Part shown: in pieces, positions 1 through 64,000 of the stretch
Layout: each line of letters begins with the position of its first letter
How positions within the stretch are numbered: position 1 is the first letter of the stretch
From: Longimicrobiales bacterium
GTDB lineage: Bacteria; Gemmatimonadota; Gemmatimonadetes; Longimicrobiales; Gaopeijiaceae
Reading direction: 5' to 3'
Assembly: GCA_963664435.2 (NCBI GenBank)
Contig: CAXXKM010000001.1
Coordinates: 160,001 to 224,000, forward strand
Length of the DNA: 64,000 nucleotides
Notes under the pieces: model-generated
Told to the model about the DNA's origin: nothing
What the model saw: only the letters and a program-made list of their open reading frames with translations
Databases searched by the model: none
Program-made: the position numbers and the translations under genes

Positions 1-2311
<2,311 letters not shown>

Positions 2312-2319
<8 letters not shown>

Positions 2320-2434
2320 GTTCGGCTTCTGACTTCTCCGATTCCGTGCGCACGGCCTTGGAGAGCACCAGGGCGAAGCCGCCCCAAACGAACGCGCCGA
2401 TCACGATCATCGTGACCCAGGTAGCCGTCGTCAA
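2312..2434 (-). CDS. Small single-TM protein, MetS-like NSS transporter small subunit (40 aa)
   Basis: TTG2434 to TAA2312 gives [40 protein letters not shown]: a hydrophobic helix with a WGG motif and a charged tail. Overlaps the carB start by 8 nt. Confidence 0.7.
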
Positions 2435-2620
2435 AGAGTGGGCTCCAGCGAGGGGTTGGGTGAGATCAGTTTCCGTAAACTGACCGCGCCCCGACCCGGA
2501 AGCAACCCGGGGCCGACCGACCGCCGCGGGCTGAACACGGCTGGGATGAGCGTGGCGAGGTCGACGGGCGCGCGGCCGGTTTGCAACACAGCCGCCGGAG
2601 CCCGGGCGCTCGCATTCCAG

Positions 2621-3220
2621 TTACCGGCCTCGAGCCCTCGCCCGCCGGCGCGCCGCCAGGTCCTCTCCCCGCACCTCCAGCACGTCGGCGACCGCCCTCA
2701 TGCCGTCGATGACGTTCTGGATGTGCTCGGGCCGCGGAATCCCGATGAGCTCGACCCCGCGCGCGACCTCGCCACGGTGCACCCCGGCGGCGAAGGACTT
2801 GTCCCTGAGCTTCTTCGCCACCGACTTGGGCTTGAGGTCGTCGATGCCGTTGGGCCGCACCAGGCAGCAGGCGTAGACCAGTCCGCTCAGCTCGTCGCAG
2901 GCGCACAGAACCTTGTCGAGGTCGGTCTCCGGCGGGACATCCGTCAGGTCCGGGTACCCGTGCGCCAGCACGGCGCGGATGACTTCCTCCGGGTAGCCGT
3001 CCTCCCGCAGGCGCGCGACCCCGCGATGCGGGTGCTCGTCCGGGTGCTTCTCCCAGTCCAGGTCGTGCAGGAGGCCGGCCAGGCCCCAGATCTCCTCATC
3101 GGCTCCGTACTTGCGGGCGTAGAAGCGCACGGCGGCCTCGACCGCGTACATGTGCTTCCTGAGCCCCACGTTGTCGACCCATTCGTGCAGCAGTGCTACC
3201 GCGTCGTCGCGGGTGGGCAT
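2621..3220 (-). CDS. HD/HDIG-domain metal-dependent phosphohydrolase
   Basis: Motifs LRKHMYAVEA, GLLHDLDWE, HPHRG, LAHG, CDELSG. Confidence 0.88.
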   Translation of the reverse strand: MPTRDDAVALLHEWVDNVGLRKHMYAVEAAVRFYARKYGADEEIWGLAGLLHDLDWEKHPDEHPHRGVARLREDGYPEEVIRAVLAHGYPDLTDVPPETDLDKVLCACDELSGLVYACCLVRPNGIDDLKPKSVAKKLRDKSFAAGVHRGEVARGVELIGIPRPEHIQNVIDGMRAVADVLEVRGEDLAARRRARARGR

Positions 3221-3326
3221 GGGCGTCGTCCTCGATTGGGGAATTGGGTGGTCGGAGACACGGTTGATCGCGCGCGGCCGGCCGATCCCTCCGATGCGCC
3301 GGACCCGGGCCGGTTAACGGTCTGAT

Positions 3327-3974
3327 TCAGACGCTCGAAGAAGGGCACAGGCGCGACAGCGCGCACTCCTCGCAGCGGGGCTTGCGGGCCGCGCACACCT
3401 GGCGCCCGTGGAAGATCAGGAGATGGGCGAGCAGTGTCCAGCGCTCGCGGGGGAAGAGCTTCATCAGGTCGCGTTCGATGGGCACGGGACTCGGGTGGCG
3501 GGTGAAGCTCATGCGGTTTGCCAGACGCTTCACGTGCGTGTCCACGACCACCCCCTCGTCGATGCCGAAGGCGTTGCCGAGAATGACGTTGGCCGTCTTG
3601 CGCCCGATGCCCGGGAGCGCGACCAGCTCATCCATGGTGCGCGGCAGCTCGTTTCCGTGCTGCTCGGCCACCACGGTGGCCATGCCGATCAGGTTCTTCG
3701 CCTTGTTGCGGAAGAAGCCCGTGGAGTGGATGAGCTCCTCCACGTCGCTCTGGCGCGCCCCGGCCAGATCCTCGGCCTCCGGATAGCGCTCGAACAGGGC
3801 GGGCGTGACCATGTTCACCCGCTCGTCGGTGCACTGCGCGGAGAGGATGGTCGCGACCGCGAGCTCGTAGGGGTTGCGGTGGTGGAGGGCGCAGTGGGCG
3901 TCCGGGTAGCACTCGACGAGCAACTCGTAGATGCGCGCCGCCCGCTCCTTTCTGGCCTTCACCGACTCTCTCAT
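3327..3974 (-). CDS. nth: Endonuclease III
   Basis: LSAQCTD, HhH motif LPGIGRKTAN, VDTHV, 4Fe-4S motif CAARKPRCEECALSRLC. Confidence 0.97.
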   Translation of the reverse strand: MRESVKARKERAARIYELLVECYPDAHCALHHRNPYELAVATILSAQCTDERVNMVTPALFERYPEAEDLAGARQSDVEELIHSTGFFRNKAKNLIGMATVVAEQHGNELPRTMDELVALPGIGRKTANVILGNAFGIDEGVVVDTHVKRLANRMSFTRHPSPVPIERDLMKLFPRERWTLLAHLLIFHGRQVCAARKPRCEECALSRLCPSSSV

Positions 3975-4813
3975 CGTGCCTCCGCGGTCGTGATCCGCCG
4001 CCAGGGCAAGGTGCTGGCGAGCGGGGCGCTACTGGACGCGCCCGGCTCCATGGCCGCCTCCGGCGCCCTGGTCCCCGCTTCCCCACCCCTGGTTGGAGCG
4101 CCGGCTCGCAGCAACCCCTGTTCCAGCTGCCGGAAGAGGCGCCCCGCGAGCTTGACCACTTCCCCGAGCGTCTCGATCGAGCACAGCTCCTCGCCGCCCG
4201 GCAAGGTACTCGCGAAGTCGTCGCCGTGCCGGCGCACGGTCGCGGCAGCCCACTCGCTCGCCTCCTCCCCGGAGATCTCCGGCACGGGCATCACCCCGAG
4301 TCCGGGACGGTCCGCCCGCATCCCGCTCGCAAGCATGAGGTGCAGGCGTTGGGCGGGGGTCAGCACCCAGAAGAAGCCGTCGAGCGACTCGGCGGGGCCT
4401 CCGGCCTCGGGCCGCGCCCAGAACAGGTACCGCGGCAGCTGCACGTAGCCGGCCCGGGAAGGCGCCGCGAAGGTCCAGTCCGCCGGCCCGGAGTCCAGGC
4501 CGGCGCGTGTCACCTGGTGGGCGGCCTCGGTGCCAAGCAGGTACAGGGGCTCTCCGGCGCTCCAGAAATGGAAGGCATGAAAGAGGATGACGCCATATTG
4601 CACGAAGAGGACGGGATTCTCGTCCTCGGTGCGGATATCGGCGATCGTGCGCCCGGCCTGCTCGAGCATGCTGAAGGCGCCCGGGTCCCAGATATCCGCG
4701 TCCCGTCGCTCCGCCTCTTCCCGGATCAGCTCGAAGCGCTCCTCCGCGAAGGGGCGGCCCGGGAGAGCCATCTCGTACGGCGTGACGCGGGCGTACAGGT
4801 CGTGGATCCTCAT
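3971..4813 (-). CDS. Hypothetical protein
   Basis: 280-aa ORF with ATGA overlaps to both neighbours and protein-like composition; no family recognised. Confidence 0.75.
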   Translation of the reverse strand: MRIHDLYARVTPYEMALPGRPFAEERFELIREEAERRDADIWDPGAFSMLEQAGRTIADIRTEDENPVLFVQYGVILFHAFHFWSAGEPLYLLGTEAAHQVTRAGLDSGPADWTFAAPSRAGYVQLPRYLFWARPEAGGPAESLDGFFWVLTPAQRLHLMLASGMRADRPGLGVMPVPEISGEEASEWAAATVRRHGDDFASTLPGGEELCSIETLGEVVKLAGRLFRQLEQGLLRAGAPTRGGEAGTRAPEAAMEPGASSSAPLASTLPWRRITTAEAR

Positions 4814-5634
4814 CGCGGTCTGCCGGACTCTCCGGGCTCCGGCCGCACCGGGTTCGCGCCGCGCGCCCGGAGGTCTTCAACCCTCTTCGCCCGGCCCGGA
4901 TCGTGCGCGGCATCGGCGCCCTCCACCCGGCGCGCGAGCGCCTCCGACTCCCAGAGTTCCTCCGCCGGCCGCTTCATGAACGCCTCCCACCATCGCCGCT
5001 TGCGCACCAGCACCAGCTGGAGTTCGCCCGGTCCGGCGTCGACGCCGTCGATCCAGATGAAGTGGGCATCCCCCAGACGCTCGGGCGCATCGACGCGAAA
5101 ACCCTCGCCCCGCCACTGGAAATGCACCTCGCCGGCCCGCGCGAGCCGCTCCGCGGTCCACTCCTGCTCGATGAAGAAATCGGTCTCAACGCGGAACACC
5201 CGGGGCGCGATCTCATCCCCGGACTGATAGTAGCAGGGGTCGAAGTCGAGCCCCTCGCTCCGCTTGAACGACTCCTCCATGGCGTAGTCGACCCCGCCGA
5301 GTTCATCCTGGTCCGCGAGCGACTCGAGGTGGTGACGAACCTCGTGGGTGAGCGTTTCCCACAACTCGCCCTCCCAGTCGAAACCGGGATCGAGCCGCGA
5401 CAGCTCGCGGAAGGAGCCGTAGTACAGGGCGACGACCGAGCGCGTGGTCTCGGGCCCCTGCCAGTCCGACGGATACGACTCCGTCGAGCACATGCCCAGT
5501 GTGTAGATGTCCGGGAATACCGGATGCGGAAGCGCCTCATGGCGGACCGAGAGCCCGTCCAACCCGCTCGTGTACTCCTCCGGGATCTCGCGAAAGGCGC
5601 GCCGCGCGGCCCTTTCGAACTCGCGAAACCTCAT
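4810..5634 (-). CDS. Zincin-like metallopeptidase with C-terminal extension
   Basis: HExxH motif in ETLTHEVRHHLE; N-terminus resembles minimal zincins (FERAARRAFREIPEEY). Confidence 0.8.
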   Translation of the reverse strand: MRFREFERAARRAFREIPEEYTSGLDGLSVRHEALPHPVFPDIYTLGMCSTESYPSDWQGPETTRSVVALYYGSFRELSRLDPGFDWEGELWETLTHEVRHHLESLADQDELGGVDYAMEESFKRSEGLDFDPCYYQSGDEIAPRVFRVETDFFIEQEWTAERLARAGEVHFQWRGEGFRVDAPERLGDAHFIWIDGVDAGPGELQLVLVRKRRWWEAFMKRPAEELWESEALARRVEGADAAHDPGRAKRVEDLRARGANPVRPEPGESGRPR

Positions 5635-5682
5635 TCCCCTGCCGTGCCCGGACGATCATCGGCGCTGCCCGACGTCAAGACG

Positions 5683-7140
5683 TCAACCGGACGAGCCGCC
5701 GCTCCCGCCCACGGTCGCCCGTGTGATCCTCCTGTTGAGCATCCAGAGAATGAGAATCACGACCGCCGCCTGGATGACCACGCTCCCCACGTTATACGGG
5801 CTGAACAGCGTCCAGGTCTCCGCGAAGCTCGCCCCCCGGGCGCTCCAGAGGAACCACACCATGAGCACGACGGCCTCGACGATCACGAGCCGGATCGCCC
5901 AGTCCCACCAGGCTCCGATGCGGATGTCGGAATCAACCGTGTTGATGAACTTGCGGCGCCACTCGGTCACGCCGTAGCGCAGCACGGCGAAGGCGAAGAA
6001 GAAGCCCGAGAGCATGAGCCCCACGCCCCAGACCCAGTCCTGGTTATGGAAGAAGTCCATGTTGAGCGCGCTCGGGATTCCGCACACCAGCGCCGCGATG
6101 CCGACGATGCCCACTGCGCGCTTGCGTTCGATCCCCGCGTCGCGCAGGACGCGGCTGGCGAGCTCGATCATGGCCACCAGGCTCGTCCACGCCGCGAAGA
6201 CCAGCGCCATGAAGAAGAGGATCATGAAGAACTGGCCGCCGGGCATGCGCGCGAAGAGCTGCGGCACCCAGATGAAGGTGATGCCCTCGTTCCCTGCCCC
6301 GACGATCTGGCTGGCCGCGTCCGGCATCACCGAAAAGACCGTGCACAGCACCATGATGCCCGCGAGCAGCGACATCGAATTGTTGCCGAAGCCGATGACG
6401 AACGCGTTCAGCGCGGTGTCTTCCCGTTTTCGCATGTAGATGGCGTAGGTGAGCACGAGACCCCACCCCGCGCCCGTATCCCACGCGTTCTGGGTCAGCG
6501 CCTCGAGCCAGATGCGGTAGTCGCCCAGCTCGCTGAAGTTCGGGGTGAAGAGGAACGCGAGGCCGGCCGAGGCGCCCGGCAGCGTCACGGCCCGGATGGC
6601 GAGCACGACCACCAGGATGATGAGGCTGGGGATCAGGAAGCGGGCGGCGGTCTCGATGCCCTTCACTCCCCTGGACACCACGAAAACCCCCATGCCCAGC
6701 GCGATGGCGTGCGTAATCATCGCCGAGGGCGTGGCGGCGAAGGAGTTCCAGAAGGCGTCGGGCACTTCGGTGGGGATCTCGCGGGTGATCGAGGCCCACA
6801 GAAAGCGGAGCGTCCAGCCCATGACCACGCTGTAGTAGAACATGATCGCGGTCGCGACCCAGGCGACCCAGGCGCCCATCCAGCCGAATTTCGGCCCCAG
6901 AGTGGCGGCGAACGCCCCGATCGGGCCCTTGCGCACGCTCTTCCCCATCCCGAACTCGAGGATGAGGAGCGGCACCGACCAGAGGAGCAGGAAGCACACC
7001 CAGGCCACCAGGAAGTTGCCGCCCCCGTTGGAGGCCGCGATGCGCGGGAAGCGCCAGATGTTTCCGGTGCCCACCGCCATCCCCAGCATCGCCAGCAGCA
7101 TGCCCCAGCGCGAGCTGAAAACCTCTGACCTGGATGCCAT
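5683..7140 (-). CDS. Sodium-dependent transporter, neurotransmitter:sodium symporter (NSS) family
   Basis: FSSRWG..LAMLGMAVGTGNIWRFP and NGGG.F motifs; about 12 hydrophobic segments. Confidence 0.93.
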   Translation of the reverse strand: MASRSEVFSSRWGMLLAMLGMAVGTGNIWRFPRIAASNGGGNFLVAWVCFLLLWSVPLLILEFGMGKSVRKGPIGAFAATLGPKFGWMGAWVAWVATAIMFYYSVVMGWTLRFLWASITREIPTEVPDAFWNSFAATPSAMITHAIALGMGVFVVSRGVKGIETAARFLIPSLIILVVVLAIRAVTLPGASAGLAFLFTPNFSELGDYRIWLEALTQNAWDTGAGWGLVLTYAIYMRKREDTALNAFVIGFGNNSMSLLAGIMVLCTVFSVMPDAASQIVGAGNEGITFIWVPQLFARMPGGQFFMILFFMALVFAAWTSLVAMIELASRVLRDAGIERKRAVGIVGIAALVCGIPSALNMDFFHNQDWVWGVGLMLSGFFFAFAVLRYGVTEWRRKFINTVDSDIRIGAWWDWAIRLVIVEAVVLMVWFLWSARGASFAETWTLFSPYNVGSVVIQAAVVILILWMLNRRITRATVGGSGGSSG

Positions 7141-7198
7141 CCCGCCTTCTCCCGTGTTCGGTTGCCTGCCGTTCTCCGTGCCCGGGACGCCCGGCGAC

Positions 7199-8536
7199 TC
7201 AGCGCGCGAGCCGTTCCCGCAGGTAGTCTATCACGCCGTCCGCGTTCACGCGCACCTGCTCCAGGGTGTCGCGGTCGCGCACGGTGACCGTCCCGTCCTC
7301 GTTGGTCCGGCCGTCCACGGTGACGCACCAGGGGGTGCCCGCCTCGTCCTGGCGGCGGTAGCGGCGTCCGATGGATCCGGCCGCGTCGTAGAAGCTGGGA
7401 ACGGCCGCGGCCTTGAAGGCGTCGTGCAGCCGGGTCGCGATCTCCGGCATGCCGTCCTTGCGCACCAGCGGGAAGATCGCCGCCTTCACCGGCGCCAGCC
7501 GCGGATGGATGCCGAGCACCGTGCGCCGCTGGCGCCCCACCTCCTGCTCGTAATACGCATCCGAGAGCACCATGAGCAGCATGCGGTCGACCCCCGCCGC
7601 GGTCTCGATGACGTAGGGGATGTAGCGGCCCCCGCCCCCGGGCTCCACGTAGCGCATCTTCTTGCCCGAGTACTGCTGGTGCCGGGAGAGGTCGAAGTCG
7701 GTGCGGTTGTGGATGCCCTCCAGCTCCTTCCAGCCGATGGGAAACTCGTACTGGATGTCCACGGCCCGCTTCGCATAGTGCGCCAGTTCGTCGGGTCCGT
7801 GCTCGCTGAAGCGGAGCGAATCGGCCCGGATGCCCAGCGTCCCGGTGTGGAACTCCATGCGCGCGTCGCGCCAGTGCTCGAACCACTCCTCGTCGGTCCC
7901 CGGGGTGACGAAGAACTGCATCTCGGCCTGCTCGAACTCGCGCGTGCGGAAAATGAAGTTCCCGGGCGTGATCTCGTTCCGGAACGCCTTCCCGATCTGG
8001 GCCACGCCGAAGGGCACCTTCTGCCGCGCGGTGGTCTGCACGTTGAGGAAGTTGACGTAGGAGCCCTGCGCGGTCTCGGGACGCAGATAGACGGTCGCCG
8101 CAGCCTCCTCCACGGGCCCCATGAAGGTCTTGAACATGAGGTTGAAGAGCCTCGGCTCCCCGATCTCGCAGGCCTTGAAGGCCCCCGGAGCCTTGCTCGG
8201 CTTCCGGCCGCAGCGGGCGCCCTCCATTTCGTCGGCGCGAAAACGCTTCTTGCAGGTCTTGCACTCGACCAGCGGATCCGTGAAGCCGTCGACGTGGCCC
8301 GACGCCTCCCACACGCGCGGATGCATGAGAATGGCCGCGTCGACGCCCTCGACGTCGTCGCGCTGATGCACCATCGCGCTCCACCAGGCCTCCTTGATGT
8401 TGCGCTTGAGTTCGATGCCCAGCGGTCCGTAGTCCCACACCGATCCGGTGCCGCCGTAGATCTCCGAAGACTGGAAGACGTACCCGCGACGCTTGGTCAG
8501 CGAGACGAGCTTGTCCATGCTATCCAGTTGAGGCAT
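7199..8536 (-). CDS. glyQS: Glycine--tRNA ligase, homodimeric (alpha2) type
   Basis: SSEIYGG, YLRPETAQG, FRNEITPGNFIFRTREFEQ, ELEGIHNRTDFDL, GSIGRRYRRQDE.GTP. Confidence 0.97.
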   Translation of the reverse strand: MPQLDSMDKLVSLTKRRGYVFQSSEIYGGTGSVWDYGPLGIELKRNIKEAWWSAMVHQRDDVEGVDAAILMHPRVWEASGHVDGFTDPLVECKTCKKRFRADEMEGARCGRKPSKAPGAFKACEIGEPRLFNLMFKTFMGPVEEAAATVYLRPETAQGSYVNFLNVQTTARQKVPFGVAQIGKAFRNEITPGNFIFRTREFEQAEMQFFVTPGTDEEWFEHWRDARMEFHTGTLGIRADSLRFSEHGPDELAHYAKRAVDIQYEFPIGWKELEGIHNRTDFDLSRHQQYSGKKMRYVEPGGGGRYIPYVIETAAGVDRMLLMVLSDAYYEQEVGRQRRTVLGIHPRLAPVKAAIFPLVRKDGMPEIATRLHDAFKAAAVPSFYDAAGSIGRRYRRQDEAGTPWCVTVDGRTNEDGTVTVRDRDTLEQVRVNADGVIDYLRERLAR

Positions 8537-8852
8537 AGTGTATTGTACCTCTTTGATTCATGTTACATATGAACTCGGGGCCGCGTCGCCGTGCCAGCCT
8601 TCTTCCGGAGAACCGGGCGAGATCCGGGTTTTCTGCTGAGAGCCGACCTGGGGACCGGGCCGGAATATCGGCAAGGCGCGGCGGACCAGCAACCAGCGGG
8701 ACTGTTGCTTCCATCCGACGCCGAGCCATATTTCCTGGTTGACCGCTGATGCCCAAACACGCCGAACCGGCGCGGGCCTCGCCGGAATGCGGGGGCGGTC
8801 TCACCCGGGGGAACACGGAGCCGCAAGGCCCTTCACGCAAGGACGCTGATCG

Positions 8853-9434
8853 ATGTTGACCTTTACGGACAAAGCCCGCGAGATGGTGCTCTCCTTCATG
8901 GGAGACGAGCCCGACGGAGAGCAGGCCCTGCGGGTGAAGATGGACGGGAGCCCCTTCGCGCCCAGCTTCGAGCTGACGCTGGTCGGAAACGCAGACCGCG
9001 CCGACGACGACGTCGCCATGGACGGAGGCGGGTTCACCGTGTTCGTCGACGGCGCCAGCGCGCCCAGACTGAAGGGCGCCACGGTCGACTTCATCGACGA
9101 ACTGAACCAGAGCGGGTTCGAGGTCAAGACGTCGCCGGATGCCGACGGCCGCGGCGCCGGTGGTCCCACGGGCCCGATCGCCGAGCGCGTCACCGACCTT
9201 CTGAATCGTCAGGTCAACCCGTCGATCGCGGCCCATGGCGGTGAGATCCGTCTGGTCGACGTTCAGGACACCGAGATCTACCTGGAGATGATGGGGGGCT
9301 GTCAGGGCTGCGCCATGTCCCGGCTTACCCTGCGCCAGGGCGTGGAGAAGATGATTCACCAGTCCATTCCAGAGGTGACCGCGATCCACGACATCACCGA
9401 CCACCAGGCGGGCGAGAACCCCTTCTTCTCGTAG
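8853..9434 (+). CDS. nfuA: NfuA-like Fe-S biogenesis protein (degenerate HesB domain + NifU C-terminal domain)
   Basis: N-terminal A-type-like domain; C-terminal VNPSIAAHGG and GGCQGC motifs, ending GENPFF. Confidence 0.9.
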   Translation: MLTFTDKAREMVLSFMGDEPDGEQALRVKMDGSPFAPSFELTLVGNADRADDDVAMDGGGFTVFVDGASAPRLKGATVDFIDELNQSGFEVKTSPDADGRGAGGPTGPIAERVTDLLNRQVNPSIAAHGGEIRLVDVQDTEIYLEMMGGCQGCAMSRLTLRQGVEKMIHQSIPEVTAIHDITDHQAGENPFFS

Positions 9435-9442
9435 AAGCACCC

Positions 9443-11026
9443 ATGTCACCGGGTTCCGCGCGATCGTGCGCCGGTCGCCGCAGCCTGTCCGCGCTGCTGC
9501 TGGCCGCCTCGGTCACCCTTCTGTTCGCATGCGCGGACGATTCCCGGGGGCCGGAGCGGCTCCGCTTCGCGGTCGCGGCCTTCCAGCACGAGACCTGCAC
9601 CTTCTGCCCCGGCGGCGACACGGAAATCGAGGACTGGCTGCGCGTCAGCGAGCCGGTCTCGGGCGAGGCCCTGCTCGGGTCGGGGGACTATGTGGGCGGC
9701 TTTGCCCAGCGGGCGCGCGAGTTCGGGGATGTCGAGCTCGTGGCGCTCTCCTCTCCGCTCGGGGTGTTCGGCGGGTCGTCGCGCAGCTGGAACACGAAAG
9801 CGACCTTCGACCACTTCGTGGACATCATGCTGGCCGAGTTGCGGGACCAGCTTCCCGTTGACGCGGTCTACCTCGCGCTGCACGGCGCCATGGCGGTGCG
9901 CGACGTGCCCCGCCCCGAGGCGGAGATCGCGCGGCGTTTCCGGGAAGTGGTCGGGCCCGACGTCCCCATCGCGGGCACTTTCGACCTGCACGGTAACGAG
10001 GACGGCGAGTTCCTGGAGCACGCCGACTTCGCTTTCGTCACCAAGCGCTTCCCTCACTACGACGCCTACATCCAGGGGGAACGGGCGGCGCGCGCGCTGA
10101 GGCTGGCGGCGCGGGGCGAGTACCAGGCCACCACCGCGACCCGCAAGCCGGGGATCATCACCGCCACCGTTCTTCAGTGGACCGGCCAGTCGCCCTCCAT
10201 GGACATCATGGAGCGAGCCCGACGGTGGGAGTCGCGCGAGGATGACGCTTACGTGTCGGTCTTCTTCGGATTCCCGTGGTCGGACGTACCCGACGTGGGC
10301 GCCACCGTGCACGTCATGACCAACGGCGACCAGGCGCTTGCGGACGAGATCGCCGACGACATGGACGACTTCATCTGGCGGGTGCGGGAGGACTTCGCGC
10401 TGGGCGGGTATCCCGGCCCCGAGGAGGCGGCGGCGATCGTGGCGGACGCGATCGCGCAGGGCGAGGTGCCGGTGGCGGTGGGTGACTACAGTGACCGGCC
10501 GGGCGACGCGACCCACATCCTGAAGGCCTTCGAGGCCGCCGGGATCGGCAGGGTGCTCTACGGCACCATCACTTCGCCCGCGGCCCTCGAGGCGCTGGCG
10601 GAATCCGGCGCACAGGCCGGCGACGCTTTCGACATGGAGATCGGCGGGTTCACGCCATCAGGGGGCACGCCCCATCGTATTACGGGCGTAATACAGTACC
10701 TGGGGGCGGGCTTCAGCTACGATCTGATCGCCGCGGTCTCATTCGGGGACGGCAACCTGGTCTTCCTCACCCCGGCGTACGAACAGGTGCTCTACCCGGA
10801 CGACTTCCGCTACGGCGACATCGACCCGGCCGACTACGAGGTGTTCGTCGTGAAGTCGCGGGTGCACTTCCGCCGCGGCTTCGACGAGACCGGCTACGCG
10901 CCCACCATCGTGCTGGTACAGGCGCCGGAGCCCTTCGTGGGAACGACCTTCCTGGACGCGCTCCCTTACGAGCACGTCGACCTGAGCGGGCTGTATCCCT
11001 ACGGAGTGCCGGCCAACCGCAGGTAA
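9443..11026 (+). CDS. MlrC/M81 family metallopeptidase, probable lipoprotein
   Basis: HETCTF, LALHGAM, FDLHGN, FPHYD, VVKSRVHFR; lipobox LFAC. Confidence 0.88.
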   Translation: MSPGSARSCAGRRSLSALLLAASVTLLFACADDSRGPERLRFAVAAFQHETCTFCPGGDTEIEDWLRVSEPVSGEALLGSGDYVGGFAQRAREFGDVELVALSSPLGVFGGSSRSWNTKATFDHFVDIMLAELRDQLPVDAVYLALHGAMAVRDVPRPEAEIARRFREVVGPDVPIAGTFDLHGNEDGEFLEHADFAFVTKRFPHYDAYIQGERAARALRLAARGEYQATTATRKPGIITATVLQWTGQSPSMDIMERARRWESREDDAYVSVFFGFPWSDVPDVGATVHVMTNGDQALADEIADDMDDFIWRVREDFALGGYPGPEEAAAIVADAIAQGEVPVAVGDYSDRPGDATHILKAFEAAGIGRVLYGTITSPAALEALAESGAQAGDAFDMEIGGFTPSGGTPHRITGVIQYLGAGFSYDLIAAVSFGDGNLVFLTPAYEQVLYPDDFRYGDIDPADYEVFVVKSRVHFRRGFDETGYAPTIVLVQAPEPFVGTTFLDALPYEHVDLSGLYPYGVPANRR

Positions 11027-11028
11027 GC

Positions 11029-11100
11029 ACAGCCCCGCGGGATTGTAGCTCGGCGGCTCGACCTACAGCCCCGCGGGATCGTAGCTCAGCGGCTCGACCT
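11029..11100. repeat. Tandem 36-bp duplication (2 mismatches) of the 3' end of the PPTase gene
   Basis: ACAGCCCCGCGGGATTGTAGCTCGGCGGCTCGACCT (11029-11064) followed by ACAGCCCCGCGGGATCGTAGCTCAGCGGCTCGACCT (11065-11100). Confidence 0.9.
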
Positions 11101-11779
11101 CCACCCCGGCCTGGTCCATGGCCAGCGCGGCCTCGGCGCCTTCCGCGCACCGCACGCCCCCGATGTGCCATTGGACGGGATCTTCCGGAAGGTCTTCGAC
11201 GTGCAGTAGCCCATGTGCCGCGCCCGGAGTCGGGTCCACCGAGAACGACCTGAGCGGGTGCGTGAGCCCCACGCCCAGCGCCTTCAGAAACGCCTCCTTG
11301 CGCGTCCAGAAGCGGAAGAAGAGGCGCCGCCGCTCGTTCGCGGGGGCAGCGTGCAGCCGGGCCGCCTCGTCCGGGGCGAAGTTCTTGTCGGCGATGCCGA
11401 GCATGAGACGCACCTGCCGCATCTCCTCGATGTCCACCCCGAGGCGACCCGAAGCCGCCACCCCGATCATGAGCCGGTCCTCGGAGTGCGACTGGTTGAA
11501 GGACGGTCCACCGGGCAGCCAGGGTTTCCCCTTCTCCTCGTAGTGGAAGCGGATGTCCTCCGGGCGCGTGTCCGTCAGCTGTCCCAGAACGCGGCGCAGG
11601 TGCCCTTGGGCGACGGTGTAGCGACGGCGGTGGCGGTCGTAGGCGAAGCGGTCGGCGCGCTTGCGCTCGCCCGCCGAGAGCAGCTTCCGGGCCGCGGCCG
11701 TGACCCGTGCAGGGACATCCAGCCGGCCTTCCCAGATGTATACGATGCCGGGCCGGAGTCGGGGAGGTTCGAGGCTCAT
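11063..11779 (-). CDS. Sfp-type 4'-phosphopantetheinyl transferase
   Basis: KGKP, FNQSHS, LGVDIE, FWTRKEAFLKALG.GL motifs. Start could alternatively be 11806/11809. Confidence 0.92.
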   Translation of the reverse strand: MSLEPPRLRPGIVYIWEGRLDVPARVTAAARKLLSAGERKRADRFAYDRHRRRYTVAQGHLRRVLGQLTDTRPEDIRFHYEEKGKPWLPGGPSFNQSHSEDRLMIGVAASGRLGVDIEEMRQVRLMLGIADKNFAPDEAARLHAAPANERRRLFFRFWTRKEAFLKALGVGLTHPLRSFSVDPTPGAAHGLLHVEDLPEDPVQWHIGGVRCAEGAEAALAMDQAGVEVEPLSYDPAGL

Positions 11780-11862
11780 CTGTGTTGTCCTGACGGGGAT
11801 GCGCATCAAGAATAGACGACGCCGGCAGATATTGTTACATCCGCGCTCAAGGAGCCACCCCG

Positions 11863-12915
11863 ATGTTCGCCACGATGATCTCGCGCTCGTTCGGGCGCGC
11901 CATAGCCCTCGCTGCCTTCATCCCTCTCACCCTGGCCGCCTGTCAGGTCGGATCCCCTCCGGAGGAGCCATCCGCCGAGGCGCCGATGGCCGCCGAGACG
12001 CCGGCCCCCGACTTCACCCTCGGCTCCGAGAACACGCACAATCGCTGGAGTTCCACCATCCCGCCGCAGTTGACGGTTCCCTCCGGAGCAGTCGTCGAAG
12101 CGTTCACGAAGGAAGCTTCTGACGGCCAGATCACCGAAGCCACGACGGCCGAGGACCTGCTCACCGTCAACTTCGACCTCATCCATGCGCTCACCGGCCC
12201 CATCTACGTGGAGGGCGCGAGCCCGGGCGATCTGCTGGCGGTGACGCTGCACGAGATCGAGGTCCAGGGCTGGGGATGGGCGGGCATCTTCCCCGGGTTC
12301 GGCTTCCTGCCCGAAGAGTTCACCGGGCCGTTCATCCGGGGCTTCCCGATGGAGCCCGGAGCCACGGAAGTCCCCTTCAACGACGACATCACGATTCCGC
12401 TGGCGCCGTTCGCGGGGGTGATGGGGGTCGCGCCCGACACCGACTCGATGCTCGTGACCATCCCGCCGCGCACCAACGGCGGCAACATGGACAACCGCCA
12501 CATGATCGCGGGAACGACGGTCTACTTCCCCGTACAGGTCGAAGGCGCCCTCTTCTCCATCGGTGACACGCACGCGGCCCAGGGCGACGGCGAAGTGTCC
12601 GGTTCCGCCATCGAGGCGCCCATGCGCATCGTCTTCGAGGTCGAGGTCATGGAGAACACGCGCGGAATGGTCGAACCCCAGTACGAGAGCGACGACTACT
12701 ACGCCGTGACCGGCTTCGCCACCACCATCGACGAGGCGGCCCGCAAAGCCACCCGCTACATGATCGACTACCTGGTCGCCGAACACGGCCTCACGCCCGA
12801 GGAAGCCTACGTGCTCTGCTCGATTGCCGGCGACATGAAGATCTCGGAGACGGTGGACGTGCCCCACATGCTGGTCAGCATGCACATGCCGAAGGGGATT
12901 TTCGGGGAGGGATAG
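11863..12915 (+). CDS. Acetamidase/formamidase family protein, probable lipoprotein
   Basis: HALTGPIYVEGA.PGD, PP..NGGNMD, FSIGDTHAAQGDGEV.G.AIE; lipobox LAAC. Confidence 0.92.
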   Translation: MFATMISRSFGRAIALAAFIPLTLAACQVGSPPEEPSAEAPMAAETPAPDFTLGSENTHNRWSSTIPPQLTVPSGAVVEAFTKEASDGQITEATTAEDLLTVNFDLIHALTGPIYVEGASPGDLLAVTLHEIEVQGWGWAGIFPGFGFLPEEFTGPFIRGFPMEPGATEVPFNDDITIPLAPFAGVMGVAPDTDSMLVTIPPRTNGGNMDNRHMIAGTTVYFPVQVEGALFSIGDTHAAQGDGEVSGSAIEAPMRIVFEVEVMENTRGMVEPQYESDDYYAVTGFATTIDEAARKATRYMIDYLVAEHGLTPEEAYVLCSIAGDMKISETVDVPHMLVSMHMPKGIFGEG

Positions 12916-12949
12916 GACCCGACGGAGTTAGAGGCCGCTGCGGGGCGCT

Positions 12950-13825
12950 TCAATTCCCCAGCGCCCGTCCAACCGTGACGTGATACACCGTCTGCTGACG
13001 CTCGTAGATCACGAGGGCCAGCCCCTCGGACTGCGCCTCCAGGAGCACCCGGCTGAAGATGGCTCCCAGTTCGCGGGATTTTCGGCCCGAGACCGACTCG
13101 AGCGCCAGATCTACGAGCCGCTCGACGTGCGGGGCGAACTCGGCGGGCACGCCGGCGAGGATCTCCGGCGGCCGCTCGGACGGTGGCGCGAACGCGGCGT
13201 AGGAGAGGTCCACGGTGGTGCCGAACTCGTGTGAGCTCACGCCGGCGGCTGCATTGGGGTTCCTGCCCCGCAGACGTGCCTGCCGCTCGGACGTGCGCAG
13301 CGCGCTCGTGACCTCGATGCGGTACGGCGGAAGACCCATCTCCGCCAGTCGGTCCTGGAACCGCCGGCCGAGCTCCTCGAGCAGGGCGGGCACCTCGGGA
13401 ACCATGTACGTCGGGGAAGTGCCGGGGCGAACGATCCAGTGCGCGGTGCTGTCCTCGAGCTGAACCAGCCGCCCCGCCGCGACAAGGGAGTCCCGGGCGG
13501 GGCGGTCGGCTACCCGGACGCCCAGCTCACGGGCGCGGGCCACGTGCGAGGCGTTGAGGAAGCGGCGGAGCGCGTTCTCCTGGGCCGTCGTCATTACCGG
13601 GAGGGGAGAGAGAATGTCGTTGGCCCTGTCCGCCTCCCGGTCCGTGAGGTCGAGCGCCTGTGACAAGGCTTGCTCGATCTCCGTCACGGTGGCGACCCTG
13701 GCCGCCTCTACGGCCGCCTCCCGCTCCCGCTCCCGTTCCGCTCTGCCGCACGAGGTCAGGAACAGGGCCAGGACCGCGATCCATCCGGCTTTGCGTCGAA
13801 GCATGGCTGCGCTGCCGTTTGTCAT
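12950..13825 (-). CDS. DUF5715-like lipoprotein (peptidase M15-like fold)
   Basis: VTSALRT..Q..LR..N.NAA, SSHEFGTTVDLSY, E.QQTVYHVTV; lipobox LTSC. Confidence 0.75.
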   Translation of the reverse strand: MTNGSAAMLRRKAGWIAVLALFLTSCGRAEREREREAAVEAARVATVTEIEQALSQALDLTDREADRANDILSPLPVMTTAQENALRRFLNASHVARARELGVRVADRPARDSLVAAGRLVQLEDSTAHWIVRPGTSPTYMVPEVPALLEELGRRFQDRLAEMGLPPYRIEVTSALRTSERQARLRGRNPNAAAGVSSHEFGTTVDLSYAAFAPPSERPPEILAGVPAEFAPHVERLVDLALESVSGRKSRELGAIFSRVLLEAQSEGLALVIYERQQTVYHVTVGRALGN

Positions 13826-14124
13826 CGAAGTCCTCCAATCGACGGGGTCGCGGGAACGGTCACGGGTGTATGGGTTTCGACGCTAGACACGAGCATGACG
13901 GCAGGCAAGGAGAACCGACCCATGACCGAAGGAAAATCCCGTCCCCGCTCGCGCGTCGCCGTGAAGGCCCGAAGGCGAGCGCGGAGCGCACTGGATGACT
14001 GACGCCCCGGGCTGCACGCCGCCGCCCGGGGAAGCCGCGGGAGCGGGCAACCGGAACCTGGCGGTGTCCATCCCATTAGACACTACAGAGCACCGCATCA
14101 ACCTCGACCTTCCCTGACCCGCCG

Positions 14125-15267
14125 ATGGCCATCCACCAGTTCCCACTCGTCCGGCGGCAGCCGCATCGCAGCGTCCCGCTCGCGCACGACAGCACGCCGG
14201 GCGGAGCCGCCCCCGCTTTGGGCGCATTCTTCCTGCTGATGTTCGGCCTCGCCGCCGCGTCTCCAGTGCAGGCCCAGATCACCGGCTACGTGCTCAACGA
14301 GGAGGGCGACCCGGTCGCCGGCGCCGCCGTGGAGGCCTGGGCGGCGGACCGCAAGATCGGAGGCCGGCTGGCCGATGAGGACGGCTGGTTCCTCTTCCCC
14401 GCCAACATGACGGGACAGATTCGCGCACTGTACGCGGGACAGCTCGGATACCATCCGGAAGTAGTCCAGATGGAGGAAGGCGTCGACGCCTACGAGATCC
14501 GCCTGACCCGCGAACCCATTCCGCTTCCCGAGCTGGTCGTGGATGCGCAACGGGCCCGCTGCGCCGGCGGAGAGGATCGCGACGCGCGACGCCTGTGGGA
14601 GTACGCCGCCGCGCGCTACAACCAGGGTCTGGACACGCTGGGCGTGGCCACCTACCTGGCATCCGTGGAATCCATCCTGCCGGAGGGTGAGGTGGGGACG
14701 GTGCAGGCCGCGGGCGAGGCCATCGCGCAGCGCGGGTCCTCTTCCCTGCTCCGCTTCAGCTGGCGGCGGCGCATCGAGCGCGAGGGGTACGCGTACCAGA
14801 TCCGGAGAACGACCCCCGAGCAATCGTACACGTCCTGGGTTTATCCTCCGCTGGAGGCGGATTTCGCCCCGCACTTCGCGGGGGAGTTCTTCGGCGACCG
14901 GCATCGCTTCCAGTTCGACAGGGTCGAGGAGCCCGACCAGGACGGGAGCGTGACGGTGGTGTTCTGCGCACGGGACGACGACCATCCGTCGATGGAAGGC
15001 ACGCTGGTCATCAGCCCGGACACGACGATCGCGGTTGCCCAGTGGCTCTTCCGCACCCCGGAGCCGGTCGAGCATGCGGGCGGGCGGGCGGTGTTCGGCC
15101 CGCTCGCGGACGATCCCGAAGACTCGTATCTGCTGCCCATCGAGGGTGTCTTCTGGCGCAGGTCGCCGCCCGACAGCTTCTGGCAGCGGTACCAGAAGTT
15201 CGAGCGGTGGATGGTGGCGCAGGGAGACTCGGTACCTTTCCTTCCCAAGAGACCTGGCGGAGATTAG
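14125..15267 (+). CDS. Secreted protein with carboxypeptidase-regulatory-like (beta-sandwich) N-terminal domain
   Basis: Signal-like segment then QITGYVLNEEGDPVAGAAV...ADEDGWF...LGY...PLPELVV. Confidence 0.72.
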   Translation: MAIHQFPLVRRQPHRSVPLAHDSTPGGAAPALGAFFLLMFGLAAASPVQAQITGYVLNEEGDPVAGAAVEAWAADRKIGGRLADEDGWFLFPANMTGQIRALYAGQLGYHPEVVQMEEGVDAYEIRLTREPIPLPELVVDAQRARCAGGEDRDARRLWEYAAARYNQGLDTLGVATYLASVESILPEGEVGTVQAAGEAIAQRGSSSLLRFSWRRRIEREGYAYQIRRTTPEQSYTSWVYPPLEADFAPHFAGEFFGDRHRFQFDRVEEPDQDGSVTVVFCARDDDHPSMEGTLVISPDTTIAVAQWLFRTPEPVEHAGGRAVFGPLADDPEDSYLLPIEGVFWRRSPPDSFWQRYQKFERWMVAQGDSVPFLPKRPGGD

Positions 15268-15319
15268 GGCGGCCTGCGGGTACGCCGCAGCAACCTCCGT
15301 CCCCGCACCCGCCACCGCC

Positions 15320-17254
15320 ATGAAACGCTTTGCCTGCGGCACGCGCGTTCGCGCCGGCTTCGTGGTCCTCCTGCTGTCCGCCTGCGCCGACGCCGCCCCC
15401 GCGCCCCGGCCACCCGGCGACGGGGACTGGGTCGCCTACGGCCGGGACGCGGGAGGATCCAGCTACTCGCCGCTCGACCAGATCACGACCGCGAATGTCG
15501 GCGGGCTCGAGTTGGCGTGGAGCTGGGAGACGGGCGAGGAGCCGATTCCCGGCCCTCTTTCGCCGATTCGCGGGCAGGAGGTGCGGCCGGGCAACTTCGA
15601 GACCACGCCGCTCGCCTTCAACGACACGCTCTTCTTCACCACGGCCTACAACCGCGTCATCGCCCTCGAAGGCAGCACCGGCAGGCCGCTCTGGGAGTAC
15701 GACCCGCGCACCGTGGAGTGGGGGCAGCCGCCCAACGGAACGGGCTTCGTGCACCGCGGGGTGGCGGTGTGGAGCGGGCCGGGCGAGCGGCGCATCTTCC
15801 TCAACACGCGCTGGCGCCTGATTGCGCTCGACGCCGCCACCGGCGAGCCGGTGCAGTCGTTCGGGCACCGGGGCGAGATCGACCTCACCGAGCAGCTGCT
15901 CTGGCCCACCAACCGCCTGCACTATACGCAGACGTCGCCGCCGGTGGTCTTCGAGGACCTGGTCATCGTCGGCAACGGGGTGTGGGACGGCTTCGTCTAC
16001 CCGCGCGATCCGCCCGGCAACGTGCAGGCCTTCGACGTGCACACCGGCGAGCTGGTGTGGTCGTTCAACCTCATCCCGCAGCCCGGCGAGCCCGGAAACG
16101 AGACCTGGGAGGACGGCAGCTGGGACTACACGGGACACACGAACGCGTGGGCGCCGATGGTGGTGGACGAGGAGCGCGGGCTCCTGTACGCGGGGATCGG
16201 CACGCCGTCCAACGACTACTACGGCGGCCACCGCCTGGGCGACAACCTGTACGCCGAGTCGCTGGTGGCCCTCGACGCGCGCACCGGCGAGCTGGCGTGG
16301 CACTTCCAGACGGTGCGCCACGGGCTGTGGGACTTCGACCTGCCGGGTGCGCCGGTGCTCTTCACCGTGACGGTGGACGGCCGCGCGGTCGACGCGGTGG
16401 CGGTGGCCGGCAAGACCGGCTTCGTCTACACCTTCGACCGGGAGACCGGCGAGCCGGTGTGGCCCATCGAGGAGCGGCCGGTGCCGCCGAGCGACGTGCC
16501 CGGCGAGGTTGCGGCTGCGACCCAGCCCTTCCCCACCTCCCCACCCCCCTTCGCCCGCCAGGGATTCACCCCCGACGACCTCATCGACCTCACCCCGGAG
16601 CTGCGGCGGCGCGCCGAGGAGCTGACCGCCGGCTACCGCTTCGGGCCCCTCTACGAGCCGCCTTCCATGGAGGGCACCATCGCCATGCCGGGCATCCTGG
16701 GCGGCGGCAACTGGGGCGGGGTGGCGGTGGACCCGGCGAGCGCCGTCCTGTTCGTGAAGTCCTCCGAGGAGGCCAGCCTGCTCAGGATCGCGCCCGCCAA
16801 CCCGGCCACCACGGTTGCCGACTACGGCATCGATCGCACGGCCTCCAGGACCCTGACGGTCGACGGACTGCCCATCTCCAACCCGCCGTACGGGACCCTC
16901 ACCGCCATCGACATGAACGGCGGCGCGATCCTCTGGCAGGAGGCGGTCGGGGAGCGCCCGGAGATCGCGGGCCATCCCGCGCTGGCCGCGCTCGACCTGC
17001 CCGCCCGGCTGGGGGTGGTGGGGGCGCCGGGCCCGTTCGCGACCGGCGGCGGCCTGGTGTTCCTCACGGGCGGCTCGGACATCCTGTACGCCTTCGACGC
17101 GGCGAGCGGGGAGGTGCTGTGGGAAGGCCGGCTGCCCGCGCGGGCCTACGCCAACCCTATGACCTTCGAGACACGCGACGGGCGCCAGCTGGTGGTCATC
17201 GCAACCGGCGAACGCGAGGGAGCGGCGCTGCTGGCGTTCGGGCTGGGGAGCTAA
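15320..17254 (+). CDS. PQQ-dependent (quinoprotein glucose) dehydrogenase, lipoprotein
   Basis: DWVAYGRD.G.S.YSPLDQIT..NV, FETTPL, GELAWHFQTVRHGLWDFDLP, GGGNWGG, PPYGTL, ANPMTF; lipobox LSAC. Start set to ATG 15320. Confidence 0.92.
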   Translation: MKRFACGTRVRAGFVVLLLSACADAAPAPRPPGDGDWVAYGRDAGGSSYSPLDQITTANVGGLELAWSWETGEEPIPGPLSPIRGQEVRPGNFETTPLAFNDTLFFTTAYNRVIALEGSTGRPLWEYDPRTVEWGQPPNGTGFVHRGVAVWSGPGERRIFLNTRWRLIALDAATGEPVQSFGHRGEIDLTEQLLWPTNRLHYTQTSPPVVFEDLVIVGNGVWDGFVYPRDPPGNVQAFDVHTGELVWSFNLIPQPGEPGNETWEDGSWDYTGHTNAWAPMVVDEERGLLYAGIGTPSNDYYGGHRLGDNLYAESLVALDARTGELAWHFQTVRHGLWDFDLPGAPVLFTVTVDGRAVDAVAVAGKTGFVYTFDRETGEPVWPIEERPVPPSDVPGEVAAATQPFPTSPPPFARQGFTPDDLIDLTPELRRRAEELTAGYRFGPLYEPPSMEGTIAMPGILGGGNWGGVAVDPASAVLFVKSSEEASLLRIAPANPATTVADYGIDRTASRTLTVDGLPISNPPYGTLTAIDMNGGAILWQEAVGERPEIAGHPALAALDLPARLGVVGAPGPFATGGGLVFLTGGSDILYAFDAASGEVLWEGRLPARAYANPMTFETRDGRQLVVIATGEREGAALLAFGLGS

Positions 17255-17255
17255 C

Positions 17256-19262
17256 CTACAGCCCGTACCTCTCCTGTAGCACCGCCGCCGAGGCCAGCAT
17301 CAGCAGGAGCGAATCGACGGAGGGACGATCCCGGTCCGCGAGACGCGGCAGGCCGTCCAGGATCCCCGTCACCGCGCCGGCGTCCAGGAACGGGACCGCG
17401 CGCACCGACGCTCCGCGCAACGTGTCCTGCAGGAAATCGTGGAGCGGGCCCTCGGTGCCGACCGCGGAGGGAGCCATGAACGCGCGCTTGGCCCTGCCAT
17501 ATACCGCATCGGGGATGTACGGCCGCATCGCTTCACGGAGCAGGCGCTTTTCTCCGGGAGGGGCGGTGAGTACCGCGAGCGGCAGCCGGTTCGCGTACTC
17601 GAACAGCTCCTGGTCGAGAAACGGGAGGCGCACCTCCACCCCGTGCGCCATGTCCAGACGGTCCGCGGCGAGGTGGTAGTTGACGAAGAGCGAGTGCAGC
17701 CAGAGGTAGAGGAGCTGCCGCGACGGCTCCCGCCGGGAGAGGGCGCCGGAGTCGCGTGCACGCCGGTAGAAGGCATGATAGAGGTCGTATCCGGCGAAGC
17801 CGCGCAGGAAGTCCTCGGAGCACACCGACTGGATGAGGCCGAGCCCCCGGGTGAGTCGCGTGAAGAGCGAGGGAGCCGCGGGCAGCAGCAGCGCGATGCG
17901 GGCGAGCCACGGGGAGACGGCCGCGAGCGCGGGGTACTCCCGTGCCGGAGAGCGCAGCAGCCCGCGCAGGATTCTCAGGATCTTCCGCGGGCCGAGCCCT
18001 CCTCCCCCCGCCCCCGCCGCGGCGCGCAGGAACTCGTAGCCGAAGAAGGCCTCGTCGGCGCCCTCGCCCGCCAGCACCGACCGGTATCCGGCCTCGCGAA
18101 CGCCGCGCGCAAGCAGATAGCGGGCAACGCCATGCGTGTTGTACTGGAGCGTCTCGGCGTGCCGGACCGCGTCCGGGAAGTGGTCGGCCAGCGCGGCGTC
18201 GTCCAGCATCACGACGGTGTGATCCGCGCCGGCCGCAGCCGCCATCTCACGCGCTCCCGCGCTCTCGTCGTACTCTCGGCGCTCGAACCCGACCGTGAAG
18301 GCCGCAACCGGCTTCCCGGTCCCTGCCGCGGCCAGGCCCAGCACCGAAGAGGAATCCAGGCCGCCGCTCAACAGGCACCCCACCGGCACGCCGGCGACCA
18401 TGCGCAGGCGGACGGCCTCCTCCGTCAACCCGCGCACGCGCTCGACCGCTTGCGTGAATCCGGAGATGGTGGGCGCGTCGCCGGACCGAGTGTGGCCGGA
18501 GGCGGTGGCCGACCAGCCGTGCCGGCTTGGACCGGTGGCCCCGGCTCCCGCTCCGGCTCGGCCGCCACGGCGCAACCAGCCCCGCCGCCACGGCGACGGC
18601 GGCAGATCCCAGTACGGCTCCAGCTGCAGGCCATCCGCACCGGCCCGCAGAACGTGCCCGGGCGGCACCTGCGAGATCCCGGCAAAGAGGGACCGCCGCT
18701 CGTCCGGGCAGGCGTGGAGCGCATGGTAGACCGCGCGCCCATCCCACGACCGCGGGATCCCCGCCGCGAACAGCGCCTTCGCCTCCGACGCCAGGTACAC
18801 CGCGCCGCGATGCTCCGCGAAGAAGAGCGGCTTCATCCCGAAACGGTCTCGCGCGGCGAAGAGACGCCCCGACTCCTCGTCCCAGACGACGAAGGCGAAC
18901 TGGCCGCGCAAGCGCTCCAGGCATCCGGCGCCGAGCTCTTCATAGAGATGCAGCGCGATCTCGCTGTCGGAGCGGGTGCGGAAGCGGTGCCCCCGCGCTT
19001 CGAGTTCCGACCGAATCCGCGCGAAGTCGTAGAACTGGCCGTTGACGATGATCCGCAGCCGCTCGTCCTCGCCGGCGATCGGCTGAAAGCCCTCCGGATC
19101 GTTGATGGCGAGAAGGGTGTGGCCCAGTCCCGCTCGGCCGCCGGGGGAAACCCAGGTCCGCGTTCCGTCCGGACCCCGGTGCTCCAGCGCCTCGGTGGCG
19201 CGCCGGAGCGCGGCCCCGGGGACCGGGCCGCTGCGCGACAGGATGGCGACGATTCCGCACAT
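17256..19262 (-). CDS. asnB: Asparagine synthase (glutamine-hydrolysing)-family amidotransferase
   Basis: N-terminal MCGI, HRGPD, RDRFGMKPLF, LSGGLDSS, GEGADE.F.GY, EVRLPFLD. Confidence 0.92.
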   Translation of the reverse strand: MCGIVAILSRSGPVPGAALRRATEALEHRGPDGTRTWVSPGGRAGLGHTLLAINDPEGFQPIAGEDERLRIIVNGQFYDFARIRSELEARGHRFRTRSDSEIALHLYEELGAGCLERLRGQFAFVVWDEESGRLFAARDRFGMKPLFFAEHRGAVYLASEAKALFAAGIPRSWDGRAVYHALHACPDERRSLFAGISQVPPGHVLRAGADGLQLEPYWDLPPSPWRRGWLRRGGRAGAGAGATGPSRHGWSATASGHTRSGDAPTISGFTQAVERVRGLTEEAVRLRMVAGVPVGCLLSGGLDSSSVLGLAAAGTGKPVAAFTVGFERREYDESAGAREMAAAAGADHTVVMLDDAALADHFPDAVRHAETLQYNTHGVARYLLARGVREAGYRSVLAGEGADEAFFGYEFLRAAAGAGGGGLGPRKILRILRGLLRSPAREYPALAAVSPWLARIALLLPAAPSLFTRLTRGLGLIQSVCSEDFLRGFAGYDLYHAFYRRARDSGALSRREPSRQLLYLWLHSLFVNYHLAADRLDMAHGVEVRLPFLDQELFEYANRLPLAVLTAPPGEKRLLREAMRPYIPDAVYGRAKRAFMAPSAVGTEGPLHDFLQDTLRGASVRAVPFLDAGAVTGILDGLPRLADRDRPSVDSLLLMLASAAVLQERYGL

Positions 19263-19278
19263 CGGAAGTCCCGGATCC

Positions 19279-20733
19279 TCAGCTCGGAGAGTGCATGACG
19301 GCGTCGCCGCGCCGGCAGGTGAAGCGCATCAGCGGCCGCCGCTCGCCGCGGGTCAGCTCCAGGTTGTCCGCCGTGATCCGCTGCACGACGGCGACCACAT
19401 CGATCGTTCCCGCCTCGGGATGCGCTCGGGCGTAGCGGCGGGCGTGGCGGACCAGCAGCGACCTGTGCACCGCTTCGAGCTTCGCCGGGCCCAGCTGCAG
19501 CCAGATGTTGCCGACCAGGTAGGACTGCAGCAGCAGATGGCGCATGCTCTGCGGAAAGAGTGCTTCGGAATCGATGCGCGGGCCCCGGTGCCCGCGCATG
19601 CCCTCCGCCTCCCCCACCCTCCTCACCTCGAAGCGCACATGGTAGTTGCGCTCGTCGACCCAGTCGAAGAGCCGGTAGCTCTGATACACCCCCGCCGTCC
19701 AGAGCAGCGCCTGCACCGGGTTGTACCAGCCCCGCGACGAGTAGCGCTCCGTCAGCCGCGTGCCGGTGAACACGATGTCCCAGAGCAGCATGATCGCGAT
19801 CAGCACGACCAGGGCGACCGCCACCAGCCCCGCGGGAGCAAGCCCGGCCGCGGAGACCTCCCGCAGAGGCGGAAGCCCCAGGCCGCCGAGCATGATCTCC
19901 GGGGCGAAGGCGAGCGGCAACACCCCGAGCATGGCGCTGTTGGAATAGGGGATCTTGAGGGTCAGCGCGATCCCTCCATGGAAGATGACGGCTCCCGCCG
20001 CCAGCAGCCACTTGACCGCGGAACCGGCGGGGAGCACGAAGATGAGGGCGAAGAGCGGCTCCACGACCAGGGCGGCGTGGGTGACCCACCGCAGCGGCGT
20101 GCGACACCGCAGCGTCCACAAGTCCGGCGCGCGGGCGATGGGCATCCGGAGGGCCGCGTGCATGGCCGACCCATCCCGCCACATGGGGCTTGTGAACTTG
20201 TAGAACCCCGCAACCACGTAGACGAGCACCATGTTGGCGAGGAATGCCCGCGGTGCCAGGCCCGGAACCGTCGCCAGACTCCACTCCCGAATCTCCGGTC
20301 CGCCGGCCAGCAGATCGGGCAGGGTGAGGGTATGCCCGACCGGAAGCAGCACCAGCCACAGGCAGAACAGGTGTATCATGGCGTCGTCGAGGTACGCAGC
20401 CAGCACGTTCCAGCGGTAGTTGGAGACGGCCGCCAGGAACATGAACGCGGCGGCCGCCCTCGGATGGTATCCCACGACGACCAGCAGCGAGGCCGCGCAC
20501 CCGCCGAGGAAAACGACCCGAAACACCCAGCCGGGCATCCCCGGCTGAAAGAGGCTGAGCCGGGTGGGCGGAAGGAGCCCGACCACCAGCCGGTGGTCGA
20601 TGAGGCCGTCCGGATCGCTGAAGTCCCGCGACTGCCTGAGCGCTCCCAGGAAGTAGAAGAAGAGGACGCCGCCGATCAGGATGCGGGCCATGTCCACGGG
20701 CAGCGCGTAGACGGGTGCGGTGATCGCGCTCAA
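19279..20733 (-). CDS. HTTM-domain (vitamin K-dependent gamma-carboxylase-like) membrane protein
   Basis: Multi-TM; VVGYHPR, RWN....DD, LVYVVAGFYKFTSPMWRDGSA, IFHGGIALTL match the HTTM pattern. TTG start. Confidence 0.75.
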   Translation of the reverse strand: MSAITAPVYALPVDMARILIGGVLFFYFLGALRQSRDFSDPDGLIDHRLVVGLLPPTRLSLFQPGMPGWVFRVVFLGGCAASLLVVVGYHPRAAAAFMFLAAVSNYRWNVLAAYLDDAMIHLFCLWLVLLPVGHTLTLPDLLAGGPEIREWSLATVPGLAPRAFLANMVLVYVVAGFYKFTSPMWRDGSAMHAALRMPIARAPDLWTLRCRTPLRWVTHAALVVEPLFALIFVLPAGSAVKWLLAAGAVIFHGGIALTLKIPYSNSAMLGVLPLAFAPEIMLGGLGLPPLREVSAAGLAPAGLVAVALVVLIAIMLLWDIVFTGTRLTERYSSRGWYNPVQALLWTAGVYQSYRLFDWVDERNYHVRFEVRRVGEAEGMRGHRGPRIDSEALFPQSMRHLLLQSYLVGNIWLQLGPAKLEAVHRSLLVRHARRYARAHPEAGTIDVVAVVQRITADNLELTRGERRPLMRFTCRRGDAVMHSPS

Positions 20734-20790
20734 TTCAGCGCCACCGGCGCCTTGTCGCCTTGAGCCCGGCCTCGATCACGCAAAGCGATG

Positions 20791-21816
20791 TCAGTCGCTG
20801 GTGCGGGTGCGCTTCGAGGAGTCGATGGACGCCCGATTCTCCCGCAGCAACTCCTCGGCCCCCTCCGGCAGGAACAGCTTGTCCGAGATGTCCGCGATCT
20901 CTTCAGCCTCCTCCCAGGCCTTCTCGAGCAACCAGAGTTCACCCTCCAGGGCGCGTCGCTCCTGCTCTTCGTGGAGCGCCATTTCGAGGGCGAGCTTGTG
21001 CGGCCTGGGCATCTTGTTGATGTAGCCCGGAACGCCCTTCTTGTCCTCGAAGCGCTGTCCCTCCGCGATCCGGACCAGGAATCGCTCCGGATGCCCGGTG
21101 GTTTCGATGAGGTCGACGGCGTTTCCGACCGTGTCCCTGCTCCCGCCCATGCGGTTCATCCTGGGAAGGATCGCCCCTGCGAACCGGCGCGCTTCGACTC
21201 CCTCGAACCAGGTCTTCGTCTTTTTCCTGCGCACCTGAAGCCTGAAGCCCTGCGCGTCATCCGACGGACGCACGCGAGTGCCAAGGAGGTCCTGCTGGTT
21301 GAGCTTCAGAACGCCCCCTTCGGCGGGGTTGAGCTTCACGAGGGTTCGCCGGCTGTTCCAGATGTTGAACCAGTTCGGAATCTGACTGATCACGCCTGCG
21401 CTCAGGCCCGCGGCAACTCCGCCGACCACGATCCCGCCCACCACCGCAATGCCGGCCGCCCCGAACAGGAGAGCCCGCCGCCGCCGCCGCCCGAACTGAT
21501 CCCCGTACCGCCACGCCGCGAACTCGGGACGCATGGGCTGGCCGATGCGCACCAGGGTGAGTCCCTCCGGATGGCGCGCAAGGCCGATGTTGTCGGTGGA
21601 GACGCGGATGCGGGTGCCGCGGAAGAGGCGCTCGCAGTCCTCGACCGCTTCCCAGCGTTCCTCAAGCGGCGTGAGGTTCCAGCGCTCGCATTTCGTGCAC
21701 ACGACCCAGAGGCGGCCCCGGGCGGCGTCGAAGGCCAGCCTCCGCCCGACGGGGAACGACTCCACCACCCCGTTGGTTCCCAGCGGCTTCCGGCAGAACA
21801 TGCACGATGTGTACAC
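20791..21816 (-). CDS. Hypothetical protein with N-terminal Zn-ribbon and one TM segment
   Basis: CMFC...CTKC pair, central hydrophobic segment, acidic C-terminal helix. Confidence 0.78.
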   Translation of the reverse strand: MYTSCMFCRKPLGTNGVVESFPVGRRLAFDAARGRLWVVCTKCERWNLTPLEERWEAVEDCERLFRGTRIRVSTDNIGLARHPEGLTLVRIGQPMRPEFAAWRYGDQFGRRRRRALLFGAAGIAVVGGIVVGGVAAGLSAGVISQIPNWFNIWNSRRTLVKLNPAEGGVLKLNQQDLLGTRVRPSDDAQGFRLQVRRKKTKTWFEGVEARRFAGAILPRMNRMGGSRDTVGNAVDLIETTGHPERFLVRIAEGQRFEDKKGVPGYINKMPRPHKLALEMALHEEQERRALEGELWLLEKAWEEAEEIADISDKLFLPEGAEELLRENRASIDSSKRTRTSD

Positions 21817-22043
21817 GGCGCTCCCTGTTGGCTCGGGCGTTCGCGCGCGGAACGTGACGCCGGCTCACCCCGCGGCGACTTGTGTTTTATGCTGCGATCG
21901 TGGCAAGGTGCTGCAGCGGCAAACCTTGCGACTTCTCTACCAGATGTGCCCGCGTTCCGTTTCCCGGCGCTGAAGTCGCCGGCCGAACGCTGACCACCGC
22001 TGGCGCAGGCGCTGATGCCACTTCCTCCGGGATATTGAACCTA

Positions 22044-22085
22044 TACTGACATCTACTGATATCATAACTGCTATCTACTGACATA
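22044..22085. promoter_or_regulatory. AT-rich tract with four ~10-bp direct repeats (TACTGAYATC-like), putative operator
   Basis: TACTGACATC/TACTGATATC/ATAACTGCTATC/TACTGACATA in a divergent intergenic region. Confidence 0.5.
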
Positions 22086-22215
22086 TTTCGGAGGGTGATT
22101 CAACGTCCCGCCGTTGACGATCGGCGCTGTTACTACGCTGCGGTCTCCGATCGCCAGCCGGCTGGTCTCGCCGCCCCTCTCCAACGCCAGACGGATTGAG
22201 ACGGAGGAAACACAC

Positions 22216-23409
22216 ATGGGTCAGGAAACCACGGCACTCATCACCGATCCGATGGGGGTATTCGGCTTCCTGGCCGCCCTCGTGGCGCTGGTCTTCTGGG
22301 TCTCGGAACTGCCCCGCTTCCGCAAGGTGTTCGAGGTCGTCCCGCCGGTCATCTACGTCTACTTCCTGCCCATGCTGGCGACGACCGCCGGGATCACCCC
22401 CGCCGAATCCCCGCTCTACGGCTGGACGGTGCCCTACCTGCTCCTCTTCGCACTCCTGATGCTGATGGTCTCGGTGGACCTGGGGAGCGTCGTCAAGCTG
22501 GGGGGCACGGCGCTCTTCATGGTGGCGGCCGGCACCGTGGGGATCATCATCGGGGGCCCGATTTCGCTCCTGATCTTCGGGGACATGCTGCCACCCGACG
22601 CGTGGACCGGCTTCGCGGCGCTCTCCGGCAGCTGGATCGGGGGAACCGCCAACATGGTGGCCATCGCCGAAAGCGTCGGCACGTCGCCCGACGCCATGGG
22701 GCCGGCGATCGTGGTCGACACCGTGGTCGGATACGGATGGATGGGCGTGCTGATCGCGATGGTCGGGCTGCAGGGGCGTTTCGACCGGCGCACCCGGGCG
22801 CGCACCGAGGCGATCGAGGAGACCAACCGCCGCCTGGAGGCCATCAACCGGGAACGCCGCCCGATGTCGATGCGCGACGCGGTCATCATGATCGGGTTCG
22901 GGATGGCGTGCGCGGTGGGCGCCCGGCAGGTCGGCGCGATGCTCCCGGCCGTCGGTGATCCCACCATCATCAGCGGCACCACCTGGGCCATCCTGATCGT
23001 CGTGACCGGCGGACTGATCCTGTCCTTCACCCGGCTGAGGGAACTGGAGAGCGTAGGGGCGTCACACCTGGGCTACACGGCGCTCTACCTGCTGCTGGCC
23101 GGGATTGGGGCCCAGGCCGACCTGAGGGCCGTGCTCCAGACTCCTGTCTACCTCGCGGCGGGAGCCGTGTGGATCGCGATCCACCTGGCGGTGCTGCTGA
23201 TCGCCGCCCGCATCGTGCGCGCGCCCCTGTTCTTCGTGGCCACCGGGAGCATGGCCAACGTCGGCGGGGCGGCGTCCGCGCCGGTGGTCGCGGGGGTGTA
23301 CCACCGGGCGATGGCCCCGATCGGGCTGCTCATGGCCGTGGCGGGCTACATCCTGGGCATCTACGGGGCGCTCGCGTGTGCGTGGCTGCTGGGTCAGGTG
23401 GGAGGATGA
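22216..23409 (+). CDS. DUF819 family membrane protein
   Basis: LSGSWIGGTANMVAI, GSMANVGGAASAPVVA; many TM segments; GGAGG RBS before ATG 22216. Confidence 0.88.
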   Translation: MGQETTALITDPMGVFGFLAALVALVFWVSELPRFRKVFEVVPPVIYVYFLPMLATTAGITPAESPLYGWTVPYLLLFALLMLMVSVDLGSVVKLGGTALFMVAAGTVGIIIGGPISLLIFGDMLPPDAWTGFAALSGSWIGGTANMVAIAESVGTSPDAMGPAIVVDTVVGYGWMGVLIAMVGLQGRFDRRTRARTEAIEETNRRLEAINRERRPMSMRDAVIMIGFGMACAVGARQVGAMLPAVGDPTIISGTTWAILIVVTGGLILSFTRLRELESVGASHLGYTALYLLLAGIGAQADLRAVLQTPVYLAAGAVWIAIHLAVLLIAARIVRAPLFFVATGSMANVGGAASAPVVAGVYHRAMAPIGLLMAVAGYILGIYGALACAWLLGQVGG

Positions 23410-24071
23410 CTCGGGCACCGATGTGCCTGCTCCTGCTCGCCGCCGCCTGCTCCCCTGCCCCGGCCGACCCCGACCCCGCGCTCGTCGAGGCGATCGACTG
23501 GTACACGGGGGTGGCGGGAAGCGTCGACGACGCCCGTGCCCACGAACTGCTCGAACAGGCGGTCGACCGCGGGGGCCCGCTCGAGCTGATGTGGCTGGCG
23601 CGCGTCCACTCCACCGGCCGGATGGGGTTCCCCCGCGACGAGGATCGGGCGCGCGGGATCGCCGCGGAGGTCATCGAGGAAGTGGAGCGCGCGGCCGAGG
23701 CGGGCGTGCTGGAGGCCGTCTTCCTGATGGGCACCGCCTACGACGAGGGGCTGGGCAAGCCGGTCGATCCCGGGCAGGCCGCGGTCTGGCACCGCCGGGC
23801 CGCCGAGCGGCGGCATGTGCTCGGGGCCCACAACCTGGGGAATCAGTACGCTGCCGGACGGGGGGTGGAGGAGGACCCCGCCCTGGCGGCGGAATGGTGG
23901 CTGCGGGCCGCCGAACGGGGGGACGCCATCACCCAGCTCCGGCTCGGCGAGGCCTACGAGTCAGGCCGGGGTGTACCCCTCGACCTGGATCGGGCGCGGG
24001 AGTGGTACGGCCGCGCGGCCGCGGCGGGAAACGCGCAGGCGCGGGAGGCGCTGGAGCGGCTGGAGGGGTAG
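23406..24071 (+). CDS. Sel1-repeat (SLR) lipoprotein
   Basis: Repeated LG..Y..G.GV..D...A..W...AA..G...A units; lipobox AAAC; ATGA overlap with the upstream gene. Confidence 0.9.
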   Translation: MTRAPMCLLLLAAACSPAPADPDPALVEAIDWYTGVAGSVDDARAHELLEQAVDRGGPLELMWLARVHSTGRMGFPRDEDRARGIAAEVIEEVERAAEAGVLEAVFLMGTAYDEGLGKPVDPGQAAVWHRRAAERRHVLGAHNLGNQYAAGRGVEEDPALAAEWWLRAAERGDAITQLRLGEAYESGRGVPLDLDRAREWYGRAAAAGNAQAREALERLEG

Positions 24072-24089
24072 GGGTCTCGACTCAGCCTG

Positions 24090-24130
24090 ATTGACAAAAT
24101 AACGACTCTGTCGTCATTTTACCCGTCAAT
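24090..24130 (+). promoter_or_regulatory. TTGACA promoter element inside an imperfect palindrome directly before the ATPase ATG
   Basis: ATTGAC-AAAATAACGAC-TCT-GTCGTCATTTT-ACCC-GTCAAT, then ATG at 24131. Confidence 0.6.
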
Positions 24131-25294
24131 ATGACGACTCTAGCGCGATTTTTCACGGTTCCGCGCGGCAGCTTCTTCCTCTTCGGCCCGCGCGGGACGG
24201 GCAAGACCACCTGGTTGCGCGAAGCACTCCCGGACGCACTCTTGGTGGACCTGCTCCGTGCGGAGGAATATCGACGGCTTGCCGCTCGCCCGGAGCGGTT
24301 GCGTGAGTTGGTCCGCGCCGTTCCACCCGGCGGAGATATCGTGGTGGACGAGATCCAGCGCGTCCCCGAGCTGCTCAACGTGGTGCACGAACTTATGGCG
24401 ATGAGGTCCGGCCACCGCTTCGTGCTGACGGGATCCAGCGCCCGGACGCTGCGTCGCGGTGGGGTCAACCTCCTGGCGGGCCGCGCGATCGTACGCACGA
24501 TGCACCCCTTCATGGCCGGGGAGCTGGGGTCCGCGTTCGACCTTGCGACGGCCCTCACGCTGGGAACCGTCCCGACCGTCCTCTCGTCCGAAGATCCCGC
24601 GTCCGCGCTGACCGCCTACGCGTCCCTCTACGTCGAGCAGGAAGTTCGCGCCGAGGGCTTGGTTCGGGACGTGGGCAGCTTCTCGCGGTCCCTCGAAGCC
24701 GCTGCATTCTCCCACGCCGCGACGCTGAACGTGAGCGAAATCGCCCGCGAATGCGAGACGAGCCGGTCCACCGTCTCCGGCTACCTCGAGTTGCTCGAGG
24801 ATCTCCTGCTGGCATTCCGCCTTCCGGTCTTCACACGGAGGGCCAAGCGGCGCCTCGTGGCACATCCCCGCTTCTTCTACTTCGACTGCGGCGTATTCAG
24901 GAACCTGCGTCCCTCGGGACCTCTCGACCGGCCCGAAGAGATCGCGGGTCCGGCGCTCGAGGGGCTGGTCGCGCAGCATCTGCGCGCGTGGCTGGCCTAC
25001 TCCGAAACGGACGGAAGGCTGTACTACTGGCGCACCCGGACGGGCGCCGAGGTCGATTTCGTCCTCTACGGGACCCTCGGCATCTGGGGCATCGACGTCA
25101 TGAACGCCGCACGCATCCGTCCTGCCGATCTCCGGGGACTCGGGGCCTTCGGTGACGAGTATCCCGAAGCCCGCCGGATCCTGCTCTACCGTGGCGAGCA
25201 TCGGCTGGTTCGGAATGGCGTGCTCTGCCTTCCCGTCGATGCGTTTCTGGCCGGACTTGGTCCGTCGAGCGCATTGGAGGACATGGTCGGATAG
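24131..25294 (+). CDS. AAA_14 ATPase with C-terminal DUF4143 domain
   Basis: GPRGTGKTT, VDEIQRVP, LTGSSAR, LAGRA, PRFFYFDCGV, YYWRT..GAEVDFV. Confidence 0.9.
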   Translation: MTTLARFFTVPRGSFFLFGPRGTGKTTWLREALPDALLVDLLRAEEYRRLAARPERLRELVRAVPPGGDIVVDEIQRVPELLNVVHELMAMRSGHRFVLTGSSARTLRRGGVNLLAGRAIVRTMHPFMAGELGSAFDLATALTLGTVPTVLSSEDPASALTAYASLYVEQEVRAEGLVRDVGSFSRSLEAAAFSHAATLNVSEIARECETSRSTVSGYLELLEDLLLAFRLPVFTRRAKRRLVAHPRFFYFDCGVFRNLRPSGPLDRPEEIAGPALEGLVAQHLRAWLAYSETDGRLYYWRTRTGAEVDFVLYGTLGIWGIDVMNAARIRPADLRGLGAFGDEYPEARRILLYRGEHRLVRNGVLCLPVDAFLAGLGPSSALEDMVG

Positions 25295-25345
25295 CCGTCC
25301 GTGCCGGCTCGCCACCGGTACTCCGGCTGTCCCGCGCCCAGGCAA

Positions 25346-25762
25346 TCAGCGCAGGTCCCGGGGCCAGATCGCCGGCTGGCCCTTCAGCTTGACGGCTCCG
25401 AAGTCGCGCAGATCCAGCGTTGCGATCGCCTGCGCTTCCAACCGCTCCGCTACCGCCATGACGACGCCGTCGACCAGCCCGAACGAGAGGCTACGATGGG
25501 CGCGGTCGAGCTCCAGCGCCCTCCGCACATCGGACCAGCCACCCCATTCGACGGCGAAGCAGCCTTCCTCCAGGTCGGCGTGGAATGCCCTGTGCACGGC
25601 GGGGCCGACCGTGCGGGGAATCATGTAGTCCAACTCGGGGAGGATCGCCCACGGCAATACCCACTGGTCCCGGCAGGCACGGAACGCCTCCGCCAACGCC
25701 CCGTGGGAACGACTCCCCCGATCGAGAAGTCCCAGCAGCGCACTTGTGTCGGCCACGATCAC
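25346..25762 (-). CDS. vapC: PIN-domain toxin (VapC)
   Basis: IVADTSAL, ILPELDY, LVDGVVMAVAERL, IATLD.RDF give the PIN acidic residues; GTGA overlap with the antitoxin. Confidence 0.9.
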   Translation of the reverse strand: MIVADTSALLGLLDRGSRSHGALAEAFRACRDQWVLPWAILPELDYMIPRTVGPAVHRAFHADLEEGCFAVEWGGWSDVRRALELDRAHRSLSFGLVDGVVMAVAERLEAQAIATLDLRDFGAVKLKGQPAIWPRDLR

Positions 25763-26073
25763 GGGGCCGGATCCCCGGGCTCAGGGTGCGGGCGGTGCTC
25801 GGCGGCCGGTGCCGTGCCACGGTCCTCGGCGTCTGTAAGACCCTCTGCGCCGAAGCCGTCCAACATGTCCTCGTACCTCTCGGCCAGGTCGGCGACGCCG
25901 CTGTCTCCCATGCCGATGGACCGTGGCCATCGACGCTCGGTTGCGCGAGCCGCATACTCGGCCACCGCCTCGCGAACCAGCTCCGCCGCCGAACGCTTCT
26001 GGTCGGCCGCCAGCGACTTGAGCGTGCGGTAGTCGGCCGCATCCAGGTACACGGTGGTCTTGATCGTCTTCAT
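25759..26073 (-). CDS. vapB: CopG/ribbon-helix-helix antitoxin (VapB)
   Basis: From ATG 26073: MKTIKTTVYLDAADYRTLKSLAADQKRSAAELVREAVAEY..PRSIGMGDSG; directly upstream of the PIN gene. Confidence 0.88.
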   Translation of the reverse strand: MKTIKTTVYLDAADYRTLKSLAADQKRSAAELVREAVAEYAARATERRWPRSIGMGDSGVADLAERYEDMLDGFGAEGLTDAEDRGTAPAAEHRPHPEPGDPAP

Positions 26074-26076
26074 GGG

Positions 26077-26104
26077 GTATGGTATATGGTAACCATATGT
26101 ATGG
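26077..26104 (-). promoter_or_regulatory. Putative vapBC operator (palindrome plus CCATA repeats)
   Basis: ATATGG-TAA-CCATAT inverted repeat at 26084-26098 flanked by GTATGG repeats, 10 nt before the vapB ATG. Confidence 0.6.
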
Positions 26105-26117
26105 CAACTACGGCAGC

Positions 26118-29100
26118 CTATTCCAGCAAACCAGCCAGCGCCGAAGCTCCCTCCAGGCCCGCGTCGGAGCGTGCAAGTTCCTGCCGCTGCGCGCGGGAGA
26201 GCCAAGTCACCTGGCTGCCCGTCGCACCTCGCGTGACGGCGAGCACGTCGTCGATCTGTTCCGCGACGGCGGCAACATGAGAGATCACGCCCACCATCCG
26301 ACCTTTGCCCGCGACCAGCGAGAGAGCCTCGATGGCCGAGTCGAGGTTGCTGCGGTCCAGCGATCCGAAGCCCTCGTCCAGGAAGAGCGACTCCAGGCGG
26401 CCGCCGCTCCGGGCCATCATCTCCACCATGCCGAGCGCGAGCGCAAGCGACCCGATGAACTGTTCCCCGCCCGAGAGGCTGGCAGGTGAGCGCGCCTGCC
26501 CCGAGTCGTTGTCGACGACCAGCCACTGCTGGTCCGCCAGGTCGCCCGGGTCGGCGAAGGCGTAGCGGCCCGCCGTCATCTCCTCCAGCATCCTGGACGC
26601 GTACACCAGCAGGTCGCGCGAACGCCGCAGCGTGAGCCACTTGAGGAATGCACCCGGCTTGAGCGCGGCGTCGAGGTCGCCCAGAGCGAGCTCAAGTGCG
26701 GCGACCTCGTTGGCGGTCTGGCGGAGTTTCAGGAGGTCGTCGAGGATCGCGGCGAAGGCGTCCAGAGCCTCCTTCGCGGTCCGGGCGTTGAAGTCTGCTT
26801 CGGTAGCAGCCCTTCCGGTGAATTGGACCAGGGCGTCGAGGTCGGTCGGGTCGGCGGAAGGGTCGAGTTGCTCGGCGATCTTTCGGGCCTCGCTTTGGGC
26901 CTCTTCGACGGCAGCGAGAGCGCGCCGGCGCTGGTCCGCGGCCAGCGCCACCGCCTCGGCCATCGCTTCGCGGAGGTGGCCGATCCCCTCCCGTAGCGAC
27001 TCCGCGTCCACCGGGTAGTAGATGGCCGCGGGGACCGAGATGTCAGCAGCCAAGTCGCGAACAGCGTCCGCCAGAGCGGTTCGGTGGTCGGCCAGTGCCC
27101 GCACCAGGGCCTGTAGAGGTTCCTCGACCTCGGTTTTGCGGGTTTCCTCGAGACCTCGGAGCTCGGTTCTGGTCTCTTCGATCTTGGTGCCAAGGCGTTT
27201 CCGGTTCCGCTCGCGCTGCTGAAGGATCTTCTCGCGCTCCCCGGCGGCGTAGGAGGCGCGGTCGACAGGTGTGATATCGACCGTCTCCAGTTCCACGGGG
27301 TCGGACGGAAAAACCAGTCGGGGGCGGTATGGCGGGACGATGGATTGGATGCTCCGGTTCAGGGCGCCGAGAGCTTCGCCAGCCGTGTCCCGGATGCTGT
27401 CGAGGTTGCTCCGTGCGTGCACGTGTGTCTGCCTGGCCGAGGCCTCTGCGATCCGCGCATTTGTCTGCGTTTCGCCCAGCCTGTGGGCCTCGGTGCTGTG
27501 CTCGCTCAGCTTCGCATCGGCTTCTTCCAGTTGCCGCTGAACCGGGGCAAGGACCTGTTCCCGGTCCGGCAACGCCGCGTCCACTGAGAGCGAGGGGGCG
27601 TCGTCCAGCCCGGCGGCGGTGAGAAGTTGGTTAAGGGCGCCAGAATACTTGGACCGGAGATCACCTAATTCTTTCCTGATATCCCCTATCCGCTGCTGGC
27701 CGGATTCCTGCTTCGTCTCGAGATTGGTCACGATTCCGCTCGCCTCTTCGGTCTGCGACCTCGCCGCCTCCCGCGCCTCGCGCGCCGCATCCAGACCGGT
27801 GTCCTGTGGCGGCGTCCAACCCTGGGGGAGGTCGCTTTGGCAAACGGGACATTCGTCGCCCGGACAGAGATCGTGGGCGGCGGCCGCGGCGGCGTTGGTG
27901 CGCTGCGCCTCGCTTAGTTCCCGTTCGGCTCGTCGCAGGCGCTCTCGCGCCTCCTGGAGATCACGCCGCGCGCTGTCCAACCGTGTGATGACCTCGTCCA
28001 CTCCCTGCTCCTGCCCGGCCAACGCCTCCTCCGTCGAGCGCCTGCGATCTCGAAGGTCGCTGCACTTCTCATACTGGCGCTCGGCCGTCACCAGGAGTTC
28101 ACGGGCGGAGCGGCAGGCTTGGACGAAGGGCGGCTCCAGTGCCTGGTGCTCCGTCACCCGATCCGTGGCCGATGTGAGGGCTCGCTGCGCATTGGCATGT
28201 GCCCGCTCCGCCTCGGCCTCGTCGGCGATCGCCTCACGCAGCGTCGCGGCCGCACTGACAGCATTGAGCACCTGCGCCGGAATCGCGTCCAGCGCGTCCA
28301 GCGTGCGTGCGATCTCGTGATGGTCGGGGCCGTCGTCCGTAGGAATCCCGTTCAGCTCTCGCTTCAAGCTGGCCTTTTGGCCCTCCAGTTCCGTCGTCTC
28401 GGCTTCTATCCGGCGCTGCTCGATCTCCACCGGAGCAAGCTGATCCGTCAGTTTGTCCATCGCTGCCGGGATCACGCTCTCGCTCGCTTTCCCGGCCGCT
28501 GCGATCGTCTCCTCGGAGGTGCGGAGGGTATCCCGGGCCTGCGTAGATCGGTCCCGGAGGCCGGCCAAGGCACCCGCCTTAAGGCTCGCCGCCTCGGCCT
28601 TGGAGGTCAGATCGGCCAAGTGCTCCTCGGGGTCATCCGGATGCCGTTGCACCTCATCCTGCAGCCGAAGTCCCAGCATTCCGACCTCGCCCAGCCGCCG
28701 CCCGGCCACCTCACCCGCCGCCTCCAGGTCCTGGGTGCGCCAGACCTGGCGCAGGATCTCGGTGCGCGCGGACGGTGCGTCTTCGACCAGAAGACGGGCG
28801 AAGCGGCCCTGCGGCAGGATCACGGTGCGGAGGAAGGCGTCGCTGTCGAGTCCGATCAACGCCTGAACACGGTTGTTGACCGGCTTGACCTTCTCGACCT
28901 TCTCCAGCGTCTCGCCGTCTGGCCCGTAGCGAACGAGCTGCGCCCGGGGAGGGCCAAGCCCCCCTGCCCCCGTGCGCCGGTCCACCCTTGTGACTTCCCA
29001 CTCTCCGCCAGCCACCCGGAAGCGCAGCACGACGCGCATGACGTCCGACGTGTCGTTCATCAACTCCTGTTTGGACCGCCCCCCGAGCGAGGTCTGTCCG

Positions 29101-29249
29101 TACAGGGCGTAAGTCATCGCCTCGAGGATCGAGGACTTCCCGGCGCCGGTGTCGCCGATCACGGCGATCTGGGTGCGGTCGCCGAAGTCGATGCCGACCT
29201 CGGCCCGGAAGGAACGCAGTCCCTCGATGGTGATTCGAAGCGGGCGCAT
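26118..29249 (-). CDS. sbcC: SbcC/Rad50 family SMC-like ATPase
   Basis: Walker A GDTGAGKS, Q-loop LPQGRF, central zinc hook CPVC between coiled coils, LSGGE, LFLDEGFGSLD, ISH. Confidence 0.95.
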   Translation of the reverse strand: MRPLRITIEGLRSFRAEVGIDFGDRTQIAVIGDTGAGKSSILEAMTYALYGQTSLGGRSKQELMNDTSDVMRVVLRFRVAGGEWEVTRVDRRTGAGGLGPPRAQLVRYGPDGETLEKVEKVKPVNNRVQALIGLDSDAFLRTVILPQGRFARLLVEDAPSARTEILRQVWRTQDLEAAGEVAGRRLGEVGMLGLRLQDEVQRHPDDPEEHLADLTSKAEAASLKAGALAGLRDRSTQARDTLRTSEETIAAAGKASESVIPAAMDKLTDQLAPVEIEQRRIEAETTELEGQKASLKRELNGIPTDDGPDHHEIARTLDALDAIPAQVLNAVSAAATLREAIADEAEAERAHANAQRALTSATDRVTEHQALEPPFVQACRSARELLVTAERQYEKCSDLRDRRRSTEEALAGQEQGVDEVITRLDSARRDLQEARERLRRAERELSEAQRTNAAAAAAHDLCPGDECPVCQSDLPQGWTPPQDTGLDAAREAREAARSQTEEASGIVTNLETKQESGQQRIGDIRKELGDLRSKYSGALNQLLTAAGLDDAPSLSVDAALPDREQVLAPVQRQLEEADAKLSEHSTEAHRLGETQTNARIAEASARQTHVHARSNLDSIRDTAGEALGALNRSIQSIVPPYRPRLVFPSDPVELETVDITPVDRASYAAGEREKILQQRERNRKRLGTKIEETRTELRGLEETRKTEVEEPLQALVRALADHRTALADAVRDLAADISVPAAIYYPVDAESLREGIGHLREAMAEAVALAADQRRRALAAVEEAQSEARKIAEQLDPSADPTDLDALVQFTGRAATEADFNARTAKEALDAFAAILDDLLKLRQTANEVAALELALGDLDAALKPGAFLKWLTLRRSRDLLVYASRMLEEMTAGRYAFADPGDLADQQWLVVDNDSGQARSPASLSGGEQFIGSLALALGMVEMMARSGGRLESLFLDEGFGSLDRSNLDSAIEALSLVAGKGRMVGVISHVAAVAEQIDDVLAVTRGATGSQVTWLSRAQRQELARSDAGLEGASALAGLLE

Positions 29250-29253
29250 CCGG

Positions 29254-30561
29254 TCAGTCGTCCCCTTGGCGGCCGGGTTCGCTCGTGTGCGACCTGCCGC
29301 GGTTCCCGGCTACACCGCTTCCGGATCCCCCACGCAGCGCGGCCATGACTCCCTCCGCACGCATTGTGAGTTCGGTTAACCCGAAGTCCGGCCCCTTCTC
29401 GTCCCCCGACCCGGCGACGGCTTCGCGAAAGAGCGCCAGCACCGTGTCCCGGGGCGCCTTCTTGGCCCTGCTCGTCGCCGCCGTGCACCGCCACTCGACG
29501 AAGAAAGCTTCCATGGAGGGCTCGTCACCGTCCTCCGTCCCTGAGATCGGCTTGACGGGCCGGTTGGCCACTTCGTTCACCAGGTTGAAGATCACGCACT
29601 CGGGCGACCACTCGGCCACCTGGTCCGCCAGTTCGGGGATCGGATCGTCGGACTTGACCACAGCTTTGAGGAAACAGCTGTCCAACGCCCCGTTCGCCGC
29701 CCGCGCCTCCAGTTCCTGGAACGACCCGGTGAAGCTCCGCAGCGGCCGCCCCGGGGGCAGTTCCCGTTCGCCGATCCGAACGTCGTCGCCGATCGTGACC
29801 ACGACCGCGTGCTTGCTCTGGCCACTCTCGCCGTAGTCCAGCGGGATGAGCGACCCCGCGTACCGGCCACGTGCGCTTCCCGGAAGCTGCTGCGGGTCGT
29901 GGATGTGCCCGAAGGCGCAGTAGAGCGCGCGGTGCAGCCCCCTCGTGTGGGTGGCGTGGTCCCTGCCGACGGTGAACCGCCGCTCGGAGTTGCCGGGCCG
30001 CGCCCCGTCGACGTGCAGGTGCGCCGCATAGAGGACGATGCCTTGCTGGCCCGCAACGTCGCGCGCGCGCCCGACCACGTGATCGTTGAGGTTGCGGATG
30101 CCGTCGGCGTAGTCGCCCTCGAAGCGGGAGGCGTCGCCGGTGGCGTAGTCGGTGATCGCACCGGGGGGAATGAAGGGGACGCACGCGAGCGCGACGGGGA
30201 CCTCTGCGAGATCGTCGAACTCCAGGACGCGCGGCGAGGTGACGAACCAGAGGCGGCGGGGCGAGGCCATGCCCGCCATGTCGTCCAGTACATTAAACAG
30301 GGCGGTCGAGTCGTGGTTGCCGCTGATCACGACGGTCGGTGCGATCCTCGCCAGCCGCTGCAGGGCCGTGACCCCGAGCCGCAGCGCCGGGTAGGGAGGT
30401 CGGTAGGCGTCGAAGAGGTCGCCTGCGTGAATGATCAGGTCGGGCTGCTCGGAGGCGGCCACGTCCAGGAGCGCACGCAGCGCCGCTTGGTGGTCCTGCA
30501 TCCGGTCGTGGCGTCCCAGCTTCGCGCCGAGATGCCAGTCTGCTGTGTGAAGCAGCTTCAC
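29254..30561 (-). CDS. sbcD: SbcD/Mre11 metallophosphoesterase nuclease
   Basis: LLHTADWHLG, AGDLFD, SGNHD, AHLH, FGHIH.PQ, YAGS...DYGE. Confidence 0.95.
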   Translation of the reverse strand: MKLLHTADWHLGAKLGRHDRMQDHQAALRALLDVAASEQPDLIIHAGDLFDAYRPPYPALRLGVTALQRLARIAPTVVISGNHDSTALFNVLDDMAGMASPRRLWFVTSPRVLEFDDLAEVPVALACVPFIPPGAITDYATGDASRFEGDYADGIRNLNDHVVGRARDVAGQQGIVLYAAHLHVDGARPGNSERRFTVGRDHATHTRGLHRALYCAFGHIHDPQQLPGSARGRYAGSLIPLDYGESGQSKHAVVVTIGDDVRIGERELPPGRPLRSFTGSFQELEARAANGALDSCFLKAVVKSDDPIPELADQVAEWSPECVIFNLVNEVANRPVKPISGTEDGDEPSMEAFFVEWRCTAATSRAKKAPRDTVLALFREAVAGSGDEKGPDFGLTELTMRAEGVMAALRGGSGSGVAGNRGRSHTSEPGRQGDD

Positions 30562-30569
30562 GGCGCGTC

Positions 30570-32408
30570 CTATAACTCCAGCTTCGGGCCCGACATGGCG
30601 GTCAGGTTGGAAAAGATCTCTTCCGTCCGCTCCCGGTCACGCGCCTCGTCGACTTCGGCCTCGTCCGGGTTGGTGGCGTAAGGTGGGAAGGGAAAGCGCA
30701 GGGGGATCGGCTCGGGCACGATCGGCTGGGACAGCACCATGGTCCCGGGCATGAAGCGCGACGCGCGCTCCCGAAGCGCGGAAGACAGGAAGCGGTAGGC
30801 ATCGGCCTCGTTCGCGTCGAGGCGCCCCGCCACCTTGAGCGACGCGTTGCGGGGGAGGGCCGGAGCGACTGCCGACGCAGCCTGCTGCGCGCCCACGAGG
30901 AGTACGCCCAAGGAACGTCCACGCTCGGCGATGTCGACCAGCAGCTCCCGCAGCGGTGAGTAACCCTTCGCGGGAGCGTACTTGTTGAGTTCGTCCAGGA
31001 CGACGAAGCGCAACGGAACACGTCCCGTCCCCTGCTTCTCGCTCCATACGCCGTCCAGCAGCGAGCCGACCACGAAGCGCTGCGCGTCGTCGTGCAGGGT
31101 GGAGATGTCGACCACGTGCACGCGCGCATTCTCGGACGACACCGGCGTGAGACCGCAACCGACCAATGGACCGATGTGCTTGCGCAGCCGCAGCAACCGG
31201 CGCAGGTAGGCCTGGCGGGTGCCCGACTGAGTGCGCCCGAACCAGGATCTGAGAATCTCGTCGTCGTCCCGGTTGGCCATCCTCTCGGTGAAATCGACGA
31301 ATCCCCCGAAATCCTCGATCACGTGGCCGGCACCCGCGCGCACTGAATCGGGCTCCTTCGCCGCGAGCCGGTCCGGGTCGAAGCTCGTGTCCTCAGGGAC
31401 GGTCGGGAGGATGACCACCGCGCCCGACTCCCCGCCCTCCAGACGGCGGAGGTGGCGTAGCAGCTGGATGCGGAACTGCTGCTCGATGAAGCCGACCTGG
31501 GTCGAGCGGTCGTCTTCGGAGGTGAAGCAGAACTGGAGCAGCTGGTCGCGGATGAACTGTTCCGGAGTCCATCCATAAGCGTGCACATCGCTGGTGTCGC
31601 GCGACTTGACCCCGGGCACGGTCCCCGAGACACCGGGCGGCCGCGGAGCGTAGAGGCGCACCGAGCGGAAGGGGCCGGGATCGCTGACGCCCAGGGCGTG
31701 CCACTGAGCACGGGCGTTCGGCCTGCCCGGGAACTCAGAGTTCGGGCGATCGAGGTGGAGCAGGTCCTCGCCCTTGGTATTGAAGACGAGCGCGCGCACG
31801 TTCTCGCGTTCGGCGCGGCCTCCAAGCAGCTCCATTCCGCCTTTCGTTTCCAGAAGCTGATAGAGGATGTACAGCGCGTACGAAGTCTTGGTCGCGACGC
31901 CCGAGATCCCCGAGATGGAGAAGTGTCCTCCTGAGCGCCCATCGACGAAGCGCATGTCTGCGTAGACGGGCTCGCCTCCCATGTCCACGCCGACCGGGAG
32001 CTTGCCGCGCTTCATCTCGTCCTCGAACAGGGCGATCGTGCGGTCCGAGCCCACCGCGCGCATGGCCACGGAACCCGCGTTCGGCGCTACGAAGAGTTCG
32101 GGGACGACGCGCAGGACCCTCACCTCTGCCAGACGCACGTGCTCAGCGGGCATGACGCGATCGACGACCCGCGCCGTATCGGAAGGCAGCTCGGCACCTT
32201 CGAAGCGGCTGCGCAACTCGGTCACGATCCCGTAGTGGGTGACCTGCGTCCCGTCCGGCAGTTTGTTGCGGACGGCGACCAGCTGGTCCAATTGCACATT
32301 CGCTTCCGGGTCGAGCACCACGTGAAACTCGCGCGAATTGCTGCCGTGCGAGCCGTCCACCAGCCCGATTCGGGGGTCCGGCGCGGTGTTTCCGTCCTGG
32401 TCGCTCAC
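30570..32408 (-). CDS. herA: HerA helicase/translocase (HAS barrel + FtsK/HerA ATPase)
   Basis: N-terminal barrel (YGIVTELRSRFEG), variant Walker A SGISGVATKTS, FNTKGEDL, Walker B FVVLDELNKYAP, AERGRSLG, GAQQ. GTG start overlaps the nurA stop; GGAGG RBS. Confidence 0.9.
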   Translation of the reverse strand: MSDQDGNTAPDPRIGLVDGSHGSNSREFHVVLDPEANVQLDQLVAVRNKLPDGTQVTHYGIVTELRSRFEGAELPSDTARVVDRVMPAEHVRLAEVRVLRVVPELFVAPNAGSVAMRAVGSDRTIALFEDEMKRGKLPVGVDMGGEPVYADMRFVDGRSGGHFSISGISGVATKTSYALYILYQLLETKGGMELLGGRAERENVRALVFNTKGEDLLHLDRPNSEFPGRPNARAQWHALGVSDPGPFRSVRLYAPRPPGVSGTVPGVKSRDTSDVHAYGWTPEQFIRDQLLQFCFTSEDDRSTQVGFIEQQFRIQLLRHLRRLEGGESGAVVILPTVPEDTSFDPDRLAAKEPDSVRAGAGHVIEDFGGFVDFTERMANRDDDEILRSWFGRTQSGTRQAYLRRLLRLRKHIGPLVGCGLTPVSSENARVHVVDISTLHDDAQRFVVGSLLDGVWSEKQGTGRVPLRFVVLDELNKYAPAKGYSPLRELLVDIAERGRSLGVLLVGAQQAASAVAPALPRNASLKVAGRLDANEADAYRFLSSALRERASRFMPGTMVLSQPIVPEPIPLRFPFPPYATNPDEAEVDEARDRERTEEIFSNLTAMSGPKLEL

Positions 32409-33390
32409 GTGGCCTCCTCTTCCCGGTTGTGCTGCATGACGGCTTCTCGAACGGCACGTAGCGCGAGCCTCGAGTCGCCGAGCAGGTGGTGAAGATGCTG
32501 TTCCAGCCGCGCGACCGGTGCAAGGTTGACCGGCGCCCGGGCATCCCGGTGGGGCGCCGACGCGAAGGCGGGAAGCCACCGCGCGGCGCGATCCACCGTG
32601 GCGATGGCCCTGCCGCTGCCCGAACTGACGGGTACCTCCAGGCGCGCGATCCCCGCCCACGGCCCCGCCCAGGGACCGGAGTCGCCCACACGGATGTAGC
32701 ACGCATAGCGTTCGCCCTTCATGGCGAAAAGACTCGTCCGTTCTCCCACGTCGAGGTTCGGCACGGTCTGCCAGTGCTCGACCGCGAGCGTGCGCCGGTG
32801 GTGGGTCTTGACGTATCCGACCACGGGAGTTCTGCGGCTGCGGCGGATGCTGTGAAGCGGTCCGTCGAATACGACCGTCAAGCCTTCCTCGAACAGGCGA
32901 TCGGCGATCGCGGCTTCGGTGTCCCTCATCAGGCGCTGGAGATGTTGCGCCGCCGCGTGGGGCTCCTCACTCTCGACCGAAAGAGACATCCAGCGCCAGC
33001 CCCCGGCGTGCGGGAGCAGGCGCACCTGCTGTCCGCCGGGGAAGATGACAGCGCGACCGATCTCCACGTGGCCGATTTCGGCCGGGCCGTCCGGGCCGAT
33101 CAGTACCGCACCCGCTCCCCACGCCCCCACGAGCCCCGCGATCGTCTCCCCGTCCGACTTCGTGCGCGTAAGGTGAGCTTCGGTTCGACGCACCCCGTCG
33201 ACGAAGCACAGACGTACCGGGGAGCCCCCGTCGGGGGGACGGTGAATTCGAAAGTGTCCCCCGTCTTCCACCACCCGGCACTCGACGGTGTGTTCATCCT
33301 CTTCGTCCGCGCGAAAGCCGGCGCCGTAGGACGCATCGAATGGCTCGACCCCGATAAAGGACCGAGACGGCGTACGGTTCATGGCCCCCA

Positions 33391-33391
<1 letters not shown>
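32405..33391 (-). CDS. nurA: NurA-family nuclease (RNase H-like fold)
   Basis: CFVDGVRR, VVFDGPL, GYVKTH, RAPVNLAPVARLEQHLHHLLGD. ATG overlaps the aroF TGA (TGATG); directly upstream of herA. Confidence 0.82.
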
Positions 33392-34440
<1,049 letters not shown>

Positions 34441-34545
34441 GTCCGATCTCGTGGATGAAAGGTGGCTGCGAAATCCGCAGGGCTGGGTGAAGTGTGGCTG
34501 AGGCGGGTGGCCGGATCGGAAGTTCGATTGCGGAGACGGCGCGGC

Positions 34546-37500
34546 TTACGCAGACGCACCCGCCTCGAGGCGAACCCCTACCACCGAGCTCACGCCCGGT
34601 TCCTCCATGGTCAGGCCGTAGATCCAGTCGGCCGCTTCGATGGTGCGCGGATTGTGCGTGATCACCACGAACTGGCTCTGCTGCTTGAACTCTCGCAGAA
34701 GCTGAACGAAGCGGTCAATGTTGCTCTCGTCAAGCGGGGCGTCCACTTCGTCCAGGACGCAGAACGGGCTCGGCTTCACAAGGTAGATGCCGAAGAGGAG
34801 CGCGAGCGCGGTGAGCGCCCTTTCTCCCCCCGACAGCAGATCGATGCGCCGGGTCTTCTTGCCCATCGGGGCGGCGTGGATGTCGACGGGCCCTCCCAGC
34901 GGATCCTCGGGGTCGCCCAGACGCAGGTCGCACTCTCCGCCGTCGAACAGGCGCTGGTAGATGTTGCGGAAGTTCTCGCGCGCGGTCTCGAAGGTCTCGA
35001 GGAAGAGCCTGGTGGCGGTCTGGTCGATCTCGCGGATGGCGGCCCGCAGGTCGTTGCGCGCCCGCTCGAGGTCGTCGCGCTGCCCGGTCAGGAAGGTCAG
35101 GCGCTCATTCTGTTCCGCATGTTCCTCGATGGCGAGCATGTTGACGGGACCCAGGCGTTCGATCGCCTGCACGAGCCCGCCCAGCTCCTCCTTGAGCTCC
35201 TCGGGGTCGCCCTCGACCGGCTCCGCCATCTCGACCAGCTTCTCGAAGGATCGCGCCCATTCCGCCTCCACGCGTTCGCGGATGAGGACGATCTTCCCGC
35301 CGAGTTCCTGCTCCTCGAGGTTCAGGTCGTGATGTCGGTCGGAGGCGGCCCGCTCGGCCGAGCGGGCGGCTTCGACCCTCCGGTCGGCCTGCTTTACCGC
35401 CTCCTTCGCCTGCCCGAGCGCCGCGTCGTCCTGTGCGAGCCGCTCCTGAGCGCGGTCACGCCGCTGGAACAGCCGCTCGACGGCCTTCCCCCCGCGCGTG
35501 AGCAGCGCGCGGGCTTCGGACAGCTCGCGCCCGAGCTGCTCTTTCTCCTTCTCCAGCCGCGCGAGCTGCGCGGAGGCCTGCGTTTCCGACCTGCCGAGAT
35601 CGCCCAGACGCTCGTCGGCGCGCGCGAGTTCGCCCTCGTGCTGATTCGACTGGATCGCGAACCGGGCTTCGTCCACGCGCGCGCGCTCCCAGTCCCCCTC
35701 CGCCACCTCGAGCACCTCGGCGGCCCGTTCTCCACGACGGCGCAGGGAGGCGGCACCCGCGGTCAGGCTGTCGAGTTCCTCCTGCTGCGCGCGCTCCTGC
35801 CCGGTCGCGGTGGCGATGGCCTCCCGGATGTCGCGGACGCGCCGCGCGAGGTCGTCGCTGTCCCGTGTCAGACGGGTGCGGCGCTCCTCGTGGGTGCTCC
35901 GGTCCGCCCGGGCGGCGCGCAGGTCGTCGTCGGCGCGGGTCAGCGCCGCGCGCCGCTCCTGGAGCACCCTCTCCGCCCGCTCGACGCGCCCCTGCGCCGC
36001 CTCGCGCGCCCCACGGGCGCGCGAGGCTTTCCGGGCAGCGGCGACGGCGGCCTCCTCGAGGGCCGCGAGCTTGCCGCGGCGTTCGAGAAGGCCGGCCGTC
36101 CCCGCGGGGTTGCCCACCACCACCACGCCGCGCGCGTCCACGGACGCGGGCGGGCGGTCACGGCCGGGCGCCTCGTCCCCGCCGGTGGAGTCCCCGGGCT
36201 CGTCGCGGTCCACCCCGGCCAGAAGTATGCGTGCCCAGGAGGCGCCCGGCCCTTCCGGGCGGAGTTCGCTCAGCAGCGACCCCGCTGGACCCGCCTCGGT
36301 GGCCTCGTCCAGCGGGAGCAGCACGATCCCTCCACCCTCGGTCCACTCCTCGGCGAACCACCTGCGCAGGCGTGCGGCGGCCTCGCCGCCCTCCACCAGC
36401 AGCGCCTGAGCCAGATGGCCCAGATACGACTCCGCGGCGCTCAGCGCGCCCGCCGGGCCTGCAATGCACTGCGACAGCGTGCCGAGAACCAGATCCGGAT
36501 GCGCCTCGCGGGCCGCCCGCACGACCGGCTCGTAGCCGGCTCCATCCCGCTCCATGATCTCGAGGGCGGTCCGCCGGGCCTCTAGCGCTGACGCCCGGTC
36601 AGCCGCCTTCACTTCGGCTGCGCGCGCCCGCGCCTGCGCAGTGCGTGCGTCCTCGAAGTCCCGCAGCCCCTCGTCCACCTTCGTGCGGGCCCGCGTCGCG
36701 GAGGCCTCGAGGCGGACCATCCGGTCGTCGGATTCCCCGCCCTCCCGGCGCATCCCGGTCAGCTCGAGCTCGGTCTGGGAGGCACGTTCCTCGAGCCGGA
36801 CCAGCCGACCATGCAACTCCTCAAGCCGCGTGCGCGAGGCGCCGACGGTGCCCTCCATGCCGGCCACCCGGCGCAGCAGTTTCCGTTCCTTGCCGCGCAC
36901 CTCCGCCAAGGTCGCGCGCGCGCGCCTCAGCCGTTCCCTCGTGCGCGCCGTAACCTGCCGCGCCTGTTGCGATTCCGCGCCCACTTCGGCCAGTTCGGCC
37001 GCGGTTCGGGCGCGCGACCTCCGCAACTCGGCCAGCTCGCGCGCCAACTCGCCGGAACGCCGACGAGCCACGTCCTGATCCTCGCCGATCTGCCCCAGTC
37101 GCCGCTCCGCGTAGACGATGCGCTCGCGCGCAACCGCCAGGTCCCGTTCCCAGCGCACCAGGTCCTTCTGGATGCTGTCGAGCACCCCCGCCGCCTCGGT
37201 GCGGGACTTCTCGGCCTCCAGGCTTCGCACCCGCGAGGCCTCGCGCTCGGTCTCGGCCGTCCGGAGCTCGATGAGCGTCGCCTGCTGCGCCTCCTGCTCG
37301 CGCGCGAGCAGCTCCCGAACCTTCGTCAGGCGATCCTCGAACTCGACGAGGTCCACCGACACCACCGCGACCTCGACCGAGAGCCGTCGCTTCCTCAGAC
37401 CGTGGTAGCGCTGTGCCTTCCCCTTCTGGCGCGCCAGCGAGCGGACCTTGGTCGCCACCTCCGCGATCACGTCCTCCAGCCGTTCCAGGTCCAGTTCGGC

Positions 37501-38049
37501 CCGGGCCAGCCGCTGTCCCGCGATCCGGCTCCGGTCCTTGTACTTGCCGATGCCCGCGGCCTCCTCGAACAACCCACGGCGCTCTCCCGCCCGCTCCGAG
37601 AGAATCGCGTCGATCATGCGGCTCTCGATGATCGCGTAGGCGTTGGCGCCGAGTCCGGTGTCCCGGCACAACTCCTGGACATCGCGCAGGCGACAGGTGG
37701 TGCGGTTGATCGAGTACTCGCTGCCGCCATCGCGGTACACCGTGCGGCCGATCTCGACTTCGCCGAAAGGCACCGGGAGCAGCCCGTCCTCGTTGGTGAC
37801 CCGGAGGATGACCGATCCGCGGTTGATGGGCCGCCGATGGACGGTTCCCTGGAAGATCACCTCTTCCATGCGTGAGCCGCGTACCACCGTGGGCCGCTGC
37901 TCGCCAAGCACCCAGCGAACGGCGTCGCTGATATTGGACTTGCCGCATCCGTTCGGGCCCACAATCGCGGTAATGCCCTCGTGGAACACGATGTCGGTGC
38001 GTTCGGGGAACGACTTGAACCCGTGCAGGCTCAGCGAGGCGAGCTTCAT
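34546..38049 (-). CDS. smc: Chromosome segregation protein SMC
   Basis: GFKSF, VGPNGCGKSN, FEEAAGI, hinge region, LGPVN..A.EE, LSGGE, PSPFCVLDEVDAPLD, ITHN. Confidence 0.96.
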   Translation of the reverse strand: MKLASLSLHGFKSFPERTDIVFHEGITAIVGPNGCGKSNISDAVRWVLGEQRPTVVRGSRMEEVIFQGTVHRRPINRGSVILRVTNEDGLLPVPFGEVEIGRTVYRDGGSEYSINRTTCRLRDVQELCRDTGLGANAYAIIESRMIDAILSERAGERRGLFEEAAGIGKYKDRSRIAGQRLARAELDLERLEDVIAEVATKVRSLARQKGKAQRYHGLRKRRLSVEVAVVSVDLVEFEDRLTKVRELLAREQEAQQATLIELRTAETEREASRVRSLEAEKSRTEAAGVLDSIQKDLVRWERDLAVARERIVYAERRLGQIGEDQDVARRRSGELARELAELRRSRARTAAELAEVGAESQQARQVTARTRERLRRARATLAEVRGKERKLLRRVAGMEGTVGASRTRLEELHGRLVRLEERASQTELELTGMRREGGESDDRMVRLEASATRARTKVDEGLRDFEDARTAQARARAAEVKAADRASALEARRTALEIMERDGAGYEPVVRAAREAHPDLVLGTLSQCIAGPAGALSAAESYLGHLAQALLVEGGEAAARLRRWFAEEWTEGGGIVLLPLDEATEAGPAGSLLSELRPEGPGASWARILLAGVDRDEPGDSTGGDEAPGRDRPPASVDARGVVVVGNPAGTAGLLERRGKLAALEEAAVAAARKASRARGAREAAQGRVERAERVLQERRAALTRADDDLRAARADRSTHEERRTRLTRDSDDLARRVRDIREAIATATGQERAQQEELDSLTAGAASLRRRGERAAEVLEVAEGDWERARVDEARFAIQSNQHEGELARADERLGDLGRSETQASAQLARLEKEKEQLGRELSEARALLTRGGKAVERLFQRRDRAQERLAQDDAALGQAKEAVKQADRRVEAARSAERAASDRHHDLNLEEQELGGKIVLIRERVEAEWARSFEKLVEMAEPVEGDPEELKEELGGLVQAIERLGPVNMLAIEEHAEQNERLTFLTGQRDDLERARNDLRAAIREIDQTATRLFLETFETARENFRNIYQRLFDGGECDLRLGDPEDPLGGPVDIHAAPMGKKTRRIDLLSGGERALTALALLFGIYLVKPSPFCVLDEVDAPLDESNIDRFVQLLREFKQQSQFVVITHNPRTIEAADWIYGLTMEEPGVSSVVGVRLEAGASA

Positions 38050-39044
38050 CGGGCGAAGTACCCGCTCACCCGCGCGAGGAGGTTGTCGTACAGTTCCCAG
38101 AGCCGGTCGGCTCCGGGCACGTCGGCGATCCCGGCATTGTCGATCCCCATCAGGATCATCACCGCCGCGAACAGGATCAGCACCACGAACGCCGAGGCGC
38201 TGAGGCCCCGACCCCGGCCGTGGGAGACGGACTCGGGTCCCGGGCCGTTTCGGGGCTGCGCGGGGGCGGTGGCCGCGGCTGCCGGAGCCGGCTCCGCTTC
38301 GGCCACGGAGGGTTCGTCCGCCTCCCCGCCGTCATCGAATCCCGGCCACAGCGTGGCTCGGTAGGTCTGCCCGCCGAGGCGGTTCTCTCCCTTCCCGGTC
38401 ACCGTCGTGACGGAGGTACCGTTGGGGGCCGGACCCAGCAGCGCGATGGCGTCCCTCAGTCCCACGCTTCCCAGCGCGCCCATGGGTTCGCCCTTGCAGC
38501 CAAGCACGATCGAAGGGGTGCCGCGCGGATGGAAGGGCGATTCGGCAGCCTGATAGGTGACGACCATGACGCCGCCCTCGACCAGCGCAGCAAGAAGTCG
38601 ATGCCACGCGGGACGGTGGAGCAGGCGGCGCGGATTCGCCACGGGAGTCCCCGCCGTGGCCACCCAGAAACTCCCGTCGTTGGCGGGGCGGGCGATTCGC
38701 CCCAGGGAAGCGCCGTACTCGATGGCGTCGCTGATGCCCTCGAGATTCTCGCTGTTGAACGCCCCGTGCAGATGGGGCTCGTCGAAGCACAGGTCGACGA
38801 GCAGCACGCGTGCTCCCCGGGAGGCCCAGCTCCCCGCGATCGCCACGGCGGCGTGGACGGCCCAATCCTTGTGGCGTGCCCTGGAGCTGGCCCGGACCTC
38901 GACCAGCCGCCCATGCTCGGAGCCGATGGGAAGGTCGCGGTCCAGGATGCCGGAGGGGACGTCCGGGGAAAAATCAAAGGGCTGCAACTGCAGCGCGGAA
39001 GCGCCGGGCTCGGATCGCGCGGATGCATCACCCGGGGGGGTCAT
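38046..39044 (-). CDS. Hypothetical protein, degenerate MinD/CpsD-like domain with C-terminal TM
   Basis: GARVLLVDL.F..P.LH..F...N.EGISD resembles the MinD/CapB region after Walker A, but no intact Walker A; C-terminal hydrophobic helix; overlaps rsfS and smc by ATGA. Confidence 0.65.
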   Translation of the reverse strand: MTPPGDASARSEPGASALQLQPFDFSPDVPSGILDRDLPIGSEHGRLVEVRASSRARHKDWAVHAAVAIAGSWASRGARVLLVDLCFDEPHLHGAFNSENLEGISDAIEYGASLGRIARPANDGSFWVATAGTPVANPRRLLHRPAWHRLLAALVEGGVMVVTYQAAESPFHPRGTPSIVLGCKGEPMGALGSVGLRDAIALLGPAPNGTSVTTVTGKGENRLGGQTYRATLWPGFDDGGEADEPSVAEAEPAPAAAATAPAQPRNGPGPESVSHGRGRGLSASAFVVLILFAAVMILMGIDNAGIADVPGADRLWELYDNLLARVSGYFAR

Positions 39045-39433
39045 GGCGGCCCGCCCTCCGTGTCCGGCGCAAGCTCGTGGCGGGGCGCGTCCCCCCAGAG
39101 CGCCTCGAGCTGGTAGAAGGACCGCACCTCTGGATGAAACACGTGTACGACGAAGTCGATGTAGTCGATGAGAACCCAGCGGCCTTCCCGCCCTCCCTCC
39201 GTGTGCGCGGGGTGGGTTCCCTCCTTGCGCAGCTGCCGGGTCACGTGGTCCGAGATCGAACGCACCTGGGTGTCGGAAGTGCCGGTCGCCAGGAGGAAGT
39301 AGTCGGTGGCCGAGGAGATGCCGCGCAGGTCGAGCACGACCACGTCGCTGGCTTTGCGTTCGAGCGTCAACCGGGCCGCCCGCCGGATCGCGGGCGGGAG
39401 GCCGGAATCGCCGAAAAGGGCAGCTTCGACCAT
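39041..39433 (-). CDS. rsfS: Ribosome silencing factor
   Basis: KASDVVVLDL, DYFLLATG.S..QV, WVLIDY.D.VVHVF...R.FY.LE.LWGDA. Confidence 0.96.
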   Translation of the reverse strand: MVEAALFGDSGLPPAIRRAARLTLERKASDVVVLDLRGISSATDYFLLATGTSDTQVRSISDHVTRQLRKEGTHPAHTEGGREGRWVLIDYIDFVVHVFHPEVRSFYQLEALWGDAPRHELAPDTEGGPP

Positions 39434-39453
39434 GCGCGGGGCGCCCGGCGGCC

Positions 39454-39909
39454 TCAGCTCGTCCTTTCCACGTGCACCGTCACCTTGACCTCCACCTCCG
39501 CGTGGAGCTTGATCGGAACGTCGAAGACGCCCAGCGTCTTGATCGGTTCTGCAAGGTTGACGTGTCGCTTGTCCAGAACGAAATCCAGCCCCGAGCTGAC
39601 CGCCCGTTCGGCGATGTCGGCAGCGGTCACGGAGCCGAACAGCTTGTCGGATTCGCCCGCGCGTGCCCGGAACACGAGGTGCATGCCCTCGAGCCTGGAG
39701 GCGCGCCGGCGGGCTTCCAGGTACGCCCTGCGGGCCCGCTCCTCCGACCGCCGCTGCTCCCGCTCCAGCCGACGGACGTTGGCCGCGGATGCTTCGTAGG
39801 CGAGGCCGCGCGGCAGGAGGAAGTTGCGGGCGTAGCCCGGTTTCACGTTCACGACATCGCCCGGTTCACCGAGGCGATCCACGGTTGCCTTGAGGATCAG
39901 TTTCACCAT
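39454..39909 (-). CDS. rplI: 50S ribosomal protein L9
   Basis: LG..GDVVNVKPGYARNFLLPRGLA, KLFGSVT, PIKTLG, LHAEV; AGGAG RBS before ATG 39909. Confidence 0.97.
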   Translation of the reverse strand: MVKLILKATVDRLGEPGDVVNVKPGYARNFLLPRGLAYEASAANVRRLEREQRRSEERARRAYLEARRRASRLEGMHLVFRARAGESDKLFGSVTAADIAERAVSSGLDFVLDKRHVNLAEPIKTLGVFDVPIKLHAEVEVKVTVHVERTS

Positions 39910-39975
39910 CCACTCCTGGTTTCTCGAAACATGCGGGCCTGCGCCGTCAGGCGCCACGCAGGCCGGGGTTTTCGG

Positions 39976-40879
39976 TCACGTCCGCTGGGCTCGGGCGCGG
40001 ATGTCCACCCAGGTGTCTCCCAGCCCGATCAGCAGTGCCGCCGCGAACAGAAAGGGTGCCAGCAGCAGGAAGGCGAGCGCAAGCAGGACCCATCCGAGGG
40101 CGGACACGCCGCGGGTCAGGGCGACCGCCACGCCAGCTCCGCGCAACGCGTAAAGCGCGCCGGTAAAGGCGAGCAGGTTCAATCCGGCCCGGCCCGTGGC
40201 GCCGTCGGCGCTGCAAAACGAACATCACCGCGCCCGCAACCAGCAGCCACACCAGCTGGTCGTTGAACCGGAAGTCGCGCAACGGGCCAAGTCCTTCGCC
40301 GCTTCCGCGCACCAGGCGGACGTAGAGCCACCATGCGGCTCCCAGCGCGGCGAGAGACGACAGTCCGAGCATCGCCGGAAACAGGTTGCTCTGCCACTCC
40401 GCCGCCTGGAATACCGTGCTGATCACGGTCCCGGGGAGCGGAGTTCCGTCCCGGAGCACGCGCAGCGCTTCCAGGGACGTGCTCACCCCGTCCCGCAACC
40501 TGGTCGCCACCATCCGGTCGATGATTGCCCAGCGCCGGGGGCTCAGTCCCAGGGCGGCCCATGCGCCGGCACCGGCAACCGCGATGGCCAGCAGCGCCCG
40601 GGGCAGGAACCGCCGTTCGGGCCACCGCAGCGTCACGGCGGCGAAGCAGCCGCCCAGGATGATCGTCCATCCACGCTCGACGTACCACAGTCCGGATCGG
40701 GTCGCGCCCGCCAGCGCCATCACCATCCCCAGAGCGCCGGCCATCACGGGCAAGGCCCGCTTCGCGGGCGCGCTGAAGACGAGCCAGGCGAAGGGGATCA
40801 GCACCAGGACGAGGGGAGCGAAGACCGAGAGCACCAGCGTCGCGAAAAACAGGGCTCCCGCCCGCCCCCAGCCCCTCAA
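39976..40879 (-). pseudogene. DUF2232/YybS membrane protein, frameshifted near 40215
   Basis: First frame is hydrophobic up to FRFNDQLVWLLVAGAVMFV and then becomes nonsense; a second frame continues SADGATGRAGLNLLAF...LIGLGDTWVDIR. Removing one base from the A4 run at 40215-40218 joins them. Confidence 0.75.
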
Positions 40880-40906
40880 CGCGGCCCCCGCCCGACCAAG
40901 GGCCGG

Positions 40907-41557
40907 CTACCCCTCGTGACGGCGCACGTAGGGAAGCAGGGCCAGGTAGCGCGCCCGCTTCACCGCCCGTCCCAGCTTGCGCTGAAATCCGGCGGCCACG
41001 CGAGTGGTGCGCCGGGGGAGGAGCTTGCCCTGCTCGGTGACGAAGCGCGACAGCGTGGCCACATCCTTGTAGTTCAGGATGGTGATCGGGGGACCTTCGA
41101 TGCGCCTGCGGTGCCCGCGCCCGCCGGAGAACTCGGGCGGGCTCGTGCGGACCTCGGCTTCTTCTTCCCCGCCCTTTTCCTCGCCCTCGGCGTTGTCGTC
41201 CCCGCGGGATTCCTCGGGCGCACGGGAGGCCGGAGGGGCCTCGGCAACCATCGACAGTCCCGATGAGGGTTCGCCCTCGTTTACGACCAGGAGGTACCGG
41301 AGCACGCCCTCGTCGAGCTTCATGATGCGCTCCAGCTCGGGCAGGCTTGCAGGATCGCCGAGAAACTGCGTCACGACGTAGTGGCCGGAGGTCTGCTTCT
41401 GGATGGGGTAGGCGAGCTTACGGCCGCCCCAGTGGTCCACGACCCTGATTTCGGCGTCCCCGCCGGATACCAGGCCGTGGAATCGGTCCATCTTCTGCTG
41501 GATGGCATCCTCGCCCAGGGCGGGATGGAAAATCACAACGAGTTCATAGTCGCGCAT
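40907..41557 (-). CDS. rpsF-rpsR: Fused ribosomal proteins bS6-bS18
   Basis: One [13 protein letters not shown]...[16 protein letters not shown]...VLRYL (bS6), an acidic linker, then [24 protein letters not shown]...[13 protein letters not shown] (bS18). Confidence 0.93.
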
Positions 41558-41725
41558 GGTCTCTCCCATGGTCCGCGTCTTGACGGGCCTCGCTCCCGGG
41601 AGGGCTGTCTGCGGGAAGATTCTCCTCCGGGGCCGAGGCGGGATCGGCAAACGGAATATACCCTTCCGGACCGGAGCTTCAACCCGGAGGCCGCCGCGTG
41701 GGCAAGGGGTTCGGTCCCGGGAAGC

Positions 41726-42931
41726 TCAGCCGCTCCCTGCCGCTTCCTGCACGGCGAGGATCAGCGACGGATAGCGGCTGAACGCCCAGCGGGCCTCCTC
41801 GACGTCGAGACGTTCGCGGTTGGTGTGCGCGTAGCGCTCCTCCCCGGGGGCGAAGCCGATGGTCGGAATCCCGAACACCCCGCAGGTCCAGCCTCCGTCA
41901 GTGGCGAAGGTCCAGGGGCGGCAGTGGGCGGACGTGGCGGGATCGCCGCGGCGCCCCACCGCTTTCGCGGCCGCCGTCACCACGGCGTGGTCGGGTTCCA
42001 TGAGGAAACCCGGCGTGAGCAGGTTGCGGTCGGCGGACCGGCCCGTGTAGGAGGTCTGGCGCTCCGAGGCGAGGCGGCACTCGATCGCATAACCCGCCGG
42101 AACATCCGGGAGCACCTCGGCGATCGCGTCCTCGACCCGCCCGATGAGGCTTGCCTCGGTATCGGCGGGCAGGATGCGCCAGTCGAGCACCACGATGACT
42201 TCGTCGGGGATGACGTTGGGGCTCTCGGGGCGCACCCGGACATCGGTGGGCGCCAGGCTCGCCGGCCCCAGGACGGGATCGGACTCCTGCCGCCGCGCGA
42301 GGGCGGCGATCCCGGTCAGCACGCCGGGCAGCAGGTCGAGGGCGTTGCGGGCGCGGTCGGGGGCGCTGGCGTGCCCGGCGAGACCACGGATCACGATCTC
42401 GAGCTGCGCGCGGCCGCGGTGACCCAGGGCGATGTCGCCGTACGTCGATTCGCCGATGATCGCCGCCGCGGGATTCACCAGGCCCGACCGCACCAGGTTC
42501 TCCATGCCCCAGCCGCCCCGCTCCTCGTACACCACCTGCCCCACGATCACGTCGCCGGGCGCGCGGTCGGCGAGGGCGGCGGCGGCGTAGACCTGGAGCG
42601 CCATGGGGCCCTTGATGTCCATCGCCCCGCGGCCATGCAGGTGGCCGTCCACGACTTCGCCGCTGAACGGCGGATGCTCCCACTCCTCGTGGGCTCCCTC
42701 GGCCACCACGTCCAGGTGGCAGGAGAGCATCACCGGGGGCGCATCTCCCCTTCCCCTGACGACTCCGGCGACGCTGCCCAGCCCATCGACCTCCACCCGG
42801 TCGAAGCCCAGCACGCGCATCTCCTCCTGGAGGCGGGCGGCGACTTCGCCCTCCTCGCCGCTCATCGAGGGAATGCGGATGAGATCGGCGGCGAAAGACA
42901 GGGCGTTTTCGAAGGTCGGCTCGCGGCTCAT
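41726..42931 (-). CDS. M20 family metallo-hydrolase (ArgE/DapE/YgeY-like)
   Basis: [43 protein letters not shown]. Confidence 0.92.
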
Positions 42932-42970
42932 GGGCTCAGGCTCCGGGTCAGGCGCGGGAAGAGGCGCGGG

Positions 42971-45088
42971 CTATCCGAGAAGGGCTTCCAGAACACCCCG
43001 CACCCACGACATGCCAACTCCGCCCTCCCCATGCACGCGCACGAACCAGGGAGCCAGCACGAGAGCCACCACGCTCATCAGCTTGATGAGGATGTTGAGC
43101 GAGGGACCCGAGGTATCCTTGAAGGGATCCCCGACGGTGTCGCCCACGACCGCGGCCTTGTGGGGCTCGGAGCCCTTGCCGCCCATCGCTCCGCCCTCGA
43201 TGTACTTCTTCGCGTTGTCCCAGGCGCCGCCGGCGTTGGCCATGAAGAGCGCCATGAGCACGCCGGTCACCGTCGCGCCGGCGAGCAGTCCCCCCAGCGC
43301 CTCCACACCGAGAAAGCGGCCGACGATCACCGGCGACAGCACGGCGATGACTCCCGGGAGGATCATCTCGCGCAGCGCCGCGCGGGTGGAGATGTCCACG
43401 CAGCGGGCCGAATCGGGTTTTGCGCGGCCTTCCATGATGCCGGGGATCTCGCGGAACTGGCGCCGCACCTCGGCGACCATCCCGGCCGCCGCGCGCCCCA
43501 CGGCGGTCATGGTGAGCGCCGCCACCAGGAAGGGCAGCGCCGCGCCCAGGAAGAGTCCGATCACGACCAGCGGGTCGACGATGCTGATCCCGGTCTGCTG
43601 GAGGCCCACCTTGGTGGTGTAGGCGGAGAAGAGCGCGAGGGCGGTGAGCGCCGCGGAGCCGATGGCGAAGCCCTTTCCGATCGCCGCGGTGGTGTTGCCG
43701 ATCGCATCCAGCGAGTCGGTGATCCTGCGGGTCTCCTCCCCGAGGCCGCTCATCTCGGAGATGCCGCCGGCGTTGTCCGCGACGGGCCCGTAGGCGTCCA
43801 CGGACATGGTCACACCCACGGTGGCCAGCATGCCGACGGCGGCGATGCCGATGCCGTACAGCCCCGCCGCCATGAACGAGACGAAGATCGCGAGGCAGAT
43901 GAGAAGCACCGGGATCACCGTGGACTCCATCCCCACTGCCAGCCCGGTGATCATGTTGGTTGCGGAACCGGTGTCGCTCGCGCGGGCGATCCGGTGCACC
44001 GGCTTGCCGGCCGTGTAGTACTCGGTGGCCAGCCCGATGAGGATCCCCACCAGGGTTCCCGCGAGGATCGCCCAGAAGGGCCCCATCGGGGAGTACGCGG
44101 TGTCGCCGTCGGCCAGCTGCAGGTCCAGCGATCCGACGATTAGGTACATCGCCACCAGGAAGAGGCCCGCGGCGACGAAGGTGACGTTGCGCAGGGCGCC
44201 GGCCGGGCTGCTGCGCTCAAGGACTTTCATGGCGGCGATCCCGAGCAGCGAGGCCACCAGCCCCGCCATCACCGTCAGCAGGGGCAGCGCGACCGTCTCC
44301 GCGACGCTGGCGGAGGTGAGCTGCGAGGTCGCCGCGATGGCAATGGTGGCAATGATCGACCCGACATACGACTCGAAGATGTCGGCGCCCATGCCGGCCA
44401 CGTCCCCCACGTTGTCGCCCACGTTGTCGGCGATGGTGGCCGGGTTGCGCGGATCGTCCTCCGGGATGCCCGCCTCGACCTTGCCCACGAGGTCCGCCCC
44501 CACGTCCGCCGCCTTGGTGAAGATGCCGCCGCCCACGCGCGCGAACAGCGCGATGGAGCTGGCCCCCATCGCGAAGCCGGAAACGATCTCCGAGAAGCGC
44601 GGGAAGTCGCTGGTGCCGGGGATGGCGCCCGCGGCGAAGATCCAGTAGAAGATCCCCACCCCGAGCAGCCCCAGCGCCGCCACCGAGAGACCCATGACCG
44701 CGCCCCCCGCGAAGGCGATGCGGAGCGCCTTGCCCTGGCCCTCGCTGCTGGCCGCGGCGGAGGTGCGCACGTTGGCGCGCGTGGCCGCCTTCATGCCGAA
44801 GAAGCCGGCGAGCACCGAGGAGGAGGCGCCCGCCACGTAGGCAACCCAGGTCCAGCCCGGTATCGCCACCGCCAGCAGGATGGCGACCAGCACGACGAAC
44901 CCCGCCAGCACCGTGTATTCGCGGCGCAGGAACGCCATCGCTCCGTCGTGAATCTGGTCGGCGAGGTCGACCATCACGGCCGAGCCCGGGTCCTGCCCGC
45001 GCACGTAGGCGAAAACCCCGCCGGCCGCCGCGAGCCCGACGACGCCGAACATCCAGGCCCAATTCGCAAGGGGTACCAAGTCGTTCAT
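42971..45088 (-). CDS. hppA: Membrane pyrophosphatase, K+-dependent type (likely Na+-translocating)
   Basis: [50 protein letters not shown] (Ala at the K+-dependence site), [14 protein letters not shown]. Confidence 0.96.
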
Positions 45089-45142
45089 CTGATCTGCTTC
45101 TCGTGAGGGTGGCGGTTCAGTCCCCGCCCTCGCGCGGGCGGG

Positions 45143-45706
45143 TCATCGGTTGTAGGCGTTCATCGCGGGATCGATTCCCTCGGCCATCCACAGTCGGGCT
45201 GCGGCAGGCAGTTCGTCCAGCAGGGCGACGACCACGTCCTCGTCATCCTCCGGCATCGGCGAGAGCACCCAGTCGGCCAGATCCATGCCTTCGGGGCGGC
45301 GACCCACCCCGATGCGCAGCCGGGGATAGTCCGGGGTGCCGAGCACGCCGGTCACGGACCGAAGCCCCTTGTGTCCGCCGGCCCCGCCTCCGGGCCTGAA
45401 CCGCAACCGCCCGACGCCGAGGTTGACATCGTCGGCCACGACCAGAAGGTCCTCCCCGGCGCCGAAATCAGCGGCGTCGAGGTAGGGAGCCAGCGCGGCC
45501 CCGCTCCGATTCACGTAGGTGACCGGTTTCACCAGGTGCACGGCGTGGTCATCGACGACGCCGTCGGCCAGCAGCGCGGCGCGCGTCATCTCGAAGGGCC
45601 CGAAATCCCAGTCGTACGCCAGACGGTCGATCACCCACCATCCCACGTTGTGGCGTGTGGCGTCATAACGGGGTCCCGGATTCCCGAGGCCCACGATGAC
45701 CTTCAA
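45143..45706 (-). CDS. pth: Peptidyl-tRNA hydrolase
   Basis: IVGLGNPG..Y..TRHNVG, KP.TYVN.SG, GGHKGLRS, RLRIGVG. Confidence 0.97.
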   Translation of the reverse strand: MKVIVGLGNPGPRYDATRHNVGWWVIDRLAYDWDFGPFEMTRAALLADGVVDDHAVHLVKPVTYVNRSGAALAPYLDAADFGAGEDLLVVADDVNLGVGRLRFRPGGGAGGHKGLRSVTGVLGTPDYPRLRIGVGRRPEGMDLADWVLSPMPEDDEDVVVALLDELPAAARLWMAEGIDPAMNAYNR

Positions 45707-46345
45707 CTAGGATTCCTCGACATCCTCGCCGGCTTCTTCGACCTCGCCGACTTCCAGTTCTTCCTCTTCGTCGTCTTCAGGCTCCCAGGATGTCGCGATG
45801 TGACACACCAGGGTATCCGGGCCGGAGAGCAGCTCAACGTCCTCGGGGAGGGCGAGGTCGCCGAGCCGAAGCGACTCTCCGATCTCGAGTTCCGAGATGT
45901 CGGCGTGGATCGACTCCGGTATCCTTGCGGGCGTGCAGCGGACATGCGCTTCGTGGACGGCGATGTCCAGGCGGCCGCCGCTGCGGGTACCGGCCGGAGT
46001 GCCGGAAAGCGAAATCGGCACGTTCAGTTCGACCGCTATGCCCCGGCGCAGGTGCATGAAGTCGACGTGGATGACGTCGGGGCGGAAGGGATGGGTCTGG
46101 ATCTCGCGCACCAGCGTGCGCAGCGTCTCCCCGCCGCCGATGTCGAGCTGGAGGACGGTGTTGGCCACCGGGATGGACTCGAACAGGAGGACCGCCTCCT
46201 GTTCGTCCAGCGAGAGCGGGATGGGTTCCATGTCCTTGCCGTACACGACCGCCGGGATACGTCCCGCGCGCCGCAGGCGGCGGGCGACGCCCTTGCCGGT
46301 CTCTTCCCTGCGCCGGGCCTGGAGGGAGGCTACTGCTACGCTCAT
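45707..46345 (-). CDS. rplY: 50S ribosomal protein L25 (Ctc form)
   Basis: GKGVARRLRRAGRIPAVVYG, EIQTHP....HVDF; acidic tail. Confidence 0.96.
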   Translation of the reverse strand: MSVAVASLQARRREETGKGVARRLRRAGRIPAVVYGKDMEPIPLSLDEQEAVLLFESIPVANTVLQLDIGGGETLRTLVREIQTHPFRPDVIHVDFMHLRRGIAVELNVPISLSGTPAGTRSGGRLDIAVHEAHVRCTPARIPESIHADISELEIGESLRLGDLALPEDVELLSGPDTLVCHIATSWEPEDDEEEELEVGEVEEAGEDVEES

Positions 46346-46364
46346 TTCGGGCTCTTCGTCGATT

Positions 46365-47420
46365 TCAGGAGGTTGTCAGGGAGGATCGGGCCGCGCGCGT
46401 CGGCCACGCACTCGCTGGTGCGGGGTCGACGTCACCGGCCTCTATGACGATCGGGGCCTCTCGGGCCGGCATCCTGAACAGCTGGCTCACGGAGGCATTG
46501 GAGTGAATGTAGCGAATGGCGTCGGACAGCAGGCCGGCCACGGAGAGCACCTTCAGCTTGGGAAAGCGCAGTTCCGGAGATATGCCGATGGTGTTGGTGA
46601 CCACCACTTCCTCCACCGGAGCCCCCTGCAGCCGCTCGGACGCCCTTCCCGACAGGAGGGCGTGGGTGGCGCAGGCGTAGACCGCGGCCGCTCCGCGTTC
46701 CTTCAGCGCGTAGATGCCGTTGGTGAGGGTGCCTGCCGTGTCGACCATGTCGTCGACGATCAGGCAGGTCCTGCCCTGCACCTCGCCCACGACGTTGACC
46801 ACTTCGGCCACGTTGGCGGTGCGCCGGCGCTTGTCGATGACCGCCAGGGAGGCTCCGAGCCGGCGGGCGAAGCCGCGGGCCATCTTCGCGGATCCCGCAT
46901 CTGGCGCGATGACGACCAGATCATCCAGGTCCATGTCGCTGAAATACCGCGTCAGCACCGGCGCCGCGTACAGGTGATCCACGGGGATGTCGAAGAATCC
47001 CTGGATCTGATGCTGATGGAAGTCGATGCCCAGCAGCCGGTCGGCACCGGCGGCGACGATCAGGTTGGCGACCAGCTTGGCGCCGATCGAGACCCGGGGC
47101 TGGTCCTTGCGGTCCTGGCGCCCGTAGCCGAAGTAGGGGACCACGGCGGTGACGCGGGCGGCCGAGGCGCGGACGGCGGCGTCGACAAGGAGCAACAGCT
47201 CCATGATGTTGTCGGCCGGCGTCGTCGTCGGCTGGATGATGAAGACATCGCGCCCGCGCGCGTTGCGGTCCAGTCGCACGAAGATCTCGCCGTCCGCGAA
47301 ATCCCGCACCGTGGCTCCGAAGGCGGACTCGCCCAGCCTCTCGCCGATCTCCGCGGCCAGAGGCCGATTGGCCCGGCCAGCAAGGAGCAATAGCGGACCG
47401 CGGCGGTATTGATCGTCCAT
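46365..47420 (-). CDS. prs: Ribose-phosphate pyrophosphokinase
   Basis: FADGEI, PYFGYGRQDRK, PDAG, DKRR, VDDMVDTAGT. Start placed at ATG 47420. Confidence 0.96.
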   Translation of the reverse strand: MDDQYRRGPLLLLAGRANRPLAAEIGERLGESAFGATVRDFADGEIFVRLDRNARGRDVFIIQPTTTPADNIMELLLLVDAAVRASAARVTAVVPYFGYGRQDRKDQPRVSIGAKLVANLIVAAGADRLLGIDFHQHQIQGFFDIPVDHLYAAPVLTRYFSDMDLDDLVVIAPDAGSAKMARGFARRLGASLAVIDKRRRTANVAEVVNVVGEVQGRTCLIVDDMVDTAGTLTNGIYALKERGAAAVYACATHALLSGRASERLQGAPVEEVVVTNTIGISPELRFPKLKVLSVAGLLSDAIRYIHSNASVSQLFRMPAREAPIVIEAGDVDPAPASAWPTRAARSSLTTS

Positions 47421-47539
47421 GGAGGCGTCACCGTCAGCTGGCGTTGCGGAGGCGAGTTCGGCGTTACGGTAGCCGTTAAGTGTAGGCATCCCGGAGAGGA
47501 GCGTCAACGCGCCATCTGCTCGACGACGCCACGGGCGGG

Positions 47540-49354
47540 CTATCCGACAATCTGCACGCGCCGCCGTCGAATCACGGGAGCCCAGTCGTCGACTCTGAGC
47601 TCCAGCCGAAGCTCGTAGATCCCGGGTGCCAGGTTTCGGAAATCGAGGTCGACGGAGCGGAAGTGCGCACCCGGCCGCCCGGGGCTCGGCTCGCTCCACT
47701 CGACGTTCAGCGGAGCCTCCCTTCGGCGCAGCCTCAGGAACTCTCCCAGGCGGCGGAAGAACGACCGGTCGAGCGGCTCGATCGCGAGGCGATACGCGAT
47801 CCGGGCTTCACCCGTCCCGAGCCCGTAGGCCTCCCACGCGACAGCCAGCTCCTGCAGCCCGCCGAGCGCCAGGGATGGCAGGGCATGGTGCATCACGTCA
47901 TCGACCGACTCGGGCGCCCGGTCCGGGGCCTCGATGACGAGGAAGTCGGAGAGATCGGGAATATCATCCGGATGCGGACCCAGGACGAGGTCTCCCCGCA
48001 GACGCGCTCCCTGACCGGCTCGGCGGTCGAGCGCCTCCACGCTGTACACATAGCTGCCCAGCGGCGCCATGAGCGACAGCGTGCCGTGTTCCGCCAGCAT
48101 GCGGTGCACCGGCGGGCGGATCTCGCCGACCGTCTCGGCCCAGGGCACCAGGAACAGCCCCGCCTGTACATCCCGCCGCTGCTCGTTCCCTTCCCCGGGG
48201 CTGCCAGGATTGGACGCTGCTTCGGCCGTGTCCCTGGGCTCGAACCGGAACGGAGCCACCACCAGGAGCGAGTCGCCGCGGCGGAAGCGGGCGAGTACCG
48301 TGTGCATCGTCCCCAGTTCGGGGGCATACGACGGTGCGTACGCGCTACGAGGCCGTTCCATCGGGTCACCCCAGACGGTGCCGGCAGGCAGGCTGAATCT
48401 GCCGGTCAGAACGCCGTCCGGCGGCATGTACCGCTCCGAGTGCGGAGGATGGCGCCCGGTTACTCGCGGACGCATGCTCGATCCGCTTGTGGGGACGTAC
48501 CTGGACCAGCTGGTCTCGTGCCCGTAGCGAATGGCGAGTTCGTCCAGTCCGGACGTCCAGGGGAGCCCGTGGGGATTGCGCGCGCGCCGCTGAATGCGAC
48601 CCCCGGTGTGCCGGCTCATGTGTTCGGTCCAGCGGTCGTTGCCACGCACCAGGTAGTAGGGATCGGCGAGTGCCCACAGCCGGCGGCTCGCCCGCTCGCG
48701 CGCTTCCGGATCGAGCCCGGCCAGGCCGGATTCGTCCATCCCCTCGAGCAGGAGATCCAGGGTCAGCCACTCCTCGGCCTCGCGCGCATCCATCGCTTCC
48801 AGGGCCACGCGATAAGCGCGCTCCGCGTCCTCGAAGCGTTCCAGTCGATGGAGCGCGAAACCGCGCAGCGCCTCGCACCAGCCAGGCTCGCGGGCGGTGC
48901 AGGCGCGGGCGACCGCCAGAGCCTCGTGCGCCCGTCCCGCCTCCACGAGGTAGTGGACGCGCTGGCCCGCGATCCAGCCGTCGCCGGGCAGCAGCCGCGC
49001 GGTGTGCGCCAGGGTGTCGAGCAGCTCCTCGCGCGCCACGGTGATCGCCACGTCCTCCGGATCCGGTTCGGTGTGGTTGTCTCCGTGCCAGTAGCACATG
49101 CGGCCGATGACCTCGTCGCACGGAGACGAGCCGGACTCAAGGGACACGGGCAGATGACGGACACGCAGCCGCTCGAAGCGCCGTTGGGCTTCGCGGCTTC
49201 GGTCGTGAATCGCGGAGGAGTCGGGCTCCGTCCCGGCCTCCTGCAGAGAGGGGTCGGGCGGAAGATTGCGCTCTTGCCCATGAGGAGGCGCGGCGGTGGC
49301 CGCGGACGGTCCGGCGAGGACCGTGGCCAGCGCGAGCAGAACGGGCGCAAGCAT
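47540..49354 (-). CDS. Secreted hypothetical protein with TPR-like N-terminal part
   Basis: Signal peptide MLAPVLLALATVLAGPSAATAA; CDEVIGRMCYW; TPR-like helices; beta-rich C-terminus. Confidence 0.75.
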   Translation of the reverse strand: MLAPVLLALATVLAGPSAATAAPPHGQERNLPPDPSLQEAGTEPDSSAIHDRSREAQRRFERLRVRHLPVSLESGSSPCDEVIGRMCYWHGDNHTEPDPEDVAITVAREELLDTLAHTARLLPGDGWIAGQRVHYLVEAGRAHEALAVARACTAREPGWCEALRGFALHRLERFEDAERAYRVALEAMDAREAEEWLTLDLLLEGMDESGLAGLDPEARERASRRLWALADPYYLVRGNDRWTEHMSRHTGGRIQRRARNPHGLPWTSGLDELAIRYGHETSWSRYVPTSGSSMRPRVTGRHPPHSERYMPPDGVLTGRFSLPAGTVWGDPMERPRSAYAPSYAPELGTMHTVLARFRRGDSLLVVAPFRFEPRDTAEAASNPGSPGEGNEQRRDVQAGLFLVPWAETVGEIRPPVHRMLAEHGTLSLMAPLGSYVYSVEALDRRAGQGARLRGDLVLGPHPDDIPDLSDFLVIEAPDRAPESVDDVMHHALPSLALGGLQELAVAWEAYGLGTGEARIAYRLAIEPLDRSFFRRLGEFLRLRRREAPLNVEWSEPSPGRPGAHFRSVDLDFRNLAPGIYELRLELRVDDWAPVIRRRRVQIVG

Positions 49355-49395
49355 CGGGATCGTGATGGCGGCTCCTCCTGCACGGCTGGAGCGGA

Positions 49396-49466
49396 TTGGC
49401 CCGGGTGGATTCGAACCACCACCGCCGGTTCCAAAGACCGGTGTCCTGCCATTAGACGACGGGCCA
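49396..49466 (-). tRNA. tRNA-Gln (anticodon TTG), CCA not encoded
   Basis: TGGCCCGTCGTCTAATGGCAGGACACCGGTCTTTGGAACCGGCGGTGGTGGTTCGAATCCACCCGGGCCAA: 7-bp acceptor stem, CCGGT/ACCGG anticodon stem, GGTTCGAATCC T-loop. Confidence 0.97.
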
Positions 49467-49542
49467 CTCACGACGGCTCCCGGAATCCTACTCGCGCCGC
49501 GGCGCGGTCTCAAGAGCGAGGCGGCGCGGCGGGACGCCCCCC

Positions 49543-50445
49543 CTACGCGGGCTGAATGGATGGAAAGCTCGAAAGCGTGCTCGTCAGATGGACCTGTCCG
49601 GCCCCCGCCATCCGATCAATGCGGCGGCGGGCGCGCGCGGCAGCCTCGGCGTCCCGGTACACCGCAAAGGTCGTGCTGCCGCTGCCCGACATGAGCGTCA
49701 GGAGGGGGGATGTTGCCCGCAACGACATCACCGTTTCCCGGAGGTCGGGGCGGGCGGCGAAGATGGGCCCCTCGAAGTCGTTGTGGGCCATCCCGGCCAC
49801 GGTCGCCCAGTCCCGGCAGCGGGCCGGGGTGAGAGGCACCGGCTTCCCGTCGGAGAGCCCCTCCACCCCTCCACCCCTCCCCCGGGCGAGCAGGCTGTAC
49901 GCCCAGGCCGTCGCCACCCCCTCCGGCGACCCCACCAACAGCACCGGCCGGGAGGGTAGCGGGGGCAGCGGCGTGAGGTGGTCGCCGCGGCCGCCACCCA
50001 GTGCGAGCGGCGACGGCGACAGGAAGAAGGGGACGTCGGCGCCGAGGCCGCGCGCCACCTCGGTGAGCGCGGCGACGCCGGCGGGAGGCTGGAACAGCTC
50101 GTCCAGGCAGCGGAGCGTCGCCGCCGCGTCCGAGGAGCCGCCCCCCAGCCCGCCACCGACCGGAATGCGCTTCTGCAGCCGGATGGCCACCCCGCCGCGC
50201 TCGCCCCGCGCGTCCAGGTAGGCCCGCGCCGCGCGGTACACCAGGTTGTCGCGCGGGTCGCCCAGGTCGGCGCCCGTGACCTCGACGGCGATCCCGGCCG
50301 CGGCGCGTTCCATCCGCAGGCGGTCGCACAAGCCGACCGCCGCGAAGAGCGTGTCGACGTTGTGGTATCCGTCGGCGCGGCGCGCGCCCACGCGCAGAAC
50401 GAGATTGACCTTGGCCGGAGCCTCGACCACCACCGCGCGCTTCAC
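49543..50445 (-). CDS. ispE: 4-diphosphocytidyl-2-C-methyl-D-erythritol kinase
   Basis: APAKVNL.L, DGYH, KRIPVGGGLGGGSSDAA, LGADVPFF, NDFE, MSGSGST. Alternative GTG start at 50598. Confidence 0.95.
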   Translation of the reverse strand: MKRAVVVEAPAKVNLVLRVGARRADGYHNVDTLFAAVGLCDRLRMERAAAGIAVEVTGADLGDPRDNLVYRAARAYLDARGERGGVAIRLQKRIPVGGGLGGGSSDAAATLRCLDELFQPPAGVAALTEVARGLGADVPFFLSPSPLALGGGRGDHLTPLPPLPSRPVLLVGSPEGVATAWAYSLLARGRGGGVEGLSDGKPVPLTPARCRDWATVAGMAHNDFEGPIFAARPDLRETVMSLRATSPLLTLMSGSGSTTFAVYRDAEAAARARRRIDRMAGAGQVHLTSTLSSFPSIQPA

Positions 50446-50594
50446 CGCACCCGGCCCTCCACGCCAAGCGCCGGGACCGCGCCCTCGACCAGGACCGAGA
50501 CCACGCCCCCACCCAGGGCTGAGACCGAGACCAGCGTCGCGACCAGGACCGATCGCGCCCGCGCCCGGCACGGACAACTCGACGGAACCATCGA

Positions 50595-51647
50595 TCACGC
50601 CCGGGAAGGCTGCCGGCGCCCCCGCCGCGTCGCCTCTTCCCCGCCCTTCCTCGCAGGCACCATCTCCCGGAACGAAAACCCCATGCGCCAGAAAAACCAG
50701 AGCCCGATCGCGGTCACCGGAATGAAGGTCGTGATGTGGTATCCCGCGGCGAACGCGAGCGCGGGGTTCTCGCCGACTCCGAGGACGTCGACAAGCGCCA
50801 CCCGCACCGCGGCCTCGAACGGGCCGAAGAAGCCCGGTGCCGAAGGGAGCGCGACCGCCAGCGCGGTAATCCCGTTCAGGAAGAGCGCTTCCGCGTACCC
50901 CGCATCGATGCCGAACGCGGCGAACCCCAGCCAGAACGAGGCCGAATGCCAGAGCCAGAAAACGAGGCTCCACCCCGCCGCGCGCACCACCAGCATGGGA
51001 CTGCGAAGCGCACCCAGCCCCTCGATAAGCCCGTCCAGAATGAGCAGCGTCCTCTCCCCCGCCGCGCCCGGCAGACGGGACGCAAGCCGCCGGCCGATCG
51101 CCCGCGCCCAGTCCGGACGCGCGAGCACCAGCACGACGACCAGCACGACGATCGCGAGCACGGCCAGGAACCCGGCGACCGCTCCCCGGACGATGTTGCC
51201 CGCAAGCTCCGAGTCGGCGCGAAACCCCGGCAGCGACAGCGAGACCACCAGCAGCGCCACAACCGTCACGCCATCAAAGAGGCGTTCCACGGCGAGGGAG
51301 GCCAGGCACGCGGAGGTGCGCAGCTTTTCCATGCGCGCGAGCGACCAGGCCCTGGCGAACTCGCCGGCCCGAGCGGGCAGCAGGTTGTTGACCATGAAGC
51401 CGATGGAGGTGGCGGCGAATCGCGGGCGCAGGCCGGTCTGCGGGCGGAGCGGGGCGAGCAGCACTTTCCATCTCATGGCCCGCAACAGGTAGCCTGCGGT
51501 CGCGACGACCACCGACGCGAGCAGCCACCAAGGGTCGGCGGCCGCCACCTCCGCGGCGATGGCGCCCAGGTCCTCGCCGCGGAACACCCACCACAGCAGC
51601 AGGACGCTGATGGAAAGCCCGATGACGGACTTCCAGGACGATGTCAC
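50595..51647 (-). CDS. Lysylphosphatidylglycerol synthase TM-domain (UPF0104 flippase-like) protein
   Basis: RAMRWKVLL, IGFMVNNLLPARAGE.AR, ERLFD, PSAPGFFG.FE. Confidence 0.9.
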   Translation of the reverse strand: MTSSWKSVIGLSISVLLLWWVFRGEDLGAIAAEVAAADPWWLLASVVVATAGYLLRAMRWKVLLAPLRPQTGLRPRFAATSIGFMVNNLLPARAGEFARAWSLARMEKLRTSACLASLAVERLFDGVTVVALLVVSLSLPGFRADSELAGNIVRGAVAGFLAVLAIVVLVVVLVLARPDWARAIGRRLASRLPGAAGERTLLILDGLIEGLGALRSPMLVVRAAGWSLVFWLWHSASFWLGFAAFGIDAGYAEALFLNGITALAVALPSAPGFFGPFEAAVRVALVDVLGVGENPALAFAAGYHITTFIPVTAIGLWFFWRMGFSFREMVPARKGGEEATRRGRRQPSRA

Positions 51648-51657
51648 GAGCGAGACC

Positions 51658-52422
51658 TCAGAAGCCGATGGGAGGAAGCCAGCCCTCGGCGCTCATCATC
51701 CCGGGAGCGCGCCGGATGATCTCCTTCATCTCCCGCACCGCACGCTCGAGCCCCACCAGCACCGCGCGCGAGATGATGCTGTGGCCGATGTTGAGTTCCT
51801 CGATCTCGCCGACCGCGGCCACCGGGATCACGTTCTCGTAGGTGAGCCCGTGCCCGGCATGTACCGCCAATCCGGCTTCCCGCCCCGCGCGCGCCGCCGA
51901 CACCAGGCGACCCAGCTGGGCGGGACGGCCGTCCAGGTCCGCCAGCGCGTACTCTCCGGTGTGCAGTTCCACGGCGTCGGCGCCCAGCTCCGCGCTTGCT
52001 TCGATCGCGTCCTCGTCCGGGTCGATGAAGAGCGATGTCCGGACCCCGGCGTCGGCGAGGCGAGCGAGCGCATCGCGCATGGCGGCGCGCACTTCCGCCG
52101 AACCGAGGGCCAGTCCCCCCTCGGTGGTGACCTCCTCGCGGCGCTCGGGCACGAGCGTAGCCTGCATCGGCGCGAGCTCGCATGCCAGCCCCAGAATGTC
52201 GGGCGCAGTCGCCAGCTCGAGATTGATCCCGGTACGGGCCGTCTCCATGAGCAGCCGGACATCCCGGTCACTGATGTGGCGCCGGTCCTCGCGCAGGTGC
52301 ACGGTGATGCCGTCGGCGCCTCCCAACTCGGTCAGCACCGCCGCGCGCACGGGATCGGGTTCATCGGTCCGGCGTGCCTGCCGGACGGTGGCGACGTGAT
52401 CGATGTTGACGTAGAAGCGCAT
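51658..52422 (-). CDS. pdxJ: Pyridoxine 5'-phosphate synthase
   Basis: [55 protein letters not shown]. Confidence 0.97.
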
Positions 52423-52430
52423 GGCGTGCC

Positions 52431-53768
52431 TCAACCGGATGAAGGAATGACGTCCTCGGACACCCCCTGAGCGGCGACCTCCAGGATCTCGATCCCGCGC
52501 GCCTGGAGGCGGCCCAGGGCCGACGCGGGAAGCCGCGCCGTGACCGTGAGCGCCGAGTCGTCTCGAATGGTCTTCACAACCTCACCCTCGCGATAGAGCG
52601 CTGCAAGCGTGCCCCCGTCCGTCACCTTGAGCACCACCTGCACGCTGTGCAGCGCTGCCCGAATCCGAGCCAGAAGCACGTTTCGCAGCCGATCGAGCGT
52701 CTTCGGCCGGAAGGCCGAGAGGAAGACGGAGGGGGTATGCTCGCGACCTCGCACGCGCTCCCTGAGCACCTCCTCCTCGGCGTGGGTGACGAGGTCGGTC
52801 TTGTTGAACACGAGCACGCGGGGCGCGTCCAGGAGTTCGAGCTCCTCCAGCACCTCGTGCACGACGGCGAGCCGGCCTTCCCAGTCGGGCTCCGAAGCAT
52901 CCACCACGTGCAGGATCAGATCCGCTTCCCGCGCCTCCTCGAGCGTCGACCGGAACGACGCGATGAGGTCGTGCGGGAGCTTGCGGATGAAGCCCACCGT
53001 GTCCGTGAGCAGCGCCTGGTGCCCCTCTCCCAGGGACACCACGCGGGTGGCGGAATCGAGGGTGGCGAAGAGCCGGTCCTCCACCAGCAGGTCGGCGCCC
53101 GAGAGCGCCTTGAGGAGCGATGACTTGCCGGCGTTCGTGTACCCGACGAGCGCCGCGCGGAAGGAGTTCGCCCGTCCCTTGCGCTGCGTGGCCCGCGACC
53201 GGGCGACCGCTTCCAGCTTGTGCTTCAGTTCCGCAATCCGGGTGCCGATCAGGCGCCGGTCGGTCTCGAGCTGGGTCTCGCCCGGCCCCCTGAGCCCGAT
53301 CCCGCCCCGGATGCGCGAAAGGTGGCTCCACATGCGCTTCAGGCGTGGCAGCAGGTACTCGAGCTGTGCAAGCTCGACCTGCATGCGGGCTTCCCGGGTG
53401 CGCGCACGGGTTGCGAAGATATCCAGGATGAGCTCGGCGCGGTCCATCACCCGGATCCCCAGGAAGTCCTCCAGATGGCGGGCCTGATCCGGCTTCAACT
53501 CATCGTCGAAGATGACCAGGTCGGCCTTCGAGGCGCGCGCCGTCGAGCGCAGTTCGCGGACCTTCCCCTTGCCGACGTAGAAGCGAGGATGGGGACTGCG
53601 GATGCGCTGCTGCACCGTCCCCACGACATCCGCCCCGGCGGTATCCGCGAGGCGGGCGAGCTCCTCGAGGTGCTCACGCGCGGTGGCCTGGGGCATGCGT
53701 CCCCGCGGCGCCCCGACCAGGATCGCGCGATCGATGGCGGGCCGGTTGTCGATGAATCGCTCAGGGAT
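52431..53768 (-). CDS. hflX: GTPase HflX (proposed ATC start at 53768; first ATG at 53696)
   Basis: [48 protein letters not shown]. The N-terminal DRAILVG lies upstream of the first ATG. Confidence 0.95.
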
Positions 53769-53873
53769 TGCGGTACCTCCTTGCGTGGCGAGCCGGTTCG
53801 AGCTCGTTCCGTCTGCCTCCGCAAGCGTCGGGACGGGTCGCGGACGTGGCAGGTTCAGGCATCCGGGTTTCGC

Positions 53874-55319
53874 TTACGTTTGGGCGCCCGGGCGCGGTTT
53901 CGGGATGCTTCCATCCCCTTCCGATGCGGCCTGGACGCGCAGGGTCCGGAAGCGTTCGAGCCTGGCGGCGATATCGTGTTCCTCTCCCGCCGCGCCAGGG
54001 ACGTAGAAGCGCCTCCCCTCGAGTTCGGCCGGCAGGTAGCTCTGGGCGGCGACGCCGTCCGGCGCATCCGGGTCGTATTGATACCCGGCGCCATAACCCA
54101 GCTGCTTCATCATGTCGGTAGGCGCGTTGCGGAGATGCAGCGGCACCGACGCGCCCGGCGTCTGCCGCGCCGCCCGTCCGGCATCGAGCCACGCCCGATA
54201 GAGCCGATTCGACTTGGGCGCCGAGGCCAGATACACCACGACTTCGGCGAGGGCCAGCTCCCCTTCGGGAGAGCCCAGGAAATGAAAGGCGTCACGTCCG
54301 GCCAGCGCGACCGCCAGCGCCCGAGGATGCGCCAGCCCGATGTCCTCGGAAGCCATGCGCACCAGTCGCCGCGCGATGTAGCGCGGGTCCTGCCCTCCCT
54401 GGAGCATGCGCGCGAGCCAGTAGAGGGCGGCGTCGGGATCGCTGCCGCGCACCGCCTTGTGCAGCGCCGAGATGGTATTGTAGTGCTCCTCGCCGGCCTT
54501 GTCGAAGTGCGAAAAGCGGTGCTGGGCCGCCTGCCGCGCGTGCTCCAGGGTTATGGCGCGTTCCGGACCGGCCAGTTCGCTCGCCCGCTCCAGCACCCCG
54601 AGCGCGCGTCGCGCATCTCCGTCGGCACGTCCGGCGATCCAGTCGAGCACACCCGCGCCGGCGCCTTCCCGCGATCGTCCCAGACCCCGGCCGCCATCCT
54701 CCAGCGCCCGTCCGAGGATGCCCGCAAGCTCATCCGCCGAAAGTGGTTCCAGGACAAACACCGGAGCCCGTGACAGCAGCGGCCGGATGACCTCGAAACT
54801 GGGGTTCTCGGTGGTGGCGCCGACCAGAACCACGATCCCCTCCTCGACATAGGGGAGGAACGCGTCCTGCTGCGCCTTGTTGAAGCGGTGAATCTCGTCG
54901 CAGAAGAGGATCGTTCCGCGGCCGCTCGCGGCGATGCGCTCCCGGGCCTCCGCGATGATCGCGCGGACGCGCGCAACCCCCTCCGTCACCGCCGAGAACG
55001 CGACGAAGGCCGCATCGCCGCGGTGGGCCAGGAGCCGCGCCAGCGTGGTCTTGCCGCTTCCCGGGGGGCCCCAGAGGATCAGGCTCGAGAGAGCGCCCCC
55101 TTCGAGCATCCGCCTGAGCGGGCCGCCGTCTTCCAGAAGTCGGGCCTGTCCCGCGAACTCGGCGAGGGTGCGCGGGCGCATTCGGGCCGCGAGCGGAGCC
55201 CCGGCGCCGTGGGAGGACGCCTGCTCGACATGGACGCCGGCCGCCGCCCGGCGCGCTCGGTCCGATCTGCCGGAGTCGCCTCCGGCTCCGACATCCCCGA
55301 AGAGCGTGGGCTCGTTCAC
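53874..55319 (-). CDS. rarA: Replication-associated recombination protein A
   Basis: PLAARMRP, WGPPGSGKTTLA, DEIHRFNKAQQD, GATTENPSF, SALHKAVRGSD, ASEDIG, VPLHLRNAPT. Confidence 0.96.
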   Translation of the reverse strand: MNEPTLFGDVGAGGDSGRSDRARRAAAGVHVEQASSHGAGAPLAARMRPRTLAEFAGQARLLEDGGPLRRMLEGGALSSLILWGPPGSGKTTLARLLAHRGDAAFVAFSAVTEGVARVRAIIAEARERIAASGRGTILFCDEIHRFNKAQQDAFLPYVEEGIVVLVGATTENPSFEVIRPLLSRAPVFVLEPLSADELAGILGRALEDGGRGLGRSREGAGAGVLDWIAGRADGDARRALGVLERASELAGPERAITLEHARQAAQHRFSHFDKAGEEHYNTISALHKAVRGSDPDAALYWLARMLQGGQDPRYIARRLVRMASEDIGLAHPRALAVALAGRDAFHFLGSPEGELALAEVVVYLASAPKSNRLYRAWLDAGRAARQTPGASVPLHLRNAPTDMMKQLGYGAGYQYDPDAPDGVAAQSYLPAELEGRRFYVPGAAGEEHDIAARLERFRTLRVQAASEGDGSIPKPRPGAQT

Positions 55320-56686
55320 GCGGGCCTCCGCGGGCCGCCCGATGCCTGCGCGCGGGCATCGATGTAGAGCCGGGCGCGCCGCGCCAGAATCGAACGACGA
55401 TTCAGCGCGGGATCATCCAGAACCAGATCGAGGAGATGACCGAGCACGGCGCCGAAGCCGGGACCGGGCCGCATGCCCATCTCGATGAGATCGTGCCCGC
55501 TCAGAGCCAGGTCCGCCACCGTGAGCGGAGGATTCTTCGCCAATTCCGCCCTGACCGCCTTCCAGCCGGACTGCACGGCGCTCTCCGGGCTCGGCGTCCC
55601 CTGAGCGGCCTCCAGGCGCGCACGGGCGATCCAGATGCGGAACAGGTGGCGGCGGTCGACACGGCGGGTTTGGCGAAGCCAGCGCCGCAATGCCGGCCCG
55701 GAGCCGGTTTCGGGACCGGCTGCGAGCGCGCGCACCAGGGCGCTCACGCCCTCGACGTCGGCGCGCGAATAGCGCAGCCGCTCCATCAGCTCGGCCGCGC
55801 GCATGCGGGCGCGCTCCTCCGGGCGAAGCTCCGCGCCGACCCCCCGTGGGGGTATGCCGATCCCGCCCAGGAGACACGCCAGACGAGCCAGCGGATAGCT
55901 CCTCGAGATGATGTCCACGGTGAGCAGGGCGACGCCCCACGAATCGGACTGCCCGTCCTCCTGTCGGCTCAGGCATCGCGCCAGCGCCGGATAGAGCACC
56001 GGGAGCACGCCTGCCGCGGCGTACAGAGAGAGGGCGCGCGAGGGTCTCGCGCAGCCGAGGATCTTCGCCAGCTCTTCCCGCACCCGCTCCGGAGAGAGGT
56101 CGGCCAGATGCCGCCGGTGCCCGCACAGGGCCGCCCAGGTGTTCGGCTCGATGGCGAGGGCAAAGCGCCCGGCGAAGCGCAGCGCGCGCAGGATGCGCAG
56201 GAAATCCTCGGCGAAGCGTGTCCGGGCATCTCCGACCGTGCGCAGGGTGCCGGCGGCGAGGTCGTCCATGCCCCCGAAGGGATCGCGCAGCTCTCGGCGC
56301 AGGGGGTGCCAGGCGATGGCGTTGATGGTGAAGTCCCGCCGCGCCAGGTCCTCGTCGATGTCGTCGGCGAACTCCACGGTGGCCCTGCGCCCGAACGTCT
56401 CCACGTCGCGCCGGAAGGTGGTGACCTCGTACATGCCTTGCCGGGTCAGAACCCCCATGGTCCCGTGTTCGACCCCGATCGGAACCACCCTTCCGAACAC
56501 CGTCCTCATCTGTTCGGGCCGCGCGCGCGTGGCCAGGTCCCAATCGCCATCCCTGGCGGGCCGTCCAACCAGCGCGTCCCGTACAATGCCCCCGACCGCC
56601 CACGTCTCGAAGCCGGCCCGCTCGAGTTTCCGAATCACCCAGCGGACGGAGTCGGGGGCGGCTGGCGGTTCCCTCGTGTCCGTCAC
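55316..56686 (-). CDS. cca: CCA tRNA nucleotidyltransferase (class II)
   Basis: VGGIVRD, DWDLAT, EVTTFRRD, DLARRDFTINA, ED.LRILRALRF, ERVREEL. Confidence 0.9.
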   Translation of the reverse strand: MTDTREPPAAPDSVRWVIRKLERAGFETWAVGGIVRDALVGRPARDGDWDLATRARPEQMRTVFGRVVPIGVEHGTMGVLTRQGMYEVTTFRRDVETFGRRATVEFADDIDEDLARRDFTINAIAWHPLRRELRDPFGGMDDLAAGTLRTVGDARTRFAEDFLRILRALRFAGRFALAIEPNTWAALCGHRRHLADLSPERVREELAKILGCARPSRALSLYAAAGVLPVLYPALARCLSRQEDGQSDSWGVALLTVDIISRSYPLARLACLLGGIGIPPRGVGAELRPEERARMRAAELMERLRYSRADVEGVSALVRALAAGPETGSGPALRRWLRQTRRVDRRHLFRIWIARARLEAAQGTPSPESAVQSGWKAVRAELAKNPPLTVADLALSGHDLIEMGMRPGPGFGAVLGHLLDLVLDDPALNRRSILARRARLYIDARAQASGGPRRPA

Positions 56687-56976
56687 CGCCAGGCAGCCGC
56701 GCAGCGATCCAGAATCAGGTGTAGCCCGGAGGCGACATCGGGTTCATCGACGGCGGCTTCGCAGGCGTAGGTCAGAAACGCGTCGGCCGCCAGGAGCTGA
56801 AAGGCCGCGTGTCGGTCGAGTCGCCGGGACACCTCGGCGCGGTCGAGCGCAACGATCCCGAGTTCCGCAAGCCCGGCGACCGAAAGGAGAAGGTCATCGT
56901 CGACCGCGAGCCACTCTTTCAACCCGTTCGGTACGGCCGGGCGGCGCGCATCGAGCCAGGTGCCGAGCGCCGTCAC
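56683..56976 (-). CDS. Small hypothetical protein
   Basis: 97 aa with GTGA overlaps on both sides; AFQLLAADAFLTYACEAA looks like a conserved helical motif. Confidence 0.72.
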   Translation of the reverse strand: MTALGTWLDARRPAVPNGLKEWLAVDDDLLLSVAGLAELGIVALDRAEVSRRLDRHAAFQLLAADAFLTYACEAAVDEPDVASGLHLILDRCAAAWR

Positions 56977-59681
56977 CGCGCGTCGCCGCCGCCGCTCGCG
57001 GAGAGTTCGCGTACAACGGCTTCGCCCGCCGCGAGCGCCTCGTCCAGCCGGCTGGGATCGGCGACGCCCGCCTGGGCCATGTGCGGTCGCCCGCCGCCGC
57101 GTCCTCCCACCACCGCCGCCACCCCCCGCACCACGTCGTCCGCCTTGATCCCCCGGCGGATGAGGGCGGCGCCGACGAAGCTGAACAGGGTTTGCTTGCC
57201 ACCGGGGAGCTCGGCGGCGACCACCGCCACCCCACCCGGCTCGGCGGCCAGGAAGTCGTCGCCGTAGCCGCGCACCTCGTCCGCCCGGCGCGCCCGCAGC
57301 CGCACCGCCCGGTAGGCAGCCCGGAAGGGGTCGCCGTCGCCAAGGGTGAGTTCGCTGGCCACGACCACGGTTTCGCGCGCGCCCCCCGCCTTGCTCATCT
57401 CGTCCAGCAGCCGCTCGAGCTCCTTCTTCTCCTCGATCAGCTGCTGCGTGCGCCGAACCGCGTTGCGCACCGGCGTCCGGAGCAGGCCCGAGACCTGCTC
57501 GAGCTCGGCCTCAATGTCCTGGTAAACCTTGAGCGCGCCGGGCCCCGTAACCGCCTCGATTCGGCGCACCCCCGCCGCCACCCCCGCCTCGCTCACCACC
57601 TTGAAGAGCCCGACTTCGCCGGTATGCCGCAGGTGGGTGCCGCCGCACAGCTCGATGCTCACTCCGGGAACCGTGATCGTGCGCACTCGGTCGCCGTACT
57701 TCTCGCCGAAGAGCGCCATCGCGCCCGCGGCGATCGCCTCGTCGTACGTGGACTCTCCGGCCTCGACAGGATGGTCGCGCCACACCGCCTCGTTGACGAA
57801 GGTCTCGACCCGATCGACCTCCTCCGGCGTCATCGGCCCGGAGTGGGCGAAGTCGAAACGCAGCCGGTCCGGGGCCACCAGCGATCCCTGCTGGGTGGCG
57901 TGCTCTCCCAGCACCGACCGGAGCGCCGCGTGCAGCAGATGCGTGGCGGTGTGGTTTCGCTCGGTGTCGTGCCGGACGTCCTCCGGGACCTGGGCATGCA
58001 CGGGCAAAGGACCCGCATCCAGCGGGGGCGGATCGCCCTCCAGCGGCCCGATCAGCGCGGTCCGGCCTTCTACCCGCTCGACGCGCTCCACCGTCAACTG
58101 CCACCCGTCCCCCGTCACCTTCCCCTGATCGGAGATCTGGCCGCCGGCCTCGACGTAGAAGGGGTTCTCGCGCAGCTGCACGTGCCACTTTCCGGCGCCT
58201 TGGCCCTCGCGCACGGCGATCACTACCGTCGATGTTCCCCGATGTTCGTACCCTACGAAACTCTGCTCGGCATTCTCGCCCAGATACTGCCATGGGAGAG
58301 TGGCGCTCAGATCGCCGCTGGCTGCTGGAATCCCTGAACTAGCCACGCCACGAAGGGCCGCCGTTGGCCGACTCCGCGCTCTCTGCCTCTCCAGCGCCTT
58401 CTCGAACCCCTCCACATCCACCGAATACCCACGCTCCCGCGCTATCACCTCGGTGAGGTCCAGCGGAAAGCCGAAGGTGTCGTATAGTCGGAAGGCGTCC
58501 TCTCCGCCAATCACGCCACCCCGCTCCCCGCCTTCTTCCGCGACGATGGCATCGAAGCGCTCCATCCCTCCCTCGATGGTCGTCAGGAAGCGCTCCTCCT
58601 CCCCCCGCGTGATCGACAGGATGTGCTCCGCCCGCTCGACCAGCTTCGGATAGGTCCCGCCCATGGCCGCGATGACCGCGTCGACCACCTCCACAACGGT
58701 GGGCTCGCGGCGACCCAGCAGCCAGGCGTGCCGCACGCCGCGCCTCAGGATCCGCCGCAGCACGTAGCCCCGCCCCTCGTTGGACGGATAGACCCCGTCG
58801 GCCAACAGGAAGGCCACGGCGCGGCTGTGGTCGGCGAGCACCCGGTAGCTCACCCCTTCCGGCGCCTTCGGGTCGTACGCCCGCCCCACAGCCTGGGACG
58901 CGCGTTCCAGCAGCGGCTGGAAGAGGTCGATGTGGTAGTTGGAGTCAACGCCCTGCAGCACCGTGGCCAGGCGCTCGAGCCCCGCCCCGGTGTCGATGGA
59001 GGGCGCCGGCAACGGGTGCTGCACCCCGGCCTCGTCCCGGTTGAACTGCATGAACACCAGGTTCCACAACTCGAGGAACTCGCCCCGCTCGCCCTTTTCC
59101 TCGAACTCGTCGACCGGCGGATGCACGCCCCGCTCCCCCCTCGGACGCAGGTCGTAGTGCACCTCCGAACAAGGGCCGCACGGTCCCGTGTCGGCCATCT
59201 GCCAGAAGTTGTCCTTGTCTCCCAGGCGGTAGATGCGCGACCGCTCGAGACCCGCAACCTCGTGCCACAGCTCGGCGGCTTCGTCGTCCGTATGGTGGAC
59301 GGTCGCGTACAGCCGGTCCGGGTCGATGCCCAGTTCGACGGTCAGAAAGTCCCAGGCGTAGCGGATGGCCTCGCGCTTGAAGTAGTCCCCGAACGAGAAG
59401 TTGCCGAGCATCTCGAAAAAGGTGTGGTGGCGCGCGGTCCGCCCCACCTCCTCCAGATCGTTGTGCTTTCCCCCGGCGCGGAGGCACTTCTGGGAGGTGA
59501 CCGCGGTCCGGTGCGGCGCAGCCTCCTCCCCCAGGAACACGCTCTTGAACTGGACCATGCCCGCGTTGGTGAAGAGCAGGCTGGGATCGTTCCCGGGCAC
59601 CAGCGAGGAGCTGGATATTACGCCGTGTCCGCGCTCTTCGAAGAACCCCAGAAAGCGCCGGCGGATTTCAGCAGTGTCCAT
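56973..59681 (-). CDS. alaS: Alanine--tRNA ligase
   Basis: LLFTNAGMVQFK, HHTFFEMLGNFSFGDYFK, IDTGAGLER, editing motifs NHTATHLLH and ELCGGTH, GGGRPHMAQAG. Confidence 0.98.
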   Translation of the reverse strand: MDTAEIRRRFLGFFEERGHGVISSSSLVPGNDPSLLFTNAGMVQFKSVFLGEEAAPHRTAVTSQKCLRAGGKHNDLEEVGRTARHHTFFEMLGNFSFGDYFKREAIRYAWDFLTVELGIDPDRLYATVHHTDDEAAELWHEVAGLERSRIYRLGDKDNFWQMADTGPCGPCSEVHYDLRPRGERGVHPPVDEFEEKGERGEFLELWNLVFMQFNRDEAGVQHPLPAPSIDTGAGLERLATVLQGVDSNYHIDLFQPLLERASQAVGRAYDPKAPEGVSYRVLADHSRAVAFLLADGVYPSNEGRGYVLRRILRRGVRHAWLLGRREPTVVEVVDAVIAAMGGTYPKLVERAEHILSITRGEEERFLTTIEGGMERFDAIVAEEGGERGGVIGGEDAFRLYDTFGFPLDLTEVIARERGYSVDVEGFEKALERQRARSRPTAALRGVASSGIPAASGDLSATLPWQYLGENAEQSFVGYEHRGTSTVVIAVREGQGAGKWHVQLRENPFYVEAGGQISDQGKVTGDGWQLTVERVERVEGRTALIGPLEGDPPPLDAGPLPVHAQVPEDVRHDTERNHTATHLLHAALRSVLGEHATQQGSLVAPDRLRFDFAHSGPMTPEEVDRVETFVNEAVWRDHPVEAGESTYDEAIAAGAMALFGEKYGDRVRTITVPGVSIELCGGTHLRHTGEVGLFKVVSEAGVAAGVRRIEAVTGPGALKVYQDIEAELEQVSGLLRTPVRNAVRRTQQLIEEKKELERLLDEMSKAGGARETVVVASELTLGDGDPFRAAYRAVRLRARRADEVRGYGDDFLAAEPGGVAVVAAELPGGKQTLFSFVGAALIRRGIKADDVVRGVAAVVGGRGGGRPHMAQAGVADPSRLDEALAAGEAVVRELSASGGGDAR

Positions 59682-59795
59682 CTGTAAAGGGCCAGGTGCG
59701 GGAAGGCGCCGCCGCCCGATACGGGACGCCAGCCCCTAGAATAACCGCGCCCCGCAGCCGGGCTCAATACGCGTCCGGCTCGCCATCGGCGCAAC

Positions 59796-60947
<1,152 letters not shown>

Positions 60948-61194
60948 CGCTGTATGTCTCCGTCTGATTCGCGTGAACGAGGAAGTGCCATCCCAACATA
61001 CGAGACCCGAACAGAAAGCGAAAGGGGGCCCGCGTGGGAAGAAACATAACGGGTCCCCGATGGCCCCTGGAATGCTTTATCGGGACGATCTCGGGACCCC
61101 CGTTGCGGAGGGACGGCGACTCCTGTTCTCTTTTCTGACGGGCGGCCCCGGTCGGCCCGGTTCGACTGGAAGACACTCGCTGGAGCTGCTGACC

Positions 61195-62007
61195 ATGACG
61201 ACAAGACAGACCCTGCTTCCGCCACTGCTGGTCTGCTTGCTCGCGGCAGTGCCGGGCGCCGCGCAGGAAATTCCCGACCACGCGGACTTCACGCGGCTGC
61301 TCGAGGCCGTCGTCCGCACGCCGCGGGTGGACTACGCGGCTCTCCAGAACCGCAACGCGGAGCTGGCCGCCTATCTCGACCAGCTCGCCGGCACCGATCC
61401 GGCGGCGCTCGGGTCGGCTGCCGACGAAGTCCAGCTCGCGTTCTGGATCAACGCCTACAACGCCTGCATGCTGGACCGGGTGGCGACGCACTATCCGATC
61501 CGGAAGAACGCCGGTCTCGTGGGCTCGATCCGCAACGCGTTCGCCGACCGCCCCGACAACTCCGTCTGGCAGATCCGGGACGTCTTCACGGGCGCCTTCT
61601 GCGACGTCGCAGGAGCCACCCGCTCCCTCGACGAGATCGAGCACGAGATCATCCGGCCCACGTGGGGTGAACCGCGTATCCACTTCGCCGTCAACTGCGC
61701 CGCCCTGAGCTGTCCTCCGCTGGCGGCCGAGGCCTACGTGCCGGAGCGCCTCGATGACCAGCTCGATCGAGCCGTGCGCGGCCTGGTGGCGAATCCCGAG
61801 CACTTCCTCATCGATCGCTCGGGGACCGGATCCCTCACCCTGAACCGGGTGCTGGACTGGTACGGCGGTGACTTCGGAGGCACGGAGGGCCTGCTCGGCT
61901 TCTTTGCCCGATACCTGTCCGATGAGGATGCCGGATTCCTCCGGCGCCCGGGCGTCGAGGTGCGCTTCTTCGAATACGACTGGACGCTGAACGACCTCGA
62001 TCCGTGA
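61195..62007 (+). CDS. DUF547 domain secreted protein
   Basis: VDYAAL, LAFWINAYNA, SLDEIEHEIIR, PRIHFAVNCAALSCPPL, WYGGDF, YDWTLN; signal peptide. Confidence 0.92.
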   Translation: MTTRQTLLPPLLVCLLAAVPGAAQEIPDHADFTRLLEAVVRTPRVDYAALQNRNAELAAYLDQLAGTDPAALGSAADEVQLAFWINAYNACMLDRVATHYPIRKNAGLVGSIRNAFADRPDNSVWQIRDVFTGAFCDVAGATRSLDEIEHEIIRPTWGEPRIHFAVNCAALSCPPLAAEAYVPERLDDQLDRAVRGLVANPEHFLIDRSGTGSLTLNRVLDWYGGDFGGTEGLLGFFARYLSDEDAGFLRRPGVEVRFFEYDWTLNDLDP

Positions 62008-62723
62008 CCGGCGCCACCCTGGGGGTGGTGATCCCGACGATCGACGAAGCGGGTCATCTGCCCGGACTGCTGGCCGATCTTGCCGACGTTGAGCTTCCGC
62101 TTCGCGTCGTGGTTTCCGATGGCGGCTCGGTCGACGACACCCTCGACCTGGCCCGGGCCGGAGGCGCCGTGTGTCTTTCCGGGCCCCGCGGGCGCGCCGC
62201 CCAGATGAACGCCGGAGCGCGCGCGCTCGACACCCCCTGGCTCCTTTTCCTGCACGCGGATTCCCGTCTCCCGCGCGTCTCCCGCTCGGCGCTCGTCTCC
62301 GCGCTCCGCGCCGACAACGGTCCGGCGGCGGCCTATTTCCTGTTCCGCCTGCGCGGACGCGGCTGGTTCTGGCGCCTGGTGGAGTCCGGTCAGCGCGTGC
62401 GCGAGCGCCTGACCGGCCTCGTTTACGGCGACCAGGGCCTGCTGGTGCGGCGCGAGGTGTTCGAAGCGGTCGGCGGCTACCCCGAGCTGCCCCTCATGGA
62501 AGATGTGGAGATGGTGCGCCGGCTGCGCCGCTCCGGGAGGATCGCACGCCTGCCCGGTCCTCTGGTGACCAGCCCCAGAACCTACCGGCGGCTGGGAAGA
62601 TGGAAGGTCTGGCTGCGCAACGGGGCGGCCATCTCGCTGTATCTGGCCGGCGTCGCTCCCGAGCGGCTGGTGCGCTGGTATCCTGAACGCTTCCCGGTCT
62701 CGGAGAACGGACGGAACAGGTGA
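62004..62723 (+). CDS. TIGR04283-family GT2 glycosyltransferase
   Basis: VVIPT.DE, DGGS.D.T, GRAAQMNAGA, LLFLHAD, YGDQG, GGYPELPLMED, TSPR. Confidence 0.9.
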   Translation: MTGATLGVVIPTIDEAGHLPGLLADLADVELPLRVVVSDGGSVDDTLDLARAGGAVCLSGPRGRAAQMNAGARALDTPWLLFLHADSRLPRVSRSALVSALRADNGPAAAYFLFRLRGRGWFWRLVESGQRVRERLTGLVYGDQGLLVRREVFEAVGGYPELPLMEDVEMVRRLRRSGRIARLPGPLVTSPRTYRRLGRWKVWLRNGAAISLYLAGVAPERLVRWYPERFPVSENGRNR

Positions 62724-63334
62724 CGCGCGGCGTGGAACGCACCCTGATCGCATTCGCGAAAGTGCCTCGGCCGGGGCGGGTCAAGACGCGTCTCGCCGCG
62801 GCCATCGGCGACGCCGAGGCCGCATCCCTGTACCGCGTCATGGGCCGCCGGATACTGGATGGGGTTCGTGGCGGGGATTATCGCGTCGTCGTCTACATCG
62901 ATCCCGCGAATGAGCTGGCGGCTGCGCGCGCCTGGCTGGGCGCGGCGGGCGTCGATTTCAGACCCCAGAAAGGCGACGGCCTGGGGGAGCGCCTGGCCGA
63001 CGCTTTCCGGACCGAGTTCAAGCGCGCACGGCGCGTGTGCGCCATCGGCACCGATGCCCCCGCGGTGGACCGTCCCCTCGTCGAGCGGGCCTTCGCTCAA
63101 CTCTCGACGAACGATCTCGTGCTGGGTCCCGCGCTGGACGGCGGATACTACCTGATCGGCACGGCGGGCTACCGGCCCGAACTCTTCCGCGAGGTGCCCT
63201 GGAGCACGGAGGAAGTCATGGCCGTGACGCTGGCCCGGGCGCGCGCCCTGAAGCTGCGGACGGCCGCCCTCGAGCCGCTGCCGGACATCGACACGGTCGA
63301 GGACCTGGAACGGGCGGGCGCTCCCCCGTGGTGA
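62720..63334 (+). CDS. TIGR04282-family (DUF2064, CofC-like) transferase
   Basis: FAKVPRPGRVKTRL, Q.GDGLGERL, IGTDAP, LGPALDGGYYLIG, VPWST, DIDTVEDL. Confidence 0.9.
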   Translation: MTRGVERTLIAFAKVPRPGRVKTRLAAAIGDAEAASLYRVMGRRILDGVRGGDYRVVVYIDPANELAAARAWLGAAGVDFRPQKGDGLGERLADAFRTEFKRARRVCAIGTDAPAVDRPLVERAFAQLSTNDLVLGPALDGGYYLIGTAGYRPELFREVPWSTEEVMAVTLARARALKLRTAALEPLPDIDTVEDLERAGAPPW

Positions 63335-63368
63335 TCAAGGCGTCCCCGCCGCCCTGATGGTCAGTCCA

Positions 63369-63413
63369 CGACGAAGCCCGCCCCGGCGCGGATGGCCAGG
63401 GCGGGCTTCGTCG
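63369..63413. terminator. Perfect 15-bp inverted repeat between convergent genes (putative bidirectional terminator)
   Basis: CGACGAAGCCCGCCC (63369-63383) and GGGCGGGCTTCGTCG (63399-63413); no clear U-tract. Confidence 0.6.
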
Positions 63414-63438
63414 AACTTGCGCGAAACGCGGAAAGACA

Positions 63439-64000
63439 TCAGCCGCGCACCCGCGCCGGCAGTTCGTACGGCTGCCACCGTCCGGGGGTCACGGGCACGT
63501 AGATCATCGGAATCGGATCCTCGCCCGCCGCGGCGGACTCCGCGAAGAGCGGCACGCCCATCCACTCGCCGACCCGGGTGATGGTGGCGCAGTTCGGGTT
63601 GATCTGTTCGCCCACCTTCTCGTACGGGTAGCCCCCGTGCTCGATCTCGCTGTCGTTGTTGAACCACTCGGCGTCCGCCGCGTATACGCCGCCCAGCGCT
63701 TCCACGGCGATCACTTCCGCCCCTTCGGGCGTGGCCATCACCGTGCCGTTCTCACCCGTCGCCAGGCACAGGGTCCGCTCCATGCTGAGCTCGATCGGAA
63801 CCTCGGTGGTGCGCTCGATGACGACCGTGTCCGGCGGCGGCGCGGGAAGCTGAATCGGCTCCGGACGCGGCATCAGCTCGGGCCTGCACAGCAGACCGCT
63901 GCCGCCGGGACAGAGCGCCAGCGAAGCCATCACCCCGAAGCGGGCGCTGCGATATATGGTGGAGTTCTCGACGTGCTGAATTCCGAGCACATAGGCGCCG
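63439..64000 (-). CDS. C-terminal part of a hypothetical (probably envelope) protein; 5' end outside the window
   Basis: Pro-rich linker then YAADAEWF...GVPLFAE...IYVPVTPGRWQPY; the frame appears open to the window edge. Confidence 0.65.
   Translation of the reverse strand, partial: GAYVLGIQHVENSTIYRSARFGVMASLALCPGGSGLLCRPELMPRPEPIQLPAPPPDTVVIERTTEVPIELSMERTLCLATGENGTVMATPEGAEVIAVEALGGVYAADAEWFNNDSEIEHGGYPYEKVGEQINPNCATITRVGEWMGVPLFAESAAAGEDPIPMIYVPVTPGRWQPYELPARVRG

Follow-up and report, generated by a model that had tools for sequence, protein, structure and literature searches.

NurA–HerA complexes of the Deinococcus type are 6:2 assemblies that resect DNA ends in an ATP-dependent manner (PMC9960219). 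In Deinococcus radiodurans, the catalytic residues of NurA are D53, K201 and R309, and the HerA pore arginines R495 and R552 are needed for translocation, their mutation abolishing 5' resection; the Discussion of the same paper doubts that drNurA–HerA resects efficiently in vivo (PMC9960219). The closest studied homologues have deletion phenotypes in recombination and repair, and hepA mutants of Thermus thermophilus show impaired natural competence and DNA donation (PMC5448004). Archaeal HerA–NurA cuts both strands, and an antiviral role has been argued for it (PMC12977600). A machine of NurA–HerA plus SbcD–SbcC is already a known type, with its layout in print for Oceanithermus profundus, where a hepA-sbcD-sbcC cluster is mentioned in passing (PMC5448004).

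Here we describe an operon of this type in a Longimicrobiales bacterium, within a 64,000-nucleotide stretch of DNA (the window). What is new is that its version, A, occupies a slot that in most close relatives belongs to a distant relative of the operon, version B (41–42% identical), and that the swap recurs at other chromosomal sites. In the literature, mostly its openly readable part, we found no paper that treats the operon in Gemmatimonadota or describes its swap, and no experiment linking a bacterial NurA–HerA to SbcCD.

Gene content and layout

The operon consists of four open reading frames in the order nurA–herA–sbcD–sbcC, all on the minus strand (positions 26118–33391 of the window), between native flanks that lie outside the swapped block:

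34546–38049, minus strand: smc, native upstream flank (TIGR02168 above cut-off); beside version B in congeners
33391–34440, minus strand: aroF, native upstream flank (DAHP synthase model above cut-off); beside version B in congeners
33382–33393, minus strand: upstream junction, where the native end of aroF meets version A; DNA similarity to congeners with version B ends at 33382–33391; contig-bridged in three runs
32405–33382 (open frame from 33391), minus strand: nurA, version A, Deinococcus-type NurA nuclease (Pfam NurA above cut-off; 7F6D NurA, E 6.5e-17)
30570–32408, minus strand: herA, version A, Deinococcus-type HerA ATPase, 612 aa (7F6D HerA, E 2.6e-104)
29254–30561, minus strand: sbcD nuclease, 435 aa (TIGR00619, 140 bits, cut-off 77.65)
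26118–29249, minus strand: sbcC ATPase with zinc hook CPVC, 1043 aa (TIGR00618, E 1.5e-54, under cut-off; Pfam AAA_23 and SbcC_Walker_B over cut-off; motifs)
26098–26118, minus strand: downstream junction, where the sbcC stop meets the native vapB promoter (-35 box at 26107); congeners with version B are again similar from 26097–26108; contig-bridged in three runs
25346–26030, minus strand: vapBC, native downstream flank (Pfam); adjoins version B in 10 of 15 congeners
24131–25294, plus strand: AAA_14/DUF4143 ATPase, native downstream flank (Pfam)
23406–24071, plus strand: sel1, native downstream flank (Pfam)
22114–23409, plus strand: DUF819 gene, native downstream flank (Pfam)

The operon is real and intact. 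The tight, co-oriented spacing noted in the preliminary description was confirmed (a GTGA overlap between nurA and herA, then gaps of 8 nt and 4 nt), as was the retention of catalytic motifs, which we located in NurA (FVDG 63, DGPL 176), HerA (P-loop 167–175, Walker B DE 472–473, RGR 496), SbcD (DWH 8, GD 47, GNHD 81, GHIH 218) and SbcC (Walker A 32, CPVC 467, LSGGE 925, Walker B 957). The NurA assignment of the 32405–33391 protein also held in the HMM check (Pfam NurA, 25.9 bits against a cut-off of 21, besides the match to D. radiodurans NurA). HerA matched no Pfam or NCBIfam model. The sbcD gene is the only one above cut-off in the genome, and SbcC is a split ABC ATPase with a coiled coil and CxxC hook whose best model is TIGR00618 (185 bits, below cut-off). 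Together the four genes specify a bacterial machine of a known type, whose predicted task is the trimming of broken DNA ends.

The operon had been called archaeal in style, which is true of the gene set but not of the proteins. SbcD scored 140 bits with bacterial TIGR00619 and 37–49 bits with Mre11 models (cut-offs 500–600), and SbcC scored 185 bits with TIGR00618 and 52–97 bits with Rad50 models (cut-offs 700–1087). No archaeal HerA or NurA was among the PDB matches of HerA (at E 0.1) and NurA. These model scores and PDB matches rule out an archaeal origin of the proteins. In a quick tree, HerA grouped with Deinococcus proteins amid bacterial HerA.

The TGATG overlap with aroF, previously taken as the start of nurA, also follows aroF in congeners without nurA there (G001, G006, G011), and nurA of G013 also opens with MNRTP; the start is therefore probably the second ATG, at 33382 rather than 33391. 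This places 9 nt between the aroF end and the likely nurA start, an interval in which we found no sigma-70-type promoter and no terminator, and co-transcription with aroF is plausible. GC content (0.67–0.69 in the operon, 0.66–0.74 for the window) gave no signal.

Two versions at one chromosomal slot

Of the 19 genus genomes, 4 have version A (nurA first) behind aroF at the aroF–sel1 slot and 15 have version B (nurA last) there; every genome had one version and none had both. While some version is universal in the genus at this one slot, inheritance is not vertical. The two versions also alternate at two further slots in a sister genus: of 53 genomes, 35 had A alone, 13 had B alone, 2 had both and 3 had neither, so that 48 had exactly one version (Fisher p 6e-8, overstated since kin are not independent). 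Because one version is present in all 19 genus genomes, never with the other, and exactly one in 48 of 53 sister-genus genomes, the pattern suggests two interchangeable solutions to one kept function, and A and B may do the same job. Across the phylum, related HerA occurred in 211 of 301 genomes drawn; at nine loci of the Gemmatimonadales type, HerA was accompanied by sbcC in 9/9, by detected sbcD in 8/9 and by nurA in 6/9.

Both outer junctions were bridged without a differing letter by contigs of 3/3 runs from two studies (one run may be the source sample), ruling out an assembly chimera. They lie within about 10–15 nt of start or stop codons, and no shared end sequence was visible by eye. 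Stubs of herA-B stand before nurA-A in the sister genus and in one Latescibacterota genome, the insertion having hit the first codons of herA-B with the B upstream region kept. These stubs show that A displaced B in place in both. The window holds no B stub upstream or downstream, and there is none at slot P; no nurA-B remnant occurred in 61 downstream regions, and profile matches in L041, considered as B remnants, were that locus's own A genes. At the window's slot, the host tree suggests the direction A over B, genomes with version B being basal in the genus RpoB tree.

Monophyly of the four A copies of the genus was rejected by the AU test for nurA (p 0.001) and not for herA (0.80), sbcD (0.18) or sbcC (0.37). 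Since rejection is confined to nurA and the G000 junction reads as a deletion of the G013 junction, we discard four independent entries into the slot; one entry followed by allele exchange stands. The operon gene trees were discordant gene by gene.

Across genus lines, HerA was 89–93% alike in protein where RpoB was 71–74%, and four-fold-site identity to sister-genus genomes was 59–71% for herA in the close clade against 44–50% for rpoB. Because herA is far closer between the genera than rpoB by both measures, version A crossed genus lines recently; it likely entered the host genus from the sister genus. HerA is 91–94% alike in protein where its four-fold sites are 62–71% identical, which points to strong purifying selection on version A HerA. 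Version A was found in four more phyla (five in all).

HerA residues 13–585 align with HerA of 7F6D, with the P-loop GxSGVATKT, HAS barrel and Walker B DE present (K173/T174 and D472/E473 are equivalent to K175/T176 and D487/E488), and NurA keeps equivalents of all three catalytic residues in the 7F6D alignment, on our reading of a 20-residue offset in the PDB sequence. Version A HerA lacks both pore arginines, with A480 at the position of R495 and a two-residue deletion after D536 in place of R552. Equivalents of R495 or R552 occurred in 0/82 version A sequences, against 25/25 and 24/25 in version B. Position 495 is R or K in 59 of 70 scorable 50%-cluster representatives, and 36 of the 46 with a readable second loop carry a basic residue in it. 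Version A HerA also lacks the ERR patch of version B. It has its own set of 24 invariant basic residues, among them R520, R539, R551 and R571, and an insert of 26 residues (about 333–358) that is missing from B. The version A motor may grip DNA with other basic residues.

Function of the operon

The operon had been suggested to be a RecBCD/AddAB-independent resection machine. However, the genome encodes an AddAB-like pair (tandem 1124-aa PD-(D/E)XK and 1152-aa AddA-like genes, with AddA models below cut-off), RecJ and Ku, and the search for addAB elsewhere found an AddA-like gene in 19/19 genus genomes, which rules out a substitute for missing RecBCD/AddAB. No DNA-damage operator was found before the window copy: the repeat TTCG-N7-TTCG, a candidate LexA operator, precedes lexA, recA and G013 nurA, plus many unrelated genes (25 upstream rows), and is absent before the window's nurA and from all 30 version B upstream regions.

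With moderate confidence, we read the operon as a chromosomal back-up DNA-end processor beside AddAB and RecJ, whose version A, likely from the sister genus, replaced an equivalent B at the slot. As expected for its family, SbcCD would engage DNA ends that are broken, blocked or hairpinned and open them; by analogy with D. radiodurans, the HerA hexamer would thread the end into the NurA dimer, and NurA would cut it back, leaving a recombinogenic tail or clearing the fragment (PMC9960219). Our preferred guess is that A reached B's slot by illegitimate recombination anchored in homology and then passed between co-resident strains by ordinary exchange driven by the flanks. We favour a back-up processor because the operon is single copy, with one version per genome, near-absent from mobile DNA and under purifying selection, and because its homologues have repair phenotypes. 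Among 72,556 plasmid records, 4 gave a match, one of these records being 11.9 Mb long; there was one weak match in 50,697 phages and none in IMG/VR, by a scan sensitive to close relatives only; with the operon practically absent from both the plasmid and phage collections, carriage by either appears unlikely. Weighing against the repair reading, ordinary repair genes are not expected to cross genera and five phyla while repeatedly displacing residents, and this sweep and repeated displacement look as if a changing enemy had imposed the selection. Version A also lacks the two residues needed for 5' resection in D. radiodurans, and both the doubt on in vivo resection (PMC9960219) and the argued antiviral role (PMC12977600) count on the same side.

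Rather unlikely is a DNA-end-sensing defence module in which SbcCD and HerA–NurA would destroy linear phage or incoming DNA; A and B would be exchanged at a fixed slot, under balancing selection, because a phage inhibitor acting on one version leaves the other working. This would fit the recent sweep over genera and phyla, mutual exclusion while both versions persist, the discordant gene trees, the changed pore residues and the cutting of both strands by archaeal HerA–NurA (PMC12977600). Defence-type genes (PDC-S01-like, Schlafen-like, GmrSD-like and ABC-ATPase among them) are inserted between herA and sbcD at 13/71 A loci against 0/24 B loci, but neighbouring housekeeping junctions are equally often invaded (glyS-SNF 7/18, SDR-glyS 7/22, though nfuA-pyrC 1/21 and smc-aroF 0/15), and the defence-island signal was not clearly above these controls. 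The window's flanks are housekeeping genes, vapBC and one ATPase, also found beside version B, and the operon is single copy, in fixed slots, near-universal in the genus and rare on plasmids and phages. A described anti-phage system was not recovered with PADLOC 2.0: no model describes the set, NurA and SbcD had no match, and HerA (mad8, 1.6e-12) and SbcC (LmuB, 2.2e-22) gave weak shared-domain matches. In a further reading of similar probability, version A may be a rewired NurA–HerA–SbcCD machine with a pore unlike the studied one, sweeping co-resident symbionts of five phyla by in-place displacement of the resident operon, owing either to restriction of foreign linear DNA that evades B or to active exclusion of B; if true, it would be an allele-swapped "repair" operon under conflict-type selection.

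We consider it improbable that the operon aids DNA transfer, like HepA in Thermus, by processing donated or integrating DNA, thereby promoting its own dissemination as a hitch-hiker among densely packed symbionts. The impaired competence and donation of T. thermophilus hepA mutants (PMC5448004) point this way, as do the frequency of HerA in the family's two exchanging genera (9/9 and 17/19 sampled genomes, 4/19 in its other sampled genera), the much greater depth of other A alleles, compared with the window's, in the runs that bridged the junctions, and herA 3' ends duplicated around cargo in L032 and L045; but no transfer genes lay beside any copy examined, the linked sbcDC is missing in Thermus, and a role in donation leaves the displacement of B unexplained. 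We give equally little credence to a neutral or selfish swap, in which A would be no better, cells with A and B would make poisoned HerA rings or SbcC dimers, only B-removing insertions would survive and the A motor might be partly uncoupled. Co-occurrence in only 2/72 genomes across both genera, with a stray 19-kb contig probably behind one of the two, stubs broken at the first herA-B codons with the upstream region retained, and the loss of R495, R552 and the ERR patch would all be expected. Yet G073 (7% contamination) has both versions on one 1.74-Mb contig, three A copies, two of them truncated, occur in a single Vicinamibacterales genome, proteins 41% identical may be too dissimilar to form mixed rings, and the 24 invariant basic residues and strong purifying selection speak for a maintained A.

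Significance and comparison with known systems

Two natural versions at one slot, differing at essential pore residues, offer a ready paired test of function and also let ring-motor DNA grip be tested. In the stubs, the replacement of a whole operon in place, between genera and between phyla, has left a physical trace.

The herA-mre11-rad50-nurA operon of Sulfolobus, Pyrococcus and Thermococcus unites the same four protein families, whereas the window's four proteins are all bacterial-type. The herA-sbcD-sbcC-nurA order of version B corresponds to the archaeal one; that of version A differs. Omelchenko et al. reportedly described, in 2003, xenologous gene displacement in situ, a foreign homologue taking the resident's place with flanks unchanged. 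Here, by contrast, the exchange involves an entire operon of 7.3 kb whose gene order differs, it occurs at three slots and also in a second phylum, and both versions remain in circulation. Sir2-HerA, DUF4297-HerA and SMC-like Lamassu/Wadjet likewise pair a ring or SMC-like ATPase with a nuclease, but the window locus has no Sir2, DUF4297, LmuA or JetD partner. The Oceanithermus profundus cluster, compared by description only, likewise places bacterial sbcD and sbcC behind a HerA homologue, and the passage mentioning it describes no allele swap (PMC5448004). The closest match is D. radiodurans NurA–HerA (PDB 7F6D, 7WRW, 7WRX; PMC9960219), which shares the deviant P-loop, Walker B, NurA catalytic D/K/R and a full-length HerA match; unlike it, the window genes are linked to sbcD-sbcC in a host with AddAB-like genes, and their HerA combines the 26-residue insert with the missing R495/R552 equivalents.

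The operon and its proteins

The window operon is real, intact and of a known kind. Positions and spacing of the four minus-strand genes were reproduced on the window sequence, and all four proteins kept the catalytic motifs that the preliminary description had ascribed to them. This operon and other features of the window are as follows.

26118–33391, minus strand: nurA-herA-sbcD-sbcC operon
28100–28794: part of the sbcC coiled coil; 693 nt of it (231 codons, reading frame kept) are missing from a contig of run X5
25346–26030: vapBC
38046–39044: conserved genus ORF (332 aa) between rsfS and smc, without Pfam match
20791–21816: conserved genus ORF (341 aa), Cys-rich motif at its start, without Pfam match

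The nurA start is probably 33382, because congeners that lack nurA at this place have the same TGATG behind aroF. NurA scored above the Pfam NurA cut-off, in agreement with its earlier naming, and aligned to D. radiodurans NurA (PDB 7F6D, E 6.5e-17) and also to Thermotoga TM1739. No Pfam or NCBIfam model matched HerA, residues 13–585 of which aligned to D. radiodurans HerA (7F6D, E 2.6e-104), its sole PDB match at E 0.1. SbcD exceeded the TIGR00619 cut-off; the best model for SbcC, TIGR00618, scored under its cut-off. The label 'archaeal-style' fits the gene set but not the proteins, as archaeal SbcD/SbcC-family models scored far below bacterial ones and the HerA match was to D. radiodurans. 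Contigs of 3/3 runs (two studies) spanned both outer operon junctions with zero differing letters, and the window's genome (G000) holds one nurA, one sbcD above cut-off and one herA of this type. Titled records closest to the window belong to Longimicrobiales/Gemmatimonadetes bins, whose isolate labels are probably those of marine-sponge bins.

Exchange of two operon versions

All 18 congeners have a HerA of the same type as the window's. In 15 of them the operon is version B (herA-sbcD-sbcC-nurA), directly after aroF, with HerA 41–42% identical to that of the window's version A; SbcD and NurA share 29–34% and 31–35% between versions. As far as the contigs extend, B is followed by vapBC, an AAA_14 gene or sel1. 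On the question whether relatives have this block after aroF, version A was found there in 4/19 genomes: G000, G014, G013 (upstream flank alone visible) and G015 (downstream flank alone visible; 67% complete, herA split). A and B occurred together in 0/19. Window DNA similarity to B-carrying congeners ends at 33382–33391 and restarts at 26097–26108, so the exchanged block runs from the nurA start through the sbcC stop. In the HerA tree, A and B form separate, supported clades inside bacterial HerA. In an RpoB host tree (FastTree, 52 genomes; G015, without rpoB, is absent), B is found in all six basal congeners; the partner of G000 is G014, and that of G013 is B-carrying G010. Neither the window nor a second site, slot P, yielded a stub of B, so it is the host tree that suggests replacement of B by A at the window's slot.

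The sister genus (n = 53) has A only in 35 genomes, B only in 13, both in 2 and neither in 3. One both-carrier has A on a 19-kb contig with a nurA identical to another genome's; the other has A and B on one contig, in a genome with 7% contamination. Slot P (SNF-glyS-SDR ... nfuA-pyrC) is occupied by A at many loci and by inverted B at 3, and was empty in 5/5 tested genomes with the operon elsewhere. Slot T (aminotransferase-TonB receptor ... sel1) had its upstream flank visible at 11 A and 9 B loci. Searching 83 regions upstream of nurA-A with a profile of the first herA-B residues returned five true stubs: four at slot T (L024, L031, L036, L037; E 1e-4 to 1e-3) and one in Latescibacterota (L099; E 1e-9, 25 codons, 60% identical to herA-B). 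At the DNA level, 8/10 slot-T regions match B's upstream hairpin through the herA-B start codon, and 6 of those 8 run 10–20 codons into herA-B (69–82%). Given these stubs, A demonstrably displaced B at slot T and L099.

Between window and sister genus, RpoB is 71–74% identical with saturated four-fold sites (41–50%). HerA of the close A clade there is 90–94% identical to the window's (four-fold 59–71%), and deeper copies (G079, G087) 81–85% (47–52%). This contrast marks a transfer of A between the genera. Between G000 and its sister G014, four-fold identity is 80% for smc and 79% for aroF, and 66, 64 and 47% for herA, sbcC and nurA. AU tests with 25–26 rows picked from the close A clade rejected monophyly of the four genus A copies for nurA alone (p 0.001; herA 0.80, sbcD 0.18, sbcC 0.37). 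Most simply read, A entered the genus once and its alleles were later exchanged gene by gene, but it may also have entered several times. Among the best 80 of 95 loci in GTDB genomes, HerA is 71–94% identical to the window's, the accompanying nurA, sbcD and sbcC follow order A in nearly all as far as contigs extend, and titles name Gemmatimonadota, Acidobacteria/Vicinamibacterales, Spirochaetia, Pseudomonadales and Latescibacterota.

Individual loci showed further arrangements. An A-type nurA (62%) precedes B-type herA-sbcD-sbcC in L107 (genome G035), possibly a swap intermediate, and L200, in a B-carrying genome, has a lone herA-A 3' stub beside an AAA_14 gene. Three A copies (L067, L068, L069) occur in a single Vicinamibacterales genome, two of them cut short beside transposase-like genes. 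In L079, L085 and L096 (Vicinamibacterales, Pseudomonadales), an SDR-family gene like slot P's, possibly carried along, lies upstream of A. Among B loci, vapBC lies between sbcC and nurA in 5 and after nurA in 5 others (bearers include L100, L105, L117, L120 and L125), so this cassette moves within the slot; SbcC-B ranges from about 795 to 1131 aa. In G015 a PDC-S11 candidate defence gene (L122:5897-6856, E 2e-126) is inserted between sbcD and sbcC. In L028, L032, L045 and L049 a ~580-aa ABC-ATPase (weak AriA/OLD-like PADLOC match) directly follows herA, overlapping its stop; past it, L032 and L045 have a second copy of the herA 3' end, resembling integration into herA.

Repair, defence and other roles

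The proposed RecBCD/AddAB-independent resection did not hold: an AddA-like gene is present in 19/19 genus genomes, and G000 has RecJ (above cut-off). In G000 the AddA-like protein (1152 aa; AddA and RecB models score under cut-off) is in tandem with a PD-(D/E)XK protein (1124 aa), and Ku and RecA are present. A TTCG-N7-TTCG direct repeat occurs twice before lexA (G000:C3 about 343900), before recA (window about 61020) and a radical-SAM gene (G000:C1:626698), and before nurA of G013 (L121 about 12800); it is a candidate LexA box of the lineage, but a very degenerate one. The repeat also stands before many unrelated genes, and no LexA-type operator could be established for the window operon, whose nurA lacks the repeat. 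By eye, Vicinamibacterales loci (for example, L059, L067, L074, L084, L094) have a conserved TGTCA-N11-TATGCT upstream of nurA, which we take to resemble the actinobacterial PafBC (RecA-NDp) damage promoter.

We lean towards back-up DNA-end processing as the operon's role, consistent with fixed slots, one copy and near-universality in both genera; PMC5448004 describes recombination-related and UV-related phenotypes for mutants of Thermus and Deinococcus. A defence module, for which PMC12977600 offers an argument from an archaeal HerA-NurA, seems rather unlikely, although A has swept across lineages, both versions persist and A's pore residues are changed. Cargo lies between herA and sbcD in 13/71 A loci versus 0/24 B, and several of these genes are of defence type. 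Controls weaken this point: cargo is just as common at two neighbouring housekeeping junctions (7/18 and 7/22; three others, 1/21, 0/15 and 1/11), and genes of this sort abound in the genomes of such symbionts according to PMC8163846 (G000 has 11 AAA_14-like matches). Against defence also stand the fixed slots, single copy and rarity on mobile elements (4/72,556 plasmid records, 1 weak match in a phage collection, no match in an IMG/VR scan for close relatives). In the suggested PADLOC check, no system matched. An aid to DNA transfer is improbable, and selfish exclusion equally so; back-up end processing remains our preferred reading.

Comparison with known HerA systems

The four-gene operon as such is ordinary, given related HerA in 211/301 genomes drawn from the phylum (one row being unpublished genome G256), linked genes at nine distant phylum loci (sbcC after herA 9/9, sbcD detected 8/9, nurA 6/9) and the precedent of Oceanithermus profundus, where hepA is followed by sbcD and sbcC (PMC5448004). 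The present loci contradict a 2026 review, according to which nurA in bacteria is not stably syntenic with these genes (PMC13748450). Our literature search found no published account of the replacement or of the motor change. Two things are new: a divergent resident version has been replaced in situ, at several slots and across two phyla, and the HerA motor of version A lacks pore residues known to be essential.

Pore residues were numbered via the 7F6D alignment, with K175/T176 and D487/E488 in register. In D. radiodurans HerA, mutation of R495 or R552 completely abolishes 5' resection, according to PMC9960219. Window HerA has A480 at the R495 position, and that of R552 lies inside a two-residue deletion. 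Version B has R495 in 25/25 and R552 in 24/25, and R or K stands at 495 in 59/70 scorable cluster representatives (of 150 listed); 118/118 scorable close homologues agree with A, which also lacks B's basic pair at 516–517. Particular to HerA-A are 24 invariant basic residues, four of them C-terminal (R520, R539, R551, R571), and its protein identity lies far above its four-fold-site identity. Unlike D. radiodurans HerA, version A carries neither pore arginine (0/82 A sequences), and may have a rewired pore.

Follow-up and report, generated by a model that had tools for sequence, protein, structure and literature searches.

Ribosomal proteins S6 and S18 are textbook components of the ribosome that are obliged to heterodimerise before they bind rRNA. 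The locus described here raises the question of whether a Longimicrobiales bacterium makes both of them as one chain from one gene and, if so, how such a chain arose and how it would work. We analysed a stretch of 64,000 nucleotides (hereafter the window), in which a preliminary description had placed a natural fusion of bS6 and bS18 on one stop-free open reading frame (ORF).

Both proteins in one open frame

The ORF is a single frame on the minus strand without an internal stop (Table 1). Its first part matched the Pfam profile Ribosomal_S6 (PF01250) over residues 4-91, scoring 94.2 bits (cut-off 27), and its last part matched Ribosomal_S18 (PF01084) over residues 159-208, scoring 69.6 bits (cut-off 21), which identifies the two halves as bS6 and bS18. 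S18 chains from the PDB aligned to residues 156-215 of the fused protein with E values of about 1e-16. The source genome (4.51 Mb in 3 contigs, 96% complete) gave one S6 match and one S18 match, both within the fused frame; a second rpsR, a possibility that the preliminary description had raised, was absent. One ORF with S6 followed by S18, each the sole copy and the arrangement kept in relatives, constitutes a single-chain S6-S18 architecture, and the proposed fusion was thus confirmed as a genuine in-frame rpsF-rpsR fusion that is family-wide and the only copy of both genes.

An AlphaFold2 (AF2) model built on a 57-sequence alignment placed the S6 elements at E2-10, H16-31, E36-52, E55-67, H69-81 and E85-93 (pLDDT 71-89), a beta-alpha-beta-beta-alpha-beta order that we take to be the ferredoxin-like fold. 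The linker between the halves had a pLDDT of 30-39 and is predicted to be disordered, and with pLDDT below 50 from residue 95 on (residues 95-188) the model places S18 relative to S6 without confidence. Among the 60 best of 107 PDB matches, no single solved chain contained both domains. In the S18 core, K200 and R203 were invariant across 57 aligned family sequences.

Table 1. Features of the fused locus and its surroundings in the window. Identities are mean pairwise values from an alignment of 53 unique family proteins.
Feature	Position	Strand	Basis and remarks
Fused rpsF-rpsR CDS	40907..41557	-	ORF and Pfam; ATG at 41557, 216 codons (216 aa) plus TAG stop (40907-40909)
bS6 domain, residues 1-92	41282..41557	-	Pfam PF01250; AF2 fold; 89-93 aa; identity 0.61
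S6-tail motif, residues 93-106 (NEGEPxSGxS...)	41240..41281	-	14 aa in every family protein; identity 0.65
Hypervariable acidic linker, residues 107-138	41144..41239	-	23-164 aa in family; identity 0.15; mean D+E fraction 0.39
Junction motif, residues 139-158	41084..41143	-	20 aa in every family protein; identity 0.77
bS18 core, residues 159-216, predicted zinc-free (C-) type	40910..41083	-	PF01084; 58 aa in every family protein; identity 0.78
Sigma-70-like promoter, TTGAAG-16-TATATT	41655..41682	-	No second site in 39300-41800; shuffles predict 0.1
5' leader resembling rpsF_leader	41563..41643	-	Covariation in 55 aligned leaders
310-aa membrane protein gene, weakly DUF2232-like	39947..40879	-	PF09991 E 0.021, 14.5 bits, under cut-off 27.8
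rplI (bL9), last gene of cluster	39454..39957	-	Pfam Ribosomal_L9_N and Ribosomal_L9_C

Distribution in Gemmatimonadota and probable origin from split genes

Besides the source genome, 118 members of its family (order Longimicrobiales) were examined, and 116 of them proved fused. In one of the remaining two (G246) the S18 part lies at a contig start, so that its fusion state cannot be judged, and the other (G203, 93% complete) gave no match. The 116 comprise 12 genomes of a first sample that were not re-sampled, 74 with a single full-length match, 26 with verified ORFs, G058, G168 and G242 (two matches each, both inside one open frame), and G176, where the contig breaks off but the visible part is fused. 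A stop-free full-length match was present in 24 of 24 other family genomes of that first sample (7 genera, 57-95% identity), and the genes were split in 16 of 16 genomes from two sister families. Wider sampling of the order brought in 106 family genomes: 74 had a single stop-free full-length match, 31 had two matches and one had none. Loci were read for 28 of the 31 genomes with two matches, and in 26 of these a single ORF of 231-345 aa opens with S6 and closes with S18; a fused ORF of 270 aa was found at locus L075.

No fused genome was found outside the family among the Gemmatimonadota genomes searched. A sample of the phylum (176 genomes from eleven other families) yielded two matches only, or one match with internal stops, and 20 of these genomes, which had long S6 open frames, carried S18 in separate frames of 72-136 aa. 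Sister-family genomes with two matches had S18 open frames of 61-163 aa in 74 of 80 cases, and where loci were read (the six with longer S18 frames, and two more) all were split. Eleven such genomes stood outside the individual check (G207, G213, G217, G220, G226, G228, G230, G052, G097, G161 and G170), and the split counts include nine unpublished genomes (G025, G052, G097, G111, G161, G170, G316, G398 and G417) judged by match pattern, on which no conclusion here depends by itself. These counts support the fusion as a lineage marker for one Longimicrobiales family, as the preliminary description had suggested it might be, and separate genes in close relatives, which it had named as grounds for rejecting the fusion, did not turn up: every family member that could be judged was fused. 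The fusion therefore offers a clean marker of an uncultured, partly sponge-associated family.

One missed stop could in principle create an apparent fusion. Errors of sequencing or assembly were considered, as was a pseudogene in decay, and nothing in favour of either was found. Contigs from three other studies spanned the ORF with 0 indels. One (X1) covered the whole 64,000-nt stretch with 0 differences, and as it is near-identical it may be the source of the same DNA; a second (X6) covered 40802-41645 with 0 differences; and a third (X9) covered 40700-41650 with 6 substitutions, 4 of them within the ORF and all of these in third positions and synonymous. Against an artefact also stand the recurrence of the fusion across the 116 family genomes, single-contig assemblies among them, and the fact that the ORF holds the only S6 and S18 of a 96% complete genome. 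This reading has already been refuted, and we attach practically no probability to it. Contigs from an RNA library (X18, one run) covered just 40907-41146, and the longest piece differed from the window by 8 letters, so that these contigs are no evidence for expression of the gene in this organism or for a single transcript.

The split relatives suggest how the fusion arose. We read 42 split loci (22, 12 and 8 in three batches), and in all of them rpsR followed rpsF directly, with neither ssb nor priB between. The absence of ssb/priB between the two halves, noted in the preliminary description, therefore holds for the fused locus but is ancestral and no part of the fusion event. The rpsR ATG of split loci lay 0-6 nt past the rpsF stop or overlapped it (TAATG, TGATG), often in the same frame. 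Split S6 proteins in the 42 loci were 111-224 aa long, with an acidic C-terminal tail that was often poly-Glu/Asp, and the tail-end codons GAGGAGGAG resembled a Shine-Dalgarno sequence for rpsR in many loci. A '(N/S)EGEPTAPMSIATREPR' motif homologous to the S6-tail motif of the fused family was present in the S6 tails of split relatives. One base change in the rpsF stop would fuse the genes in 16 of 16 loci with a single in-frame stop, a subset picked for that property and thus not a frequency. Stand-alone S6 proteins of 181-224 aa with very long, low-complexity, Ala/Glu/Asp/Pro-rich acidic tails were observed at five loci (L096, L100, L102, L104 and L106) of another Gemmatimonadota family (f7), so expansion of the S6 tail is not confined to the fused family.

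Compared with the split rpsF and rpsR of sister families and other Gemmatimonadota, the fused family shares the operon order (rpsF, rpsR, membrane protein, rplI), the acidic S6 tail with its (N/S)EGEP motif, and the leader described below, whereas the stop and abutting rpsR ATG of the split genes are both missing from it. We propose that the rpsF stop and the abutting rpsR start were lost in the ancestor of one Longimicrobiales family, which would have made one polypeptide since. Its chain would consist, in order, of the S6 fold, a pre-existing disordered acidic S6 tail serving as linker, a new basic junction and a zinc-free S18 core.

Linker, junction and the zinc ligands of S18

The Glu/Gly/Pro-rich linker of the preliminary description was recovered at residues ~94-146, although it is not the new insert that it might seem, as most of it is the ancestral acidic S6 C-terminal tail that is present across the phylum. 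A replacement of bS21 by the linker was ruled out, as bS21 is present. The linker occurred in 33 distinct lengths in the family, every one of them in frame, which indicates that translation of S18 depends on the S6 frame. The junction that follows it had the family consensus (S/G)PPEF(S/T)G(G/A)RG(R/H)RRRx(E/D)GPPI (in short form PPEFSGxRGRRRRxEGPP), with E142, G145, G148 and R151 invariant and P140, P141, F143, G146, R147, R150, R152, G155, P156 and I158 nearly so. Among the sequences examined, PPEFSGxRGRRRR was found in the Longimicrobiales type only. The source genome has no in-frame ATG, GTG or TTG from codon 107 to the S18 core (codon 162), in keeping with the earlier remark that no start immediately precedes the bS18 part. 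The same stretch was free of such codons in 27 of 54 family coding sequences, and in the rest they stood at scattered positions. With no conserved internal start, S18 would not be made without read-through from S6, and the fixed stoichiometry that had been predicted, 1:1 from a single ORF, is backed by this result.

Two readings would nevertheless give the ribosome a free S18. The chain might be a precursor that is cut within the linker or at the junction (around PPEF/SG, say), which would leave separate S6 and S18 in the ribosome, in which case the fusion would serve just coupled, equimolar synthesis. The pattern of conservation is what a recognition site might produce, since the junction is of fixed length and 77% identical next to a linker that is 15% identical, and its conservation equals that of the S18 core (0.77 against 0.78), which also suits a processing site; AF2 moreover leaves the whole stretch exposed and disordered. 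However, neither a protease nor a known cleavage motif was identified, and the split ancestors were already near-equimolar by translational coupling (ATG 0-6 nt past the stop), so that a precursor would add little. The RGRRRR part of the junction, furthermore, resembles the basic arm that we take ordinary S18 proteins to have at the N-terminus, and if that likeness holds, rRNA binding would explain its conservation without cleavage. We consider cleavage unlikely on balance. Still less likely, to the point of being very improbable, is that initiation inside the ORF yields stand-alone S18 alongside the fused protein. The GAG and GAGGAG codons of the acidic linker look like Shine-Dalgarno sequences, codon 103 is an in-frame ATG (the only one), and public gene calls sometimes begin within the linker, as fragments. 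Yet codon 103 lies inside the S6-tail motif that split relatives also have and is therefore not a new start, half of the family coding sequences offer no start beyond it and the others only scattered ones, and S6 would in any case always carry S18. We therefore favour a single chain that would stay uncleaved and enter the ribosome as such, a reading drawn from the sequences compared.

In the split genes, S18 began M-x-R-x-x-K-x-C-x-x-C-E, with C-A-R-H or C-S-P-H downstream, in 34 of 34 cases read. In contrast, the junction and S18 part of the fused proteins contained no Cys in 50 of 50 parsed; the set held 54 fused proteins, and the 4 that fell outside the parsing pattern (PPLF, PPEY, PPDY and PPIF) showed no Cys in that part either. 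All four zinc ligands of split S18 are gone, and the junction motif occupies the position of its zinc-knuckle N-terminus (CxxC). Since it has neither the CxxC nor the downstream Cys/His of the C+ form, fused S18 is by its sequence the zinc-free C- form. According to PMC6094098, paralogues of the C+ (CxxC, zinc-binding) and C- (zinc-free) kinds exist for S14, S18, L28, L31 and L33; fused S18 resembles their C- forms in having no CxxC, while the family proteins are single constitutive copies and the paralogues described there are zinc-regulated pairs.

Other ribosomal proteins were surveyed in three family genomes (G000, G041 and G043) and in one genome from each sister family, and each protein was single-copy. 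All three family genomes carried a long S14 with a single Cys and an L31 free of Cys, against four Cys in each of these proteins in both sister genomes. L33, L28 and L32 had no full ligand set in G041 and G043 but kept four Cys in G000, and the Cys of L36 were kept in all genomes compared. The genes for L31, L33 and L28 lay within ~1 kb of one another in G041 and G043, with S14 of G041 ~2 kb further. Matches over residues 1-101, taken as the long S14, were seen in 30 of 37 matching family genomes and in none of 68 sister-family genomes. The family thus appears to be shifting to zinc-free ribosomal proteins only in part, with the fusion more widespread than the shift. A strict link between the fusion and a generally zinc-free ribosome was rejected, since 7 of the 37 family genomes keep a short S14 of the four-Cys type (judged by match range) and yet are fused, as is G000 with its four-Cys L33, L28 and L32. 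The loci of this survey are recorded under G000:C3:1621286-1622333, outside the window, and L108-L137. A stand-alone zinc-free S18 as donor was rejected as well: the S18-only matches (63-77% identity) derive from the fused gene itself, as fragments of it or with a wrongly called start, and the PPEFSG..RGRRRR junction is present in most of the listed ones.

The fusion goes hand in hand with the loss of the S18 zinc ligands, and the partial shift of the family provides a testable lead on metal economy. In split relatives the CxxC...CxxH knuckle would fasten the N-terminal arm of S18, and the lineage seems to be replacing zinc-binding S14 and L31 (in some genera also L33, L28 and L32). We tentatively suggest, as a possibility that we ourselves doubt, that the fusion is a zinc-sparing device in which the tether to S6 via PPEFSGxRGRRRR takes over the structural role of zinc; the acidic linker, anchored on the platform next to the 3' end of 16S rRNA, could also modulate use of the anti-Shine-Dalgarno sequence.

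Operon, leader and other S6-S18 pairs

Downstream of the fused gene, the end of the membrane-protein gene overlaps the start of rplI. By tblastn, rplI was matched in 35 of 35 loci compared (family, sisters and other families, fused and split); in 30 of them the membrane protein stood between it and rpsR. Gene order is conserved. Upstream, both promoter hexamers were conserved across the genus. In the public run X9, 1466 other letters stand on a contig of a close relative where the window has 73 intergenic bases (41650 to 41724), immediately before the rpsF promoter and leader.

The leader, between the promoter and the start codon, was common to fused and split lineages. In its outer helix a 5' CC(C/U) pairs with (G/A)GG of the Shine-Dalgarno sequence GGGAG; in the inner helix CUCCGC pairs with GCGGAG, and an invariant ACC is present. 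A third small hairpin (CCGU/ACGG) was specific to the fused family and is an addition compared with the split Gemmatimonadota leaders. In the alignment of 55 leaders, 96.7% of cells were paired, and 5 pairs had changed in both partners; columns 96/183, for instance, hold C-G in 41 sequences but U-A in 13. The covariation score was reached by none of 500 shuffles. Slid controls, with the 3' partners moved by 1-3 columns, were 32-54% paired, a comparison that favours the structure because it was derived from the same sequences. Rfam searches over 38500-43500 and 41500-41760 returned no ribosomal leader family, just chance matches below gathering scores.

In PMC4647458, the rpsF_leader has an outer stem H1 that contains the Shine-Dalgarno sequence, an inner stem H2 and a conserved CC, and it binds S6:S18 and represses translation in Escherichia coli. 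The architecture predicted here resembles that description, with which it was compared as text and not as an alignment. The same paper has K60 and R63 of E. coli S18 contacting the conserved CC of both 16S rRNA and the rpsF leader; these correspond to K200 and R203 of the fused protein (158-215 aligned to 18-75 of E. coli S18), or are off by one if the paper numbers the mature protein. A leader that sequesters the Shine-Dalgarno sequence thus appears to be retained in the fused family.

By analogy with the canonical S6:S18 heterodimer, the two halves would pair within the chain, and the pair would bind the S15-primed central domain of 16S rRNA. The fused protein would also repress its own mRNA through the retained leader, as the heterodimer does. 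As a whole, an account in which loss of a stop and a start gave rise to a single-chain S6-S18, with pairing and autoregulation presumably carried over, is in our judgement the best explanation and probably correct. Compared with bS6:bS18 of E. coli and Thermus thermophilus (chains of 4v65 and 10fz), the fused protein has the same two Pfam domains in S6-then-S18 order, the K200/R203 contacts, the rplI neighbourhood and the rpsF-leader-like 5' structure. It would differ in being one covalent chain, in which the S6 tail and junction replace the C-terminus of S6 and the N-terminus of S18. Its long retention would show that the platform of the 30S subunit tolerates a covalent link of 55 to ~200 residues, and single-chain S6-S18 is a ready-made construct for studies of assembly and autoregulation, with one repressor chain instead of two. 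Further work is best directed at the lost zinc site, the conserved junction and the retained leader.

We found no description of a natural S6-S18 fusion in the literature searched, whose coverage excludes subscription journals. The Longimicrobiales fusion is nonetheless a modest variant of a textbook pair and not a new kind of system, and it is not unique to the lineage. A search of 1.84 billion sequences gave 43 candidate fusions picked among the 150 representatives listed; 39 have both domains, and they are other sequence types with 32-46% identity to the Longimicrobiales fusion. Ten distant fused representatives came from clusters of 1-3 members, some of the distant 'fusions' look like frameshift products (P0209 and P0248), and singletons were not counted as lineages. 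A proteobacterial-type fused lineage is real, comprising ~22 clusters at 46-83% identity on contigs of up to 553 kb. The joint Ribosomal_S6 and Ribosomal_S18 architecture that the preliminary description had singled out for a database search thus occurs in public clusters and in this lineage too. Like the Longimicrobiales protein, these fusions have S6 then S18 in one ORF, and databases name them 'S6' or 'S18' only; their linkers are shorter or otherwise different, and some keep the CxxC (e.g. P0264). Their S6 and S18 belong by sequence to other phyla, and their origins are independent.

All 120 listed public clusters carried both Pfam domains while their sources named them just 'S6', an annotation error through which S18 seems to be missing. 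Four public records of metagenome-assembled genomes (L033, L036, L037 and L048) carry the Longimicrobiales-type fused gene at 85-87% identity under the title 'Gammaproteobacteria bacterium', which looks like a mislabel.
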